Shown here piece by piece: positions 1 through 64,000 of a stretch of DNA of 64,000 nucleotides. Each line of letters begins with the position of its first letter. The stretch's first letter is position 1. Under the pieces are notes generated by a model that saw only the letters and a list, made by a program, of their open reading frames with translations, did no database searches and was not told the DNA's origin. The stretch covers positions 15,997 to 79,996 of the forward strand of contig CAYFYY010000004.1 of NCBI GenBank assembly GCA_964347475.1, in the 5' to 3' direction. The translations under genes and the position numbers were made by a program. This DNA is from an uncultured Flavobacteriales bacterium (GTDB lineage Bacteria > Pseudomonadota > Alphaproteobacteria > UBA8366 > JADFVY01).

Positions 1-248
1 CGCCGGCCGAAATCCATCAACCGTTCGCCGCCCTCGCAATCGAGGTGCAGCACCTCGCCGATCTCGGTCATGAAAAAATCGTGCAGGTACTTGCCCTGCG
101 GTGTGAGGAAGGCGGCCCAGATGGCGTGCTCGGTATCCGCCCTCGTCACGTCGTTGGACACCAGACCCTGCAGGAATGCGCGGCGGTCGGCGCCGGCAAC
201 GGTGATCACGCCCCGGTGCGGCAGGATCGTGTAATGAAGTCGCATCAT
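1..248 (-). CDS. YgfZ/GcvT-like folate-binding protein, N-terminal part (gene runs off the left edge)
   Basis: Reverse-strand translation from the ATG at 248 reads MMRLHYTILPHRGVITVAGADRRAFLQGLVSNDV...FLTPQGKYLHDFF. This is typical of the N-terminus of YgfZ-type aminomethyltransferase-fold proteins. It is absent from the ORF track because the window edge truncates it. Confidence 0.6.
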   Translation of the reverse strand, partial: MMRLHYTILPHRGVITVAGADRRAFLQGLVSNDVTRADTEHAIWAAFLTPQGKYLHDFFMTEIGEVLHLDCEGGERLMDFGR

Positions 249-433
249 GTCCCTGGCATCGCCTCTCGCTGCGGTGTGCCATTCCAGATAGGCGCTGGCG
301 CAGCTCGCGGCAAGCGCCCGGCCGGACCGACTAATCGGTTTGCAGCGCCGTCGCGAGCCATTACGCTTGGCGGCGCGACCCCGGCACGATCGTGTGCCGG
401 AGGAAACCCCAGTTGCGAGGCCCGGCTGGCAAA

Positions 434-1771
434 ATGGCCGAACGATTCGATCTGATTCTCCGCGGGGGCACCTGCCTGACTCCTGCCGGGCGCGTGAATA
501 CCGATATCGGTGTTTCCGGGGGGCGAATCGCCGCGATCGGCGACCTTGGGCGGACCGCGGCCGAAACCGTGTTCGAGGCGAAAGGGCTGCATGTACTCCC
601 CGGCGTGATCGACAGCCAGGTGCATTTCCGCGAGCCCGGCAACGAGCACAAGGAGGATCTCGAGAGCGGCACCCGCGCCGCGGTCCTGGGTGGCGTTACC
701 GCGGTGTTCGAGATGCCGAACACCGATCCACCAACGACCTCCACCGCCGATCTGAGTGACAAGATCAGCAGGGCGGACGGACGCGCGTGGTGCGATTTCG
801 CGTTCTTCGTCGGCGCAGCGAAGGAGAACATCAACCGCCTTGCCGGGCTGGAGCAGCTGGCCGGCTGTTGCGGCATCAAGGTGTTCATGGGCTCGTCGAC
901 CGGCTCGCTGCTGGTGGCCGAGAAAGGGTTGCTGCGCGATATCATGTCGCGCGGGCGGCGGCGCATCGCGATTCATGCAGAGGACGAGGAGCGGCTGAAG
1001 GCGCGCTTCGACTATGCGCGCGACGGCGGCCAACCCTATTGCCACCCGATCTGGCGCGACGAGGAGACCGCGCTGATCGCGACGCGGCGCGCGCTGGAGC
1101 TCTCCGCCGCGACCCGGCGCCGGATCCATATCCTGCACGTCACCACGGCGCAGGAGATGGAGCTGCTGGCGCAGCACAAGGATCTTGCGACCGTCGAGGT
1201 GACGCCGCAGCACCTGACGCTGGCCGCGCCGGACGCCTACAACCGGCTCGGCACGCTGGCGCAGATGAACCCGCCGATCCGCGACGAACGGCAGCGCGCC
1301 GGGCTGTGGCGCGCGGTGGCCTCGGGGATTGTCGACGTGATCGGCTCGGACCATGCTCCGCACACGCTGGAGGAGAAGGCGAGGCCGTATCCGCAGAGCC
1401 CGTCGGGGATGCCCGGGGTGCAGACGCTGGTGCCGGTGATGCTGACCCATGTGCACGAGGGCCGATTGACGCTGGAGCGCTTCGTCGACCTTGTCTGCGT
1501 CGGGCCCGCGCGGATCTACAACGTCGCCCGCAAGGGCCGCATCGCGGTCGGCTATGACGGCGATTTCACGATGGTCGACCTGAAGGCGGAGCGGACGATC
1601 GAGAACGGCTGGATCGCCAGCAAGTGCGGCTGGACGCCGTTCGACGGCATGGCGGTGACCGGCTGGCCGGCGGCCACGGTACTTCGCGGCCATATCGTCA
1701 TGCGCGACGATGAGACCGTCGGCGTGCCGGCCGGCCGACCAGTTCGGTTCGCCGACACCGGGGCGACCTGA
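434..1771 (+). CDS. pyrC: dihydroorotase (cyclic amidohydrolase family)
   Basis: ORF 392..1771. The likely start is the ATG at 434 (MAERFDLILRGG...). Amidohydrolase motifs are present (DSQVHFREPG, HAEDE, GSDHAPH). Confidence 0.85.
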   Translation: MAERFDLILRGGTCLTPAGRVNTDIGVSGGRIAAIGDLGRTAAETVFEAKGLHVLPGVIDSQVHFREPGNEHKEDLESGTRAAVLGGVTAVFEMPNTDPPTTSTADLSDKISRADGRAWCDFAFFVGAAKENINRLAGLEQLAGCCGIKVFMGSSTGSLLVAEKGLLRDIMSRGRRRIAIHAEDEERLKARFDYARDGGQPYCHPIWRDEETALIATRRALELSAATRRRIHILHVTTAQEMELLAQHKDLATVEVTPQHLTLAAPDAYNRLGTLAQMNPPIRDERQRAGLWRAVASGIVDVIGSDHAPHTLEEKARPYPQSPSGMPGVQTLVPVMLTHVHEGRLTLERFVDLVCVGPARIYNVARKGRIAVGYDGDFTMVDLKAERTIENGWIASKCGWTPFDGMAVTGWPAATVLRGHIVMRDDETVGVPAGRPVRFADTGAT

Positions 1772-1848
1772 GAGAGGCCCGCCGGCCACAAGCGGACCAA
1801 GCCGGATGAAGGCGAGCACTCAGCGGCCACGGCTTGGTAAGATGCTCC

Positions 1849-2559
1849 TTAGAACCCGCATCCCTTGTAGCCTTGGGACTTGCAGTCGAGCGCCAGTCGC
1901 CGCGCCGCCGCAATGTCATCCGACGACATGGTCTCCGCCAGGGCATCGCTGTCCTGCGCGAATTCCGGAAGACCGCGTTCTATGGCGATAAGATAGAGCG
2001 CCTGCGCTTTGACGAGGTCTTTCGGCACGCCCCTTCCATGTTCATGCATCTCCATGAGAGACTTCAGTGCGAAGGGATCGCCCTTTTCCCCAGCCCGGCG
2101 ATACCAGCCAATGGCCTCCACGTAATCCTGCGTCGCACCCCAGCCTTTCTCGTACATCATGCCGAGCTGGGTTTGCGCAGCGGAAAGATCCTGTTCGGCG
2201 GCCTTATAAAACCACGCGACCGCCTGCGCTGGATCCTGCGGCACGCCTTTACCTAGCTGGTACATTAACGCCAGATTATGTTGCGCCCCAGCGTCGCCCT
2301 GATCCGCCGCCAGCGGACAGGATACTCCCGCACGCGCGAAGTCTCTCCCAGCAATGGCGCTGTAACAATCCTCGGTATCGGACGAGCCGGGCGGACCGAA
2401 AGGACCGCCAGCTATAAGATAGGCCACGACGAGAAGGCATATTGCGGCGCCGGCGACCACGAACAGAGTGCAAGAGCTCAACGGTTTCGTTCCCCAAGGA
2501 TCGAACGGCAAACGCGACCAGCGGCACCGATGCTCGCATACCATCCGGCGAGTTTCCAC
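1849..2559 (-). CDS. Sel1-like repeat protein with N-terminal membrane anchor
   Basis: There are repeated Sel1 units (AQHNLALMYQLGKGVPQD, AVAWFYKAAEQ, TQLGMMYEKGWGATQD, AIGWYRRAGEKGD) and a hydrophobic N-terminal segment. The start codon is uncertain. Confidence 0.75.
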   Translation of the reverse strand: METRRMVCEHRCRWSRLPFDPWGTKPLSSCTLFVVAGAAICLLVVAYLIAGGPFGPPGSSDTEDCYSAIAGRDFARAGVSCPLAADQGDAGAQHNLALMYQLGKGVPQDPAQAVAWFYKAAEQDLSAAQTQLGMMYEKGWGATQDYVEAIGWYRRAGEKGDPFALKSLMEMHEHGRGVPKDLVKAQALYLIAIERGLPEFAQDSDALAETMSSDDIAAARRLALDCKSQGYKGCGF

Positions 2560-2745
2560 GCAATTTGGGCTCGTTCCGGTGATGTCCCAATTGCTCCGCC
2601 TGCTGTCCCATCAAGGACCGGATTCAACTTCTCTTGCGAAAGGCCGTGACCACAAGGCGGCTGGATAGGGCTTGTGCCCAATCATTCCCGCGAGGCCGCG
2701 CGCCGCACCGGCGCTCACCGACCGGGCCCTGGCAAGCCGTGCCCG

Positions 2746-3558
2746 CTATGCAATCGCGACGTCCAGCACCATCATCAACACGAACCCGAACAGCACGCCG
2801 AAGGTGGCCGCCGTCTCGTTGCCGTTGCGGTGGGTCTCGGGGATGACCTCGTGGCTGATCACGAACAGCATGGCCCCGGCGGAGAAGGCCAGCGCATGCG
2901 AAAGAAGCGCGGCCGAGAGGGACACCACGCCGGCGCCGGCGAATCCGCCGACGGTCTCGACCAGCCCGGTCAGCAGCGCCACCGTGATGGCCGTCGACGG
3001 CCGGTAGCCCAGCGCCAGCATGGCCAGCGCCACGGCGAACCCTTCGGGCAGGTTCTGCAGGAAGATCGCCGCCGTCAGGGCCAGCCCGTTGCCGACGTCG
3101 CCGCCGCCGAACCCGACGCCGATCGCCAGCCCCTCGGGAAAGTTGTGGACGGTGATGGCGATGGTGAAAAGCCACAGCCCCTTGACCCGCGTCCCTTCGA
3201 GTCCCTCGCGCCCCTTGACGAAGTGCTCGTGCGGCAGCGCGCGGTGGACCAGTGCCAGCAACGCGCCGCCGGCAAGGATGGCCGCCGCGACGCCGAGTAC
3301 AGCCAGCATCTGCGACCCGGTCCGTTCCGTCCCGACGTCGATCGCCGGCAGCACGAGCGAAAACGCCGTGGCGCCCAGCATCAGCCCCGCGGCGACACCC
3401 AGCATGGCATCGTTCACGCGCCGGGAGATCGACCGGATGACCAGAACGGGCACCGCGCCGACGCCTGCTGCGAGGCCGGCGATAAGGCTGGCCAGGATGC
3501 CGGCCTCGAGCAGGGACAGGGACGAAAAATACGATTCGATCGTCGTCATGACCGGCAT
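2746..3558 (-). CDS. ZIP family divalent-metal transporter (ZupT/GufA-like)
   Basis: The 270-aa polytopic protein carries the HNFPEGLA and SHEVIPE metal-binding helix motifs of ZIP transporters. Confidence 0.85.
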   Translation of the reverse strand: MPVMTTIESYFSSLSLLEAGILASLIAGLAAGVGAVPVLVIRSISRRVNDAMLGVAAGLMLGATAFSLVLPAIDVGTERTGSQMLAVLGVAAAILAGGALLALVHRALPHEHFVKGREGLEGTRVKGLWLFTIAITVHNFPEGLAIGVGFGGGDVGNGLALTAAIFLQNLPEGFAVALAMLALGYRPSTAITVALLTGLVETVGGFAGAGVVSLSAALLSHALAFSAGAMLFVISHEVIPETHRNGNETAATFGVLFGFVLMMVLDVAIA

Positions 3559-3621
3559 ACGAAACGTGTTGTCGGGGGCGGCGCCTGGCCGTGCGTCGTC
3601 GCTAGGCAGTCCGGGGGCTGC

Positions 3622-6318
3622 TCAGGCCTCCCGGGCGATGGTCACCACGCCGTCCTCGCCGGCGATCGCGGCCTGGGCCGCGGCGAGGCGGGCGATCGGT
3701 ACCCGGAACGGTGAGCAGGAGACGTAATCGAGCCCGACCTTATGGCAGAACGCCACCGAGGCGGGATCGCCGCCGTGCTCGCCGCATATGCCGAGCTTGA
3801 TGTCGGGCCGCGTCCGGCGGCCGCGCTCGGTCGCGATCTGTACCAATTCGCCGACGCCGTCTACATCGATGCTGGTGAACGGGTCGTGCGCGAGGATGCC
3901 CTGCTTTTCGTAGTACTGCAGGAAGCTGCCGGCATCGTCGCGGCTCAGCCCGAAGGCGGTCTGCGTCAGATCGTTGGTGCCGTAGCTGAAGAACTCGGCC
4001 CGCTCGGCAATTTCGGCGGCGCGCAGGCAGGCACGCGGCAACTCGATCATGGTGCCGACCATGTAGGCCGGGCGGCTGCCCTTCTCCGTCGCGACCTCGT
4101 CGGCCACCCGGTCGATGATGCGCTTGAGGACGTCAAGCTCCTCCTTGACGGCGATCAGCGGCACCATGACCTCGCAGATCGGCCCCTCGCCGGTCTCCGC
4201 CTCGACCGCGACCGCGGCTTCGAAAATCGCGCGCGCCTGCATCTCGCAGATTTCCGGATAGCTGATCGCCAGCCGGCAGCCGCGATGGCCGAGCATCGGG
4301 TTTGCCTCGTACAGCTCGGTTGCCCGGCGGCGCACCGTCTTGATATTGACGCCGGCGGCGTCCGCGACCTCCTGCATCTCCTGCGCGCCCTTGGGCAGGA
4401 ATTCGTGCAGCGGTGGGTCCAGGAGCCGGATGGTTACCGGCAGGCCCCGCATGATCTTGAAGATCTCGATGAAGTCCGCGCGCTGCATTGGCAGGATCTT
4501 GTCGAGGGCGCCACGGCGCCCCTGCTCGCTCTCGGCCAGGATCATCTCGCGCACGGCGACGATGCGTTCGGCCTCAAAGAACATGTGCTCGGTGCGGCAC
4601 AGCCCGATCCCCTCGGCGCCGAACTCGCGCGCCGTGCGGGCATCCTCGGGCGTGTCCGCATTGGCGCGCACGCCCATCGTGCGGGCCGCGTCGGCCCATT
4701 CCATGAGCTTGGCGAAATCGCCGGACAGCTCGGGCTTGACGGTCGGCACCTCGCCGAGCATGACCTGGCCGGCACCGCCGTCGATGGTGATCCAGTCGCC
4801 GTCCTTGATGGTGCGGCCGCCGACCGTCATCTTGCGCGCCTTTTCGTCGACCTGGATATCGCCGGCGCCGGCGACGCACGCCCGCCCCATGCCGCGCGCG
4901 ACGACCGCGGCGTGGCTGGTCATGCCGCCGCGCGTCGTCAGGATGCCCTGGGCCGCGTGCATGCCGTGGATGTCCTCGGGGCTGGTTTCCGTGCGCACCA
5001 GGATCACGCGCTCTCCCTTGGCGGCCTCGGCTTCCGCCTCGTCGGCGGTGAATACCGCCTTGCCCGACGCCGCGCCGGGCGAGGCCGGCAGGCCGGTGGC
5101 GATGATGACGCGCTCTGCATCGGGGTCGAGCGCCGGGTGGAGGAGCTGGTCGAGCGCCTGCGGCTCGATGCGACCGACCGCGGTCGGCCGGTCGATGAGC
5201 CCACTCTCCGCCATTTCGACAGCGATGCGCAGGGCTGCCTGGGTGGTCCGCTTACCGTTGCGCGTCTGCAACATCCACAGCTTGCCCTTCTGCACCGTAA
5301 ACTCGATGTCCTGCATGTCGCGGTAGTGGGTCTCCAGCTTGCCACGGATTTCGTTGAGCTGGGCGAACACCTCCGGCATCACCTCCTCCATCGCCGGCAG
5401 GTCGGAACCGTTGGCCTCCTTGCCGGCGACGGTCAGGTGCTGCGGCGTGCGGATTCCGGCGACCACGTCCTCGCCCTGGGCATTGACGAGGTACTCACCG
5501 TAGAACGCGTTCGCGCCGGTCGACGGATCACGGGTGAAGGCGACACCGGTCGCGCAGTCGTCGCCCATGTTGCCGAACACCATCGCCTGCACGTTCACCG
5601 CGGTACCCCAGTCCTCGGGGATGCCGTGCAGGCGCCGGTAAGTCACGGCGCGCGGCGTCATCCAGCTGCCGAACACGGCGCCGATGGCGCCCCACAGCTG
5701 CGCCTTCGGGTCCTGCGGGAAGGGCTCGCCCAGCGTCTCTTCAACCCGGGCCTTGTAGGCGTCGACCAATGCCTTCAGCGCCTCGGCGTCGAGCTCGGTG
5801 TCGAGCTTGACGTTGCGATCCTCCTTGTGCAGGTCGAGGATCTCCTCGAAATTGTAGTGTTCGACGCCGAGCACGACGTTGGAATACATCTGGATGAAGC
5901 GGCGGTAACTGTCATAGGCGAAGCGCGGATTGTCGCTCTGCGCCGCAAGCCCTTCCACCGTCTCGTCGTTGAGACCGAGATTGAGCACGGTGTCCATCAT
6001 CCCGGGCATCGAGGCGCGGGCGCCCGAGCGCACCGATACCAGCAGCGGTGCCGTGCGATCGCCGAATTTCATGCCGCCGACCCGGGCCTCGATGTTCGCG
6101 AGCGCGGCATCGACGTGGCCGGCCAGGTCGTCCGGATAGGTGTTGCCGTTCTGGTAGAAGTACGTGCACACCTCCGTCGTGATCGTGAATCCCGGCGGCA
6201 CGGGCAGCCCTAGCTGGCACATCTCCGCAAGGTTGGCGCCTTTGCCGCCCAGCAGTCCGCGCATTCCGGCGCTGCCCTCTGCGACGCCGTCCCCGAACTC
6301 GTACACCCACTTGCTCAT
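3622..6318 (-). CDS. ppdK: pyruvate, phosphate dikinase
   Basis: 898 aa. It has a typical N-terminus (MSKWVYEFG), the phosphohistidine region GGMTSHAAVVARG and a PEP-utilizing C-terminal TIM-barrel domain. Confidence 0.97.
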   Translation of the reverse strand: MSKWVYEFGDGVAEGSAGMRGLLGGKGANLAEMCQLGLPVPPGFTITTEVCTYFYQNGNTYPDDLAGHVDAALANIEARVGGMKFGDRTAPLLVSVRSGARASMPGMMDTVLNLGLNDETVEGLAAQSDNPRFAYDSYRRFIQMYSNVVLGVEHYNFEEILDLHKEDRNVKLDTELDAEALKALVDAYKARVEETLGEPFPQDPKAQLWGAIGAVFGSWMTPRAVTYRRLHGIPEDWGTAVNVQAMVFGNMGDDCATGVAFTRDPSTGANAFYGEYLVNAQGEDVVAGIRTPQHLTVAGKEANGSDLPAMEEVMPEVFAQLNEIRGKLETHYRDMQDIEFTVQKGKLWMLQTRNGKRTTQAALRIAVEMAESGLIDRPTAVGRIEPQALDQLLHPALDPDAERVIIATGLPASPGAASGKAVFTADEAEAEAAKGERVILVRTETSPEDIHGMHAAQGILTTRGGMTSHAAVVARGMGRACVAGAGDIQVDEKARKMTVGGRTIKDGDWITIDGGAGQVMLGEVPTVKPELSGDFAKLMEWADAARTMGVRANADTPEDARTAREFGAEGIGLCRTEHMFFEAERIVAVREMILAESEQGRRGALDKILPMQRADFIEIFKIMRGLPVTIRLLDPPLHEFLPKGAQEMQEVADAAGVNIKTVRRRATELYEANPMLGHRGCRLAISYPEICEMQARAIFEAAVAVEAETGEGPICEVMVPLIAVKEELDVLKRIIDRVADEVATEKGSRPAYMVGTMIELPRACLRAAEIAERAEFFSYGTNDLTQTAFGLSRDDAGSFLQYYEKQGILAHDPFTSIDVDGVGELVQIATERGRRTRPDIKLGICGEHGGDPASVAFCHKVGLDYVSCSPFRVPIARLAAAQAAIAGEDGVVTIAREA

Positions 6319-6327
6319 CGCTGTCCG

Positions 6328-8421
6328 CTATCCCTCGATCTGGCTGAAATCCGCAAGCAATCCCATGGTCGCTCGAATCCGCGACAGCAGGCGCAAGCGG
6401 TTGGCCCGCAGTGTGGAGTCGTCCGCGTTGACGGTGACATCGTCGAAGAACGCGTCAACTGGCCTGCGCAACGACGCCAGCGCTGTCATGGCGGCTGTGA
6501 ATTTCTCGTCTGCGACGGCGGCCTCGACCGCTTTCGACGCGGCGTCCAGCGCGCGGCCGAGCGCCAACTCCTCGTCCTGCACGTAGGCCGCCTCGTCGGG
6601 CGCCTGATCGTACGAGACATCGTCCTTCTTCTCCTCGATTCGCAGGATGTTGGCGGCGCGACGAAACGCCGTCAACAGGTTCGCGCCGTCCTCGCTGGCG
6701 ATGAACTCCTGAAGTGCATCGACCCGTGCCAGCAGGCGCACGAGGTCGTCCTCGCCGCCGAGCCCGAACACCGCGGCGATCAGGTCGTGCCGCACGCCCC
6801 GGTCGCGCAGGTGCACCTTCAGCCGGTCGGCGAAGAAGGCAAGAAGATCGTCACACACGGCCGCCTTCCTGGCGCCGCCGGTGATCGCCGTGCCGATGCC
6901 CTCGACCGCCGCACCGAAGAGGGGAACCAGGTTGATCCGCAACCCGTTCTCGATGATCAGCCGAATCACGCCCAGCGCGGCGCGGCGCAGCGCATACGGG
7001 TCCTTGGAGCCGGTCGGCTTCTCGCCGATCATCCAGAAGCCGATTAAGGTGTCGATCCGGTCGGCCAGCGCCACGGCGACCGAGACCGGAGCGGACGGGC
7101 ACGTATCGTTCGGGCCCTGCGGCGCATAGTGGTCACGGATCGCATCGGCGACGTCGGCGTGCTCGCCGTCGGCCAGCGCGTAGTAGCGGCCCATCAGCCC
7201 CTGCAGCTCGGGGAACTCGCCGACCATGCCGGTGACGAGGTCGGCCTTGGCAAGGCGCGCCGCCGCACGTACCCGGTCGCGGTCTGCGCCGTCGACGTAC
7301 CTGGCGATCTCCGCTGCCAGCGCCTGCATGCGGTCGACCTTGTCGTCCAGCGTGCCCAGCTTGGCATGGAACGTGATGTCGGCAAGCTGTGTCGTGCGGC
7401 TGGCCAGTGTGTGCTTGCGGTCCTGGTCCCAGAAGAAGCGGGCGTCGGCGAGGCGGGCCCGCAACACCCGCTCGTTGCCGGCGACGATCTGCTTGCCGGC
7501 GTCCTTGGTCTCCATGTTGGCGACCAGCGCGAAGCGCGGCGCCAGTTCGCCGTCCCCGTCGAGCAGCGCGAAATACTTCTGGTGGCTGCGAATGGCGGTG
7601 GTCAGCAACTCCGGCGGCAGGTCCATGAACTCCGCATCGATCGACCCCAAGAGCATCACTGGCCACTCGACCAGACCAGTGACCTCGTCCAGCAGCGCCG
7701 GATCGTCGCGCACGGTCAGACCGGCCTTCTTCGCCACCCGGGCCAGCCCGTCGGCGATGATCCGGCGGCGCTCGGCCGGATCGAGGACGACGTGACCGGG
7801 ACTGCGCAGCCCGGCCGCGTATTCCTCGAAATCGGTTGCCGCGATGTAGTCGGGATGCAGGAACCGGTGGCCCCAGGTGCGGTTGCCGAAGCGCACCGTC
7901 TCGCCGCCAAGGTCGAGTGCGCCCCGCAGCGCGGCGCCGTCGAAGGCGGCGAGGATCGAATGCAGCGGGCGTACCCAGCGAAAGCTGTTCGAGGCCCAGC
8001 GCATCGACTTCGGCCAGACCAGCCCGCCTATCGCCGCGGTCAGGATGTCGGGCAGCACCGCTGCAGTGGCGCTTCCCTTCTTCTCGATGACGGCGAACCA
8101 GACTTCGCCCTTCGGCGTCTCGCGCTTCTCGCACCTGTCCAGCGAATCCAGGCCAGCGCCGCGCAGAAATCCCGCGATCGCCTTGTCCGGCGCGCCGACC
8201 TTCGGGCCCTTGCGCTCTTCCCGGATATCGGGCTGGCGCTCCGGCAGCCCCTCGACGCACAGTGCGAGCCGCCGCGGCGTCGCATAGGCGCGGGCATCGT
8301 CGAACGCCAGTCCCGCGGTCTTCAGCCCCTCGGTCACCAGACGCTCGAGTTCCTCTGCCGCGCGCGCCTGCATGCGCGCGGGAATCTCCTCGGAGAACAG
8401 TTCAAGAAGAAGCTGCGCCAT
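6328..8421 (-). CDS. glyS: glycine--tRNA ligase beta subunit
   Basis: 697 aa with N-terminus [18 protein letters not shown]. It lies directly downstream of glyQ on the same strand. Confidence 0.97.
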
Positions 8422-8472
8422 GACTCAGGCTCGCCCCGGCCCGGCGTGTAAGGTCGAAAAAAGGAAGTCCGA

Positions 8473-8544
8473 CCACAGAGACTCAGAGACACAGAGTGAG
8501 CCCGCCAAAGACCCCGCCATCACTGTGTCTCTGAGTCTCTGCGG
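8473..8544. repeat. long imperfect inverted repeat (hairpin) in the glyQ-glyS spacer
   Basis: The left arm CCACAGAGACTCAGAGACACAGAGTGA (8473-8499) pairs with the right arm TCACTGTGTCTCTGAGTCTCTGCGG (8520-8544). The stem is about 22-25 bp with one 2-nt bulge and one mismatch. The left arm is itself three tandem CAGAGNNN octamers (CAGAGACT, CAGAGACA, CAGAGTGA). Confidence 0.8.
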
Positions 8545-8569
8545 TAATTTCTTACTCTTATTCATGTTT

Positions 8570-9433
8570 TCACCCATGCCCCCGCGACTGGAGCCAACCT
8601 TCGCAGCAGGCCCTAGCCAGGTTACGGACGCGGCCGATATAGGCTTGGCGCGCGGTCACCGATATGACGCCGCGGGCGTCAAGCAGGTTGAACAGATGGC
8701 TCGCCTTGAGGCACTGGTCGTAGGCCGGCAGTGGCAGCGCCGCCTCGATCAGCGATCGGCATTCGGCTTCCGCGTCCTGGAAATGCCGCGTCAGCATGGC
8801 GGTGTCGGCGCGCTCGAAATTGTGCTCCGAATACTCGCGTTCGGCCTGCAGGAAGACCTCGCCATATTTGACCCCGGCGCCGTTGAAGTCGAGGTCGAAG
8901 ACGTTGTCGACTCCCTGCACGTACATCGCCAGCCGCTCCAGCCCGTAGGTCAGCTCGCACGACACCGGGTTGCACTCCAGCCCGCCGACCTGCTGGAAAT
9001 AGGTGAACTGGGTGACCTCCATGCCGTTGAGCCAGACCTCCCAGCCCAGGCCCCAGGCGCCCAGCGTCGGGCTCTCCCAGTCGTCCTCGACGAAGCGGAT
9101 GTCGTGCCGCATCGGATCGATGCCGAGATGGCGGAGCGAGTCGAGATAGAGCTGCTGGCTGTCGGGCGGCGAGGGCTTCAGGATCACCTGGTACTGGTAG
9201 TAGTGCTGCAGCCGGTTGGGGTTCTCGCCGTAGCGCCCGTCGGTCGGCCGGCGCGAGGGCTGCACATAGGCGGCGTTCCACGGCTCGGGGCCGAGCGCGC
9301 GCAACGTCGTCGCCGGATGGAAGGTGCCGGCACCGACCTCCATGTCGTAGGGCTGCAGGATCACGCATCCGCGCGCGGACCAGTATTCGTGCAGCTTGAG
9401 GATGAGCGACTGGAAACTGTTGTCGGTGGCCAT
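8570..9433 (-). CDS. glyQ: glycine--tRNA ligase alpha subunit
   Basis: 287 aa with highly conserved GlyQ sequence ([42 protein letters not shown]). Confidence 0.97.
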
Positions 9434-9559
9434 TCCCGGACCCGGAGTTCGCGGGCAGGCGCCCGTTCAGGTGCGGCGAAAATAACGGGCCGGCCGGAGC
9501 CGGTCAACGCCGGATGGCGGGTATCGATGAGCCGCAGTTCAGCGCAGACCGGTTACCCC

Positions 9560-9808
9560 TCAATACGGGCAGTCCGGCCTATCGCAGGGGCCGGCGGATT
9601 TTGCGACGACGTAGGCCTTGCAAACGGGGCACTGCACGGTGTCCTCGATCTCCGGCGCCGCGCCGCCTGCCTTCGCACTGCCCTTGCCGCTCCGCTGCTG
9701 CTGCTTGCGCGCCTGGTCGAGTCGGCCGACCAGCTTGAAGCCATACCAGACCGCCACGACGATGCCAATCAGGACGGCGAGCTTTCCCAGGCTGGGTATT
9801 CCGAACAT
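9560..9808 (-). CDS. small membrane-anchored protein with C-terminal Cys4 zinc-ribbon-like motif
   Basis: 82 aa with an N-terminal TM helix (LAVLIGIVVAVWYGF), a basic linker, and CPVCKAYV...CDRPDCPY at the C-terminus. Confidence 0.5.
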   Translation of the reverse strand: MFGIPSLGKLAVLIGIVVAVWYGFKLVGRLDQARKQQQRSGKGSAKAGGAAPEIEDTVQCPVCKAYVVAKSAGPCDRPDCPY

Positions 9809-9862
9809 CTATGAACTCCTAGCGGCCCGGCAGGCCGGCGGTCAAGTGCGGCGACGGCGGCG

Positions 9863-10732
9863 TCACAGGCCGAACCGGCTCCAGAACAGCCGTTCCTCGA
9901 TCGCTGCGAGGATGTCGTCGGCGACGGCGCCGGCCCGCGACACGCCGAGCCGCTTCTGCAACCAGTTGCGCGGCACCTTGACCGGGCGCAGCCGCACTTT
10001 CTCGCCGAACTTCTCGCGCATCACGCCGCGCAGGTCGCCGATACCGTCCACCAGGCCGAGTTCCGCCGCCTTGCGGCCGGTCCACACGGTGCCGTCGAAC
10101 AGCTCCGACTCCGGCGCCGCCAGCCGGGCGCCGCGGCGTGCCCGCACCCACTCCTTGAACTGGTCGTGTACGTCCTCCTGGATCGCCTTCAGGCGCTTGA
10201 CGTCCTTGGGATCCTCGGGGCGGAACGGATCGAGCATCGCCTTGGATTTCCCGGCGGTGTGGACGCGCCGTTCGACGCCCGCCTTGGCGATCAGGTCGGT
10301 GAAGCCGAAGCTGGCCGAGACCACGCCGATCGACCCGACCACCGAAGCCCCGTCGGCATAGATGTGATCGCCCGCACAAGCGAGCCAGTAGCCGCCCGAT
10401 GCGGCCACGTCCTCGCAGAACGCGTATACCGGCAGGTCGCGCTCCTCGGCCAGCGCGCGCACCCGGCCGGCGATCAGCGCCGACTGCACCGGCGATCCGC
10501 CGGGGGAATTCACGGAGATCGCCACCGCCGCGAGCCGCTTCAGCTTGAAGGCACGCTCGATCGCCTCTGCCAGGTCATCGAGCGAGAGGCCGCGCCGCCC
10601 GAGTCCAACTTGGCCGATGACGCCGGCAAACCGCAGCACCCCGACGACCGGCGCGCCCGAGGCCCTGCGGGCAAGCCAGCCGCCGATCAGCGGGACGCGC
10701 TCGAGCCAGCTTTCCTTGGGCGGGTGTTTCAT
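9863..10732 (-). CDS. sppA: signal peptide peptidase SppA, short (36K) type, S49 family
   Basis: The S49 core is present (INSPGGSPVQS, AASGGYWLACA, GSIGV). The likely start is the ATG at 10732 (MKHPPKESW). Confidence 0.85.
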   Translation of the reverse strand: MKHPPKESWLERVPLIGGWLARRASGAPVVGVLRFAGVIGQVGLGRRGLSLDDLAEAIERAFKLKRLAAVAISVNSPGGSPVQSALIAGRVRALAEERDLPVYAFCEDVAASGGYWLACAGDHIYADGASVVGSIGVVSASFGFTDLIAKAGVERRVHTAGKSKAMLDPFRPEDPKDVKRLKAIQEDVHDQFKEWVRARRGARLAAPESELFDGTVWTGRKAAELGLVDGIGDLRGVMREKFGEKVRLRPVKVPRNWLQKRLGVSRAGAVADDILAAIEERLFWSRFGL

Positions 10733-10797
10733 GGCGGCTAACATAGGGAGGGGGGCGAATCCCCACAAGACGGAAAGCGCAGCGCCCGCGTCCGGCT

Positions 10798-11745
10798 TCA
10801 GAGTGCAAGCGCCGCGCCGTCACGCAGAACGGCGAGCGCTTCCGCCGTGTAACCGCCCTCCTCCTCGTGAAGCACGAGGCCCGCCGCGACGCGCATCGGG
10901 GTCCGCACGCCGGGCCGCGCGCGCACCAGCACGCGCTTGGCCTCACGGCCGGCCTTGGGCCACAGCGGAAACACCACGACTCCGCCGGCTCGTTCGTGCA
11001 GCAGCGCCAGCAGCTCGTCGAGTCGGTCGGCGCGGTGGATGAGGGTTATGCCGCCTTTCGGCCGAGCCATTCGCAGCGCGAAGTCGACCCAGTCGGCGAG
11101 CCTGGCCTCGCCCTCGACGTGCGCCATCGCCTTCGCTTTGCCGGGCGGTGGATCGGCCCGGTCCGCCGGAAGGTGGGGCGGATTGGCGATCACATGGTCC
11201 CAGGCGCCGGAGGCAAGGTCCGGGGTTGGCCGGAGGATATCGCCGGTGACGATCGACACGCGGTCACCCATGTCATTTAACGCAACGTTGTCGCGGGCCA
11301 GGCTGGCCAGTTCCGCCTGCATTTCCAAACCGGCCACCCTCGCGCCCGGAACCCGTCGCGCGAAACAGAGCGCAGCCGCGCCCACACCGGTGCCGGCATC
11401 GAGCAGCGAGCCGGTTGCAGCGGCCGGCACCGCGGCTGCCAGCAGCACTGGATCGATGGCGACGCGATAGCCCTGCGCCGGCTGGCGTAACCGGACCTTT
11501 CCGCCGAGCAGCGCGTCGTAGGCGTCGCCCTCCGCGCCGTCCCACTCGCCGGCTTCGGTCAGCAGCCGGCGGGCCGCCTCGTAATCCTCATCGGCGACCA
11601 TCAGGCGTCGCGGGATGGCCGAGATCGAGCCTTCCGCGAAACTCATGTGAGTGTCCAGCACCACGGCCTCGATGTTTTCGCCCGCCAGCAGCGCCGCAAG
11701 CCACGAAATCCGCACATGGTTGCCGGTTCGCAACAATTCCCTCAT
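10798..11745 (-). CDS. SAM-dependent methyltransferase (N6-adenine NPPH type, tRNA1(Val) m6A37-MTase-like) with DUF2007-like N-terminal domain
   Basis: It has motif I LLDAGTGVGAAAL and a catalytic NPPHL motif. The first ~80 aa (MRELLRTGNHVRISWLAALLAGENI...) resemble the small DUF2007 'signal transducing' domain. The ORF also extends to a GTG at 11775. Confidence 0.75.
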   Translation of the reverse strand: MRELLRTGNHVRISWLAALLAGENIEAVVLDTHMSFAEGSISAIPRRLMVADEDYEAARRLLTEAGEWDGAEGDAYDALLGGKVRLRQPAQGYRVAIDPVLLAAAVPAAATGSLLDAGTGVGAAALCFARRVPGARVAGLEMQAELASLARDNVALNDMGDRVSIVTGDILRPTPDLASGAWDHVIANPPHLPADRADPPPGKAKAMAHVEGEARLADWVDFALRMARPKGGITLIHRADRLDELLALLHERAGGVVVFPLWPKAGREAKRVLVRARPGVRTPMRVAAGLVLHEEEGGYTAEALAVLRDGAALAL

Positions 11746-11845
11746 TTTCGCCACACGGTGCGCTTTTTGGTCCACTTGACCATGGGTTGGGTTAAACTAT
11801 GCTCGCTGCTATTCTGCAAGCCCTGCTGGGGAAAGGGGAATCATT

Positions 11846-12889
11846 TTGGCTGTCGTCAGCGCCGAGACGAAAGGTCGCGCGGACGTGTCCGCGCAGTCCG
11901 CGACGGACACCAAGCCGTCGCTGGACGCATTGCACGGTCTCGTCGCGAATGACTTGGCGGCCGTCAACCAGCTGATCATCGACAATATGCAGAGCCCGGT
12001 GGCGCTGATCCCGCAACTCGCCGGCCACATCGTCGCAGCCGGGGGAAAGCGGCTGCGCCCGATGGTGACACTGGCAGCGGCCAGGCTTTGCGGCTACGAG
12101 GGCCAGCGGCAGCAGGCGCTCGCCGCCTGTGTCGAGTTCATTCATACCGCAACCTTGCTGCACGACGACGTGGTCGACGAGTCGCTGCTGCGGCGCGGCC
12201 GGGACTCGGCGAATGCGGTCTGGGGTAACCAGGCGTCGGTCCTGGTTGGTGACTTCCTGTTTTCGCGGGCCTTCCAGCTGATGGTCGCGGATGGCTCGCT
12301 GGAGGTGCTGCGGATCCTCTCCAACGCCTCCGCGGTGATCGCCGAGGGCGAGGTGCTGCAACTGGTCACCACCAACGACACGGCGACGGACGAGGACGCC
12401 TATCTCGAGGTGATCCGCTGCAAGACCGCGACCCTGTTCGCCGCGGCGGCGGAGATCGGCGCCGTCGTCGCGGACAGGCCGGCCTCCGAGCAGCGGGCCC
12501 TCGCCGAATTTGGGATGAACCTCGGCATCGCTTTCCAGCTGATCGACGATGTCCTGGATTACTCGGCGCTCCAGGCGAAGCTGGGCAAGACGGTGGGCGA
12601 CGACTTCCGTGAAGGCAAGATGAGCCTGCCCGTGGTGTTGGCCTTCGACCGCGGCGACGCCGAGGAGCGCCGCTTCTGGACCCGTACCCTGGAGCGCATG
12701 GAACAGGACGAACGGGATCTCGGCCATGCCATCGCATTGCTGCACCGTCATGGCGCTCTGGACGAGACCGCGGCCCGGGCCCGCCACTATGCGGAAAAGG
12801 CCAAACGGTCGCTTGTGCTCTTTCCGGCGAGCCCGGTTCGCGAGGCGATGATGCAGGCTGTCGACTTCGCGGTTGACAGGGCCTACTGA
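11846..12889 (+). CDS. ispB: long-chain polyprenyl diphosphate synthase (octaprenyl/decaprenyl)
   Basis: Both aspartate-rich motifs are present: LLHDDVVDES and FQLIDDVLDY. Confidence 0.9.
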   Translation: MAVVSAETKGRADVSAQSATDTKPSLDALHGLVANDLAAVNQLIIDNMQSPVALIPQLAGHIVAAGGKRLRPMVTLAAARLCGYEGQRQQALAACVEFIHTATLLHDDVVDESLLRRGRDSANAVWGNQASVLVGDFLFSRAFQLMVADGSLEVLRILSNASAVIAEGEVLQLVTTNDTATDEDAYLEVIRCKTATLFAAAAEIGAVVADRPASEQRALAEFGMNLGIAFQLIDDVLDYSALQAKLGKTVGDDFREGKMSLPVVLAFDRGDAEERRFWTRTLERMEQDERDLGHAIALLHRHGALDETAARARHYAEKAKRSLVLFPASPVREAMMQAVDFAVDRAY

Positions 12890-12910
12890 CAGCGCGGTCG
12901 ATCCCGGAGA

Positions 12911-13474
12911 TCAGAAGGACGAGTCCGGCTGATTGAGAAACTCCGCCTCATCAGGCGTCGTCGTGCGTCCGAGGACGTCGTTTCGGTGCGGGAACCGCCC
13001 GAAGCGGTCGATGATCCGCTTGTGGGCCTCCGCCCATTTCACCAGCTCGGTGTCGCCGGTGGCCGCATAGAGCGCGACCGACAGGGCCTGGTCGGCGGGA
13101 TCCTCGCTATGCTGCAGCGGCATATAGAGAAACTGCCGTTCCCGCACCGAAAGCCCCACGTCGAACTTCCTGTCCAGCGCGTAGCGCAGGACCGTGCGTG
13201 CGGCCGCATCGGTGGCGAACGCGCGGGCGTCGCCGCGAAACATGTTGCGCGGAAACTGATCGAGCACGATGACCAGCGCAACGCAGCCGGCCGGCGTCTG
13301 GCGCCACCCGTCGAGCGCGCCCGCGGCGGCCCGCCGGTACAATCCGGCAAAACGCGTGCGTACCGTCGCGTCGAACGCGGCGTCCCTCTTGAACCACCGT
13401 TCCAGCAACGTCTCTGTGAACCAGAAGTCGAGCACCGCGCGCGCCTCGGCCGGAACCTCTGTGCTCAACGCCAT
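12911..13474 (-). CDS. DUF924 family protein
   Basis: From the internal ATG at 13474 the sequence reads MALSTEVPAEARAVLDFWF...LDQFPRNMFRG...RFGRFPHRN, typical of DUF924. The upstream part of ORF 12911..13921 runs through the tRNA gene and is not coding. Confidence 0.85.
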   Translation of the reverse strand: MALSTEVPAEARAVLDFWFTETLLERWFKRDAAFDATVRTRFAGLYRRAAAGALDGWRQTPAGCVALVIVLDQFPRNMFRGDARAFATDAAARTVLRYALDRKFDVGLSVRERQFLYMPLQHSEDPADQALSVALYAATGDTELVKWAEAHKRIIDRFGRFPHRNDVLGRTTTPDEAEFLNQPDSSF

Positions 13475-13527
13475 CCCTCGGCCCTTGCTCTCGCCCGTTC
13501 CAGAGGTTATATAGCGGGCCTTCCCGC

Positions 13528-13604
13528 CGGAGTGTAGCTCAGCCTGGTAGAGCACCGTCTTCGGGAGGCGGGGGCCGGTGGTTCGAATCCACTCACTCCG
13601 ACCA
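13528..13604 (+). tRNA. tRNA-Pro (anticodon CGG)
   Basis: A 77-nt cloverleaf folded by hand: acceptor CGGAGTG/CACTCCG, D-arm GCTC-AGCCTGGTA-GAGC, anticodon arm CCGTC-TTCGGGA-GGCGG, T-arm GGTGG-TTCGAAT-CCACT, and an encoded ACCA end. Confidence 0.93.
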
Positions 13605-13610
13605 AAAGAA

Positions 13611-13634
13611 CCCCCCGGGAAACCGGGGGGTTTT
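13611..13634 (+). terminator. rho-independent terminator after tRNA-Pro
   Basis: CCCCCCGG-GAAA-CCGGGGGG is a perfect 8-bp GC stem, followed by TTTT. Confidence 0.7.
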
Positions 13635-14103
13635 CGCGTTGCACCAGGGCGATGGGTTCCCGTGCCGCGCCCGAAGGATCTGCATGTGGTCCACAGTGTC
13701 GCAGCAAGCGACGCATCGATGGCATCGCAGTTTCGAACGCCACTCCCTTGGTATTGTCGCGACCAAGTTTGGGGGCGCCGTGGGCCGACCCGGCTGATAC
13801 GCAATGCCGGCATGTTCGGTGGCCGGCCGCGAACGGCCTGTCGCCTGGCCCGTCGTCGGTCCCGCCGCATCGGAAGTCGCCCAGCTTCGGGTTGTGGAGC
13901 GCGCGTAATTCGCTGCGGCAAAACATACTCTCTTTACGCTTCCTTTACCCAACAGTGGAATGGTTGACGAGTGCCCCATGACTTCGTTCGCGCATTCGTA
14001 GAGTAGGATTACGCCACGGCCTGCGCATCGGGGACATCCATACTCTCGTATTTGTGCACCGATACGGGCCAGCTGCATCATCCAAGTCAGGCACGGCCGA
14101 TCC

Positions 14104-14496
14104 ATGAGCGACAAGACTTCTTCGATCCTGATCATAGATGACGACGAACTGCTGATCACGCTGCTGGAGCACAAGCTCGGTCAGCGTGGGCTGTCGGTGA
14201 CGAGCGCCAACGACGGACAGGACGGCCTCTTGGCGGCCATCGAAGAACAGCCCGATCTGGTGGTACTCGACGTCATGATGCCGACCATGGACGGCTTCGA
14301 AGTGCTGCGCCGCATGAAGGAACACGAGCGCACCCAGGATATTCCGGTCATCATGCTGAGCGCCAAGCGTCTCGAGGACGACGTGGTGAACGGACTGAAC
14401 CTCGGCGCCGCCGACTATCTCGTCAAGCCGTTCATGCCCGAGGAACTGCTGGTCAAGATCCAGAGGCTGCTGAGAGAAAAATGGATGCCCGCCTGA
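14104..14496 (+). CDS. single-domain response regulator (CheY-like receiver)
   Basis: 130 aa with receiver signatures ILIIDDDE, LVVLDVMMPTMDG, SAK and YLVKPF. There is no output domain. Its 3' end overlaps the next gene by 16 nt. Confidence 0.9.
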   Translation: MSDKTSSILIIDDDELLITLLEHKLGQRGLSVTSANDGQDGLLAAIEEQPDLVVLDVMMPTMDGFEVLRRMKEHERTQDIPVIMLSAKRLEDDVVNGLNLGAADYLVKPFMPEELLVKIQRLLREKWMPA

Positions 14497-15788
14497 CGCC
14501 CTGCGGCGGACGGCGTGGTTCGCTGCTCTGCGGGATTCTCTCGTTCGTCCTGTGGGCCGCACTCGCGGCGCCCGCCTCGGGCAGCGAATTCCAACGCGCG
14601 TACGAAGAGGCGGTCCAGGCCCAGCAGCGGGGCGATCTCGCAACAGCCGCGGTGAAGTTCGAAACGGCAAGCAGGATCGCCCCCGCAAGTGTCGACGTCC
14701 TGGTGCGGCTGGCCCTGGTCCGCGGGCAGCTGCGCGAATTCGACCGTGCGCTGTCGACCATTGACCGGGGTCTTCGCATCGCACCACGGAACACCGATCT
14801 GCGGCTGGCCCGTGCCAGAATCTTGGGCTGGGCCGGCCGGAATGGAGAGGCAATGCAGACGGTGGAAGCGGTCATCACTGAGCAGCCGCAGAACGCGGAG
14901 GCACGCGCGATCAAAGGGCGCATCGCGTTCTACGAGGGCCGGCTCGATGCGGCCGATGCCAGTTTCGCGATAGCGCTCAAGCTCGAGCCGGGCAATGCCG
15001 AAGCCGCAGCCGGACGGGCCGAAGTTGCCCGCGCCCGGCAGGGAGCTACGCGCGCGCATCCAGCCGGGGCGGCGACCGGCACCCCGCGGTGGCGCATCGA
15101 TGTCGGTTATCTGCACAGCCGGTTCTCCCGCGTGAACCTGGAAAACTGGCGCGAAGGGTTCATTCGTGTCGAGCATCGCTGGCCCAGCCGAACGGCGCTC
15201 AGCCTGCGCGTCGATACCAGCAATCGTTTCGGTTCGACGGAGACCGCCGTCGGTGCTGGCATCACGCAGCACTTCGGTGACGCCTTTACCGCCTATGCCG
15301 AGGGCTCGGTATCACCAGCGGCCGACTTCCTGCCGCGATGGACGGCTTTGGCGGGGGGGCGGCTGCGGGTTGCCGAAGGCGGCGGGCCGGTCGGGCCACT
15401 GCTGCTGGGCGCAGACCTCCGTCACAAAAGCTATGCGACAGGGGACATAGAGAATTTGGATCCGGGACTCGAGCTGTACGGATTCGATGGCAGGGTCTGG
15501 CTGACGGGCAGATGGATCAACGCGTTCGACCGTGAGGCCGATGCGCGCCTCGCCGGCTGGTTCGCCCGTCTCGACTGGCAGCTGGCTGCGCCATTCCGGG
15601 TGTTCGCAGGATTCAGCGACGCGCCGGAAACAGAGGCGGGCATCACGGTCGACACGCAGAGCACGTTCGGCGGCCTGGCATTCGACGTCACTCAAAGCGT
15701 CCGCCTGAATGCCAGCGCTGCACGCGAAGATCGTGAAAATTCATACATTCGCAATGTCTTTGGTGTGTCATTGACGCTGCATTTCTGA
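14481..15788 (+). CDS. outer-membrane TPR + C-terminal beta-barrel protein (PgaA/NfrA/YaiO-like polysaccharide export porin)
   Basis: It has a signal peptide and about four TPR-like helical repeats. From ~15086 the sequence turns amphipathic (RWRIDVGYLHSRF...) and ends in the OMP-type terminus SLTLHF. Confidence 0.7.
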   Translation: MDARLTPCGGRRGSLLCGILSFVLWAALAAPASGSEFQRAYEEAVQAQQRGDLATAAVKFETASRIAPASVDVLVRLALVRGQLREFDRALSTIDRGLRIAPRNTDLRLARARILGWAGRNGEAMQTVEAVITEQPQNAEARAIKGRIAFYEGRLDAADASFAIALKLEPGNAEAAAGRAEVARARQGATRAHPAGAATGTPRWRIDVGYLHSRFSRVNLENWREGFIRVEHRWPSRTALSLRVDTSNRFGSTETAVGAGITQHFGDAFTAYAEGSVSPAADFLPRWTALAGGRLRVAEGGGPVGPLLLGADLRHKSYATGDIENLDPGLELYGFDGRVWLTGRWINAFDREADARLAGWFARLDWQLAAPFRVFAGFSDAPETEAGITVDTQSTFGGLAFDVTQSVRLNASAAREDRENSYIRNVFGVSLTLHF

Positions 15789-15828
15789 CGGCAATGTGGC
15801 GACTGCGATTTGTCGAAAGGGTCCGGCA

Positions 15829-16950
15829 ATGACACTCCTGGCAACAATCTGGTGGGTCTCCGCCGTGCTGATGGCGGTCCCGCTGGTTATGCTGGGGATA
15901 TTGGTTCTTCGACGCCTGTATCAGGAACGCGCCGGTCGACGATTGGCGGAGCGCAAGAAGGCGTTGACGCTCTTGGCGATGATCTATCTGGAAGCGCCTG
16001 TCGACGACACACGAATCCGGGAAATCTGCGGTGACTTCAATCTGACTTTGCTGCACAAGATTGCGAGCGCGCTGGTTCAGGGAAGGCCTAGTAAAGCCCA
16101 GCTGCGCATCGACCTCCGCCTGCTCCGCGACATCATTCAGGACCTTCTGGGGTCGGTTCGCGGGGAAACCCGGGAACGGCTCGTCAATTTGCTGCGCACC
16201 ACGTTGGCGCGACAGTTCTGCCTGGCCGATCTGCGCAATCGCCGCGTCAACACGCGGATCAGCGCGATCGAGACGCTATCGCTTATCCCCGATCCGGAAG
16301 TCATCGACGCACTCCGCGACATGCTGGATGATCCGGAACCCGATGTTCGCCTCGCCGCGGCACGCAGCCTGGTCACTCTCGGGCCGAATCTGACACTGGA
16401 TGACCTCGTCGGAAAGCTGGATATCGGCGGCACGATCCGCTCGCGGTCGCTTCGCGACATCTTCCGCATTTTCGCGTCCTACAACGCCGCGGACCTGATG
16501 CTCCTGCTGGACCGCAATCCGCCGGACCTGACCGCCGCACTCGCCATCTATGGCCTCGGGACGGCGCAGGATTACGATGCCGTCTCAGTGATCGCCAGCT
16601 GCGCCAGCTGGCCATCGATCGATGTTCGCGCCGAAGCCATGCGCGCCCTCGCCGCAATTGGCCATCCTGGCGCGGAGCCGGCGGTCCTGCAGGGGTTGCA
16701 CGACGACGCCTGGGAGGTGCGCACCGAGGCCGCGATCTGCGCCGGACGCATTCCGCTGCCCAATGCCGTACCGCTTCTGCGCGAGCGGCTCGAGGATATC
16801 GAATGGTGGCCCCGCTTCCGCGCCGCCGAGGCCTTGCGCTCGATTGGAGATGCGGGCCGGCGGGCGCTGGAGGCCGCCCGGCTGGGGAGCGGACGATCCG
16901 CCAGCATTGCCGACATGATCCTGGCCGAGGAGAGGGCCGCGGCGGCATGA
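15829..16950 (+). CDS. membrane-anchored HEAT (PBS-lyase type) repeat protein
   Basis: It has an N-terminal TM helix (TIWWVSAVLMAVPLVMLGILVL) and then repeated HEAT units (DPEPDVRLAAARSL, IDVRAEAMRALAAIGHP, DDAWEVRTEAAICAGRI, WWPRFRAAEALRSIG). An alternative GTG start lies at 15796. Confidence 0.7.
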   Translation: MTLLATIWWVSAVLMAVPLVMLGILVLRRLYQERAGRRLAERKKALTLLAMIYLEAPVDDTRIREICGDFNLTLLHKIASALVQGRPSKAQLRIDLRLLRDIIQDLLGSVRGETRERLVNLLRTTLARQFCLADLRNRRVNTRISAIETLSLIPDPEVIDALRDMLDDPEPDVRLAAARSLVTLGPNLTLDDLVGKLDIGGTIRSRSLRDIFRIFASYNAADLMLLLDRNPPDLTAALAIYGLGTAQDYDAVSVIASCASWPSIDVRAEAMRALAAIGHPGAEPAVLQGLHDDAWEVRTEAAICAGRIPLPNAVPLLRERLEDIEWWPRFRAAEALRSIGDAGRRALEAARLGSGRSASIADMILAEERAAAA

Positions 16951-18401
16951 ATGTCGACGATCTCCTCGCCAACGATGCGCTGTCGTCGTATCTCGCGGCG
17001 ACGGCATGGTGGGCCAGTGTCATCATCCTTTGCACGATGTTGCTGCAGAATCTGCTCTACATGCTGCAGCTGTTGCTTGCATTCAAGGTCTTGCGGCGTT
17101 GGCGCTTCGTTCCCAATGCCGTTCGCGCGTGGCGCCAGCTGAGCGACACGTCGTTGCCGATTTCCCTGCTGGTCCCCGCCTACAACGAGGAAGCCACGGT
17201 CGTGGCCAACGTGCGATCGATGTTGGCACTGCATTATCCGCGGTTCGAAATCATTGTGATCAACGACGGCTCCAACGATGCCACACTGCAGACATTGATC
17301 GACAATTACGATTTGCGGCCCATCATCCGGGTTTACGAGGAAGAAGTGCCGCACCGCCCCATCAAGGGGCTCTACGGCTCATCGAGTTACCCCAACCTCA
17401 TCGTTGTGGACAAGGAGAACGGTGGCAAGGCCGACGCCCTCAACGCCGGCATCAACCTTTGCCGGCTGCCGATGTTCTGTGTCGTTGATGCCGACTCGAT
17501 CCTGGAGGCGGATTCGCTGCTGCGAGCGGTGCAGCCGTTCTCCGAGGATCCGGACCGCGTTATCGCGGTAGGGGGAACAATTCGACTTGCCAATGGCAGC
17601 GGCGTGCACGGCGGCCGCGTGGTTTCGGTGGGGCTCCCCACCAAGCTGCTGCCGTTGTTCCAGATCGTCGAATACCTCCGTGCGTTTCTCATGGCACGCT
17701 TGGCGTGGAGCGAATTCAATGCACTGATGCTGATTTCCGGCGCATTCGGAATCTTCAAGCGCAGTGCGGTAGTGGCCGCGGGCGGTTATTCGCACGGCAC
17801 CGTTGGCGAGGATATGGAGATCATCGTCAAGCTGCACCGCTACATGCGCGAAAAGGGCGAGGACTACGTCATTCGCTTCGTACCCGATCCAGTGTGCTGG
17901 ACGGAGGCGCCGGAGACCTTGCGCGTCCTGGGCCTCCAGCGCAAACGTTGGCAGCGCGGGGCGCTCGAAACGTTCTTCAAGCACATCCGCATGCTTTTCA
18001 ATCCCCGCTACGGCGTAGTCGGCATGGTAGGATTCCCGTACATCCTCTTGCTCGATGTGATCGGGCCTCCGGTCGAATTGCTCGGATATTTCCTGATTCC
18101 GGTGTTGTGGTATTTCGGCTTCCTCAGTCCGGAATTCTTCGCCGCGTTTCTGGCAATGACCTTCGCATGGGGTGTGACCATCAGCGTCGGCACGCTGGTG
18201 CTGGAAGAAATGGAGCTGAAACGTTTCCCGAAGACGCGACATCTGGTGTTGCTCGGATTCATCGCCGTTCTGGAAAATTTCGGATACCGCCAGATAAACA
18301 ATTTTTTCCGGGTCGCCGGGTACTGGCAGTACCTGTGCGGCAACAAGGAATGGGGCCGGATGACCCGTGCCGGCTTCCAGCAGGCGCACACGAAGGAATG
18401 A
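16947..18401 (+). CDS. processive family-2 glycosyltransferase (PgaC/IcaA/NfrB-like polysaccharide synthase)
   Basis: It has N-terminal TM segments and a GT-A core with INDGSNDAT and VVDADS. The processive-synthase motif QRKRW lies at 17937-17951, followed by a C-terminal TM bundle. The start ATG overlaps the HEAT gene stop (ATGA at 16947-16950). Confidence 0.88.
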   Translation: MNVDDLLANDALSSYLAATAWWASVIILCTMLLQNLLYMLQLLLAFKVLRRWRFVPNAVRAWRQLSDTSLPISLLVPAYNEEATVVANVRSMLALHYPRFEIIVINDGSNDATLQTLIDNYDLRPIIRVYEEEVPHRPIKGLYGSSSYPNLIVVDKENGGKADALNAGINLCRLPMFCVVDADSILEADSLLRAVQPFSEDPDRVIAVGGTIRLANGSGVHGGRVVSVGLPTKLLPLFQIVEYLRAFLMARLAWSEFNALMLISGAFGIFKRSAVVAAGGYSHGTVGEDMEIIVKLHRYMREKGEDYVIRFVPDPVCWTEAPETLRVLGLQRKRWQRGALETFFKHIRMLFNPRYGVVGMVGFPYILLLDVIGPPVELLGYFLIPVLWYFGFLSPEFFAAFLAMTFAWGVTISVGTLVLEEMELKRFPKTRHLVLLGFIAVLENFGYRQINNFFRVAGYWQYLCGNKEWGRMTRAGFQQAHTKE

Positions 18402-18608
18402 TGTGATGCCGCGCTACGTGCACTGTTGGCCAGATCCGGCTCGCAAGGCCGCGGGGTCGGCTCGGTGGCCGCGCGGGAAGGTCGGGCGCTCGCTTCGCGA
18501 CGTTGTCGATCGGACGCATCGGCCGGGCTCCGACCTGCCGATGCTGAGCATGAAAGCTGGCGCGTTGTGCCGCCTGGGACAGCTACGTGCGAAGGAGTGA
18601 CGGCGGCC

Positions 18609-21600
18609 GTGCGTATCGCAAAATCAATTAACAGCAAGTTCCTCGTGGTCACGTTGCCGTTTGTGTTCCTGTCCTCGATGGCGACGATATTCGCAGTTGG
18701 AACGTTGCAGGTCCGCTGGGAAGAGGGGCATCTGCGAGACCTGATGCGGAGTCATGCTCTGACCCACAGCGAGACCTTGGCCGTTCATATGCGCAGCAGC
18801 GATACCTACAACACCCGAATCATGCTGTCGTATGCTCTCTCCGATATCATCGCGGCGTCGCAGGTCAAGCGGGTTGTCCTACTGAATGCCGCCGACGAGG
18901 TTCTTTTTACCGCCGGACAGTTGCGCGAGAGCTCCGACCGGTACCTGTCCGTCGAGATACCTATTGTCACTGACGAGAATTCCGTCACTCGCGAACTTGG
19001 GCGGTTGCAGATTTTCGCAGATGGCGTCGACCCTTGGCCGATCCTCATCGAGAATACGGTCAACTATTCGATTCTGCTGGTCATCGTCATGGCTTCGATT
19101 ATCGCCAGCATTGCGCTGACCACCCATTACGTCGTCAACCGCCCGCTCGGGCAGTTCCTGGCAGCGGTTCGCACCTCGCAGCCTCTCGCCAAACGACGGT
19201 CGGCGGCCTTCAACCCGCCAGATGAATTGGGCGAGGTGATGGACGCCTACAACGAGATGATGCAACAGCGATTGACCGACGAAGAGACGCTGCAACAGAA
19301 CGAGCATCGCCTGCGTTCGATTCTCGAATCGAGCCCGGTCGGTATTTCCATCGTCACGCTGCATGGTACGCCCTTGTATGCGAACGCCCGCATCCTCCAG
19401 ATGCTTGGCCTTTCCCGCGATGAGTTCTTTCGCTCCAATGCAAGAGATTTCTATGTCAATCCCAGTGATCGGGATGAGATCGTCGAAATTCTGCAGACCG
19501 GCCAGGGCGTGGAAGATGTCGAGGTCCATCTTCGGCGCACAGGAAGCTCGCCCTTCTGGGCCCTGCTCTCGTTCATGCCAACGGATCTGTACGAGGGCGA
19601 GTGCTTTCTCGTCTGGCTCTACGACATCAACGAACGGCGCCTCATCGAGGATGAACTGCATGCGAGCCGGGAGCTTCTGGAAGATCAGGCGCACGAGCTT
19701 CGCGATCTCGCCGATACCTTTGCCGTCCAGAAATCCCGTGCCGAACAAGCAACCGCGGCGAAGAGCGCATTCCTCGCCAACATGAGCCACGAGATCCGTA
19801 CGCCTATGAATGCCATTCTTGGCTTGATCGACCTGACAATGCAGACGGAACTCACCGCCGAACAGGCGAACAATCTGACCAAGACCCGGACCGCGGCCCG
19901 TTCGCTCCTGGAAGTCATCAACAACATTCTCGATATCTCGAAAATCGAGACAGGGAAATTGGAGCTCGAATCTGCGCCATTCGACCTCAACGATACGCTG
20001 AACGGCGTTTCGACCATGCTGGCAGCGGAGGCCGAGCGCAAGAAGCTTGAACTGTTCTTCGTTTCGAAGCCGGACGTTCCGAGATTCCTGGTTGGCGATA
20101 CGCTACATCTCGGACAGGTTCTTCTGAATCTCACCAACAATGCGGTCAAGTTCACCGACGTCGGCAGCATCGTGCTGCGTACCTGGGTCGAGGAGCTGCA
20201 GACCGACTCGGTTACGCTGGGCTTTTCCGTGACGGACACGGGAATCGGCATCAGCGAGGACGTGCAGCCGGGCCTGTTCAAACCTTTCGTTCAGGCCGAC
20301 GACTCGACGACGCGGAAATACGGCGGCAGCGGTCTGGGGCTCGTCATTTCACGGCGCATCGTCGAGCTCATGGGCGGAACGATCGTTCTCGAGAGTCGAC
20401 CGGCTAAGGGGAGCACTTTCAGCTTTACCGCCCAGTTCGGCCTGCAGGAATTGGATTGGGCACCGCCCCCGCTGCCGGCTCGGGCGCCAAGCGTCCTTTT
20501 GATCGCAAGCAGCCGTGAGACCCGCCGAATTCTTCCGGATGCGCTCGCAGCCTGGGGTATGACCGTTCATTCGGCGAATTCGACGACGACGGCCCTGGCA
20601 GAGATCGACCGGCTGGCGCAGATCGCTGAACCGTGCATCGACGTTTTGTTGTTCGACTGCAAGGTTCAGGGTACGAATTGCGTCGAAGCGGCGCGCAAGA
20701 TTACGGATGAACGCAAGCTCGGGTCGGTGGCGAAGGTCTTCCTCCTGCATAGCCAGCACCACGAGGAATTGCGAACGAGCGCCGAGGATTTGGAGCTGTG
20801 TGAATTTGTCGCCAAGCCCGTGCACGTGCAGGTTCTGGTTGACAGCATCCGCGGCGTGGCGCGACAGGATGACGCCGAGGGAAAGCTGGCGACCGAGCAC
20901 GTAGCTCCAGCCATGAACCAGTTGCGGCCAGAGCTGCAGGGTGCCCGGATTCTTCTTGTCGAGGACAACGAAATCAATCAGGAGGTCAGCCAGGCTGTCC
21001 TCAAGCGGGTGGGGCTGCTCGTCGAGACCGCGAACAACGGCAAGGAGGCAGTCGACGCGGTCATTGCCGACGCAACCCGGTTCGACGCGGTATTGATGGA
21101 TGTGCAGATGCCGGAGATGGATGGGCTGCAGGCCACCCGGGCAATCCGGGAACATCCGGGCTTCGCCGAGTTGCCGATCATCGCAATGACCGCACACGCG
21201 TTCGCCGAGCAGCGGCGCGATTGCCTCGATGCGGGCATGAACGACCACATTCCGAAGCCGGTCGAACCGGCCCGCCTGGTCGCGGCGCTCAACAAATGGA
21301 TCAAGCGCGGTCGCAGGTCATCGGAAGAACCGGCGATCGAAGCACCGGCGGATGCGGCCGAGGATGGCGCCTCCGTTTCCGACGAGCTTCCCGGTATCGA
21401 TGTTGCCGGTGCCCTCGAGCGGCTCGATGTCACGAGGGAATTTTTCGACATGCTGCTCAAGAAATTCCATAGCAGGCACGAGGGCGTGGGCGCCGAGATC
21501 CAGGATGCGTTCGCCCGGTCCGACCTGCGGCGTGTCGAGGAAATCGCGCACCTTTTGAAGGGGATGGCGGGCAACCTTTCGGCCGATGATCTGTCGGCCG

Positions 21601-21728
21601 CGGCGGCACGCGTTGAGGCGGCGGCCCGCGACGCGGACGCGGAGAATCTGCCGGAACTTTTGGCGCGCCTGCAAACCGCTCTCGCCCCCGTCCTCGAGTC
21701 GGCTTCACAAGCCGGTGGCGACTCCTAA
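18609..21728 (+). CDS. hybrid sensor histidine kinase (TM-sensor-TM-HAMP-PAS-HisKA-HATPase-degenerate REC-REC-HPt)
   Basis: It has the H-box FLANMSHEIRTPMNAILG, ATPase G-boxes (DTGIGI, GGSGLGL), a receiver (ILLVEDNEINQE...LMDVQMPEMDG...PKP) and an HPt (HLLKGMAGNL). The start is placed at the GTG at 18609, 11 nt after GAAGGAG. The ORF is open from 18426. Confidence 0.9.
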   Translation: MRIAKSINSKFLVVTLPFVFLSSMATIFAVGTLQVRWEEGHLRDLMRSHALTHSETLAVHMRSSDTYNTRIMLSYALSDIIAASQVKRVVLLNAADEVLFTAGQLRESSDRYLSVEIPIVTDENSVTRELGRLQIFADGVDPWPILIENTVNYSILLVIVMASIIASIALTTHYVVNRPLGQFLAAVRTSQPLAKRRSAAFNPPDELGEVMDAYNEMMQQRLTDEETLQQNEHRLRSILESSPVGISIVTLHGTPLYANARILQMLGLSRDEFFRSNARDFYVNPSDRDEIVEILQTGQGVEDVEVHLRRTGSSPFWALLSFMPTDLYEGECFLVWLYDINERRLIEDELHASRELLEDQAHELRDLADTFAVQKSRAEQATAAKSAFLANMSHEIRTPMNAILGLIDLTMQTELTAEQANNLTKTRTAARSLLEVINNILDISKIETGKLELESAPFDLNDTLNGVSTMLAAEAERKKLELFFVSKPDVPRFLVGDTLHLGQVLLNLTNNAVKFTDVGSIVLRTWVEELQTDSVTLGFSVTDTGIGISEDVQPGLFKPFVQADDSTTRKYGGSGLGLVISRRIVELMGGTIVLESRPAKGSTFSFTAQFGLQELDWAPPPLPARAPSVLLIASSRETRRILPDALAAWGMTVHSANSTTTALAEIDRLAQIAEPCIDVLLFDCKVQGTNCVEAARKITDERKLGSVAKVFLLHSQHHEELRTSAEDLELCEFVAKPVHVQVLVDSIRGVARQDDAEGKLATEHVAPAMNQLRPELQGARILLVEDNEINQEVSQAVLKRVGLLVETANNGKEAVDAVIADATRFDAVLMDVQMPEMDGLQATRAIREHPGFAELPIIAMTAHAFAEQRRDCLDAGMNDHIPKPVEPARLVAALNKWIKRGRRSSEEPAIEAPADAAEDGASVSDELPGIDVAGALERLDVTREFFDMLLKKFHSRHEGVGAEIQDAFARSDLRRVEEIAHLLKGMAGNLSADDLSAAAARVEAAARDADAENLPELLARLQTALAPVLESASQAGGDS

Positions 21729-21899
21729 ACATTCGGTCATCAACCGTGCGAGACCTGCACCGCCTACGGCGACGTCGTGCCTGGCATCGTATCAGGGCAC
21801 GCCACGTCCTGTCTTGACATCGACCGGTCAGACGCTGGCAACATGCCAGCCTGTCATTCCCGGCGTGGCGTGGCGCCGGCAATATAGGAGGATCAACGC

Positions 21900-22145
21900 A
21901 TGCGCGCACTGATAGCAGCGGCAATCATGATGACGGGAGCGGCGCTGGCGACAAGTCCCGCCGGGGCGCAACAACCCGTGAAGGGCCAGGATGCGGTCGC
22001 CATTGTGCAGGGCGGCCAGATTCGGGCGTCGTCCAGCGAGGGGTTTCAGGGATTCCTGCTGTTGATCGACTATCGGGGCGTGAACTATACCTGCGCGGTG
22101 ACCGCGGGCGGACAGGTACAGACCTGTTATCCGCTCTACTGGTAG
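21900..22145 (+). CDS. small secreted protein (signal peptide, two Cys)
   Basis: 81 aa with a strong RBS (AGGAGG 8 nt upstream of the ATG). The signal peptide is MRALIAAAIMMTGAALATSPAGA, and the mature ~58 aa contain the spaced Cys pair C-x13-C. Confidence 0.6.
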   Translation: MRALIAAAIMMTGAALATSPAGAQQPVKGQDAVAIVQGGQIRASSSEGFQGFLLLIDYRGVNYTCAVTAGGQVQTCYPLYW

Positions 22146-22229
22146 AAACACAACGGGGATGCGCGGGAGCCACGATGCGCACCGCTGATCGCGGACGGCG
22201 ATCGAGTCCCCCGCCCTGCTGGAGATATC

Positions 22230-22874
22230 GTGCGGAAGCTGAGGTTTGCACTCTGGTTTGCCGTTGCGACGACGATTGCGTTGTTTGCGGCGCTTCAGCT
22301 CATTAACAGGTTGACGCCTCCGCCGGTCGGAATGACGGAGCAGGCGCGCACGGCTGAAGAGATCGCCCGCGAGATCGTCACCGGTGAATTCTCGCTTGTC
22401 GACGGGAACGGCGAAACGGTTTCGGATACCGATTTCCGCGGCTCGTGGCTGCTGGTCTTTTTCGGGTACACCCACTGCCCGGATGTCTGCCCGACCACCC
22501 TGGGTTCCATCGCACTGGTCATGGATGAGCTTGGCAGCGAGGCCGAGTCGTTGCAGCCGCTCTTCATAACCGTTGATCCCGCCCGCGACTCCGCCGATGT
22601 CGTACGACAGTACGCTGCAGCGTTCCATCCGAAAATCATCGGACTGACGGGCAGCGAGCGACAGGTGGCAGCAGCGGCCAGATCGCATCGGGCCTATTAT
22701 GCAAGGGTCGCAGCGTCGAACGGCACGACGACGGACACCGACGATTACGCCATGGATCACTCCGCACATCTCTACCTGATGGATCCGGACGGCGTCTATG
22801 CCACGGCCTTTTCCCAGACGACCACCGTCGACGCGATGGTACGGATTATCCGCGAGCGAATGGCCGGACATTAG
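22230..22874 (+). CDS. SCO1/SenC family copper chaperone / thioredoxin-fold protein
   Basis: It has an N-terminal TM anchor, the motif FFGYTHCPDVCP (CxxxC) and the conserved distal His (DHSAHLYLMD). The start codon is GTG, preceded by GGAG. Confidence 0.88.
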   Translation: MRKLRFALWFAVATTIALFAALQLINRLTPPPVGMTEQARTAEEIAREIVTGEFSLVDGNGETVSDTDFRGSWLLVFFGYTHCPDVCPTTLGSIALVMDELGSEAESLQPLFITVDPARDSADVVRQYAAAFHPKIIGLTGSERQVAAAARSHRAYYARVAASNGTTTDTDDYAMDHSAHLYLMDPDGVYATAFSQTTTVDAMVRIIRERMAGH

Positions 22875-23099
22875 AGGGAACGGCCGCCTTCCCGGCAATT
22901 CGGTCTCCGCCAGCGTCGAGTCGCGCGCCCGACAGGATTCCGGCCGAAATCCGCAATAATTTCCATGTTCTGCGTTGCGGCGGATCGACGCATGAACCTT
23001 TCCGCGGCAGTCTCGCGCGCGGCTGGCTGAACCCGGCGCATACCGCTGTTTCGGGGCGACAGGCGATCGATCGGCCTGGTCCGCGGGTGGAGGCACGGA

Positions 23100-23549
23100 A
23101 CTGAAAATTATTAATTTTTTACAATAAATTACTCTAAATTTCATTCAATCCGGTCCGGCAGCCGCGTTAACCATTTCCGAGAACCTGTGCCAAGATTTTC
23201 CCTTTTTAATATTCCCATCATATCGTAATATCGTATTGTAGCAATGCTGCGCCCGAATCAGAGACTAACCTCTGAACTAGAGTTCCAAAGATGAGCTGAA
23301 GTCTGTGATTTATTGGAGATGCAAAATGAAAGTCACATGATAACAAAACCCATCTCTACTGAAATGCTGAAAAAAGACTTTACAGTTTTTCTTGCGCGGG
23401 GGTAGGATTTCGAAAATCCTTTGGTACGCAGGGGGTTAAACTCGAATTTCAGTGGAGGTGAAATCAAGATTACTTTCCTTGTCCGACAATGGGGCTGCCG
23501 GCGGGGAAAGTAAACCGACACCGACAGGGATTATTGAAGGCAGGGCGAC
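23100..23549. promoter_or_regulatory. AT-rich non-coding leader upstream of the PilZ-methyltransferase gene
   Basis: Hand count gives 16 G+C in 23101-23160 and 22 G+C in 23281-23340, against about 40-43 per 60 nt in flanking genes. It contains the tandem octamer ATATCGTA ATATCGTA (~23219-23234) and the perfect hairpin AGGATTT-CGA-AAATCCT (23404-23420). Confidence 0.5.
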
Positions 23550-25001
23550 ATGCATTCGTACGAACGCCTATCCGGTGCGTCCGGACGGCGCGTGTTTTAT
23601 CGCGCAGAACGATTCAAGGCGCGGGATCTGTTTCCGCTGGCGACGGCCAAGGTCCAAATCGACGATACCCTTCTGGCGCTGGAAGACCTAAGCATGACCG
23701 GTTTCAGTGCGGTTGCTCCCGGTGCTGCGCTCTGGGCTCCGCGCATTGGCGAGGAGTTTGCCATCCGCCTCCTGCTTGACGATATGGTGCTGCACGAGGG
23801 GCGTGCGAAAGTATGTCGAATTGGACGGCAGAAATGCGGCGTGAGTGTCGGCCTCGGGCTGACGTCGGACTACCTTGACATCGCCGACGTCATAAGCAAA
23901 CGCAACCGCCATCTCCTCGATCTCGAAATCGGCCACGGCCTGGTGACCGATGCGGGTCTGGTCGATCCCGAATACAGAAAGCTCAGTGCCGACGTCGTAC
24001 ACCTCTTGCGGAACTTCCGCGCGATCCTCGAGCGACACGAGTTGCGCGGCAACGGTTATTCCTCCCCCCCGCCGCACAGTCCGATCGACGAAGCGCTGCA
24101 GCTTTGTGAGGAACGGATCATTCCTTCTTGGCGCCAGCACTGGGAGCACGCCAACAGTCTCGTCGAACCCGTGATGTCCGATCCGGACCGCTTGCGGGCG
24201 ACGAAACGATTCACCGAGCTCGTCGTGACGCCGGAACTCATGGACGGGCCCATCTGGCGCCGCAGTTACGAGAAGCCACTCGGTTACCCTGGCGATTACC
24301 AGGTGATGAATTATGTCTATGCCTGGCGTCGCGAAGGTGATTCCGCGACCGGCAAGCTGCTTCATCGCGCGGGACTCGAGGTTGCCGAGTGTATCGGCAC
24401 GCGCATGCGGATGATCGAACAGATGATCGCCCACGAGATCGCGGCCCGACCGGCCGGCGAGGTCACGCATATTGCCAGCATTGGAAGCGGCCCGGCGAAG
24501 GAAGTGTCGAATTACCTTCAGTCCGACGAAATTCCGGGTGCCGTATCGTTTACTCTCGTCGACCAGGAACATGAGGCGCTCGAGCAGGCGTACAGCGATA
24601 TCTACCCGCAGACGACGCGGCACGGGGGCCGGGCCGCCGTGCAGTGCCTGAACATCTCGTTCGTCGACCTGGCAAAGAAGAACCGGGTGTTCCCCGGCGT
24701 CGGGCCGCAGGACTTCATCTACAGCGTGGGCATCGTAGACTATCTGGCCGATCATAGGGCACGCAGCCTGGTCGCGTCTCTGTACGACCGACTCGCGCCT
24801 GGCGGGCGGCTGGTCATAGGAAACATGCGCAGGACCAGTCTCAGCAATCTCTGGCCGATGGAGTTCATCTGCGACTGGAGCGTCTATTATCGCGACGAGG
24901 CCGAGATGTGGGCCATGGTAGAGGGATTGTCGGCAAAGTCGCGCAAACTAGAGACCGACCCGACCGGGCGCGTGTACATGCTGACTCTGCGCAAACCCTG
25001 A
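23550..25001 (+). CDS. PilZ domain / class I SAM-dependent methyltransferase fusion protein
   Basis: The N-terminus carries both canonical PilZ c-di-GMP motifs: RRVFYR (RRxxxR, 23586-23603) and DLSMTG (DxSxxG, 23685-23702). The C-terminal half has Rossmann MTase motifs (IASIGSGPAKE, LVDQE, FIYSVGIVDYL, LAPGGRLVIGN). Confidence 0.75.
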   Translation: MHSYERLSGASGRRVFYRAERFKARDLFPLATAKVQIDDTLLALEDLSMTGFSAVAPGAALWAPRIGEEFAIRLLLDDMVLHEGRAKVCRIGRQKCGVSVGLGLTSDYLDIADVISKRNRHLLDLEIGHGLVTDAGLVDPEYRKLSADVVHLLRNFRAILERHELRGNGYSSPPPHSPIDEALQLCEERIIPSWRQHWEHANSLVEPVMSDPDRLRATKRFTELVVTPELMDGPIWRRSYEKPLGYPGDYQVMNYVYAWRREGDSATGKLLHRAGLEVAECIGTRMRMIEQMIAHEIAARPAGEVTHIASIGSGPAKEVSNYLQSDEIPGAVSFTLVDQEHEALEQAYSDIYPQTTRHGGRAAVQCLNISFVDLAKKNRVFPGVGPQDFIYSVGIVDYLADHRARSLVASLYDRLAPGGRLVIGNMRRTSLSNLWPMEFICDWSVYYRDEAEMWAMVEGLSAKSRKLETDPTGRVYMLTLRKP

Positions 25002-25059
25002 GCATCCCCTCGCGCGGCAGATACCGCATCGAGCCAGATCGCAAGGGCAGGTCGGCGCT

Positions 25060-26472
25060 TCAGCCGGGCAACTGAAGGGACTGCTGGGTGTCGAAAATCG
25101 TGCGCTCTGGCGGCAGGCGCATCGTCACGACGGTGCCCTGCCCCGGCTTGCTGTCGATGGTCAGTTGCCCGCCGTGCCATTCGATGATCTTTTGCACGAT
25201 GGGAAGACCCAATCCGGTGCCACCGCGTGCGCTGGTGTATGGGTGCGCGGCCCGATAGAATGGTTGCGTTGCGTTCCCCAAATCTTCCGCCGCCATGCCG
25301 ATCCCGCTGTCGGTCACGCTCAATACGCATGCGCCGGCCTCGTCCATCCATAGGGCGACGGAAACCTCGCCGCCCTTTTCGGTGAATTTGACACCGTTCG
25401 AAACCAAATTGATGACCACCTGCCGAAGCCGTCCGGGGTCGGCCATCACGACCACGCTGGGCTGCGGCAGCGAAGCCGAAATCTTGAGGCCATGCGAGAT
25501 ATCCGGGACCCGGAACATCCGCAGGCACTCATCGACGATCAGGCACATGTCGACCTCGCATTCGGCGAAGGACAGCTTTCCCGCCTCTGCCGTCGCCAGA
25601 TCGAGCATATCTCCGATGATGCTCAGGAGGTGGCTGCCGCTGGAATAGATGTCTTCAGCGTAGTTCTTGTAACGGGGCGTGCCCAGCGGGCCCAGGATCT
25701 CTTCCTTGACGATCTCGGAGAATCCGATGATCGCATTGAGCGGCGTACGCAGTTCGTGGCTCATGCTGGCCAGGAATTCCGTCTTTGCCTTGTTTGCCGC
25801 GTCCGCCCTGCGGCGCAGCCGCTCGGAGGCCGCCTTCTCGTAAGTCAACAAGCGAGTCTGTAGGTGATTCAGGCGCAGGTACAGTTCCTGCACGTAGTTG
25901 ACAACGCCCCCGACTGCGATCGCCATTGCCAGGAAGAAATTGTTGCTCAGCAACACCTCGTATGGAACGGGGTTCAGGACAAACGCCGACAACTGATAGA
26001 TGGCGAACAGGATCAGGGAGACGATCAGCGAATACACGTGATGGAGACGCAGCACGCTGGCGCAGTAGATCACCACCATGATCAGGCCCGCATAGTACCA
26101 GTAACTTGCGGGGGGTTCACCGAACACCGTCATGGCAATGATGCCTATGCCCGCCGCAAACATTGCAAGCGACAGTCCTGCCTGAGCGCAGCGCACGAAG
26201 TTCCGGTGATAGGTCAGGGCAAATACCCCGAAGACGATCGGGAACACAAAGCCGAACCGGACAGCCCAGAACTGACTGACCACCTCGGGCATGAGCAGTG
26301 CGTCAAGCACGCCGAAAAGCCCGTACAGAAACGCGCCGGCCAGCAGGCCGAGCCGTATGACCGGACGCGAATCGAGCATGTGTCTGCACAGAAACCGCCG
26401 TTCCGCGATTCTGTTCTTGAACCGCAGGCTGAACATGTTCAGCTCTGAGAGGTTCGCCTTCCAGACGCTCAT
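25060..26472 (-). CDS. membrane sensor histidine kinase (about 6-TM N-terminal domain, HisKA-HATPase)
   Basis: The first ~200 aa are hydrophobic multi-TM. These are followed by the H-box FLASMSHELRTPLNAIIGFSE and then N/G1/G2 boxes (NLVSNGVKFT, DSGIGM, GGTGLGLP). No receiver domain is present. Confidence 0.88.
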   Translation of the reverse strand: MSVWKANLSELNMFSLRFKNRIAERRFLCRHMLDSRPVIRLGLLAGAFLYGLFGVLDALLMPEVVSQFWAVRFGFVFPIVFGVFALTYHRNFVRCAQAGLSLAMFAAGIGIIAMTVFGEPPASYWYYAGLIMVVIYCASVLRLHHVYSLIVSLILFAIYQLSAFVLNPVPYEVLLSNNFFLAMAIAVGGVVNYVQELYLRLNHLQTRLLTYEKAASERLRRRADAANKAKTEFLASMSHELRTPLNAIIGFSEIVKEEILGPLGTPRYKNYAEDIYSSGSHLLSIIGDMLDLATAEAGKLSFAECEVDMCLIVDECLRMFRVPDISHGLKISASLPQPSVVVMADPGRLRQVVINLVSNGVKFTEKGGEVSVALWMDEAGACVLSVTDSGIGMAAEDLGNATQPFYRAAHPYTSARGGTGLGLPIVQKIIEWHGGQLTIDSKPGQGTVVTMRLPPERTIFDTQQSLQLPG

Positions 26473-26705
26473 AGCGTCACCAACAGTGCTCCTCGCCGGA
26501 CCGGGCCTTTTCGAACACTTTACACAACTGTCGCCGAATATAGTTAACCAATCCTTAGGACCGAGAATCCGTCCTTAACGATTTGGCGGCCACGTCATGC
26601 TTTCGCAGGCTGCTCAAGTATCTGTATCCTATTGAATTCCTGAGTATATGGCGTCGCCGCAATGCTCAGCCGCCAGTCCCGTGTTCGTGTGCCGACGGGC
26701 GCCAA

Positions 26706-28385
26706 TCAGGCGCTGCGGACCTCACCCAGGAATCTCTCGACCTCGCGGCGCAGTCCCTCAGCCTGCTGCGCCATCTGCTGCGACGCACTCAGTACCTGTC
26801 CCGCTGCCAGGCCGGTTTCACCAACTGCCTTGGAGACGCTTTCGATATTCTGGTTCACGTCCTGGGTGCCGCGCGCCGCCTGCTGGACGTTGCGGGCGAT
26901 TTCCTTTGTCGAGATCCCTTGCTGTTCGACCGCGGACGAAATGGTTGTCGCGATTTCGTTGACCTCGCCGATGATCGCGCGAATCTTCCCGATCGCGCCG
27001 ACCGCGTCGGTGGTTTCCTCCTGCACGGAAGCGATCTGCTGCGAAATTTCCTCGGTTGCGCGTGCGGTCTGGTTGGCAAGGTTCTTGACCTCCTGGGCGA
27101 CGACGGCGAAGCCCTTGCCGGCCTCGCCGGCGCGGGCCGCCTCAATGGTCGCATTGAGGGCAAGAAGGTTTGTCTGTCCGGCTATGTCACTGATCAGTTT
27201 CACGACGTCGCCGATCTTCTCCGCTGCTTCAGCCAGCCCCTGAACCGTCGTGTTGGTCGCCTCGGCTTCGGCAACCGCGTTCTGCGCGATCTTCGCGGAC
27301 TGCATGACCTGGCGGCCAATCTCCGCGATCGAAGCAGACAACTCCTCCGCCGTTGCGGCTACCGTCTGTACATTTGCGGCAGCCTCCTCGGACGCAGTGG
27401 CCACGTTGGTCGACTGGCGGTTTGTCTGTTCCGCCGTTGCCGACATTTGCTGCGCCGTCACCTGCATCTGCGTCGCGGCGGAGGACACGCCTTCCACGAC
27501 CTTCTTGACCTGCACTTCGAAACGGTCCGCCATCTCGCGAACGGTCTGGCGCCGCTCCTCGGACGCGCGCTGCTGGGAGGCCGCCTGGACCTCCTCAAGC
27601 CGCCGCTTATCCACCGCGTTGTCCTTGAATATCTGCACCGCGCGTGCCATGTCGGCGACCTCGTCGCTCCCGTCCTGCCCAGACACGGCGACATCGGTAT
27701 TGCCGGCGGCGATTTCCGTCATGACCTGCGTAAGGCGCGAAATCGGGCGCGTGATGGTGCCGCCGACGAAGTACAAGACAAGGACCAGCGCTCCGGCGAA
27801 GACTCCCCCCATAACCAGGGCGATCTGCGACGAATCGGCAACCTCGTCGTTCAGCGCCTCGCTCGAGCGGGCCACGTCCAGCACCACCAGATTCTGGAGT
27901 TCCGCCAGGAGATCAACAAGACCTTCGCCGTATTCGTCGATATCGTCGTCGAACCGGGCAAAATCCTGACCGCCCCCGCTTTCGATCGCTTGCACGAGTT
28001 CGAACCGGATCACGCGGTCCGCAATATTGGTCAGCTCGGCAACCTCCGCCGCAAGTTCCGGCTTGTTTGCCCGTTCGGCAACGGCATCGACGATGTGCTG
28101 GTTATCCCGCAACTCACTGATGCCCCGATCCATCTTTTCGAGGCGTTCCTCGTAGACGTAGCCTTCGTCCGCATCGACGATCGAATCGGCCGCGGCAAGC
28201 ACCAGCTCGAGGGTGGATACGCGGAGGTCGCCCAGCGTCTGAGCTTCCTGCAGCATCAGCTGGTTGGCATTGGTTACGCGTTTAACGGCGGTGCTCGCGT
28301 CCCAGGCAACGAAAATCAGTGCAAACAGAACGACGACTGCAACCGTCCCCATGAAAACCAGTTTGCGTCTGATGGTCCATTTCAT
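26706..28385 (-). CDS. methyl-accepting chemotaxis protein
   Basis: 559 aa: TM, ligand-binding region, TM, HAMP, and a highly conserved signalling hairpin ([37 protein letters not shown]). Confidence 0.92.
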
Positions 28386-28570
28386 TGCTCGAGCTCCGGC
28401 CGGAACGCCAACGGGAGCCCCTTAGACGGGCTCACTCGATTGTCGATGCGCGCGGGACCCCGCCCCACCATACCGGTGGCGCGGCCGGTCCTGTGACGGC
28501 GATGATTGGCCTGCGGGGCTTAAGATCGGGTTAACCGGCGTCTCGCGAGCTCGATGCCGTTGCCCGGCCG

Positions 28571-29782
28571 TTAGCCGACGAGAGCGACCGCGCCGGACGC
28601 GGCGAGGGCCTCGATCTCGTCGCGGCCAAAACCGTGTTCCGACAGCACCTCGGCCGTGTGTTGGCCATATACCGGCGCACCGCGGACAACGCCGCCGGGG
28701 GTTCCGGAAAACTTGACCGGAAGGCCGAGGGTCTTGACCGGCCCAAGGCGCGCATGTTCGGCTTCCGTTACCATCTCCCGCGCCAAAACCTGCGGGTCGC
28801 GATGCATGGCGCCGATATCGAGAACGGGCCCCGCTGGCAGCCCCGCCGCCTCGAATCGGGCCAGCCATTCCTCGGTGGTTCGGTCGGCCAGGTAGCCCTC
28901 CAGCGCAGCAGCCAGCTCGTCGAGATGGGAGATGCGGTCGACGTTCTCCGTGAATCGCTCGTCCTCCGCCAGATCTTGCGCATCGAGAGCATCGAGAAGG
29001 CGCAACCAATTCGCCTGGTTGGCGGCCCCGACATTAACCCAGCCGTCCTTCGTCCGCAGCGCCTGGTAGGGCGCATTCAACGGATGTGCCGATCCCATCG
29101 GCCCCGGCGATTCACCGGTGGCGAAGGCGATGGCCGATTGCCAGTAGGTATGGGTGATCGCCGCTTCGAACAACGAGGTATCGACACGCTGCCCCTCGCC
29201 GGTTCGCAGCGCACTCACATAGGCGGAGACCACACCCATCGCGCCGAGAATGCCGGCAGTGATGTCGCTCACAGGGGCCCCGACCTTGACTGGCGGTCGG
29301 CCAGGGCCCTCGCCGGTGATGCTCATCAGGCCCGACATGCCCTGTGCGATCAGATCGAAGCCGCCACGGTCGGCATAGGGGCCGGTGCGCCCGAAACCGG
29401 AGATCTCGCAGTAAATAAGCCGAGGGTTGTCCTTCTTCAGCTCGTCGTATCCGAGCCCCAGCCGCTCCATGGTGCCGCGCCGGTAATTCTCGATGACGAC
29501 GTCGGCATCGTGCAGCAACCTGCGCAGCACCACCTTGCCTCGCGCGTCCTTCAGGTTGACGGCAACGCCCCGCTTGTTACGGTTCATCATCATGAAGGCC
29601 GCGGATTCGCCGTCGACCTCCGGCGGCACCGAGCGGCGTGTGTCGTCGCCGCCGGGCATCTTCTCCACCTTGATGACGTCCGCTCCCATGTCGGCGAGCA
29701 TCAGGCCGCAGACCGGGCCGGCCATGATGTGCGCCAGTTCGATGACCTTCATACCCTGCAAAGGACCGCGGCGTTCGGTCAT
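28571..29782 (-). CDS. CaiB/BaiF family (class III) CoA-transferase
   Basis: From the ATG at 29782 the sequence reads MTERRGPLQGMKVIELAHIMAGPVCGLMLADMGADVIKVE, the typical family III CoA-transferase N-terminus. The longer ORF start at 29863 would overlap the upstream gene. Confidence 0.9.
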   Translation of the reverse strand: MTERRGPLQGMKVIELAHIMAGPVCGLMLADMGADVIKVEKMPGGDDTRRSVPPEVDGESAAFMMMNRNKRGVAVNLKDARGKVVLRRLLHDADVVIENYRRGTMERLGLGYDELKKDNPRLIYCEISGFGRTGPYADRGGFDLIAQGMSGLMSITGEGPGRPPVKVGAPVSDITAGILGAMGVVSAYVSALRTGEGQRVDTSLFEAAITHTYWQSAIAFATGESPGPMGSAHPLNAPYQALRTKDGWVNVGAANQANWLRLLDALDAQDLAEDERFTENVDRISHLDELAAALEGYLADRTTEEWLARFEAAGLPAGPVLDIGAMHRDPQVLAREMVTEAEHARLGPVKTLGLPVKFSGTPGGVVRGAPVYGQHTAEVLSEHGFGRDEIEALAASGAVALVG

Positions 29783-29784
29783 GC

Positions 29785-30567
29785 TCAGCGCCCCTTGAAC
29801 GCCGGCTTGATCTTGTCCAGGAACGACTGGTAGCCGATCCGGAAATCCTCTGTGCCATAGCACGCATAGCCTTCATCGCGTTCTTCTGCGGTGAGCGGCG
29901 TGGAATCTTCCAGGCGTTCGGCGAACTTCTTGTGCCAGCGAGCAACCAGTGGGGCGCCTTCGGCGATCCGCTGCGCCGCCGCGTAGGCCTCCTCTTCGAC
30001 CTTGTCGTCCGGCACGACCCGCGTGACGATGCCCTTTTCCTTTGCTTCCGCCGCGCCGAAGACCCGGCCCTCCAGGAGAATCTCGAGGGCAACCGAGCGG
30101 CCTACAAGGCGGATCAGCGCAGCAATTTCCGGATGGGCCATGACCAGCCCGAGTTGCTTGATCGGCACGCCGAAGCGGCTTGATTCGCCGCAAATGCGCA
30201 GGTCGCACAAACCAGCGATTTCCATGCCCCCGCCGACGCAGATTCCCTCGATGAGGGCCACCGTCGGGTGGCGGCATCCGCCAAGCGCTCTGAGCGTACG
30301 GTGGAGGATGTCCCCATAGGCCTTGGCCTGTTCCGGGTTCGAGCGATCGGTCGCGAATTCTGAGATGTCGTTGCCCGGCGAAAACGCCTTGCCGCCGGCG
30401 CCGCGCAGCACGATACAGCGGAGGTCATCATCTGCAGCCAACTCATCCATGACTTTGCCAAGGCGCAGCCACATTGGCTTCGTCATGGCATTCAGCTTTT
30501 CCGGGCGGTTCAGCGTGACCGTCGCGATATGGCCATCGCGGCGGACCAGGATGGTCTCATTCAACAT
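29785..30567 (-). CDS. enoyl-CoA hydratase/isomerase (crotonase) family protein
   Basis: 260 aa with crotonase-fold signatures (VTLNRPEKLNAM, LRGAGGKAFSPGNDI, GICVGGGMEIA). Confidence 0.9.
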   Translation of the reverse strand: MLNETILVRRDGHIATVTLNRPEKLNAMTKPMWLRLGKVMDELAADDDLRCIVLRGAGGKAFSPGNDISEFATDRSNPEQAKAYGDILHRTLRALGGCRHPTVALIEGICVGGGMEIAGLCDLRICGESSRFGVPIKQLGLVMAHPEIAALIRLVGRSVALEILLEGRVFGAAEAKEKGIVTRVVPDDKVEEEAYAAAQRIAEGAPLVARWHKKFAERLEDSTPLTAEERDEGYACYGTEDFRIGYQSFLDKIKPAFKGR

Positions 30568-30580
30568 CGTCGCGTCTTTC

Positions 30581-31864
30581 CTAACGGTAAAACAATTCTA
30601 CCAGAGCCATCGGCACGATCGGAACATAGGTGACCAGCAACAGCACCGCAGCGATGACGCCGATGAAGTATATGTTGACCTTGCTGACGTCCCAGATATT
30701 CGCCTTGGCGACCGCGCAGGCGGTGATGAGCACCGACGCCACCGGCGGTGTCTGTTGCCCGATTCCGAGGTTGAGCGTGACGACAAGCCCGAAATGAACG
30801 GGATCGATGCCGGCAGCATAGACCAGGGGCATCACGATCGGCACGACCAGAATGATCGCCGCCGCCGAATGCAGGAACAATCCGATGACCAGGAAGAAAG
30901 CGTTGAGAAGCGCCAGCACCGCATAGCGATTGTCGGTCCAACTCAGGATCGTGGCTGCCAGCTTCTGCGGTACTTGTTGTTCGGTCAGATACACGCCGAC
31001 GAGCGCCGAAGCCGCAACGAGCAGCATGACCACTGCCGTCTGGACACCGCCCTCGATGATGGCGTCGTGCAGATGTCGCCAGTCGAGTTCGCGATAGATC
31101 AGTCCGCCGATGACCAGGGCGGCGACAACCGCAAGTCCGGCTCCTTCCGTCGCCGTCACGAAACCACCGAAGATTCCCCCAAGGATTATGAATGGCAGCA
31201 GGAATGCCCAGGCTGCATCCTTGAATGTCTGCCAGAGCCGCTTGAGTTGAAAGATCTCCTCGACGGGATAATTGTGGCGGCGCGCGAACCAGTATGAAAC
31301 GGCCATCATACCGACTCCACCGATGATCCCCGGGATGATTCCGGCAACAAAGAGCTGGACCACGGAGCTATCCGACATCACTGCATAAAGGATCATCGGG
31401 ATCGACGGAGGAATAATCACCGCGATCGTTGCCGAAGACGACGTCACGGCCGCCGCGAAGGGTGTCGGATAGCCTTTCCGCTTCATGGCAGGGATCAGGA
31501 TCGAGCCCAGCGCCGCGACATCGGCGACCGCGGATCCAGAGATCTCTGCGAAAAACATCGAAGCGGCGATGTTTACCATCGCCAGCCCGCCGCGGACGAA
31601 TCCCAGCAGCGCAGAAGCAAACGCGATCAGCCGCCGGGAGATCCCCGACGAATTCATGATTGCGCCGGCAAGAATGAACATCGGGATCGCAAGGAGGGGG
31701 AACTTGGTTGCGCCGTCATACATGACAAGCGCAACGTTCGGCAGCAGATCGGGGCCTCCGGTGGCGAGCATGGCGACGACGGCGACAGTCGCTAGCGCAA
31801 TGGCGATTGGCACGTTGATCAGGATCAGGGCGATAAGCCCCACAAGCATCAGCAACAACGTCAC
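30581..31864 (-). CDS. dctM: TRAP transporter large permease subunit
   Basis: 427-aa polytopic DctM-type protein. It overlaps dctQ by 4 nt. Confidence 0.93.
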   Translation of the reverse strand: MTLLLMLVGLIALILINVPIAIALATVAVVAMLATGGPDLLPNVALVMYDGATKFPLLAIPMFILAGAIMNSSGISRRLIAFASALLGFVRGGLAMVNIAASMFFAEISGSAVADVAALGSILIPAMKRKGYPTPFAAAVTSSSATIAVIIPPSIPMILYAVMSDSSVVQLFVAGIIPGIIGGVGMMAVSYWFARRHNYPVEEIFQLKRLWQTFKDAAWAFLLPFIILGGIFGGFVTATEGAGLAVVAALVIGGLIYRELDWRHLHDAIIEGGVQTAVVMLLVAASALVGVYLTEQQVPQKLAATILSWTDNRYAVLALLNAFFLVIGLFLHSAAAIILVVPIVMPLVYAAGIDPVHFGLVVTLNLGIGQQTPPVASVLITACAVAKANIWDVSKVNIYFIGVIAAVLLLVTYVPIVPMALVELFYR

Positions 31865-32412
31865 GAATCGGGACTCCCATGCGCGGCACCGGCGCCAGGC
31901 GCAGGTTGTCCTGGCTCATCGTGGAGCTTGCGCCCGTCGCGAACCCTCTGCCAGGTCTCCGGAAGGCTGAGGGCCTCGCCGATCATGAACAAGACGGCGC
32001 CGATCGGGATCACCGACTGCGTGAACTGGACGGGCACCTGGGGCAGGCTGACCAGCGTGTCGCCTTGCAGGAACTGCAGGATGAACCAGCCGATCCAAGC
32101 CAGCAAACCGAAGAACCCGAACACGACGATCTCGGAGAGAACCAGGAATACGAGACCCATGCGTGGCGGCACCGCCTCCACGATTCCTTCGAAGCCGATG
32201 TGGTTTCGCTTAAGCGCAGCAAGAGCAGCACAATAGTAGGTCAGCCATGCAAGCATGATCGATGCGACTTCGTCGTACCAGACCAGGGATGCGCCCGCCT
32301 TGCGGTACACAACCGCGACGACCACCACTGCGGTAAGCGAAACCATCAGGAAGATCGTAACAGCCTCGAGAGCACGTTCGAATATTCGACGCGCAAGCGC
32401 GAGCGTCACCAT
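31861..32412 (-). CDS. dctQ: TRAP transporter small permease subunit
   Basis: A four-TM small protein. The start is set at the ATG at 32412, preceded by GGAGGGAGG. Confidence 0.85.
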   Translation of the reverse strand: MVTLALARRIFERALEAVTIFLMVSLTAVVVVAVVYRKAGASLVWYDEVASIMLAWLTYYCAALAALKRNHIGFEGIVEAVPPRMGLVFLVLSEIVVFGFFGLLAWIGWFILQFLQGDTLVSLPQVPVQFTQSVIPIGAVLFMIGEALSLPETWQRVRDGRKLHDEPGQPAPGAGAAHGSPDS

Positions 32413-32490
32413 TGGGACCTCCCTCCACCCGGTCGGCAAAAGCCCCCGTCCGGACGCGCAGGTCCGGGCCGGGGGCTTCAGTCGTACCGA

Positions 32491-33474
32491 TTACGAGCCT
32501 TCGGCCAGGCTCAATGCTTTATCGACCAGCTCCTTGCCACCCGGCACGGTGGAGGCAAACTCACTGTAAATTGCGCCGCTGGCATCGATGAAGGCCTGTT
32601 TGTCGGCCTCGTTCACCTGGATGCCACCTGCCTTGAGCTTGGCGAGAAGGTCGTCCTCCATTGCGGCCGCCTTCTCGTAAACGAATGCTTGCGTTTCCTT
32701 GGCGACTTCCTCGAGCGCCGTGCGGATGTCGGCAGGCAACTTCGCCCAACGCGCCTTGCCCACCGTAACGTAGGCCGGTGTGTATACATGGCCGGTCAGC
32801 GACATATACTTCTGCACTTCCTGGAATTTTGCGCTGTAAATCTGCGCGAAGGGATTCTCCTGGCCATCGATGACGCCGGTCTGGAGCGCAGTGAACACCT
32901 CGGAGAACGCCATCGGTGTCGGGTTCGCGCCGTAGGTCTGGAACATCTTGACCCGCCAAGCGCCCTTCGGCGTGCGCAGCTTGATACCTTGCAGATCGGC
33001 CGGCTTTTCGATCGGCCGCTGGTTGTTGGTAATGTGCCGGAATCCGTTCTCCCATACCGCGATTATCTTGTACCCCTTGGACTCGGCCGCTGGCGCAAGC
33101 TTTGCCCAGAAGATCTCGCTCTCGATGCGGTTCATGTGATTGCGGTTCTTCACGAGATACGGCATCTCAAAGAGGCCGAATTCATCGGTCACGGTCGACA
33201 TAACGGTCGACGGAAGCGCGAAATCGACCGTGCCGAGCTTCAGCTTCTGCAACAGTTCCTGGTCCTTGCCGAGCTGGCTGGAGCCGAACACTTCGACCCT
33301 GGCCCGTCCGGCCAGCCGTTCATTGGCGCGGCGGGCGAACTCGTTCGCCGAGATGTCAAACAACGAGCCCGGCGCACCAACATGTCCGAACTTGAGAGCA
33401 AGCTCTTCCGCGGCAGCCGGGCCGGCGATGCCGACCGCGAGCGCCAAACATGCGATTAGTTTCAAAAGTCTCAT
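32491..33474 (-). CDS. dctP: TRAP transporter substrate-binding protein (DctP family)
   Basis: 327 aa with a signal peptide and DctP-family sequence (LKFGHVGAPGS, FGLFEMPYL, TPKGAWRVKMFQ). Confidence 0.93.
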   Translation of the reverse strand: MRLLKLIACLALAVGIAGPAAAEELALKFGHVGAPGSLFDISANEFARRANERLAGRARVEVFGSSQLGKDQELLQKLKLGTVDFALPSTVMSTVTDEFGLFEMPYLVKNRNHMNRIESEIFWAKLAPAAESKGYKIIAVWENGFRHITNNQRPIEKPADLQGIKLRTPKGAWRVKMFQTYGANPTPMAFSEVFTALQTGVIDGQENPFAQIYSAKFQEVQKYMSLTGHVYTPAYVTVGKARWAKLPADIRTALEEVAKETQAFVYEKAAAMEDDLLAKLKAGGIQVNEADKQAFIDASGAIYSEFASTVPGGKELVDKALSLAEGS

Positions 33475-33551
33475 CTTTTCCTCCTTATTTCTTGCGTTAT
33501 TGTTCTTGGTTGTTCTCCTGACTCGGCCGGCCGGCCGAGGCTCGATTACAC

Positions 33552-34730
33552 CTAAGCGTTACGGCGCTCCGACAAAAACGCCATCGCAGCCATAACACCG
33601 CCTTTGTTGTGCGGGGTCCCCGCAACTTCCAGCCCCATTTCGACGCCCGCCAGGCTTCCCATCAGCATGAGGTCGTTGAACGCGCCGAGGTGGCCGATTC
33701 GGAAAATCTTGTCGGCGACTTTGCCAAGGCCCGAGCCAAGCGACATGTCGAAGCGACCCAGAATTGTCTTGCGCAATTCATCCGCACTGTGACCTTCAGG
33801 CATGACCACCGCGGTCAACGAATCGCTGTATTCGTCCTCCTTGACGCAGAGGATCTCCAGACCCCAGGAGCGCACCGCACGGCGCGTCGCTTCCGCAAGC
33901 CGGCAATGCCGGGCGAAGACCGCATCCAGGCCTTCCTCTTCCAACAGCATCTTCAACGCTTCGCGAAGACCATAAAGCAAATTCGTGGCCGGCGTGTAGG
34001 GGAAAAATCCCTTCTTGGCCGGCCCCAACATCTCTGCCCACGACCAATAGGATCTTGGCATGGTTGAGGCCTCCGACGCCTTCAGCGCCTTCGCGCTGAT
34101 GGCGTTGAAGCCGAGACCAGGAGGCAGCATCAGACCCTTTTGCGAACCGCCGACGGTAACGTCGACACCCCATGCGTCGTGGCGGTAGTCGATGGACGCC
34201 AGCGACGAGATCGTGTCGACCATCAGCAATGCCGGATGACGGGCCGAGTCGATCGCCCTGCGCACCGCCGGAACGTTGCTCGTCACGCCGGTCGACGTTT
34301 CGTTGTGGACCACGCACACGGCCTTGATTTCTTGACTCCTGTCCTCGGCGAGCCGGGCCTCGATCGCACCGGCATCGACGCCGCGCCGCCAGTCTCCCGG
34401 TAGCAGCTCCACCTCGAGGCCCAGACGGCCTGCGAGTTGCGACCATAACGTTGCGAAATGCCCGGTTTCGTACATCAATACGCGGTCGCCCGGCGACAGG
34501 GAATTGACCAACGCCGCTTCCCAAGCGCCGGTCCCCGATCCCGGGTAGATGACGACCTCGCCCTCGGTCTGGAAGACGCGTTTCATGCCTGCCACGACTT
34601 CAAGCCCAAGCGCAGCGAATTCCGGCCCGCGATGATCGATTGTCGGATTGTCCATTGCCCGAAGAATGCGGTCTGGCACATTCGTTGGGCCCGGAATTTG
34701 CAGGAAATGCCGCCCACTATGGAACGCCAT
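33552..34730 (-). CDS. class V aminotransferase (alanine/serine--glyoxylate aminotransferase family)
   Basis: From the ATG at 34730 (GGGAG RBS) the sequence reads MAFHSGRHFLQIPGPTNVPDRILRAM. The PLP-lysine region is GGSQKGLMLPPG. Confidence 0.88.
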   Translation of the reverse strand: MAFHSGRHFLQIPGPTNVPDRILRAMDNPTIDHRGPEFAALGLEVVAGMKRVFQTEGEVVIYPGSGTGAWEAALVNSLSPGDRVLMYETGHFATLWSQLAGRLGLEVELLPGDWRRGVDAGAIEARLAEDRSQEIKAVCVVHNETSTGVTSNVPAVRRAIDSARHPALLMVDTISSLASIDYRHDAWGVDVTVGGSQKGLMLPPGLGFNAISAKALKASEASTMPRSYWSWAEMLGPAKKGFFPYTPATNLLYGLREALKMLLEEEGLDAVFARHCRLAEATRRAVRSWGLEILCVKEDEYSDSLTAVVMPEGHSADELRKTILGRFDMSLGSGLGKVADKIFRIGHLGAFNDLMLMGSLAGVEMGLEVAGTPHNKGGVMAAMAFLSERRNA

Positions 34731-34787
34731 CCAGAGACTCCCTGTGGCACTTCGGCACTGAGGCACCGATGTTAATTTTCACAATTT

Positions 34788-34798
34788 TTGCATACAAT
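34788..34798. promoter_or_regulatory. inverted copy of the ATTGTATGCAA operator-like motif
   Basis: TTGCATACAAT is the reverse complement of the ATTGTATGCAA core of the tandem repeat at 34912-34943. It lies in the AT-rich divergent promoter region. Confidence 0.45.
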
Positions 34799-34911
34799 TT
34801 TAGGGAGTGCAACCGCCCACTCGGGCACATCGCGCAATCACATGATCTTGTCCTTCCTATGCCTTTTTGAGGAGCCGGATCTTACCGGCCTCGATCGCAG
34901 CCTTTCGTGGA

Positions 34912-34943
34912 CCATTGTATGCAATATCCATTGTATGCAATAT
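34912..34943. promoter_or_regulatory. perfect tandem 16-bp direct repeat (CCATTGTATGCAATAT x2), candidate GntR operator pair
   Basis: There are two exact adjacent copies. Each contains the dyad ATTG-N4-CAAT. They lie 47 bp upstream of the oxidase-gntR operon start. Confidence 0.6.
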
Positions 34944-34989
34944 TATGGGCTATAATTAACGAAGTCGGTTAATCTTAGCGGCGATCGGC

Positions 34990-37920
34990 ATGACCACGAT
35001 GCAACGCAGCGACGCAAGTCCGGTCGCAGACGAAACTGGCAGTCCCCTGGCGCGGCGGCTGCGTCGCGAAACGCGCGCGGAGGTTCTGTTCGATTCGTTC
35101 AGCCGCGGCCGGTACAGCACGGATGCCTCGATCTACCAGATCATGCCGGTTGGCGTAGCGGTCCCGCGGTCTGCGGATGATATCCGCACGGCAATCGCGA
35201 TCGCCCGCGAAGAGGGCGTGCCGGTCCTGCCTCGAGGCGCCGGAACGTCGCAGTGTGGCCAGACGGTGGGCGCCGCCCTGGTGATCGATACCAGCAAGCA
35301 TTTGCGCGACATCGTGTCGCTGGACGTGGCGCGACGGCGGGTGCGGGTGCGGCCGGGCATTGTACTGGACCAGCTCAATGCGTTCCTGCGCCCGCACGGC
35401 CTTTTCTTCCCGGTCGACGTGTCGCCGGCCAACCGTGCCACCATCGGCGGCATGGTCGGCAACAACAGCTGCGGTTCGCGGTCGATTCGCTTTGGCAATA
35501 TGGTCCATAACGTGCGCTCCATCGACGCGATCCTGGCCGACGGGACGGAAGCGAATTTCGGTGACGTGCCCGGCAATCTGGCGGGGCTGGACGCGCCGGA
35601 TCGTTACATCGAGCTGATCCAGAGCATGCGGGCCTTGAGCCTTCGCAACGCGGGCGAGATCGACGCCCGGATACCCAAGCTGCTGCGCAAAGTGGGCGGA
35701 TACAACATCGAGACGGTCGATGCCGCGGGCCACAATATGGCGGACCTTCTGGTCGGCTCGGAAGGCACCCTCGCCTTCTTCCACGAGATCGAGCTCGATC
35801 TGCAGCCGATACCGTCGCACAAGACGCTCGGTATTTGCCATTTTCCGACGTTTCGCGGCGCGATGGAGGCAACGCAGCACATCGTGACGCTGAATCCGTC
35901 GGCGGTCGAGCTGGTGGACCGCACGATGGTCGACCTTGCGCGCGCTATCCCGATGTTCCGCCCGGTCGTCGACCAGTTCGTGCGCGGCGAGCCGGAATCG
36001 CTGCTGCTGGTGGAATTCGCCGGCGACTCGGCGGACCTGCAGCTGCGCGATCTGAAAAGACTGGTCACGCTGATGGGCGACCTGGGCTATCCGGACGCGG
36101 TCGTGGAGGCAACTGAGCCCGATTTCCAACGTCAGGTGTGGGACGTGCGCAAGGCCGGCCTCAACATCATGATGTCGATGAAGGGCGAGGGCAAACCGGT
36201 CTCCTTCATCGAGGACTGCGCCGTGTCGCTGGAGCACCTCGCCGACTACACCGAGAGGCTCAACGGGATCTTCGCGAAACATGGCACCAGCGGCACCTGG
36301 TATGCGCATGCCTCCGTTGGTACGCTCCACGTCCGACCGGTCCTGAACATGAAGGACGGTACGGACGTCCGCAAGATGCGCGAGATCGCCGAAGAGGCCT
36401 TCGCCATGATCCGCGAGTACAAGGGCTCATTCTCCGGCGAACATGGCGACGGGCTGGTCCGGTCGGAGTTCCTGGAAACCATGTACGGATCGAAGATCGC
36501 CCGCGCATTCGAATCGGTCAAGGATCGCTTCGATCCGGGCGGGCTGTTCAATCCGGGCAAGATCGTACGGCCGTCGAAAATGGACGACCGGTCGCTGTTC
36601 CGATATCCGCCGGATTACGCGTCGCTGCCCGTCGAAACGGCGCTCGACTGGTCGGAGTGGGGCGGCTTTCCGGCCGCCATAGAGATGTGCAACAACAACG
36701 GGACATGTCGCAAGGCAGGTCCGGGTGTCATGTGCCCTTCCTACCGGGCCACCGGCGACGAGATCCACGTCACCCGGGGCCGCGCCAATGCGCTGCGTCT
36801 CGCGATAACAGGGCAGCTCGGACCGGATGCCCTGACCGGCCCTGATATGAAGGCGGCGATGGACCTTTGCGTCGGCTGCAAGGGCTGCAAACGCGAATGT
36901 CCGACCGGCGTCGACATGGCGCGCATGAAGTACGAGTTCCTGTATCAGTGGCGCAAGACGCATGGTTTGTCCCTGCGGGAGCGGTTGGTCGCGTACATGC
37001 CGCGCTATGCCCCATGGGCGGCGCGGCTGGCGCCGCTGCTGAATCTGCGCAACCGGAGCCGGCTGCTCGCCCGGCTCGGCGAATTCCTGACCGGGTTGAG
37101 CGCTCGCCGCAAACTGCCGGAATGGCGGCGTGATGTGTTCCGGCACGATCATCCATCCGCGGGGCCGGAGGACGGTCCTGACGTCGTGCTGTTCGTCGAT
37201 ACCTTCAACACCTGGTTCGAGCCGGAGAACGCACGCGCCGCATTGCAGGTCCTTGCCGCCGCGGGCTATCGCGTGCATGTCGCAATCGCCGCCGACGGCG
37301 GGCGTCCTTTGTGTTGTGGGCGCACCTTCCTCGCCGCCGGCCTGATCGAGGAGGCGCGCACCGAGGCGCGTCGCATGGTCGCTGCGCTGCGCCCATGGGT
37401 GGACAGGGATGTTCCGGTGATCGGGCTTGAGCCGTCCTGCCTGTACACCCTGCGCGACGAGTTCCTGGCCATGATTCCCGGCGAAGAAAGCCGAAAACTG
37501 GCCGGCAAAGCGATGCTGTTCGAGGAGTTCATCGCTTCGGAGGTCGCGGCCGAACGGTTTGCCCTGCAGTTCGACGGGTGTCGGGTCGGCAAGGCTCTGC
37601 TGCATGGGCACTGCCATCAGAAGGCGATGGGAGCCGTGGGACCGATCGAAAGGACCCTGGCGCTGATTCCCGGGCTCCAAGTCGAGACGATCGAGTCCAC
37701 CTGCTGCGGTATGGCCGGCGCGTTCGGATACGAAGCCGAGCACTACGATGTCTCGATGCGCATCGGTGAATTGGACGTCCTGCCCGCGGTTCGCGAGGCG
37801 GGAGACGACGTTTATATCGTTGCGGACGGAACCAGCTGCCGGCATCAGATTGACGACGGAGTCGGCCGACAGGCCGTTCATGTGGCGCGGGTACTGGCGG
37901 ACGCTCTCGTCAAACACTGA
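34990..37920 (+). CDS. FAD-linked oxidase fused to Fe-S/CCG-domain subunit (GlcD-GlcF fusion, YdiJ-like 2-hydroxyacid dehydrogenase)
   Basis: 976 aa. The N-terminal FAD-binding PCMH domain reads PRGAGTSQCGQ. The middle has two 4Fe-4S-type Cys clusters (CNNNGTCRKAGPGVMCP, CVGCKGCKRECP). The C-terminus has Cys-rich CCG repeats. Confidence 0.88.
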   Translation: MTTMQRSDASPVADETGSPLARRLRRETRAEVLFDSFSRGRYSTDASIYQIMPVGVAVPRSADDIRTAIAIAREEGVPVLPRGAGTSQCGQTVGAALVIDTSKHLRDIVSLDVARRRVRVRPGIVLDQLNAFLRPHGLFFPVDVSPANRATIGGMVGNNSCGSRSIRFGNMVHNVRSIDAILADGTEANFGDVPGNLAGLDAPDRYIELIQSMRALSLRNAGEIDARIPKLLRKVGGYNIETVDAAGHNMADLLVGSEGTLAFFHEIELDLQPIPSHKTLGICHFPTFRGAMEATQHIVTLNPSAVELVDRTMVDLARAIPMFRPVVDQFVRGEPESLLLVEFAGDSADLQLRDLKRLVTLMGDLGYPDAVVEATEPDFQRQVWDVRKAGLNIMMSMKGEGKPVSFIEDCAVSLEHLADYTERLNGIFAKHGTSGTWYAHASVGTLHVRPVLNMKDGTDVRKMREIAEEAFAMIREYKGSFSGEHGDGLVRSEFLETMYGSKIARAFESVKDRFDPGGLFNPGKIVRPSKMDDRSLFRYPPDYASLPVETALDWSEWGGFPAAIEMCNNNGTCRKAGPGVMCPSYRATGDEIHVTRGRANALRLAITGQLGPDALTGPDMKAAMDLCVGCKGCKRECPTGVDMARMKYEFLYQWRKTHGLSLRERLVAYMPRYAPWAARLAPLLNLRNRSRLLARLGEFLTGLSARRKLPEWRRDVFRHDHPSAGPEDGPDVVLFVDTFNTWFEPENARAALQVLAAAGYRVHVAIAADGGRPLCCGRTFLAAGLIEEARTEARRMVAALRPWVDRDVPVIGLEPSCLYTLRDEFLAMIPGEESRKLAGKAMLFEEFIASEVAAERFALQFDGCRVGKALLHGHCHQKAMGAVGPIERTLALIPGLQVETIESTCCGMAGAFGYEAEHYDVSMRIGELDVLPAVREAGDDVYIVADGTSCRHQIDDGVGRQAVHVARVLADALVKH

Positions 37921-37942
37921 AGAATAACAGGGAGGAAAGATC

Positions 37943-38668
37943 ATGAGCGAACGTGGCCCTGGCCCAGCGACATCCGGATACGCGGAACAACGGCCCCGGT
38001 CGCGCCGGCCCCTGCACGAGGCGGCTGCGGACCGGTTGCGCGACATGATCGTCGAAGGCGAGCTTGCGCCGGGCGAGCGGGTTCGCGAACAGGCATTGTG
38101 CGACAGGCTTGGTGTGTCGCGCACCCCGCTGCGCGAGGCGATGAAGATGCTGGCTGCGGAAGGGCTGGTAACGCTGCAACCGAACCGGGGTGCGATGGTT
38201 TCGGACCCCACCCCCACGGACATCGCCGATACGTTCAAGGTGATCGGCGCGCTCGAGGCGCTGGCCGGCGAACTTGCCTGTGAACGCGTGAAGGAGAACG
38301 ATGTCGCCGAAATCCGGGTGTTGCACTACCAGATGGCGCTGCACCAGACGCGGGGGGAACTGCGCGAGTATTTCCGGCTCAACCAGCGCATCCACGAGAG
38401 GCTGGTCGAACTGTCGGGCAACCGCGTCCTGATCGAGGAGCACCGGCAGTTGGGCGGCCGAATCCGGCGCCAGCGGTTCGTCGCCAACAGGTCGGGCACA
38501 CGCTGGGAGCAGGCGATGCGCGAGCACGAGGAGATGCTCGACGCGCTGGCGGCGCGGGACGGCCGGCGTCTGGCCGATATTCTGCGGCTGCATCTCGACA
38601 ACAAGCTGACCGCCGCCGAACGGTTCGAGCGCGATGCGGACAAGCCGCTCGAGGTCGTGGCGGACTGA
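37943..38668 (+). CDS. GntR family transcriptional regulator (FCD/FadR-type C-terminal domain)
   Basis: It has a winged-HTH (LCDRLGVSRTPLREAMKMLAAEGLV) and a helical FCD-like C-terminal domain. It lies 22 nt downstream of the oxidase gene. Confidence 0.9.
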   Translation: MSERGPGPATSGYAEQRPRSRRPLHEAAADRLRDMIVEGELAPGERVREQALCDRLGVSRTPLREAMKMLAAEGLVTLQPNRGAMVSDPTPTDIADTFKVIGALEALAGELACERVKENDVAEIRVLHYQMALHQTRGELREYFRLNQRIHERLVELSGNRVLIEEHRQLGGRIRRQRFVANRSGTRWEQAMREHEEMLDALAARDGRRLADILRLHLDNKLTAAERFERDADKPLEVVAD

Positions 38669-38764
38669 GCGGCGTGCGACCGCCCCCGCGTTGATTCGGC
38701 GGTCGGATTAACGAATTCCCAACCAGGCTCGGATTGAATTGACGGGAATGTCGAATTCACCCCG

Positions 38765-39298
38765 GTGTTGGCCATGCCGCTTGCACGATCCATCAGACCA
38801 GTTTGTCTCGTCGTCGCATTGCTGACGCCATTGGTGCTGGCCGCCTGCGGTGGCGGCGAAACGGCACGGGGCACAACACCGGCGGCGCATCCGCCGGCAC
38901 AGTCGGCCCCGCCGCCCACCAACGTCCCCTACAAGCTGGGCAAGCCCTATATAGTGAACGGGGTACGCTATGTGCCGCGCGACGACCGATCGTATGACCG
39001 GGTGGGTATCGCCTCGTGGTACGGTAAGCCGTTTCACGGAAAGACGACAGCCAGCGGCCGCAGGTTTGACATGTACGAGATGACGGCGGCGCACACGACG
39101 CTGCCGACGGGCACGCAGGTCATGGTCACGAACCTTGCCAATGGACGGTCTGTGATCGTCACCATCACCGATCGCGGGCCGTTCACGAAAAAGCGGATCA
39201 TCGACCTGTCCTACGCCGCGGCCAACCATCTCGGCTTCATCCGTCAGGGAACGGCGCGAGTCCGCGTCACCTATCACAGGCCGGCCCGGCCGGGTTGA
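38765..39298 (+). CDS. rlpA: septal ring lytic transglycosylase RlpA family lipoprotein
   Basis: It has a lipobox (LAAC) and a DPBB domain (GIASWYGKPFHGKTTASGRRFDMYEMTAAHTTLP...ITDRGPF). Confidence 0.85.
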   Translation: MLAMPLARSIRPVCLVVALLTPLVLAACGGGETARGTTPAAHPPAQSAPPPTNVPYKLGKPYIVNGVRYVPRDDRSYDRVGIASWYGKPFHGKTTASGRRFDMYEMTAAHTTLPTGTQVMVTNLANGRSVIVTITDRGPFTKKRIIDLSYAAANHLGFIRQGTARVRVTYHRPARPG

Positions 39299-39560
39299 GC
39301 CACAGCCGCGCCGGCAAATCGATCTTCCGCGGGCGCCAGCGTTCGACGGTCGTCCGGACCCGCGCAACCCGGTCCGCGGGGCATCGCGTTTCGGCCAAAT
39401 GGGCCGGGCCACGGACGTCTGCGTTGAACGAATTTGCGCAGAAGTGGGATCCCGCCTGCATGTTATCTGTTGATTGTGCCGGCCCGTCCGGTCTTTGATG
39501 GACTCAAACCCCACTTTGGATGCGATGTGGCGGTTGAACCACGATTAGCGGGAGGTACCG

Positions 39561-40805
39561 ATGAAACGATCTGTCCTGACATCCCTGATACTGATCGCCG
39601 GTTTCGGGGCCGGGAACGCACTGGCCCAGCCGGAGGTCGAAGTCCTGCATTGGTGGACGTCTGGCGGCGAGGCCCGTGCCGTGCAGACCCTGATGGAGGA
39701 GTTCCAGCGCAATGGCGGCAAGTGGGTCGACATGCCGGTTGCCGGCGGCGGCGGGGATGCCGCCATGCAAGCGCTCCGTGCCCGCGTGCTGGCCGGGAAT
39801 GCGCCGACCGCAGTCCAGCTGAAGGGCCCGAGCATCCAGGAATGGTACGAGGAGGGCGTGCTCGCCGACCTCTCGGACGTCGGCGCGGCGGAGAAATGGG
39901 ACTCGCTCCTGCCCGGCGCGATCGCAAAGCACATGAAATGCGGTGGGAAGTACTGCGCCGCACCGGTCAATGTGCACCGGGTGAACTGGATCTGGGCGAA
40001 CACGGCAGTGTTGGCCAAAGCCGGCGTGGCCATGCCGACCAGCTGGGATGAATTCAACAAGGCCGCGGTCAAGCTAAAGGCGATGGGCATCACGCCGCTG
40101 GCGCACGGCGGGCAGGCCTGGCAGGACGCCACCGTGTTCGAGAGCGTGCTGCTCGGCATCGGTGGTCCGGAGTTCTATCAGAAGGCGCTGGTTGATCTGG
40201 ATCCGACGGCACTGAACAGTCCGACCATGATCAAAGTCTTCGACCAGATGCGAACGCTGCGTGGGTTCGTCGACGCCAACTTCCCGGGCCGCGATTGGAA
40301 CCTGGCGACAGCGATGGTCATCAACGGCGAGGCGGCGTTCCAGATCATGGGCGACTGGGCCAAGGGCGAGTTCACCGCCGCCGGCAAGACGCCGGGCAAG
40401 GATTACCAGTGCAACCCGACCCCCGGCGCCGGTTTCCTGTACAACGTGGACAGCTTCGCCATGTTCCGGGTCTCCGGAACCGACCGCAATGCGGGACAGA
40501 AGCTGCTGGCACGATTGATCGTCGGCGAGAACTTCCAGAAGACGTTCAACCTCGCGAAGGGCTCGATACCGGCGCGCCTTGGCACATCGCTCGCCGAGTT
40601 CGACTACTGCGCCCGGCGATCGGCCTATGACATGGACGTCGCCGCCAGCAGCGGAACACTGTTGCCGAGCTATGCCCATGGCATGGCGCTGCGCGGCCAG
40701 CAGGCGGGTGCGATCACCGACCTCGTAACGCAGCACTTCAATTCCGACATGGGTTCGGCGCAGGCCGCCAAGATGCTGGCCGAAGCCGTCGCCAACTCGT
40801 TGTAG
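39561..40805 (+). CDS. carbohydrate ABC transporter substrate-binding protein
   Basis: 414 aa with a signal peptide and family-1 SBP sequence (EVLHWWTSGGEA). It is the first gene of a four-gene ABC operon. Confidence 0.9.
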   Translation: MKRSVLTSLILIAGFGAGNALAQPEVEVLHWWTSGGEARAVQTLMEEFQRNGGKWVDMPVAGGGGDAAMQALRARVLAGNAPTAVQLKGPSIQEWYEEGVLADLSDVGAAEKWDSLLPGAIAKHMKCGGKYCAAPVNVHRVNWIWANTAVLAKAGVAMPTSWDEFNKAAVKLKAMGITPLAHGGQAWQDATVFESVLLGIGGPEFYQKALVDLDPTALNSPTMIKVFDQMRTLRGFVDANFPGRDWNLATAMVINGEAAFQIMGDWAKGEFTAAGKTPGKDYQCNPTPGAGFLYNVDSFAMFRVSGTDRNAGQKLLARLIVGENFQKTFNLAKGSIPARLGTSLAEFDYCARRSAYDMDVAASSGTLLPSYAHGMALRGQQAGAITDLVTQHFNSDMGSAQAAKMLAEAVANSL

Positions 40806-40866
40806 ACCGGTCTCCGCTGCCGCCGGCGCCGCGCGTTGCGGCCCGCGGCGGCGGAACAGGTTCGCC

Positions 40867-41739
40867 ATGTCCGGTTGGCTGACCCGCAACGTCCCGAAGA
40901 TCGTCGTCGCGCCGTCGCTGGCGGCGGTCCTGTTCTTCGTCTACGGGTTCATCGCCTGGACTGGCTATGTCTCGCTGACCCGCTCGCGCATCCTGCCGCG
41001 ATACGACCTCGACGGATTCGGCCAATACGCCAAGCTGTTCCGCACGCCGCGCTGGGACGTGGCGATAGAAAACCTTTTCGTGTTCGGCCTCCTGTTCATC
41101 GCCATCTCGATAGCACTGGGTCTGCTGCTGGCGGTGCTGCTCGACCAACGCGTCCGCGCCGAAGGTGCGATCCGCACGGTGTATCTCTACCCGATGGCGT
41201 TGTCGTTCATCGTGACGGGAACCGCATGGAAGTGGATCCTCAACCCGGGCCTCGGCATTGAATCCCTGGTCCGGTCCTGGGGCTGGGACGAGTTCCGCTT
41301 CGGCTGGCTGGTCGATCCCGACATGGCGATCTACACCGTGGTCATCGCCGGCGTTTGGCAGGCGTCGGGCTTCGTGATGGCCCTGTTCCTTGCGGGCCTG
41401 CGCTCGGTCGATCAGGAGATCATCAAGGCTGCCATGGTCGACGGTATCAGCCTGCCCCGCATATACGTCAGCATCATCATTCCGTCGCTGTCGCCTGTGT
41501 TCCTCAGCGCGCTCATCGTGTTGGCCCATCTGGCGATCAAGAGCTTCGACCTGGTCATCGCGCTGACCGGTGGCGGCCCGGGGTTCGCGACCGACCTTCC
41601 GGCCACTTACATGTACGCTATGGCTTTCTCGCGGGGCGACCTGGGCCAGGCGGCCGCCAGTGCGACAGTGATGATGATTACGGTGGCGGCGATCATCGTG
41701 CCCTACCTCTATTCGCAGCTGAGGCCGCGCCATGACTGA
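40867..41739 (+). CDS. carbohydrate ABC transporter permease (MalF/UgpA-like)
   Basis: 290-aa six-TM protein with the EAA-loop region (IIKAAMVDGISLPRIY). Confidence 0.9.
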   Translation: MSGWLTRNVPKIVVAPSLAAVLFFVYGFIAWTGYVSLTRSRILPRYDLDGFGQYAKLFRTPRWDVAIENLFVFGLLFIAISIALGLLLAVLLDQRVRAEGAIRTVYLYPMALSFIVTGTAWKWILNPGLGIESLVRSWGWDEFRFGWLVDPDMAIYTVVIAGVWQASGFVMALFLAGLRSVDQEIIKAAMVDGISLPRIYVSIIIPSLSPVFLSALIVLAHLAIKSFDLVIALTGGGPGFATDLPATYMYAMAFSRGDLGQAAASATVMMITVAAIIVPYLYSQLRPRHD

Positions 41740-42634
41740 TGCGGTGCACGCCGCCGGCGTGGCAGGCGCATCCCGGCGCCGGATCGCGCGTCGGGCGATG
41801 CGCGGGCTGCTCTATCTGCTTCTGGTCCTGTTCGTCGCTTATTACATGCTGCCGCTTTTCGTCATGGCGATCACCTCGCTGAAGAGTCTCGACCAGATTC
41901 GTGCGGGCTCGCTGATGAGCCTGCCGACGAACACCAGCCTCACGCCATGGATCACCGCCTGGGGTTCGGCCTGCGCCGGCATTCTTTGCGAAGGGTTGCA
42001 GCCGTTTTTCTGGAACAGCGTGAAAATGGTCGTCCCGGCGGTGGTCCTGTCGACGTTTCTTGGCGCGGTGAACGGCTATGCGCTCTCACACTGGCGTTTT
42101 CGCGGAGCGAACGTGATTTTCGCACTGATGCTGTTCGGCTGCTTCATCCCGTTCCAGGTGGTGCTACTGCCGATGGCCCGGACGCTGGGACTTCTCGGGC
42201 TGGCCGGCTCGCTCAGCGGGTTGGTCCTGGTGCACGTCGTCTACGGACTCGGCTTTACGACGCTGTTCTTTCGCAATTACTACGTGACCGTCCCCGTCGA
42301 GTTGGTCAAGGCCGCGAAAATCGACGGCGCCGGGTTTTTCACAATCTTCTTCCGGATCTTCCTGCCGCTTTCGCCGCCGATCATCGTGGTGACCGTGATC
42401 TGGCAGTTCACGCAAATCTGGAACGACTTCCTGTTCGGCGTATCGTTCAGCCAGGCCGGCACGCAGCCTGTCACAGTGGCGTTGAACAATATCGTCAACG
42501 CGACCACCGGTGTGAAGGAATACAACGTCGACATGGCTGCGGCGATCATCGCCGGGCTGCCGACCCTGATTGTATATGTGCTGGCGGGTAAGTACTTCAT
42601 CCGCGGCCTCACCGCGGGCTCGGTGAAAGGATGA
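41732..42634 (+). CDS. carbohydrate ABC transporter permease (MalG/UgpE-like)
   Basis: 300 aa with an EAA loop (LVKAAKIDGAGFFTIFFRIFLP). It overlaps both neighbours. Confidence 0.9.
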   Translation: MTDAVHAAGVAGASRRRIARRAMRGLLYLLLVLFVAYYMLPLFVMAITSLKSLDQIRAGSLMSLPTNTSLTPWITAWGSACAGILCEGLQPFFWNSVKMVVPAVVLSTFLGAVNGYALSHWRFRGANVIFALMLFGCFIPFQVVLLPMARTLGLLGLAGSLSGLVLVHVVYGLGFTTLFFRNYYVTVPVELVKAAKIDGAGFFTIFFRIFLPLSPPIIVVTVIWQFTQIWNDFLFGVSFSQAGTQPVTVALNNIVNATTGVKEYNVDMAAAIIAGLPTLIVYVLAGKYFIRGLTAGSVKG

Positions 42635-43758
42635 CACGGATGGTTCTAACCAAAGATCCGGTCCTGAAGATCGAGGGGCTGAGCAAGAGCTTCCAGGATG
42701 TGGATGTCCTCCAGAACATCGACCTTTCGATCGACGAAGGCGCATTCCTGGTCCTTGTGGGGCCGTCGGGCTGCGGCAAGTCGACACTGTTGAACTGCAT
42801 CGCAGGACTGGAGGAACCGAGTGCGGGTCGGATCCTGATCGGTGGCCGCGAGATGACTGGCGTCGCGCCCAAGGATCGTGACATCGCGATGGTATTCCAG
42901 TCGTATGCGCTCTATCCCAGGATGTCGGTCGCCCGAAACATCACCTTCGGTATGCAGGTGCGTGGCGCGTCGCGGGCTGATCAGAAATCGGCGCTTGCCC
43001 GGGTCGCCGGCATGCTCAAGATCGACCATCTCCTCGACCGCCGACCGGCCCAGCTGTCGGGCGGGCAACGGCAGCGGGTTGCCATGGGGCGCGCACTGGT
43101 GCGCGAACCCAAGTTGTTTTTGTTCGACGAGCCGCTCTCAAACCTCGACGCCAAGCTCCGGGTCGAAATGCGGGCCGAGATCAAGCGCCTGCATCAGAGG
43201 CTCGCGGCCACCATCGTCTACGTCACGCACGATCAGACGGAAGCGATGAGCCTGGCGACGGAAGTCGCGGTGATGGAGGATGGCGTCATTGCCCAGCGCG
43301 GCCCGCCGCAGGAGGTCTACGACTACCCGGTCAACACGTTCGTCGCCGGCTTTATCGGGTCGCCGGCAATGAACTTCATCGAGGGAAGCATCCGCGCCGG
43401 CGATGGCGCGGTGGAGATCGAGATCCCGCTTGACGGAACGACAACCGCGCTGCCGGCCGAACACTATCCGTTCGTGGGGGGTGCGACGAATGGAGCCGAG
43501 GTGATCGTCGGTATCCGCCCGGAATATGTCGCCGGATCGGACCGGTCTTCCGACGGGCCCGCCGTCGAATTGGAACTCGTGCCGACACTCGTCGAGACCA
43601 ACGGGTTCGATCAGCATGTAAATCTCGCTCTCGGCCGAGGGGAGATCGGCGGCCGGTTCAGCCCGCGCGAGCGCGTTACGATCGGAACGCCGCTCCGCAC
43701 GCGGATCGATCTGTCGCAGATGTCGGTATTCGATCGCGGGTCCGGAAAGCGCCTGTGA
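42631..43758 (+). CDS. sugar ABC transporter ATP-binding protein (MalK/UgpC type)
   Basis: It has Walker A GPSGCGKST, the signature LSGGQRQRVAMGRAL, Walker B LFLFDEPLS and a C-terminal regulatory (TOBE-like) domain. Confidence 0.93.
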   Translation: MTRMVLTKDPVLKIEGLSKSFQDVDVLQNIDLSIDEGAFLVLVGPSGCGKSTLLNCIAGLEEPSAGRILIGGREMTGVAPKDRDIAMVFQSYALYPRMSVARNITFGMQVRGASRADQKSALARVAGMLKIDHLLDRRPAQLSGGQRQRVAMGRALVREPKLFLFDEPLSNLDAKLRVEMRAEIKRLHQRLAATIVYVTHDQTEAMSLATEVAVMEDGVIAQRGPPQEVYDYPVNTFVAGFIGSPAMNFIEGSIRAGDGAVEIEIPLDGTTTALPAEHYPFVGGATNGAEVIVGIRPEYVAGSDRSSDGPAVELELVPTLVETNGFDQHVNLALGRGEIGGRFSPRERVTIGTPLRTRIDLSQMSVFDRGSGKRL

Positions 43759-43767
43759 CACGGCTGA

Positions 43768-44499
43768 TCAACGCCGACGTTTCAGGGCCTCACGGATCGC
43801 GCTGACCTGATCCGTGACCGAAATCTCGCATTCCGTCGTCACTTCCAGTTCGCGATCCTCGTAGACGTTGTCTCCAGGATGCTCTGCAGCCCAGGCGGCG
43901 ATGGCCTTGTCGCGGCCGCGCACCAGCGCGCGGACTTGGGGCCGGAACAGGATCAGCATATTCGAAAGCCACAAATTGACCGCCCATGACGGACGCACGT
44001 GGTCGATGATGAAATAATTGACCATTCGGCACACGTCCTCTGCGGTGTACCAGACCTCGCCGGTTACCCAGCGGTTGGTCGTGAACAGCTTGATCGGGGT
44101 GCCCTGCTTGTCGCAGGAGATCGCGATCAGATGGCTCAACGCGTCATTTTCCCCTTTCGGCGGTTCGAAATCGGGCAGCGGGGCCGGCTCGATGCCAGAC
44201 GGCATGCCCTTCGGCCGCAGGAAGGTGTGGAAGTGGCCGTGCTCTCCGGGTCGCTGGTCCTTGGGATGGGCGTGATAATAGTACTGGGCGTTGCTCCGCG
44301 GATCGAAGACGTCGCCTTCTGGATAATGATTCCACTCGTAAAAGGTCTCGACATTGTGCAGCAGCTCGCCGACGATGTTGTCGCCGGTATTGCCGAGCAC
44401 GCGGACGGATTCGAGGACTTTCTCGCCTGCAGCCAGCATGCCCACGAGCTCCGGTTCCGGGAGCCCGGCCACATCGACTGCTTCGACTTCATTCGGCAC
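43768..44499 (-). CDS. conserved hypothetical protein (His-rich core HAHPKDQRPGEHGHFHTF)
   Basis: A 243-aa ORF with coding-like composition and no family I can name with confidence. Confidence 0.55.
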   Translation of the reverse strand: MPNEVEAVDVAGLPEPELVGMLAAGEKVLESVRVLGNTGDNIVGELLHNVETFYEWNHYPEGDVFDPRSNAQYYYHAHPKDQRPGEHGHFHTFLRPKGMPSGIEPAPLPDFEPPKGENDALSHLIAISCDKQGTPIKLFTTNRWVTGEVWYTAEDVCRMVNYFIIDHVRPSWAVNLWLSNMLILFRPQVRALVRGRDKAIAAWAAEHPGDNVYEDRELEVTTECEISVTDQVSAIREALKRRR

Positions 44500-44574
44500 G
44501 CCGCATCCCCTCCTGTGTGCAGGTCCGGTTGTATCGGCCGTATAACGGAAATGCCAGTCACCTCTTGTTGATCG

Positions 44575-45450
44575 TCAATCGGCATCGGCGACCCGCACCA
44601 GTCGGAAACCGATCAGAATATGTTTGAGTGTCTGGGGGCGGGAATGGCGCGCCGCAGGGCGGCACACGCCACACCCCTTGTCGTCCCATGAGCCGCCTTT
44701 CACGACGAAGCGGTCTGTGCCTGCTGGCGTTGCGGTCCATTCGAATACCTGCCCCGCTGCGTCCAGCATGCCGAATGGGCTCGCGCCTGAGGCGATGCTG
44801 CCGGCCGGCACGGTATCGAATGGCCCGCCGTCATGACTGTTGAGTCGTTGCGGGTCGAACTTGTCGCCCCACGGGAAGCGGCGGCCGTCGACACCCCGCG
44901 CCGCCTTCTCCCATTCCGCTTCGCTCGGCAGCCGCCAAACGTGGCCGGTCTCGTTGCTGAGCCACTTGGCGAACGCTGCGGCATCGTCGTGACTTACCAG
45001 AACCACGGGATGGTCCGCCCGGCCGGGCGGCGGCGCGTCGTTGCGCCACAGGTAACGCGCGACCCGGTCGTACGGGTGGATCAGGCCGTAGCTGGCCCAT
45101 GTTTCGGGATCGACATACGGGGGTGGCCAGGCGCTCGCCGTCACGAAGCGTGCATACAGCGCGTTGGTCACCGGGCGCTGCATGATGGCGTAACGGCCGG
45201 TCGTGACGGTTTGACGAGGCAATTCGCCGCCGTACCAGCCCTGCTGCCGCGTGACGTCATGGCCGTAGGCAGCTTCGTCCAATTCGTAGGCGGCGGCCCG
45301 TTCCTCCTCGTCCGAGCCCATGACGAACGGTCCCGCTCGAACCTCCACGACCACCGGTTCCAGCGCCCCTGCCAGCGCCGCACCGGCAAGGAGGCACAAC
45401 AGGATCGGCGAAATCAGCAGGTTTGGCGGGAGTCGCATCACCTCTTTCAT
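44575..45450 (-). CDS. formylglycine-generating enzyme (SUMF1/EgtB/PvdO) family protein, secreted
   Basis: It has a signal peptide and FGE-sulfatase-fold motifs (WRLPSEAEWEKAARG, RFPWGD, KGGSWDD). The start is ambiguous among 45480, 45450 and 45438. Confidence 0.8.
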   Translation of the reverse strand: MKEVMRLPPNLLISPILLCLLAGAALAGALEPVVVEVRAGPFVMGSDEEERAAAYELDEAAYGHDVTRQQGWYGGELPRQTVTTGRYAIMQRPVTNALYARFVTASAWPPPYVDPETWASYGLIHPYDRVARYLWRNDAPPPGRADHPVVLVSHDDAAAFAKWLSNETGHVWRLPSEAEWEKAARGVDGRRFPWGDKFDPQRLNSHDGGPFDTVPAGSIASGASPFGMLDAAGQVFEWTATPAGTDRFVVKGGSWDDKGCGVCRPAARHSRPQTLKHILIGFRLVRVADAD

Positions 45451-45623
45451 GCCGTGCTCTGACGCCCATGCTGCCATCATCGACTCGGTCAGCCAAGCTC
45501 ACCGGCCGGGTGCACCGGGGAAGGGTCAACGTATCTCAGGCCGGCGCCGGCCATGTCGCCTTGCGGACAGTCCCAGGATTACACATTCTATTTACGTTCG
45601 ATGCATATTATGGCCGGATCACC

Positions 45624-46220
45624 ATGCCCCGATATCGACGAATAGCCCTCACCGCGCTGATCCTTGTTGTCGCCGCGAGCAGCTCGGTCATAGCCGAACC
45701 GTTACAGCTGCGCGGCGAAATAAGCCGCGGTGAAACACTGGTCCACCAGTTCAAACACGGCGCAATGTTGTATGAATTTCGTCTCGTCCCCTCCGGCAGC
45801 GGCTGGACGATCTGGATCGGCGATCCCATGCGGCGCGAATACAACTATGTGACTGCCGTGACGCCACCCTTCCGCGGCATCAATCCGGCCGTTATCGAGG
45901 GTTGGCATTTTCGCAACAAGGACAACACCGGACCGAACGAGGCCGGTGCCGACAATGTCAATGCGCCACAACGGGAACGCCGTTTCGCGTTCGTGAAGGA
46001 TAGTTCTGGCTTCCAGGCGGCGCAGCAGGCGCTGGACGTGTTGCTCTGGCCCGATGGCCATTCCGATGCGGACATCAAGGACGCGGAACAACGTATCGCC
46101 CGGATTCCACGCTTCGAGGGCATGCTATTGATCGAAGCGCTCGAACTTGGCAATCTGATACCGGGTGAGCGCGCACACATCGAACGCATGGCGTTCCGCG
46201 TTACGCTGGAACTTCCGTGA
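45624..46220 (+). CDS. secreted hypothetical protein
   Basis: From the internal ATG at 45624 the sequence reads MPRYRRIALTALILVVAASSSVIA, a clear signal peptide. I recognise no family. Confidence 0.55.
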   Translation: MPRYRRIALTALILVVAASSSVIAEPLQLRGEISRGETLVHQFKHGAMLYEFRLVPSGSGWTIWIGDPMRREYNYVTAVTPPFRGINPAVIEGWHFRNKDNTGPNEAGADNVNAPQRERRFAFVKDSSGFQAAQQALDVLLWPDGHSDADIKDAEQRIARIPRFEGMLLIEALELGNLIPGERAHIERMAFRVTLELP

Positions 46221-46379
46221 GACAGCCACTTTCGTTTGGAAAAAGCGCCATATTCACTTCGCATTAACCAAGAGCCGCCAAAGTTACGACGCGACCGGTT
46301 CGCGTGCAGTGCGTGCAGCGGCTGTGATTGACGGCGCATCCCGCTTACCCGATCGACCCGATAACCCGAGGATCAGACC

Positions 46380-48233
46380 ATGACCACTCTCATCCTTGCT
46401 ATTGTCGTCGTTTTGGCCGCCTGGTTCGGGGCAGGTTACGTCACGTCGAGCGACCCTGCCTACGACCGGCTCCTGTCTTCCGCGCGGTTTGGTATACGTG
46501 GCCTCGGAATTCTGATCGCCCTCGCTCTTATCGCATCGCTGTCGTTCGTCTATGTCGACAAGGACCAGACCGGCCACAAGGACAAGGTCTACGGCTTCAA
46601 TTCGCTACAGGAGGGCGCCATCCTGGCGACCCAAGGGGAGATGGGACCGCAGGCGGACATCCTGCCGCCCGGGTTCCATTTCCAGCCGGCCCTGCGCATC
46701 CAGTACAACGTGACGATGGCGGATGTCATCGAGATCCCGTCGGGCCGCTACGGCTTCCTCGTCGCGCGCGACGGCCAGCCGCTGCGGGACGACCAGACCT
46801 ATGCCGATCCGTTCGCCGCAGAGGACGCCGATAAGATGATCAATGACGCGGCCTACTTCCTGTCCAACGGCGGGCAAAAGGGCCCGCAGACCACGGTGCT
46901 GACGCCCGGCAAGTACCGCCTGAACCATTTCCTGTGGAACGTCGAGATGGGGTCGGTCACCGACATCCCGAAAGGGTTCGTCGGCGTCGTGAAGTCCAAT
47001 GTCCGTTCCCGCGTCGATTTCGGTAATCTGCGCGCCGACCGGCCGGCGGACTGCGCGCCGACCGCCGATGTCGGCGAACTGAAGGGCGTGCTCAGCGTGC
47101 CGCTGGTGCCGGTCGGCTGCATCGGCGTCTGGGAACAGGCGCTGAACCCCGGCAAGTACTACATCAACGAGAAGGCCTATACCGTCACGCTGGTCGACAC
47201 CCGCGTTCAGACCTGGGAGTATCGCGGCGGGTTTACGCGGCGGCAGATCTCGCTGGCGGTGGACCAGCAGGGGCGAATCACCCAACGCGAAGAGTCGGAA
47301 AACGTCTCGGTGCCGCAGAATGCGGCGGACGAGGCGATCTTCCTCAAGATCGAGGGCTGGACCATCGCCCAGCAGCTGCGCGTTCTCGTGCAGGTGACGC
47401 CCGAGCACGCACCGTTCGTTGTCGCCTCCGTCGGCGGCCTGCAGGAGGTCGAGGACCGCATCATGAGCCCGGCCGTGCAGTCCGTCGTGCGCAATGTCGC
47501 CGGCGGCATGATCCGGGTGCCGACGCAAATCCTCGATCCGGGCGGGAACCCAATCCTCGACGCCGACGGCGAGCCCGAGATGCGGACGATCACGCGCCGC
47601 GTCCGCGTGCTCGACGTGATCGAGAACCGCACGGCGCTCGAGGAAGCGGTCGAGGCGATCATCCGCGACGAAGGCTTGAAAGCCGGCGTCGACATCAAGG
47701 AGGTACGGCTGCTCGAGCCCGACCTGCCGCCGGAACTCCTGGTCGCGCGCAAGCGCGAGCAGCTCGCGCAGCAGCTCGCCAAGGCCTACCATCAGGAACG
47801 CGGCGCCCAGAGTGAGCGGATCAAAACCGAGCAGACCCGCGCCACCGCCGATCAGCAAGACAAGCTGGTCGAAGCGCAGATCGAGGTGAAACGCTCGGAG
47901 CAGTTCGCGCTGGCGCGGCGCAACGAAGGCCAGGGCGAACGGGACAAGCTGATGCTGATCGCCGAGGGCCAGAAATCACAGTCGGCAATCCTCGGCGAGG
48001 ACCGGGTCGTCGAGCTGCGCAAGTTCGAGTTCGTTGTCGGTCGTTTACTGGACTTTTTCGACGCCAATCCGGAGGTCCTGACCTCGGCATTGACCAACGC
48101 GCAGAAATTTGTGCCGGAGCGGGTTTTCACGCTTGGCGCTGCCAACGGCTCCGGCGGCCTTGCCGGGGCGGCCGGCGTGCTGGGCGATTTTCTCGACAGC
48201 GGCTCGAAGAAAGAGGCCGCGGCCAAACAGTGA
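46380..48233 (+). CDS. SPFH/band-7 (flotillin-like) membrane protein
   Basis: 617 aa with N-terminal TM helices, repeated LxPGKYxxN beta-rich segments and a long charged coiled-coil C-terminal region (ARKREQLAQQLAKAYHQERGAQSERIKTEQ...). The family assignment rests on architecture only. Confidence 0.6.
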   Translation: MTTLILAIVVVLAAWFGAGYVTSSDPAYDRLLSSARFGIRGLGILIALALIASLSFVYVDKDQTGHKDKVYGFNSLQEGAILATQGEMGPQADILPPGFHFQPALRIQYNVTMADVIEIPSGRYGFLVARDGQPLRDDQTYADPFAAEDADKMINDAAYFLSNGGQKGPQTTVLTPGKYRLNHFLWNVEMGSVTDIPKGFVGVVKSNVRSRVDFGNLRADRPADCAPTADVGELKGVLSVPLVPVGCIGVWEQALNPGKYYINEKAYTVTLVDTRVQTWEYRGGFTRRQISLAVDQQGRITQREESENVSVPQNAADEAIFLKIEGWTIAQQLRVLVQVTPEHAPFVVASVGGLQEVEDRIMSPAVQSVVRNVAGGMIRVPTQILDPGGNPILDADGEPEMRTITRRVRVLDVIENRTALEEAVEAIIRDEGLKAGVDIKEVRLLEPDLPPELLVARKREQLAQQLAKAYHQERGAQSERIKTEQTRATADQQDKLVEAQIEVKRSEQFALARRNEGQGERDKLMLIAEGQKSQSAILGEDRVVELRKFEFVVGRLLDFFDANPEVLTSALTNAQKFVPERVFTLGAANGSGGLAGAAGVLGDFLDSGSKKEAAAKQ

Positions 48234-48249
48234 CGGTGCGGCCGACCTC

Positions 48250-48678
48250 TCAGTCGCGCACCACCAGCACGGAACAGTCGGCGTGCCGGACGACGCGGGC
48301 GGCGTTCGGGCCGAGCAGGTAGTCGGCCTGGCCGGGTCGGTGGGCCGCCATGACGATGAGGTCGGCGGCGATCCGCTTCGCGGCTGCCAGGATCTCTTCG
48401 TACACGATGCCGTGGTCGACATCGTGCGCGACATCGAGATCGCCGGGAACATGCGCGGAGACGAACTCCTTCAACGCCCGCTCCGCATTTGCCAGCGCCC
48501 GCTTCTCGTAGCCGTCGGGGAAGAACGAGCCGACGATGGCCATGCCGAAATCGGGCACCACTGTCATGACGTGCAGCTTAGCCCCATGGGCGCGGCACAG
48601 CTCCAGCGCCGTCGGCAGGGCCTTCTTCCACGACGACTCCTCATTCAGATCGATGGGCAACAGGATGGTCTGGTACAT
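48250..48678 (-). CDS. universal stress protein (UspA family)
   Basis: 142 aa with MYQTILLPIDL...GPNAARVVRHADCSVLVVR, the typical USP ATP-binding C-terminus. Confidence 0.9.
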   Translation of the reverse strand: MYQTILLPIDLNEESSWKKALPTALELCRAHGAKLHVMTVVPDFGMAIVGSFFPDGYEKRALANAERALKEFVSAHVPGDLDVAHDVDHGIVYEEILAAAKRIAADLIVMAAHRPGQADYLLGPNAARVVRHADCSVLVVRD

Positions 48679-48689
48679 GGCTCTTATCG

Positions 48690-51284
48690 TTAGGTTGTCT
48701 CGCCATCAGCGGCCGCGCGGCGCCGGCGTTGCAGCAGTACGATCACGCCCAGAAGGGCGAGCGCCGGAATATAGATAAGCTGTTTCGGCGGCTGGTCCGC
48801 TTCCACCTGCACGTCGAGGATCTCCCAGTCGAAATCGACACCCGCGGCCTCGGCCGCCGTCCCGAACACGATGTTGTCGACCAGCGTCTTGCCGTTCTCC
48901 TGACGAACCTCGATCCCGCCATGGGCGAGCCGGTCCGGGCCCGGCCCCGCCGGGCCGAGAGGCAGCGGGACGAACTTGGTCACGAAATCGCCGTCGATCG
49001 TCTCGCCCGACATGCGCACCCGCAGGATCGTGTTGGGGGGCTGCGCCTCGGCAATGGCCACGATCTCCGAGGCCGGCCGCGTCTCGAGCGGCGCCACGAT
49101 CATGTCCATCCAGAAGCCCGGCCGGAACAGCGTCAGCGCGATGGCGATCAGCATCAGGGATTCCCACAGCCGACTGCGAACCACCAGATATCCCTGCGTG
49201 CCGGCCGCGAACAGCAGCATCGCCGCGACCGCCGAGACGATGACCAGCAGCAGATGGGGCACGCTGTCGATTCCGATCATCAGCAGTTCGGTATTGAAGA
49301 TGAACATGAACGGGAGAATGGCCGTGCGAATATCGTAGGCGAACCCCTGCAGCCCGGTGCGGATCGGGTCGCCCTGCGAAATCGCCGCGGCGGCGAACGC
49401 GGCAAGACCGACCGGCGGCGTGTCGTCCGCCAGGATGCCGAAATAGAACACGAACATGTGCACCGCGATCAGCGGCACGATCAGCCCGGCCTCGGCGCCG
49501 AGCGTAACGATCACCGGCGCCATCAGGGTCGAGACCACGATATAATTTGCCGTTGTCGGCAGGCCCATGCCCAGCAACAGGCTGATGAAGGCGGTGAACA
49601 GCAGCATGAGGACCAGGTTGCCACCGGAGATGAACTCGACGAATTCGGTCATGACCAGTCCGATTCCGGTGAGCGTCACGGTGCCGACGACGATACCGGC
49701 GACCGCCGTGGCGATGCCGATGCCGATCATGTTGCGGGCGCCTGCCGCCAACCCGTCGATCGTATGCCTCCAGCCGACACGGGCGGCGGCGACGTAGTCT
49801 GGTGCGTGGCCGCGGAAAAATGCCTTCAGCGCATCCTGCGTGACGACCACGAAGATCATCAGCATCGACGCCCAGAAGGCGGCCAGCCCCGGCGAGAATC
49901 GCTCGACCACGAGGCACCAGATCAACACCACGACCGGCAACAGGAAGTGCAGGCCGGATTTCACGGTCTGTCCGACCTCCGGGAGGTATTCCATCCGGGC
50001 GATCTCGCTCTCCGGCGCGAGATCGGGAACGCGCGCCGCGATTCGCACGAGAAAGAGGTAGGCGGCCAGGATGACGGTCGCCGCGATCCACGGCGAAGCG
50101 GCACCGGCGACGTCCTTGACCCAGCCGAAGCCATAGTAGATGACGCCGGCAAGGATAATGACGCCGCCCGCCGTCAGCACGAAGCCGATCAGTCGGCGCG
50201 TGAGCGGCGAGACCTCGCGCCGCTGCAGGCCCTGCATACCCGCTTTCAGCGCCTCGAGATGCACGATGTAGACCAGCGCGATGTACGAGATCACGGCCGG
50301 CAGGAACGCGTGCTTTATCACCTCGACGTAAGAGATGCCGACATACTCGATCATCAGGAATGCGGCCGCGCCCATGATCGGCGGTGTCAGCTGCCCGTTG
50401 GTCGAGGAGGCCACCTCCACCGCCCCAGCCTTTTCGGCCGAGAATCCCACGCGTTTCATCAGCGGGATGGTGAAGGTTCCGGTCACCACCACATTGGCGA
50501 TCGACGAGCCGGAGATCATCCCGTTCATCGCGGACGAGACGACCGCCGCCTTGGCCGGCCCGCCGCGCAGGTGGCCGAGCAGCGAGAAGGCGACCATGGT
50601 GAAATAATTCCCGGCCCCCGCCTTGTCGAGCAGCGCGCCGAACAGCACGAACAGGAAAACGAAGGTCGTCGATACGCCGAGGCCGATACCGAAGACGCCT
50701 TCCTGGGTCAGCCACAGATGCGACATCGCTTTCTGGAAGGACGCACCCTTCCAGGCGATCACGTCGGGCGCAAGATGGCCGAAGAACACATAGGTCAGAA
50801 ACAGCAGCGCCACCACCATGAGCGGCGGACCCAGCGACCTGCGGGTCGCCTCGAGCAGGCAGACAAGACCGATGCCGGCGGCGGCGAGATCGTACCATTC
50901 GGGCAGGCCCGGCCGGGTCGACAGCGGGGTCGCCATGATCGCGGTGTAGCTTGCCGCTGCCGCCCCGATTATGGCCAGCACCCAGTCCTGGACCGGAATC
51001 CACCCGCGCGGCGAGCGCTTGAGGGCGGGAAACGAGAGGAAAGCGAGGAAGACCGCAAACGCGAGATGGATCGACCGCGTGTGGGTATCGTTCAGCAGCG
51101 GGACGTAATCCGCCAGCATGAAGGGCAGCGGCGAGGCGATCCAGATCTGGAACACCGACCATGCAACGGCGACGTAGAACAGCAGGCGTCGCGCAAACGC
51201 GTTCGTCGGCGCGCGCGCGCCGGTATCGGTCTCGGCGACGAAGTCCTGTGCCGATTTCACGGTCTTATTGTCATTTTCGGCCAC
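48690..51284 (-). CDS. TAXI-type TRAP transporter fused permease (DctQM fusion)
   Basis: 864-aa highly hydrophobic polytopic protein downstream of three TAXI binding-protein genes. Confidence 0.92.
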   Translation of the reverse strand: MAENDNKTVKSAQDFVAETDTGARAPTNAFARRLLFYVAVAWSVFQIWIASPLPFMLADYVPLLNDTHTRSIHLAFAVFLAFLSFPALKRSPRGWIPVQDWVLAIIGAAAASYTAIMATPLSTRPGLPEWYDLAAAGIGLVCLLEATRRSLGPPLMVVALLFLTYVFFGHLAPDVIAWKGASFQKAMSHLWLTQEGVFGIGLGVSTTFVFLFVLFGALLDKAGAGNYFTMVAFSLLGHLRGGPAKAAVVSSAMNGMISGSSIANVVVTGTFTIPLMKRVGFSAEKAGAVEVASSTNGQLTPPIMGAAAFLMIEYVGISYVEVIKHAFLPAVISYIALVYIVHLEALKAGMQGLQRREVSPLTRRLIGFVLTAGGVIILAGVIYYGFGWVKDVAGAASPWIAATVILAAYLFLVRIAARVPDLAPESEIARMEYLPEVGQTVKSGLHFLLPVVVLIWCLVVERFSPGLAAFWASMLMIFVVVTQDALKAFFRGHAPDYVAAARVGWRHTIDGLAAGARNMIGIGIATAVAGIVVGTVTLTGIGLVMTEFVEFISGGNLVLMLLFTAFISLLLGMGLPTTANYIVVSTLMAPVIVTLGAEAGLIVPLIAVHMFVFYFGILADDTPPVGLAAFAAAAISQGDPIRTGLQGFAYDIRTAILPFMFIFNTELLMIGIDSVPHLLLVIVSAVAAMLLFAAGTQGYLVVRSRLWESLMLIAIALTLFRPGFWMDMIVAPLETRPASEIVAIAEAQPPNTILRVRMSGETIDGDFVTKFVPLPLGPAGPGPDRLAHGGIEVRQENGKTLVDNIVFGTAAEAAGVDFDWEILDVQVEADQPPKQLIYIPALALLGVIVLLQRRRRAAADGETT

Positions 51285-51329
51285 TGCCGTTCTCCCCTGT
51301 CGTTTCTGTCCGCGCCGCCGTTCCCCGAG

Positions 51330-52325
51330 TCACATCAATCCCTTCTCCGAGAAATACCGGATCGCGCCTTCGTGCAGCGGCGCCGCAAGTCCCTCGGTTA
51401 TCATGCGTTGCGGGTCCAGCGCTCCGAAGGCCGGATACATTTTCTTGAACTGGTCGAGATTTTCGAACACGGCGCTGGTGATGGCGTACACCGTATCGGC
51501 GTCCAGGTCCTCCGAAACCACGACCGTCGCCCGCACCCCGAACGTATTGACGGGCCTGTCGTTGCCCCGGTAGATGGCGCCGGGAATGGTCATGTACGAA
51601 TAGTATGGATTTTCGGCCACCAGGCGGTCGATTTCCGGCCCCTCGACGTCGACCAGAAGCGCGTCGCAGAGCTCCGTCGCTTTCTCGATCGATTTGTTGG
51701 GATGGCCTACGACATAGACCATCGCCTCTATTCGACCGTGGCATAACGCAAGCGACTGCTGCGCTGCTGGCAGGCTGCCCGCAAATGAGAAGCTCCTGGG
51801 GGTCCATCCCATTGCGTCCATGACGACTTGCATGGTTGAGCGCTGGCCCGAGCCGGGATTCCCCAGATTGACGCGTCGTCCGGCGAGGTCGGCGAGCGAG
51901 CGAATGCCAGAATCCCGCCGCGCGACGAGCGTGAACGGCTCGCCGTGAACGGAGAAGACCGAGCGGATATTGTCATAGGAAACGTCGGCGAATTCGAGGA
52001 AATCGCCGGTCTTGTTGTACGCCTTGTAGTGCACGTCGGACTGAACGATACCGACCTCGAAGGCGTTGAGCTGCACGCTGTCCATGTTGAACCGGGAACC
52101 CGGGGTCGGCACCGCCGAGCATTCCAGGTCTTTCGAGTGCCGTTCCACGAGATGGCAGATGCCGCGTCCGACCTGGAAATAGACCCCCAGGACGCTGCCC
52201 GTGCCGATGACGATTTCGGTCGCGCCGGATGCGGGCACTGCGAACGCCGCAAGCAGCGCGGCGGCCACTCCCATGACGCGGGTCAACCTCACGCGAAGGC
52301 CGTCGAGTCGTGCCGGTGTGGGCAT
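51330..52325 (-). CDS. TAXI family TRAP solute receptor (paralog 1)
   Basis: It has a signal peptide and TAXI signatures (IGTGSVLGVYFQVGRGIC, VQSD, NLGNPGSGQR, PLHEGAIRYFSEKG). Confidence 0.88.
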   Translation of the reverse strand: MPTPARLDGLRVRLTRVMGVAAALLAAFAVPASGATEIVIGTGSVLGVYFQVGRGICHLVERHSKDLECSAVPTPGSRFNMDSVQLNAFEVGIVQSDVHYKAYNKTGDFLEFADVSYDNIRSVFSVHGEPFTLVARRDSGIRSLADLAGRRVNLGNPGSGQRSTMQVVMDAMGWTPRSFSFAGSLPAAQQSLALCHGRIEAMVYVVGHPNKSIEKATELCDALLVDVEGPEIDRLVAENPYYSYMTIPGAIYRGNDRPVNTFGVRATVVVSEDLDADTVYAITSAVFENLDQFKKMYPAFGALDPQRMITEGLAAPLHEGAIRYFSEKGLM

Positions 52326-52390
52326 ATGGTGGGCGCCGCCGGATCAGATAGGGACGGGGGAACAGGCACTGCCGTCCCCCGCCCGTCGCA

Positions 52391-53374
52391 TCACATGAGG
52401 CCGGCTTCCTTGTAGTACCTGATCGCCCCGTCATGCAGGGGCGCCGAAAGCCCGTCACGAACCATCTCTTCCTTCTTCAGATTCTCGAACGCCGGATGCA
52501 GCGATTTGAAATCGTCGAAGTTCTCGAAGACGGCCTTGACGACCTGGTAGACGACCTCCGCCGGAACCTGTGTCGAGGACACGAAAGTGGCACCGACGCC
52601 GAATGTCTTCACGTCCTCGGGGTTGCCGCCATACATGCCACCGGGGATCGTCGCATGGCGGTAGAACGGGTTCTCCTTGACCAGCTTGTCGATCGCCGGG
52701 CCTGTGACGTCGACCAGAACGGCGTCGCATGACGTGACGGTCTCCTTGGTCAGGCCGGACGGATGCCCGACCAGCCAGAAATAGGAGTCGATCTTGTTGT
52801 CGCACAGCGCCTGGCCCGTCTCAGCAGACTTCAACTCGGCCGCCAGTTTCAGGTCACTGCGCTGCCAGCCGAGTGCCCCTTCGAGGACTTCCCACGTCGC
52901 CCGCGTTCCCGATCCGGGATTGCCGATATTGAGGCGCTTGCCCTTGATATCGTCAATGTGCCTGATCCCCGAATCTCGGCGCGCGAGGATCGTTACCGGC
53001 TCCGGATGCACCGAGAAGACGGCGCGCAGCTCCTTGAACGGGCCCTGGTCCTCGAACGTGCTGGTGCCGTTGTAGGCGTGATACTGCCAGTCCGACTGCG
53101 CCACGCCCATGTCCAGCTCGCCGGCGCGGATCGTATTGATGTTGTAAACCGACCCGCCGGTGCTTTCGACCGAACAGCGGATCCCGTGCTCCTTGCGGTT
53201 CTTGTTGACAAGGCGGCAGATGGCGCCTCCGGTGGGATAGTAAACGCCGGTCACGCCGCCGGTGCCGATGGTGATGAATTTCTGCTGCGCCTGCGCGGGC
53301 GCCGCCCCGAGAGACCAGATCCCGAGGGTTACGGCAGCGGCCAGCGTCGCTGCGGTCAAAATTCTTGCCTTCAT
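52391..53374 (-). CDS. TAXI family TRAP solute receptor (paralog 2)
   Basis: The start is the ATG at 53374 ([15 protein letters not shown]...). Signatures are [28 protein letters not shown] and [14 protein letters not shown]. Confidence 0.9.
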
Positions 53375-53557
53375 GAGAAGCTCCCGTTTCTGTTTTGGTT
53401 TGCGCCGTATGTCGGCGTTGTTCCTTGGCGACGGATATCGTGACACATAGGCCGACGCGTCACGGCGACCGGCCACCAGATATCCGAAGGGATACGCGCG
53501 ACTATGACTCCCCGGTATACGCGGCGTCAACCGCGAATGCGCCGATTTCCAAGGCTT

Positions 53558-54595
53558 TCACGGAAGCACGCCGTGTGACTTGAAGGCCGATTCGGCCCCC
53601 TCGTGGAGCGGCAATGCGACACCCGATCTCGCCATCGCCTTGCGGTCGAGGCCGGCAAGCGCCGGATGTTGATCCGTCAGGGTGGATAACGCATCAAGCA
53701 CCGCGTCAACGACGGTTTCGACGATTTCGCTCTCGACCTGTGTCGTGGTGGCGAGAATCGCCCGCAGGCCGAACGTTGGTACGTCGTCGGGCACGCCGAC
53801 GTAAAGACCGCCCGGCACAATCGCTGGCGCAAGCTCCGGGCGGCTCCCCAACAGCTTGTCGATCTCGGGTCCGGCAACCGGCACGAGGCGCAGATCGCAA
53901 CGCTGCATGGCGTCGGCCAGCACCGGCGACGGGTGAGCCGCGACGACGGCCGCCGCGTCCAGCTCGCCCGTGCACAAGGCCGTGAACTGCTCCGCCGCGG
54001 ATACTTCCATGACCTGTGCGAGATCGTCCTCATCTAGGTCGATGGCGCGAAACAGGGTTTCGGTCAGAACACGCTGGTACGTGTAGGCCGGCCCCAGATT
54101 GATCCGCTTGTTCTCAAGGTCCGCCGGCTTTTCGATGCCCGCGCCGGCGCGTGCGACCAGGGTTAGGGCCTCGGCGTGCAGCGACAGGGCGGCGCGCAGG
54201 GATTCGTCGGGCCCGTTCGGCCGGAACAGACTGGTCCCTCTTGATGCGTGCATCAGCCAGTCCGACTGGACGACAGCAAAATCAAGCAACCCGCTGGCGA
54301 GCCGCTCAAGATTTGCCGACGAATTCGCATTGCTTTCCACAAGGCAACGCCGGCCCGGCGCCTGTTGGGAGACGACGCGGCAGATCGCGCCGGCCGCGGG
54401 GAAATACACGCCGGCCACGGTGCCGCCACCGATCACGATGTCGCGTTCGGGCGCGGACTCGCTTGCGGCCGCTTCCGGCCCGGCGCTCTCGGCGGCCTCG
54501 CCGTGGTCGTGGTTATCCGGTCTTGCGGGCTGCGCAGTGGCAATCAGCAGCGCCGCAAGCAGTCCGGACAAAAGCGTCGATCGCAACACGGTCAT
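53558..54595 (-). CDS. TAXI family TRAP solute receptor (paralog 3, with His/acidic N-terminal linker)
   Basis: It has a signal peptide, a linker (DNHDHGEAAESAGPEAAASESAPE), and then GGGTVAGVYFPAAGAIC...PLHEGAESAFKSHG. It overlaps the upstream gene by 4 nt. Confidence 0.85.
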   Translation of the reverse strand: MTVLRSTLLSGLLAALLIATAQPARPDNHDHGEAAESAGPEAAASESAPERDIVIGGGTVAGVYFPAAGAICRVVSQQAPGRRCLVESNANSSANLERLASGLLDFAVVQSDWLMHASRGTSLFRPNGPDESLRAALSLHAEALTLVARAGAGIEKPADLENKRINLGPAYTYQRVLTETLFRAIDLDEDDLAQVMEVSAAEQFTALCTGELDAAAVVAAHPSPVLADAMQRCDLRLVPVAGPEIDKLLGSRPELAPAIVPGGLYVGVPDDVPTFGLRAILATTTQVESEIVETVVDAVLDALSTLTDQHPALAGLDRKAMARSGVALPLHEGAESAFKSHGVLP

Positions 54596-55434
54596 GGCCT
54601 CCCAAGATGTGCGCGGGCGAGGTCGGCGTCGGCCAAGGCACGGCCGAGCAGGTTCGCGCCGTCTGCAATCTGTCCGACAAGTGCCGCATTGTCCGGGGCG
54701 ACCGATCCGTCCGCCAAGTGGATATTGTTCTCGAAGCCGACGCGCGCGTGCCCGCCAAGCGCCGCCGCCGTCAGCGCGCAGGCCGATTCACGAGGGCCGA
54801 AGGCACAAATCGCCCAATCGAGCGCAAGCCTGCGGTCCGCCTGGAGGAACGGCAGCAGATCGGCAGGAACAGACTTCTGGCCCGGCGCATAGCGGCCCAG
54901 CACGTACAGCACGAACGGCCTGTCATACGGTACGACACCGCGCTGCCGCAAGTCAGCGAACCATTCGCAGTCCTCCGGCGAATAAAGGATGAATTGCGGT
55001 CCGATTTGCTCGCCCTTCAGCCACGTCAGGAATTCGGCGAATCCGGCGACCGACTCCTCGTCCGGGCAAAGCTCGCGGATCGCCATCGACACCGCCTCGG
55101 GCCGGACCGCGCGCACCGCCGCCATCTGCTCCGCCGGCCGGTAGATCCCAACCGCCTCGGTCGTCATCTGAACGATCATGGCATCGCCGGTCTCTCGCCG
55201 GACCGCGGCGATGGCCGCCCCGTACAGAGCCGCGTCGAGGCTGTGCTTGCCCTCGGCGTTGCGCACATGCAGATGGATCATCGCTGCCCCGGCCTCCCGG
55301 CACGCGGCTGCGACGCGGGCGCATTCCTCCGCCGTGACCGGCATCGCCGGATGGTCCGCCTTGTCCTTGCGCGCCCCGTTCGGGGCCACCGCCAGGATGA
55401 GCGGCGCGTCAATGTCGAAATTCTGCATGGTCAT
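54592..55434 (-). CDS. beta-keto acid cleavage enzyme (BKACE / DUF849, 3-keto-5-aminohexanoate cleavage family)
   Basis: 280 aa with APNGARK, MIHLHVRN and the GHARVGFENN motifs characteristic of the DUF849 TIM-barrel family. Confidence 0.85.
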   Translation of the reverse strand: MTMQNFDIDAPLILAVAPNGARKDKADHPAMPVTAEECARVAAACREAGAAMIHLHVRNAEGKHSLDAALYGAAIAAVRRETGDAMIVQMTTEAVGIYRPAEQMAAVRAVRPEAVSMAIRELCPDEESVAGFAEFLTWLKGEQIGPQFILYSPEDCEWFADLRQRGVVPYDRPFVLYVLGRYAPGQKSVPADLLPFLQADRRLALDWAICAFGPRESACALTAAALGGHARVGFENNIHLADGSVAPDNAALVGQIADGANLLGRALADADLARAHLGRP

Positions 55435-56765
55435 ACCGTCGCCGCGGCGATCGCCGCATCGATCGCCTCGGCCAGCCGATCAACGATCAGGTCGATATGG
55501 CCGGGCTCGACAATGAAGGGCGGCGCCAGCAGGACATGGTCGCCTTTCTTGCCGTCCACCGTTCCGCCCATCGGGTAGCAGATCAGGCCGCGCCGCATCG
55601 CCTCGGCCTTGATGCGCGCGTTGAGCCGCGTGGCCGGATCGAAAGGCTCCTTCGTCGTGCGGTCGGCGACCAGCTCGACGCCGCGGAACAGGCCGCGGCC
55701 GCGGATGTCGCCGACGTGGCGGTGATTGCCGAGTCGTTCGGTCAGCGCGCGGTCCAGCAGGTCGCCCATGGCCCGGACGTTGGCCAGGAGATCCTCCTCC
55801 GCGATGACCTTCTGCACCTCGAGGGCGGCGGCGCAGGCCGTCGGGTGTCCCATATAGGTATGGCCGTGCTGGAAGAAGCCCGAGCCGCCGCGGATCGCCT
55901 CGTAGATCCGGCCGGCGACCATGGTCGCACCGATCGGCTGATAGCCGGCGCCAAGCCCCTTCGCCACGGTCATGATGTCGGGCGCGACGCCGTCGTGCTC
56001 GCAGGCATGCAGGGTGCCGGTGCGGCCCATGCCGCACATCACCTCGTCGAGGATCATCACAACGCCGTAGCGGTCGCAGATCTCTCTAATCCGCCGGAAA
56101 TATCCTTCGGCCGCGGGCACCGCTCCAAGGGTCGCGCCGACCACGGGCTCGGCGATGAAGGCGATGACGGTGTCGGCGCCGAGCTCGAGGATTTTGGTTT
56201 CCAGCTCGTCGGCGACGCGCCGGCCGAAGTCCGCTTCGCTCTCGCCGTCCTCGGCCCAGCGGTAGGCGAAGCAGGGAGAGATGTGGTGCGTTTCGATCAG
56301 CAGCGGCTCGTACTGCTGGCGCCGCCACATGTTGCCGCCGGCCGCCAGCGCCCCCAGGGTGTTGCCGTGATAGCTCTGCAGCCGCGCGATCACGTGTCGG
56401 CGCTGCGGCTGGCCGATCTCGACGAAATACTGCCGCGCGAGCTTGAGCGCCGCCTCCACCGCCTCCGAGCCGCCGGAGACGAAATAGACATGGTCGATGC
56501 CGGTCGGCGCGTCCGCGACCAGCCGGTCGGCCAGCGTCTCCGCCGCCTCGCTGGTAAAAAAGCCGGTATGGGCGAACGGGATGGCGTCCAGCTGCCCCTT
56601 GATCGCCGCCACCACCCGGGCGTTGCTGTGGCCGAGGCAGGACACCGCGGCGCCGCCCGAGGCGTCGAGATAGCGCTTGCCGTCGCGGTCCTCGATGAAC
56701 ACGCCGTCGCCCCTCGCCGCGACGGGGTAATGGGCGCTCGTGTGGCGGTGGAAGACGTGAGTCAT
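55431..56765 (-). CDS. class III (omega) aminotransferase
   Basis: 444 aa with FVSGGSEAVEAALKLARQY, ILDEVMCGMGRTG and DIMTVAKGLGAGY (PLP-lysine). Confidence 0.92.
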   Translation of the reverse strand: MTHVFHRHTSAHYPVAARGDGVFIEDRDGKRYLDASGGAAVSCLGHSNARVVAAIKGQLDAIPFAHTGFFTSEAAETLADRLVADAPTGIDHVYFVSGGSEAVEAALKLARQYFVEIGQPQRRHVIARLQSYHGNTLGALAAGGNMWRRQQYEPLLIETHHISPCFAYRWAEDGESEADFGRRVADELETKILELGADTVIAFIAEPVVGATLGAVPAAEGYFRRIREICDRYGVVMILDEVMCGMGRTGTLHACEHDGVAPDIMTVAKGLGAGYQPIGATMVAGRIYEAIRGGSGFFQHGHTYMGHPTACAAALEVQKVIAEEDLLANVRAMGDLLDRALTERLGNHRHVGDIRGRGLFRGVELVADRTTKEPFDPATRLNARIKAEAMRRGLICYPMGGTVDGKKGDHVLLAPPFIVEPGHIDLIVDRLAEAIDAAIAAATV

Positions 56766-56913
56766 GACCTCGGAAATCCGTGACTGGCGATGCGCCGGGC
56801 GCGGCTCCGGCGGCGGCCCATAATGGCGTCGCCCCCGCCCGAGGTCCAGACGATGTTGTGCGGTCTTGCAGCCGAATCGCCTCGCCGTTGCGTCACGGCC
56901 GGCATCTTGACCG

Positions 56914-57570
56914 TCACGCGCCGGGTCCGCGCACGATCTTCTCGCCCTCGGTCAGGGTCCACACGACGATGTCCTTGATCGTGCTGCCCAGCGCCTCGTC
57001 GAACGCCATGACGATGCCGGCCATCGCGTTCCGCTTCGCCCTCACCCGATGTTCGAACGTCTGGGAGGCGACGATGACGCGTTGCGGCATGCGCACCAGC
57101 TTGGCGTTGATGCGCACGCGAACCCAGGGTGGCTCGCTGGCGGCCCCCTCCGCCGGCTTCCTGTCGTATTCCGCCTGGAACTCGCGCAGCTCCGATTTGA
57201 GCAGGAGGTTGGAGCGCAGGCCGATGGCGTCGCTGCCGACGGCGACGATGCGTCCGGAGTTCTCGAACGATTCGACGATCAACCGCTGGACCATCTCCGG
57301 CGCCCGGTCGGTCCAGTTGGCGCGGGCGAAATAGTCGATCTCGATCGGGCTGTACGAGACCGCGATACGCGGCGAATCGAGGGCCGCCGGCGACGTTGTC
57401 TTCTCCACCAGAAGCTGCCATTCCACGTGGTTCAGGTCGTCGGGATAGGTGCTCTTCGGGGTCAGCACATAGAGCTGCGCCGGCTCTCCCGTCCCCGGCA
57501 GCGGCACGGTGCAGCCCATGAGGACGGCGGCGATGACCAGGGCCGTACGCCTTGAGATCCATCGCATCAT
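56914..57570 (-). CDS. ABC-type transport auxiliary lipoprotein (DUF330 / PqiC-YmbA-like)
   Basis: It has a lipobox (VLMGC), is 218 aa long, and overlaps the MCE gene by 4 nt. Confidence 0.8.
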   Translation of the reverse strand: MMRWISRRTALVIAAVLMGCTVPLPGTGEPAQLYVLTPKSTYPDDLNHVEWQLLVEKTTSPAALDSPRIAVSYSPIEIDYFARANWTDRAPEMVQRLIVESFENSGRIVAVGSDAIGLRSNLLLKSELREFQAEYDRKPAEGAASEPPWVRVRINAKLVRMPQRVIVASQTFEHRVRAKRNAMAGIVMAFDEALGSTIKDIVVWTLTEGEKIVRGPGA

Positions 57571-58520
57571 TTGACCTCCACCCCCTGTTGCTGGTCGCCG
57601 AACAGGAACCGCGCCGGGTCGCGCTCGATCTGTTCTGTCAGCCGACTCAATGCACTCACCAGAATCCGCGCCTCGGCCATCAGCTGTCCGAACTCGTACA
57701 GGCCGGTGGAACTGAAATTGCTGATCGGTTCGCGGTTCTCCGTCATGAATTTCGCGAATTCCTCCGAAGCTATGGTCAGCTGCGCGATCGCCTTGCGGAC
57801 CTCCGCGAGCACGAGGCGCGTGTCCTTCGTGACGCCACCGACATCCTTTTCGATCGAGGCGAGCATGACGTTGGCGCGGTCGGTCACCTGGCGAAGGCCT
57901 TCCATCGTCAGCACCCCTTCGGCGAGCATCGCCTCGACCTGATCGCTGCTGCCCGCGAGGGTACCGGTCATCGCTTTGATATTGTCGAGGGAACTCGCGA
58001 TGCTTTCCAGGTTGGCGTCGCTCAGCAGCTTCTCCATCTGGCCGACCACCGCGATGGTCCGTTTGAGCAGTTCCGGCGCCGCGTCGATCAGCGCGGCCAA
58101 TTGCGATGGACTCGACCGGATGACGGCACGGTCGCGGCCGGGCGGGGGCCTGAGGGGCGGCGACTTCTGCGTGCCACCGGTCAGCTGGATGTACGATACG
58201 CCAGTGATGCCCTGCATCGCGAGCGTGGCCTCGGTATCTTCACGGATCGGCGTGCCGGCCTCCACCTCGATGGTGACCAGGACCTGCTCGACGTTGTCCG
58301 GATCGATCCGCATGTCGACGACTCCGCCCACCGGAATGCCCCTGTATTGCACGGCATTGCCCGGCTTGAGGCCGGCGACGCTGCCCTCGAAATAGATGTC
58401 GTAGAGCACCGTGCCCCGCTCGGAGCGCGAGCCGGCGATCCAGACCGCGGTGGCGATCATCGCCGTGATGCCGACGATGACGAAGATCCCGACCAGCAGA
58501 TAGCTCGCTCGTGTCTCCAC
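57567..58520 (-). CDS. MlaD/MCE family substrate-binding protein
   Basis: The start is placed at the GTG at 58520 (METRASYLLVGIFVIVG), overlapping the mlaF stop by 1 nt. It has an MCE domain (GLKPGNAVQYRGIPVGGV). Confidence 0.88.
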   Translation of the reverse strand: METRASYLLVGIFVIVGITAMIATAVWIAGSRSERGTVLYDIYFEGSVAGLKPGNAVQYRGIPVGGVVDMRIDPDNVEQVLVTIEVEAGTPIREDTEATLAMQGITGVSYIQLTGGTQKSPPLRPPPGRDRAVIRSSPSQLAALIDAAPELLKRTIAVVGQMEKLLSDANLESIASSLDNIKAMTGTLAGSSDQVEAMLAEGVLTMEGLRQVTDRANVMLASIEKDVGGVTKDTRLVLAEVRKAIAQLTIASEEFAKFMTENREPISNFSSTGLYEFGQLMAEARILVSALSRLTEQIERDPARFLFGDQQQGVEVK

Positions 58521-59308
58521 TATGACCCTTCCCTGGACGGCGTGCCGGCGGCTGCGATGGCGGCGCGCGCCCGCGGCCCGTGGAAATAGGCCTGAATCCA
58601 CGGATGCATGTCGCGCATGTGCTCGGCCATTGTGCCCACGCGGACCCTTTTGTCCACCAGCACCGCAATGCGGTCGCAGATCGCGGCGAGGCTGTCGAGA
58701 TCGTGCGTTACCATCACGACGGTCAGGCCCAGGCTCCGCTGGAGGCCGTGGATCAACTCGTCGAACTCGGCGGCGCCGATCGGATCGAGGCCGGCGGTCG
58801 GCTCGTCGAGGAAGACCACCTCCGGGTCAAGCGCCAGGGCCCGGGCCAGGCCCGCACGCTTGCGCATGCCGCCGGACAGTTCGGCCGGATACTTCGGGCC
58901 TGCATCGGCCGGCAGGCCTACCATGGCGATCTTCAGGGCCGCCATTTCGTCCATCAGCTGTCGTGGCAGCCGCAGGTGTTCGCGCATCGGCGCCTGCACG
59001 TTCTCGGTGACCGTGAGCGACGAGAACAGGGCGCCGTCCTGGAATAGCACGCCGCAGCGGGTCTGGGCCGCCGCGCGGGCCTGGGCGTCGCCGCGCAGCA
59101 CGTCGATCCCGAGCAGCTCCACGGTGCCGGCGCGCGGCCGGTTGAGGCCGAGGATGGTGCGCATCAGCACCGATTTGCCGCTGCCCGAACCGCCGACCAC
59201 GCCGAGCACCTCGCCGCGCCGCACCTCCAGATCCAGCGAATCATGGACCACCTGCTCGCCGAACTCGTTGCGCAGTCCGTGCACGCGGATCACCGCCTCG
59301 CCGGCCAT
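58520..59308 (-). CDS. Mla-type ABC transporter ATP-binding protein
   Basis: It has Walker A GGSGSGKS, the signature LSGGMRKRAGLARAL and Walker B VVFLDEPTAGLD. Confidence 0.93.
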   Translation of the reverse strand: MAGEAVIRVHGLRNEFGEQVVHDSLDLEVRRGEVLGVVGGSGSGKSVLMRTILGLNRPRAGTVELLGIDVLRGDAQARAAAQTRCGVLFQDGALFSSLTVTENVQAPMREHLRLPRQLMDEMAALKIAMVGLPADAGPKYPAELSGGMRKRAGLARALALDPEVVFLDEPTAGLDPIGAAEFDELIHGLQRSLGLTVVMVTHDLDSLAAICDRIAVLVDKRVRVGTMAEHMRDMHPWIQAYFHGPRARAAIAAAGTPSREGS

Positions 59309-59310
59309 CC

Positions 59311-60444
59311 TCAGATCCCCATCGTGGCGAACATGATGGAGAACGCCGCGTCCGCGACGATCACAAGGAAGATCGACAGCACGACGGCGCGCGTCGTCAT
59401 CCGGCCGACGCTCTCGGCACCGCCGGACACCCTGAGGCCCTCGTAACAGCCGACGATTCCGATGATGAAGGCGAAGGCCGGCGCCTTGACGAGTCCCACC
59501 ATGAAATGGGCGAAGGTCGCCGCCTCCTCGAGCCGGACCAGGAACTGCGTGGTGCTCATGTCCATCGTGACGATCGCCATCGCGGCGCCGCCGACCAGCC
59601 CGACGATGTCGGCGAATACCGTGAGCATCGGCAGCGCGATCACGAGGGCGATGAGCCGGGGCAGCACCAGCACTTCCACCGGGTCGAGACCCAGCGCCTG
59701 CATTGCCGCGATCTCCTCGTTGACTTTCATGGTGCCGATCTCCGCCGTGAAGGCGGATCCCGAGCGGCCCGCGATCATGATCGCGGTCAGCAGCACGCCC
59801 AGCTCGCGCAGGATCGTGATGGCGAGCATGTCGATGGTCAGGATCTCGAAGCCGAGGCTGCGCAGCTGCACCGAGCCCTGGTAGGCGATCACGATGCCGA
59901 TCAGGAACGTCATCAGGAGGATGATCGGGATCGCGTTCAGTCCCGCCCGCTCTAGCTGGTTGGCCAGCGGGACGAGGCGAAACCGGCGCGGGCGCAGGAA
60001 ATGCCGCAGGAAGGTCACCGTCACCTCGCCGACGAAACCGAGCAGCGCCGTCAGTTCCCGCCCGGCGGCGACGGTGGTGCGTCCAAGCCGCTCGATGGCG
60101 ACGGCAACAGGGTTGCGGCGCGACGCTTCCGGCGGCTCCCGGCCCTCGTTGTCGGCCACGAGGTCGAACAGCGGCTGCATCTGCGCCGAAATGCCCTCGA
60201 AGTCAACGCGCGCCCCCGCGGCCTCGTAACGGCGCGCTGCGGTGCGCAGCAGGTGGACGCCCGCCGTGTCGACGCGGTCCAGCGCCGACAGATCGAAGCG
60301 GACGCGCTCGGACCGCTCCGGCTCCAGCCCCATGACGGCCTGCTCCAGCGCGGCCGCCCCGGCAATCGTCCACATGCCGCCCGCCGAAACGACGAGCCGC
60401 CCGTCCGCCGCTGCCTGTCTGATCCAGCCCGGCCCGTCGCCCAT
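59311..60444 (-). CDS. MlaE-family ABC permease with N-terminal STAS-like domain
   Basis: The start is set at the ATG at 60444 (MGDGPGWIRQ...). A ~110-aa STAS-like region (RFDLSALDRVDTAGVHLL) precedes the MlaE core (GRSGSAFTAEIGTMKVNEEI). Confidence 0.88.
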   Translation of the reverse strand: MGDGPGWIRQAAADGRLVVSAGGMWTIAGAAALEQAVMGLEPERSERVRFDLSALDRVDTAGVHLLRTAARRYEAAGARVDFEGISAQMQPLFDLVADNEGREPPEASRRNPVAVAIERLGRTTVAAGRELTALLGFVGEVTVTFLRHFLRPRRFRLVPLANQLERAGLNAIPIILLMTFLIGIVIAYQGSVQLRSLGFEILTIDMLAITILRELGVLLTAIMIAGRSGSAFTAEIGTMKVNEEIAAMQALGLDPVEVLVLPRLIALVIALPMLTVFADIVGLVGGAAMAIVTMDMSTTQFLVRLEEAATFAHFMVGLVKAPAFAFIIGIVGCYEGLRVSGGAESVGRMTTRAVVLSIFLVIVADAAFSIMFATMGI

Positions 60445-60746
60445 GCCTGCCCCGCTACGGTTCGCGCTCGGAGCATAGCCGAGTCGCCCGGCCCGGCAAA
60501 GCGGGCGGATGCGACGGGCTGCCGGGCCGGGCCGCGTGGCCGGCACCGGTGGAACGACCCCATGCAAAGGCGTTTTCCGCGGCTTTCGGGACCGCCAAAG
60601 GGGCCCGATCACACGATCGTGTGCGGCGCGCGCGACGCGGTACCGAATCGTGACCGGACGGGGAGCGTTTCGTGAGGATTTGCCGCCAATCCTGTCCGCC
60701 CGGGCCAGTACGGCCCGTGCATTCAGATCTGGAAAGGAGGGTCACC

Positions 60747-61127
60747 ATGAGAACATTGAAGATCCTGACAACGGTCCTGCCGGTGCTGGCGCTCGCCGCC
60801 GGGCTTACGGTCTCGACCGGGGCCGGCGCGGGGGCATCGTTCGATACGCCGCCGGCCGGCGCGCCGCGCAGCACCGGCCCGGTCATCTACGTGACCGGCC
60901 AGGACCTCTATTTCGATACCATCGTGCTCGGGCCGCTGCCGTTCGAGGGACCGTTCCAGAAACTCGAGGCGGCCGGGCCGACCGGCCTGCAGACCGAGTT
61001 CGGCCCCGGGGACCACGGCTATGTCGGCGGCCGCTGGTGGCTGGATGCCAGCGGCGACGGCGTGATGGACGCCGGCGACGTCTACTTCCTGTGCCCGCTG
61101 CTGGGGCCGGGCCGGGTCGCACCGTGA
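60747..61127 (+). CDS. small secreted hypothetical protein
   Basis: The ATG at 60747 is preceded by GGAAAGGAGGG. It has the signal peptide MRTLKILTTVLPVLALAAG. I recognise no family. Confidence 0.55.
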   Translation: MRTLKILTTVLPVLALAAGLTVSTGAGAGASFDTPPAGAPRSTGPVIYVTGQDLYFDTIVLGPLPFEGPFQKLEAAGPTGLQTEFGPGDHGYVGGRWWLDASGDGVMDAGDVYFLCPLLGPGRVAP

Positions 61128-61298
61128 CGCGACACTGACGGCGTCGAAGCGGCTCCCCGGGGGCGTGCCGCCGCCGGGGAGCCGTTGCGGTCCCGTCGGC
61201 AGACGCGGTACGCCCCCGGTCACTGCGCCGCATTGCCCCCGCCGGTATGCCTCGCTAAAGTGCCGCCGGCCACATTCGTTCACGGGGGCGGCGCGCGC

Positions 61299-61814
61299 AT
61301 GGATCTGAAGCAGCATATCCGGAACATCCCGGATTTCCCCAAGCCGGGGATCAATTTCTACGACATCTCGCCGATGCTCGCGCATCCTCGGGCCTGGCAC
61401 TACTGCACCGCCAAGCTGGCGGGCATGGTCGCGGACTGGGAGCCGGACATCCTCGTCGGCATCGACAGCCGCGGCTTCCTCGTCGCGGCGCCGCTGGCCC
61501 TGCATATCGGCTGCGGGTTCGCCATGCTGCGCAAACAGGGCAAGCTGCCGGGGAAGACCATCTCGCACACCTACGATCTCGAATACGGCACCGACACGGT
61601 GGAAATCCAGGCCGACGCCATCGAGAAGGGCCAGCGCGTCGTCGTGCTGGACGATTTGATGGCGACCGGCGGCACCATGTCGGCCGGTATCGACCTGATC
61701 CGCGAGGTCGGCGGCGACGTGCGCGGCGCCGCCTGCGTCATCGAGCTGACCTTCCTGGGCGGCCGCAAGAAGATCGACGTGCCCTTCGAGGTGCTGTTGA
61801 AATTCGACGTGTAG
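61299..61814 (+). CDS. apt: adenine phosphoribosyltransferase
   Basis: From the ATG at 61299 the sequence reads [25 protein letters not shown]. The PRPP-binding motif is [13 protein letters not shown]. Confidence 0.93.
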
Positions 61815-61967
61815 CGGTACCCGCACCAGCGACAGCGCGCGGAACCGGATGCCTGCCGCACTTCAAGACTGTTTGGACTCAGCCGTGAGCAGGCCGGCGC
61901 GACCGCATACTTCGAGACGGCGCTGCGCGCCTCCTCAACATGGAGACCTTTGCAGGAAACAGGATTT

Positions 61968-62067
61968 GTCATCGCGAGGCTGCGACGCAGCCGTGGCGAT
62001 CCAGAAACGGGCACGCTTCGATGACATCCTGGACTGCTGCGTCGGCCTGCGGCCACCTCGCAATGAT
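61968..62067. repeat. REP/MITE-like imperfect palindromic element (GTCATYGCGAGG ... CCTCGCAATGA type)
   Basis: The left arm GTCATCGCGAGGCTGCGACGCAGC...GATCCAG (61968-62004) pairs with the right arm CTGGACTGCTGCGTCGGC...CCTCGCAATGAT (62029-62067). The arms share TCATYGCGAGG, GACGCAGC and TCCAG blocks in inverted orientation. Confidence 0.5.
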
Positions 62068-62127
62068 ATCTGGTTGTACCCTGCAACGCTTCCCATGCGG
62101 GGGCGTACCGCCGCGTCGGAAAGGGGC

Positions 62128-62159
62128 GGGACGGCGGCCGGGAAGCCCGCCGCCGTCCC
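62128..62159. terminator. GC-rich hairpin between convergent apt and nuclease genes (possible bidirectional terminator)
   Basis: GGGACGGCGGCCGGG-AAG-CCCGCCGCCGTCCC is a ~14-bp stem with a one-nt bulge. The flanking T/A tracts are weak, so terminator function is uncertain. Confidence 0.4.
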
Positions 62160-62184
62160 CCCGTCCAACCCCCGCGCGATGTCT

Positions 62185-63999
62185 TCAGTCCCCGTCGCCC
62201 TCGTCGTCCTGCCCCTTCAGCTTGAGCCGCGCCACGAGAGGCTCATGGTCGCTGCCCACCGTGTCGTCGACGCGCGGGAAGTCGACGTTGACGTGCACGA
62301 TGTCGAGCTTGGCATTGTTCAGGAGCGCGTCACTGACCAGAAGATGGTCGAGGACCTGGGAATTGCCCTCGAAATTGAAGGAGTAGACGTTATCGTCCCC
62401 GAGAGTGCCGATCAGGTTGGTGAGCACGCGGTCCGGCCCGGTGCCGGGCAGGATCTCGGTCAGATCGTTGGTGAACTCGAAGGTATTCAGGTCGCCGAGG
62501 ACGATGATCGCAGCGCCGGGATCCCCGTCGAGCAGGAAATCTACGTAGTCGTTGAGCGCCTGCATCTGCGCCTCGCGCTCGGCTTCGCCGGCCTGCACGA
62601 ACGGCTGGATGCCGCCGAACACCGGTGTCGACCCGAAACGGGACGTCAGATGGTTGTTGATCACCGTGAACTGCGCGCCGGCGAACTCGAACACGCCCAT
62701 GAGCGGGTTCCGCGTGCCGGCGAAGGCCGCCGGGTCGCCGACGCCGGCGAACAGCAGCTCGTCCGGCGTCAGTGAGCGGGACTCCACCAGCTCGATCCAG
62801 TTCGGGTTGTAGAGGAAGGCGTTGCGGATGTTCCCGCCCGGGACCCCTCCGGACGTCCCGTCGGCAGGCGCCACGTCGAAATAGGCGTATTGCGGGCCGC
62901 CGGCGGCGTGTATCGAATCGGCCAGCGCCTGCAGGGTGTGCGAGGCATCGGTCGTGCCGTCGTCGATCTCGCCGCTATTGTCCTGGATCTCCTGCACTGC
63001 GATGACGTCCGGGCTGCCGAGATTGTCTACGATCTGCGAGGCCAGAGTGGTCCGCTGGCGGTCGTCCTCGGGCAGCGGGCTGAGGTTGAGGAGGTTGTAG
63101 GTCGCGACGGTCACCTTGCGCCTGTTTCCCGACAGCCGCGTCACCTCGCGCCGCAGGCCGGCCGGGAAGATGTCGAACTCGGCGATGGCGTTGACCTCGA
63201 AATTGCCGAAGCTGTAGCCGACGACCCCGGTGATGCTGCCGAGCTGGTCGCCGACGGTGATGGCCGGCACGTCTGCCGGGAACAGCGTCCCATCGAGCTG
63301 GATCTGCACCCGTTCCGGGTTCTGGTCGCCCCGGTTGTCGGGATCGGGCTGAAGGCTTATCCCGCCGCGCCGCGTGCGGGCGTCGCGCGGCGCGATATGA
63401 GCGCCGTCATTGGGCAATACGAACAGCTCGCTGCTGAACGCGTTGAAGGTCCGTGTCGCCGACACCGCCACCGGGTCTTCGACCGTGACCAGCATGCCCT
63501 CCAGGCTCTCGTAGAAATCGATGCCGTCGCGTTCCGGATCGAACAGGCCGGCCTCGGTCTGCAGGTTCGCCGGCAGCTCGTCGTCGCTGATGACGTCCCG
63601 GTTCGGCGGGATGCGGCCCCCCGTCCCGATCACGACCGGAAACGGCAGCGGGTTGCCCGAAGACAGAACGGTGAATGCGGGGAACGACATCTGGGTGATG
63701 GACAGGTTGCCGGTTGCCGCGCCGCCGGGAACGAATTCGGTCACCGTGTCGGTCAGTTGCAGATGATCGCCGACCGCCGGTTTCGCGCCGGTCTTGAACA
63801 CGAACAACGCATCCGACGTGGCGTCGTCGCCATCGCCGGTCCGGTCCTGGACGTAGTAGCCGTTGAAGGCCACTGCGGTCACGACACCGCTCGTCGTGAC
63901 CTCCTGTCCCGCATAGGGTGAGATGTGGCCGGCGCCCTGAATCTCGGGGATCGATACGATCGCCTGCGCCTGCGCCTGTCCGCCGGCCCAGAGCGGCAC
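62185..63999 (-). CDS. ExeM/NucH-type extracellular nuclease (endonuclease/exonuclease/phosphatase fold), N-terminus beyond window edge
   Basis: It has the IPEIQGAGHISPYAGQEVTTSGVVTAV OB-like region and an EEP core (ATYNLLNL, IAVQEIQDN, SDHEPLVA). The ORF is still open at position 63999. Confidence 0.8.
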   Translation of the reverse strand: MPLWAGGQAQAQAIVSIPEIQGAGHISPYAGQEVTTSGVVTAVAFNGYYVQDRTGDGDDATSDALFVFKTGAKPAVGDHLQLTDTVTEFVPGGAATGNLSITQMSFPAFTVLSSGNPLPFPVVIGTGGRIPPNRDVISDDELPANLQTEAGLFDPERDGIDFYESLEGMLVTVEDPVAVSATRTFNAFSSELFVLPNDGAHIAPRDARTRRGGISLQPDPDNRGDQNPERVQIQLDGTLFPADVPAITVGDQLGSITGVVGYSFGNFEVNAIAEFDIFPAGLRREVTRLSGNRRKVTVATYNLLNLSPLPEDDRQRTTLASQIVDNLGSPDVIAVQEIQDNSGEIDDGTTDASHTLQALADSIHAAGGPQYAYFDVAPADGTSGGVPGGNIRNAFLYNPNWIELVESRSLTPDELLFAGVGDPAAFAGTRNPLMGVFEFAGAQFTVINNHLTSRFGSTPVFGGIQPFVQAGEAEREAQMQALNDYVDFLLDGDPGAAIIVLGDLNTFEFTNDLTEILPGTGPDRVLTNLIGTLGDDNVYSFNFEGNSQVLDHLLVSDALLNNAKLDIVHVNVDFPRVDDTVGSDHEPLVARLKLKGQDDEGDGD

Positions 64000-64000
64000 C

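Follow-up and report, generated by a model that had tools for sequence, protein, structure and literature searches.

The closest described relatives of the transporter at this locus are glutamate-type TAXI-TRAP systems. VcGluPQM of Vibrio cholerae (VC0430/VC0429) is glutamate-specific and has a fused permease with a claw domain, and a UspA gene lies downstream of VC0429 (PMC11574862). In Cereibacter sphaeroides, deletion and complementation showed that rsp_1412/1413 confers growth on L-glutamate that depends on Na+; three genes further downstream were reported as co-transcribed, neither identified nor tested, and the authors suggest that they relate to L-glutamate uptake (PMC12632250). Glutamate catabolism in the same organism was mapped to a glutamate dehydrogenase encoded elsewhere (PMC12632250). 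RSP_1412/1413 provide the only genetic evidence on the cargo of this transporter type.

Among DUF849 enzymes, the founding BKACE is Kce, the 3-keto-5-aminohexanoate cleavage enzyme (PDB 2Y7D-G). The group G6 is recorded in secondary sources as "not BKACE, presenting decarboxylation activity," with activity in 16 cases on beta-ketoglutarate only and none in the reverse (condensation) reaction (PMC4922564; bioRxiv 10.1101/2023.02.15.528638, summarising Bastard et al. 2014). NetSyn cluster 14, which corresponds to G6, already lists a class-III aminotransferase, a TRAP receptor, UspA, and an RpiR regulator as gene context (Table S1, bioRxiv 10.1101/2023.02.15.528638); a glutamate identity of the TAXI system and multiple receptors go unmentioned in that description. 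The module of aminotransferase, G6 DUF849 enzyme, one glutamate-type TAXI system, and universal stress protein is therefore already known in the literature. What is new at the locus described here is the presence of three receptors rather than one, with one of them (TAXI-1) always attached to enzyme genes.

Gene order and the two units

Every named gene was confirmed, on the minus strand, between positions 48250 and 56765 of the window, by which we mean the whole 64,000-nucleotide stretch of DNA analysed. Features are given from the upstream end of the locus:

56766..56913, minus strand: intergenic region of 148 nt upstream of the aminotransferase gene, upper boundary of the locus
55431..56765, minus strand: class-III (omega-type) aminotransferase (AT), 444 aa, at the head of the enzyme unit
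54592..55434, minus strand: DUF849 zinc enzyme, 280 aa, with a 4-nt overlap with the AT stop
53558..54595, minus strand: TAXI-1, divergent receptor, 345 aa, its start overlapping the DUF849 stop (ATGA)
53375..53557, minus strand: inter-unit spacer of 183 nt between TAXI-1 and TAXI-2
52391..53374, minus strand: TAXI-2 receptor, 327 aa
52352..52384, minus strand: G+C-rich stem-loop just 3' of the TAXI-2 stop codon, within a 65-nt spacer
51330..52325, minus strand: TAXI-3 receptor paralog, 331 aa
48690..51284, minus strand: TRAP permease with fused Q and M parts and a C-terminal DUF3394 "claw," 864 aa
48250..48678, minus strand: universal stress protein (USP), 142 aa, 11 nt past the permease gene

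The locus consists of two units side by side. Unit A comprises AT, DUF849, and TAXI-1, coupled by ATGA overlaps, and unit B comprises TAXI-2, TAXI-3, the permease, and USP; in a related genome (G301), the AT-DUF849-TAXI-1 group lies about 110 kb away from TAXI-2-TAXI-3-permease-USP. The true start of TAXI-2 is the ATG at 53374, which is preceded by a GGGAG ribosome-binding site. A first-pass annotation of this DNA missed the two-unit structure. It had described eight same-strand genes, and while the common strand holds, its list contains seven; it gave the spacer lengths, 183 nt and 65 nt, correctly. The receptor motifs that it quoted as shared by the paralogs occur in TAXI-2 and TAXI-3, but not in TAXI-1, which reads IGGGTVAGVYF... 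and PLHEGAESAF.

The same-strand run extends upstream into a four-gene Mla/MCE-type ABC system. The real gene upstream of AT encodes an ABC_trans_aux lipoprotein (56914-57570; 9.2e-15) and is separated from AT by the 148-nt gap. An ORF at 56762-57562 (266 aa), which seems to overlap the AT start, returned no family match and is a shadow ORF; operon continuity with the Mla-type genes was therefore rejected.

A sigma-70-like site (TTGACG, 18 nt, CATAGT) at 53530-53501, inside the 183-nt spacer, is a consensus match only and occurs at chance frequency, shuffled sequence averaging 1.3 such sites. The stem of the TAXI-2 3' stem-loop, GGGGGA(A/G)CGG / CCGTTCCCCC, is preserved in six relatives; its folding energy is ordinary compared with shuffles (z = -0.45), and no T-run lies downstream of it. 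An Rfam scan of 47500-58000 matched no family. A riboswitch or attenuator in the spacers was considered as well, and was dropped because the spacer folds are no stabler than shuffled sequence, with the Rfam scan empty.

A glutamate-type transporter with three receptors

The permease matches TIGR02123 at 676 bits and carries the DUF3394 claw at residues 679-856 (211 bits), and its N-terminus is conserved among 13 orthologues; the USP matches Pfam Usp at 2.6e-28. All three receptors score well above the TIGR02122 (TRAP_TAXI) cut-off of 84 bits (TAXI-1, 218; TAXI-2, 358; TAXI-3, 282), with pairwise identities of 39% (TAXI-1/TAXI-2), 34% (TAXI-1/TAXI-3), and 47% (TAXI-2/TAXI-3). TAXI-2 aligns with glutamate-bound VcGluP (PDB 8s4j) at E 2.4e-136, gap-free over residues 31-326 and about two-thirds identical by eye. 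It keeps the residues Y45, Y46, S75, Q93, H123, and E125, shares V44 and G156 with VcGluP as well, and differs from it at G40, T157, W200, and L201; the receptor tree places it among the single-copy receptors from other loci. The combination of TIGR02122 receptors, a TIGR02123 permease with DUF3394, and the ligand residues is that of the glutamate-type TAXI-TRAP systems. By these comparisons the transporter is assigned as an orthologue of the proven L-glutamate systems, and TAXI-2 as the ancestral glutamate-type receptor and orthologue of VcGluP; high-affinity binding and transport of L-glutamate would be expected from this orthology. The relationship to glutamate systems is absent from the first-pass annotation.

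The fused DUF3394-claw permease with a downstream USP is arranged as in VcGluPQM. However, VcGluPQM has one receptor where the locus has three, and the locus adds AT and DUF849 genes, neither of which is described beside VC0430. In Cereibacter johrii (L057), the sister species of C. sphaeroides, the order is TAXI, permease, USP, AT, DUF849. By analogy, the three co-transcribed genes of C. sphaeroides are presumably USP, AT, and DUF849, and RSP_1412/1413 would belong to the same module as the locus, although with a single receptor and with the enzymes downstream of the transporter, as opposed to upstream here.

Residues Y45, S75, Q93, and E125 are present in all three receptors and are kept in all 60 related receptors bar one (L007_8211). 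The remainder of the pocket stays close to that of VcGluP in TAXI-2 and TAXI-3, but is rebuilt in TAXI-1. TAXI-3 forms its own clade inside the glutamate-type group, with S40, F46, Q157, Y200, and V201 in the pocket. TAXI-1, in which a His/Asp/Glu-rich linker comes after the signal peptide, belongs to a long-branch clade in which the pocket residues Y154-T155-Y156-Q157, V200, V201, and A203 are fixed; relative to VcGluP, the G-S-G-D loop has become Y-T-Y-Q, and Y200 has become V. Purifying selection acts on all three receptors (dN/dS 0.04-0.20), with values of 0.04-0.11 for TAXI-3 and 0.10-0.20 for TAXI-1. As the latter holds out to 64% amino-acid identity, a reading of TAXI-1 as a decaying pseudogene was rejected. 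TAXI-1 and TAXI-3 are read as old copies of the glutamate receptor that selection has maintained. Since both keep the amino-group residues in altered pockets, they most likely extend the range of ligands or divide it.

TAXI-1 lies 3' of a DUF849 gene in 12 of the 12 informative metagenome loci, drawn from a metagenome scan for the contexts of TAXI-1 relatives, and in all genome loci having TAXI-1. The predicted complex of TAXI-1 (residues 55-345) with the permease (residues 170-864) received a score of 0.00, which speaks neither for nor against pairing. TAXI-1, TAXI-3, or both might instead serve as periplasmic sensors or as matrix or structural proteins that do not feed the permease. TAXI-1 can be distant from any TAXI permease gene, as in G301; for TAXI proteins, pairing with partners outside the TRAP family, such as GltS, is on record (PMC12344293); and VcGluP reportedly has a role in the biofilm matrix of V. 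cholerae (PMC12718363). Such a role nevertheless appears improbable for these receptors, as TAXI-1 is translationally coupled to catabolic enzymes and not to signalling genes, a sensor kinase or chemoreceptor gene is absent from the locus, and TAXI-3 sits between TAXI-2 and the permease gene.

The enzyme pair and its genomic neighbourhood

The DUF849 protein matches Pfam PF05853 at 225 bits, above the cut-off, but scores below all of the NCBIfam BKACE equivalog cut-offs. The same genome has three further DUF849 genes, which reach 322-366 bits with the Pfam model. The protein at this locus belongs to the same TIM-barrel fold family as Kce (E 1.4e-30) and keeps the zinc ligands H54, H56, and E235 (Kce H46, H48, and E230), along with the arginine R231 (Kce R226). 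The zinc ligands are invariant across the subfamily, with H56L as the sole exception. Other active-site positions differ from Kce: E14 is replaced by R22, S82 by T, E143 by I149, and D231 by N236, and R, I, and N occupy the positions of E14, E143, and D231 in 66-67 of 67 subfamily members. With these replacements, Claisen cleavage with acetyl-CoA is not to be expected. A canonical DUF849 paralog in another genome (L042) has E and D at 143 and 231 and G at 14. Bellinzoni and colleagues reportedly described the catalytic roles of Kce E143 and D231 in 2011; these roles were cross-checked here only via the logos of active groups. Those logos show E at position 14 and, in the only one that runs to 21 residues, D at position 21, the others being printed to position 20 (bioRxiv 10.1101/2023.02.15.528638). 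The protein thus has the PF05853 domain and zinc ligands of a strict BKACE, but lacks the catalytic Glu (position 14) and Asp (position 21).

The substituted residues correspond to the signature of G6. The residues that distinguish this group are N21, I14, R2, E6, F18, and R17, among which R2, I14, and N21 map exactly, and only these three do, to R22, I149, and N236. E6 is probably the invariant E93, and candidates for F18 are F212 and F234, both invariant; R17 and F18 are without firm placement. These data suggest that the DUF849 protein is a probable G6-type 3-oxoglutarate decarboxylase, and the labels "BKACE" and "3-keto-5-aminohexanoate cleavage" are probably wrong for this subfamily.

The AT matches Pfam Aminotran_3 (5.5e-97) and NCBIfam NF005685 (PRK07483; 797.6 bits against a cut-off of 485, over residues 1-442 of 444), the latter a family with no assigned function or substrate. 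Its nearest solved structures are omega-transaminases and 3i4j. Across 80 species-level alphaproteobacterial loci, an AT gene adjoins the DUF849 gene in about 52, a glutamate-type TAXI system lies within 10 kb of DUF849 in about 45, and both accompany it in about 38, in several orders, strands, and orientations; the USP after the permease is conserved in about 31. The sole other conserved neighbour is an RpiR regulator (20 loci), which is absent from the window genome in a whole-genome search for the PF01418 family. The locus accordingly shares the AT, the TRAP (TAXI) receptor, and the USP with the published G6 context, together with the R2/I14/N21 signature, but not RpiR.

It is very unlikely, indeed the least likely of the readings considered, that the enzyme genes and the transporter genes adjoin by chance, with no link in function. 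Though the units are apart in G301, and the enzyme unit trails an unrelated Mla-type operon in this clade, the linkage recurs in the roughly 38 loci, which span Rhodobacterales, Rhizobiales, and Rhodospirillales and vary in order and strand, the TAXI-1 subfamily is never found apart from a DUF849 gene, and the same context was found independently by NetSyn (bioRxiv 10.1101/2023.02.15.528638).

The first-pass annotation had proposed that imported beta- or omega-amino acids are transaminated and that a true BKACE then splits the products with acetyl-CoA to give acetoacetate and an acyl-CoA. Part of this stands. Its general idea, from beta-amino acid to beta-keto acid to DUF849 enzyme, matches the published inference (NetSyn Table S1), and because the AT/DUF849 pair is conserved near TAXI systems, the proposal does not fail on lack of such conservation, which it had named as grounds for abandoning it. 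The above-threshold Pfam BKACE match, the omega-transaminases nearest to the AT, and acetoacetate activation encoded in the genome also agree with it. The Claisen cleavage is contradicted by the I and N at Kce E143 and D231, by the G6 signature, and by the low score relative to the other DUF849 genes and to the equivalog cut-offs; the active-site check that it had called for returned residues fitting a group that secondary sources record as not BKACE and without condensation activity. Beta-alanine, 3-aminobutyrate, and the carnitine- and lysine-derived compounds that it named as substrates do not yield beta-ketoglutarate, the sole recorded G6 substrate, and the receptors keep a glutamate-type pocket. 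Cleavage by a true BKACE is therefore judged highly improbable here.

A putative route for acidic amino acids

On balance, we favour a reading in which two side-by-side transcription units combine acidic amino acid import with a route from beta-glutamate through 3-oxoglutarate to acetoacetate. Unit B would be a secondary importer that relies on binding proteins, of the VcGluPQM type, the cargoes of TAXI-2 including L-glutamate, and unit A a brief catabolic pathway that brings a receptor of its own. An acidic beta-amino acid, for which beta-glutamate (3-aminoglutarate) is the most plausible candidate, would be bound in the periplasm and imported via a permease shared by all three receptors; the class-III AT would turn beta-glutamate into 3-oxoglutarate, and the zinc-dependent DUF849 enzyme would decarboxylate this to acetoacetate and CO2 without acetyl-CoA cleavage. 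Acetoacetate could then be activated by an acetoacetyl-CoA synthetase encoded elsewhere in the genome (963 bits; cut-off 521). Uptake of acidic amino acids is the most likely function of the transporter, with L-glutamate suggested by orthology and beta-glutamate as a putative further substrate.

A simpler reading takes L-glutamate, perhaps with glutamine or pyroglutamate, as the only substrate: the AT would deaminate it to 2-oxoglutarate or use it as amino donor, DUF849 would serve a side reaction, for instance the decarboxylation of a different keto acid, and the receptors would be affinity tiers. The ligands and phenotypes established by experiment for orthologous receptors concern L-glutamate only, the suggestion made for the co-transcribed C. 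sphaeroides genes (PMC12632250) points the same way, and Y45, S75, Q93, and E125 are common to the three receptors. We regard this reading as rather unlikely all the same. It has no need for a zinc-dependent beta-keto-acid enzyme, 2-oxoglutarate not being a beta-keto acid, and G6 enzymes are recorded in secondary sources as active only on beta-ketoglutarate; glutamate catabolism in C. sphaeroides was mapped to the dehydrogenase encoded elsewhere (PMC12632250), and the TAXI-1 loop for the alpha-carboxylate is rebuilt beyond affinity tuning. Were L-glutamate the only substrate, the locus would be an ordinary glutamate importer with extra receptors.

Returning to the beta-glutamate route, concentrations of this compound of up to 730 mM are known from Nitrosopumilus maritimus, and ocean particulate metabolomes contain it too (PMC8269262). 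Should it be the substrate, the module would account for the ability of common marine and sediment Alphaproteobacteria to feed on an osmolyte that is abundant in archaea and has no established pathway of aerobic degradation. More tentatively, and with some doubt, TAXI-1 may be the first receptor specialised for beta-glutamate or for a different non-proteinogenic acidic amino acid, arisen by duplication of a glutamate receptor and since then fixed beside the genes for the aminotransferase and decarboxylase. In that case, the module would supply the aerobic pathway, so far missing, for taking up and degrading beta-glutamate, which ammonia-oxidising and methanogenic archaea use as a major osmolyte, and the three-receptor clade would represent one bispecific receptor split into specialists that use one permease. 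TAXI transporters are widespread and few have a known cargo; with three related receptors tied to one permease and a two-enzyme route, the locus offers a concrete set of ligands and reactions that can be tested cheaply.

Within the same DUF849 subfamily, members from SAR11 and Gammaproteobacteria adjoin an FAD monooxygenase, an extradiol dioxygenase, and DctPQM. As these contexts differ, the DUF849 enzyme may have another or broader substrate. Some AT-DUF849 pairs adjoin a polar-amino-acid ABC importer instead of a TAXI system.

Gene content and conserved linkage

The module is of a known kind, and the variation particular to this window is its three receptor genes. The first-pass annotation, largely confirmed as an observation, had counted eight same-strand genes; its named genes are all present and all on the minus strand, and their number is seven. 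They are listed here below the gene upstream of them, with the TAXI receptors numbered in gene order.

56914-57570, minus: ABC_trans_aux lipoprotein, 218 aa (ABC_trans_aux, 9e-15), last gene of the upstream Mla/MCE-type ABC operon
55431-56765, minus: class-III aminotransferase, AT (Pfam Aminotran_3; NCBIfam NF005685, 797 bits)
54592-55434, minus: DUF849/"BKACE" protein (PF05853, 225 bits)
53558-54595, minus: TAXI-1 receptor (TIGR02122, 218 bits)
52391-53374, minus: TAXI-2 receptor (TIGR02122, 358 bits)
51330-52325, minus: TAXI-3 receptor (TIGR02122, 282 bits)
48690-51284, minus: fused TRAP permease with a C-terminal DUF3394 domain
48250-48678, minus: universal stress protein, USP

NF005685 is a family without assigned function, and the DUF849 protein falls under all NCBIfam equivalog cut-offs. 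Four-nucleotide overlaps occur at both the AT/DUF849 and DUF849/TAXI-1 junctions; the spacers of 183 and 65 nt reported between the receptor genes were confirmed. An ORF at 56762-57562 (minus, 266 aa) seemingly overlaps the AT start; it lacks a family match and was rejected in favor of the real gene in another frame (56914-57570), which leaves a gap of 148 nt upstream of AT.

Scanning a single genome for each species recovered 80 loci that encode a relative of the window DUF849. AT adjoins this gene in approximately 52 of them; a glutamate-type (Glu-type) TAXI receptor and permease, usually accompanied by USP, lie within 10 kb in approximately 45; and both arrangements coincide in approximately 38. 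The proposed association of an AT/DUF849 pair with TAXI systems is thus retained elsewhere, spanning Rhodobacterales, Rhizobiales, and Rhodospirillales with varying gene order and orientation. The sole other recurring neighbor is an RpiR-type regulator (20 of 80 loci), in whose place Lentilitoribacter carries a dCache histidine kinase and a LuxR-type response regulator; a family search of the 100%-complete window assembly found no HTH_6/RpiR-family regulator. Beside some AT-DUF849 pairs, a family-3 polar-amino-acid ABC importer is found instead of TAXI.

The DUF849 enzyme

Acetyl-CoA cleavage by a BKACE had been proposed for the DUF849 product. When aligned to the founding BKACE, the 3-keto-5-aminohexanoate cleavage enzyme Kce (PDB 2Y7D), the window protein retains the zinc ligands and R226, while Kce E14, S82, E143, and D231 are replaced by R22, T91, I149, and N236; the combination R/T/Q/I/N at the compared positions is common to all 67 subfamily members. 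Bellinzoni et al. in 2011 reportedly assigned catalytic roles to Kce E143 and D231. As a cross-check, logos of the active DUF849 groups carry E at logo position 14, and the one active-group logo that extends to position 21 closes with R-E-D (NetSyn supplement, bioRxiv 10.1101/2023.02.15.528638). A canonical DUF849 paralog in a related locus (L042) has E and D at 143 and 231, and G at position 14. Three further DUF849 genes in the window genome score 322-366 bits, as compared with 225 bits for the locus gene.

In the published family partition, group G6 is described as "not BKACE, presenting decarboxylation activity" (PMC4922564); according to secondary sources, its 70 proteins showed beta-ketoglutarate activity in 16 cases, and in none for the reverse direction. 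The residues that set G6 apart are N21, I14, R2, E6, F18, and R17; three of these (R2, I14, and N21) coincide exactly with what the window DUF849 has in place of the Kce residues, and its invariant E93 probably corresponds to E6. Judged from its sequence, the locus "BKACE" is probably not a BKACE: the replacement of E143 and D231 speaks against acetyl-CoA cleavage, and the G6 residue match points to a decarboxylase-type group. The NetSyn preprint lists a class-III AT, RpiR, a TRAP solute receptor, UspA, and a glutamate/aspartate transporter subunit as the context of G6 (its cluster 14), and describes the enzyme as decarboxylating beta-ketoglutarate (bioRxiv 10.1101/2023.02.15.528638); as a computational inference, the module had thus been published before, together with its probable chemistry. 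Given this context and the conserved linkage, the pathway originally envisaged was right in outline, though probably wrong in its enzyme chemistry and substrates.

The same R/I/N DUF849 subfamily appears in SAR11 and gammaproteobacterial single-cell genomes and MAGs (L032-L043, L052, L062, L063) with no AT or TAXI nearby; its neighbors there are an FAD monooxygenase, an extradiol dioxygenase, and a DctPQM TRAP system. These neighbors suggest a second, aromatic-type role, and the differing context cautions against assigning one fixed substrate to the subfamily.

A glutamate-type transporter with three receptors

TAXI-2 aligns without gaps to VcGluP, the glutamate TAXI-TRAP receptor of Vibrio cholerae (PDB 8S4J; E 2.4e-136), and shares its residue numbering. 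Mutagenesis of VcGluP identified Y45 and Q93 as key glutamate-binding determinants, with S75, E125, G156, D157, Y200, and M201 completing the site (PMC11574862). Like its permease VcGluQM, the window permease has the DUF3394 "claw," and USP lies downstream here as a UspA gene does there. Alignment and permease architecture point to a transporter of the glutamate type, an identity on which the first-pass annotation was silent, and orthology predicts L-glutamate as one cargo. In C. sphaeroides, the TAXI system rsp_1412/1413 confers Na+-dependent growth on L-glutamate, as shown by transposon hits together with in-frame deletion and complementation, and three downstream genes were judged co-transcribed (PMC12632250). 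Since its sister species C. johrii (L057) has the order TAXI, permease, USP, AT, DUF849, we infer that these three unnamed Cereibacter sphaeroides genes are very probably USP, AT, and DUF849.

The window receptors share 39% (TAXI-1/TAXI-2), 34% (TAXI-1/TAXI-3), and 47% (TAXI-2/TAXI-3) identity, and V44, Y45, S75, Q93, H123, and E125 are present in all three. The TAXI-3 pocket has S40, F46, Q157, Y200, and V201; in the TAXI-1 clade, Y/F154-T155-Y156-Q157 replaces G-S-G-(Q/T), accompanied by I/V200, V201, and A203, all fixed clade-wide. A quick, midpoint-rooted tree of 60 receptors places TAXI-2 with single-copy receptors and TAXI-3 in a separate clade within the Glu-type group, and a very long branch leads to the TAXI-1 clade. 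Values of dN/dS between 0.04 and 0.20 indicate that none of the three is decaying. The TAXI-1 linker behind the signal peptide (residues about 25-52) is of low complexity; across relatives, A24 never varies and H29 and R51 rarely do, a partial conservation that argues against pure drift.

In the likeliest mechanism, the three receptors would bind acidic amino acids and hand them over to one Glu-type permease; AT would transaminate beta-glutamate to 3-oxoglutarate, which the G6-type DUF849 would decarboxylate to acetoacetate. An acetoacetyl-CoA synthetase is encoded in the window genome. On our reading, the AT-DUF849 pair is chemically sensible only for a 3-amino dicarboxylate, and the Arg at the Kce E14 position, together with R231, would suit a dicarboxylate substrate. 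Marine archaea contain abundant beta-glutamate, and the compound can also be detected in particles from seawater (PMC8269262). Where a genome has a single receptor, that protein would need to handle L-glutamate as well as the substrate of the enzymes; this clade may have split the work, with TAXI-1 linked to the enzyme pair.

In the closest relative (L001), TAXI-2 and the permease (8834-9973 and 11077-13665) share only 82% and 76% identity with their window counterparts, as compared with 90-97% for flanking genes, and TAXI-2 has a Q157/F200/T201 pocket; this looks like patchwise recombination inside the locus. A contig labeled as an Akkermansiaceae MAG (L007) carries an alphaproteobacterial-type module with four receptor genes at 4431-9263, and is either mis-binned or the recipient of a transferred module. 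Its fourth receptor (8211-9263) has lost Y45, S75, and Q93, with H, R, and P in their places.

Two-unit arrangement and flanking genes

Relatives of TAXI-1 with at least 54% identity fall into approximately 75 clusters, and metagenomes or MAGs are the source of every one. In each of the 12 informative metagenome loci, as in all genome loci where TAXI-1 occurs, it comes immediately after the DUF849 gene, and in a Rhodospirillales genome (G301) approximately 110 kb separate AT-DUF849-TAXI-1 from TAXI-2-TAXI-3-permease-USP. Among the TAXI-1 relatives, one called protein of 604 aa from a JGI contig (P0060) combines DUF849 (PF05853) and TAXI domains, reflecting either a true DUF849::TAXI-1 fusion or read-through of the ATGA overlap. 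The 183-nt spacer contains one sigma-70-like match, at chance level; six relatives share a G+C-rich stem-loop behind the stop codon of TAXI-2, although its folding energy is unremarkable.

Tail-to-tail with USP lies a plus-strand gene (46380-48233) whose 617-aa product matches SPFH/Band 7 weakly; it holds the same place in three related loci (L001, L002, L004). On the upstream side of the locus, an MlaE-type permease of 433 aa (59311-60612, minus) has an N-terminal extension with a weak MlaB/STAS-like match (NF033618, residues 105-151) and may be a fused STAS-MlaE protein. G+C falls to 0.57-0.60 at 18001-24000 and 32001-34000, against a background of 0.62-0.70; these stretches may be acquired DNA.
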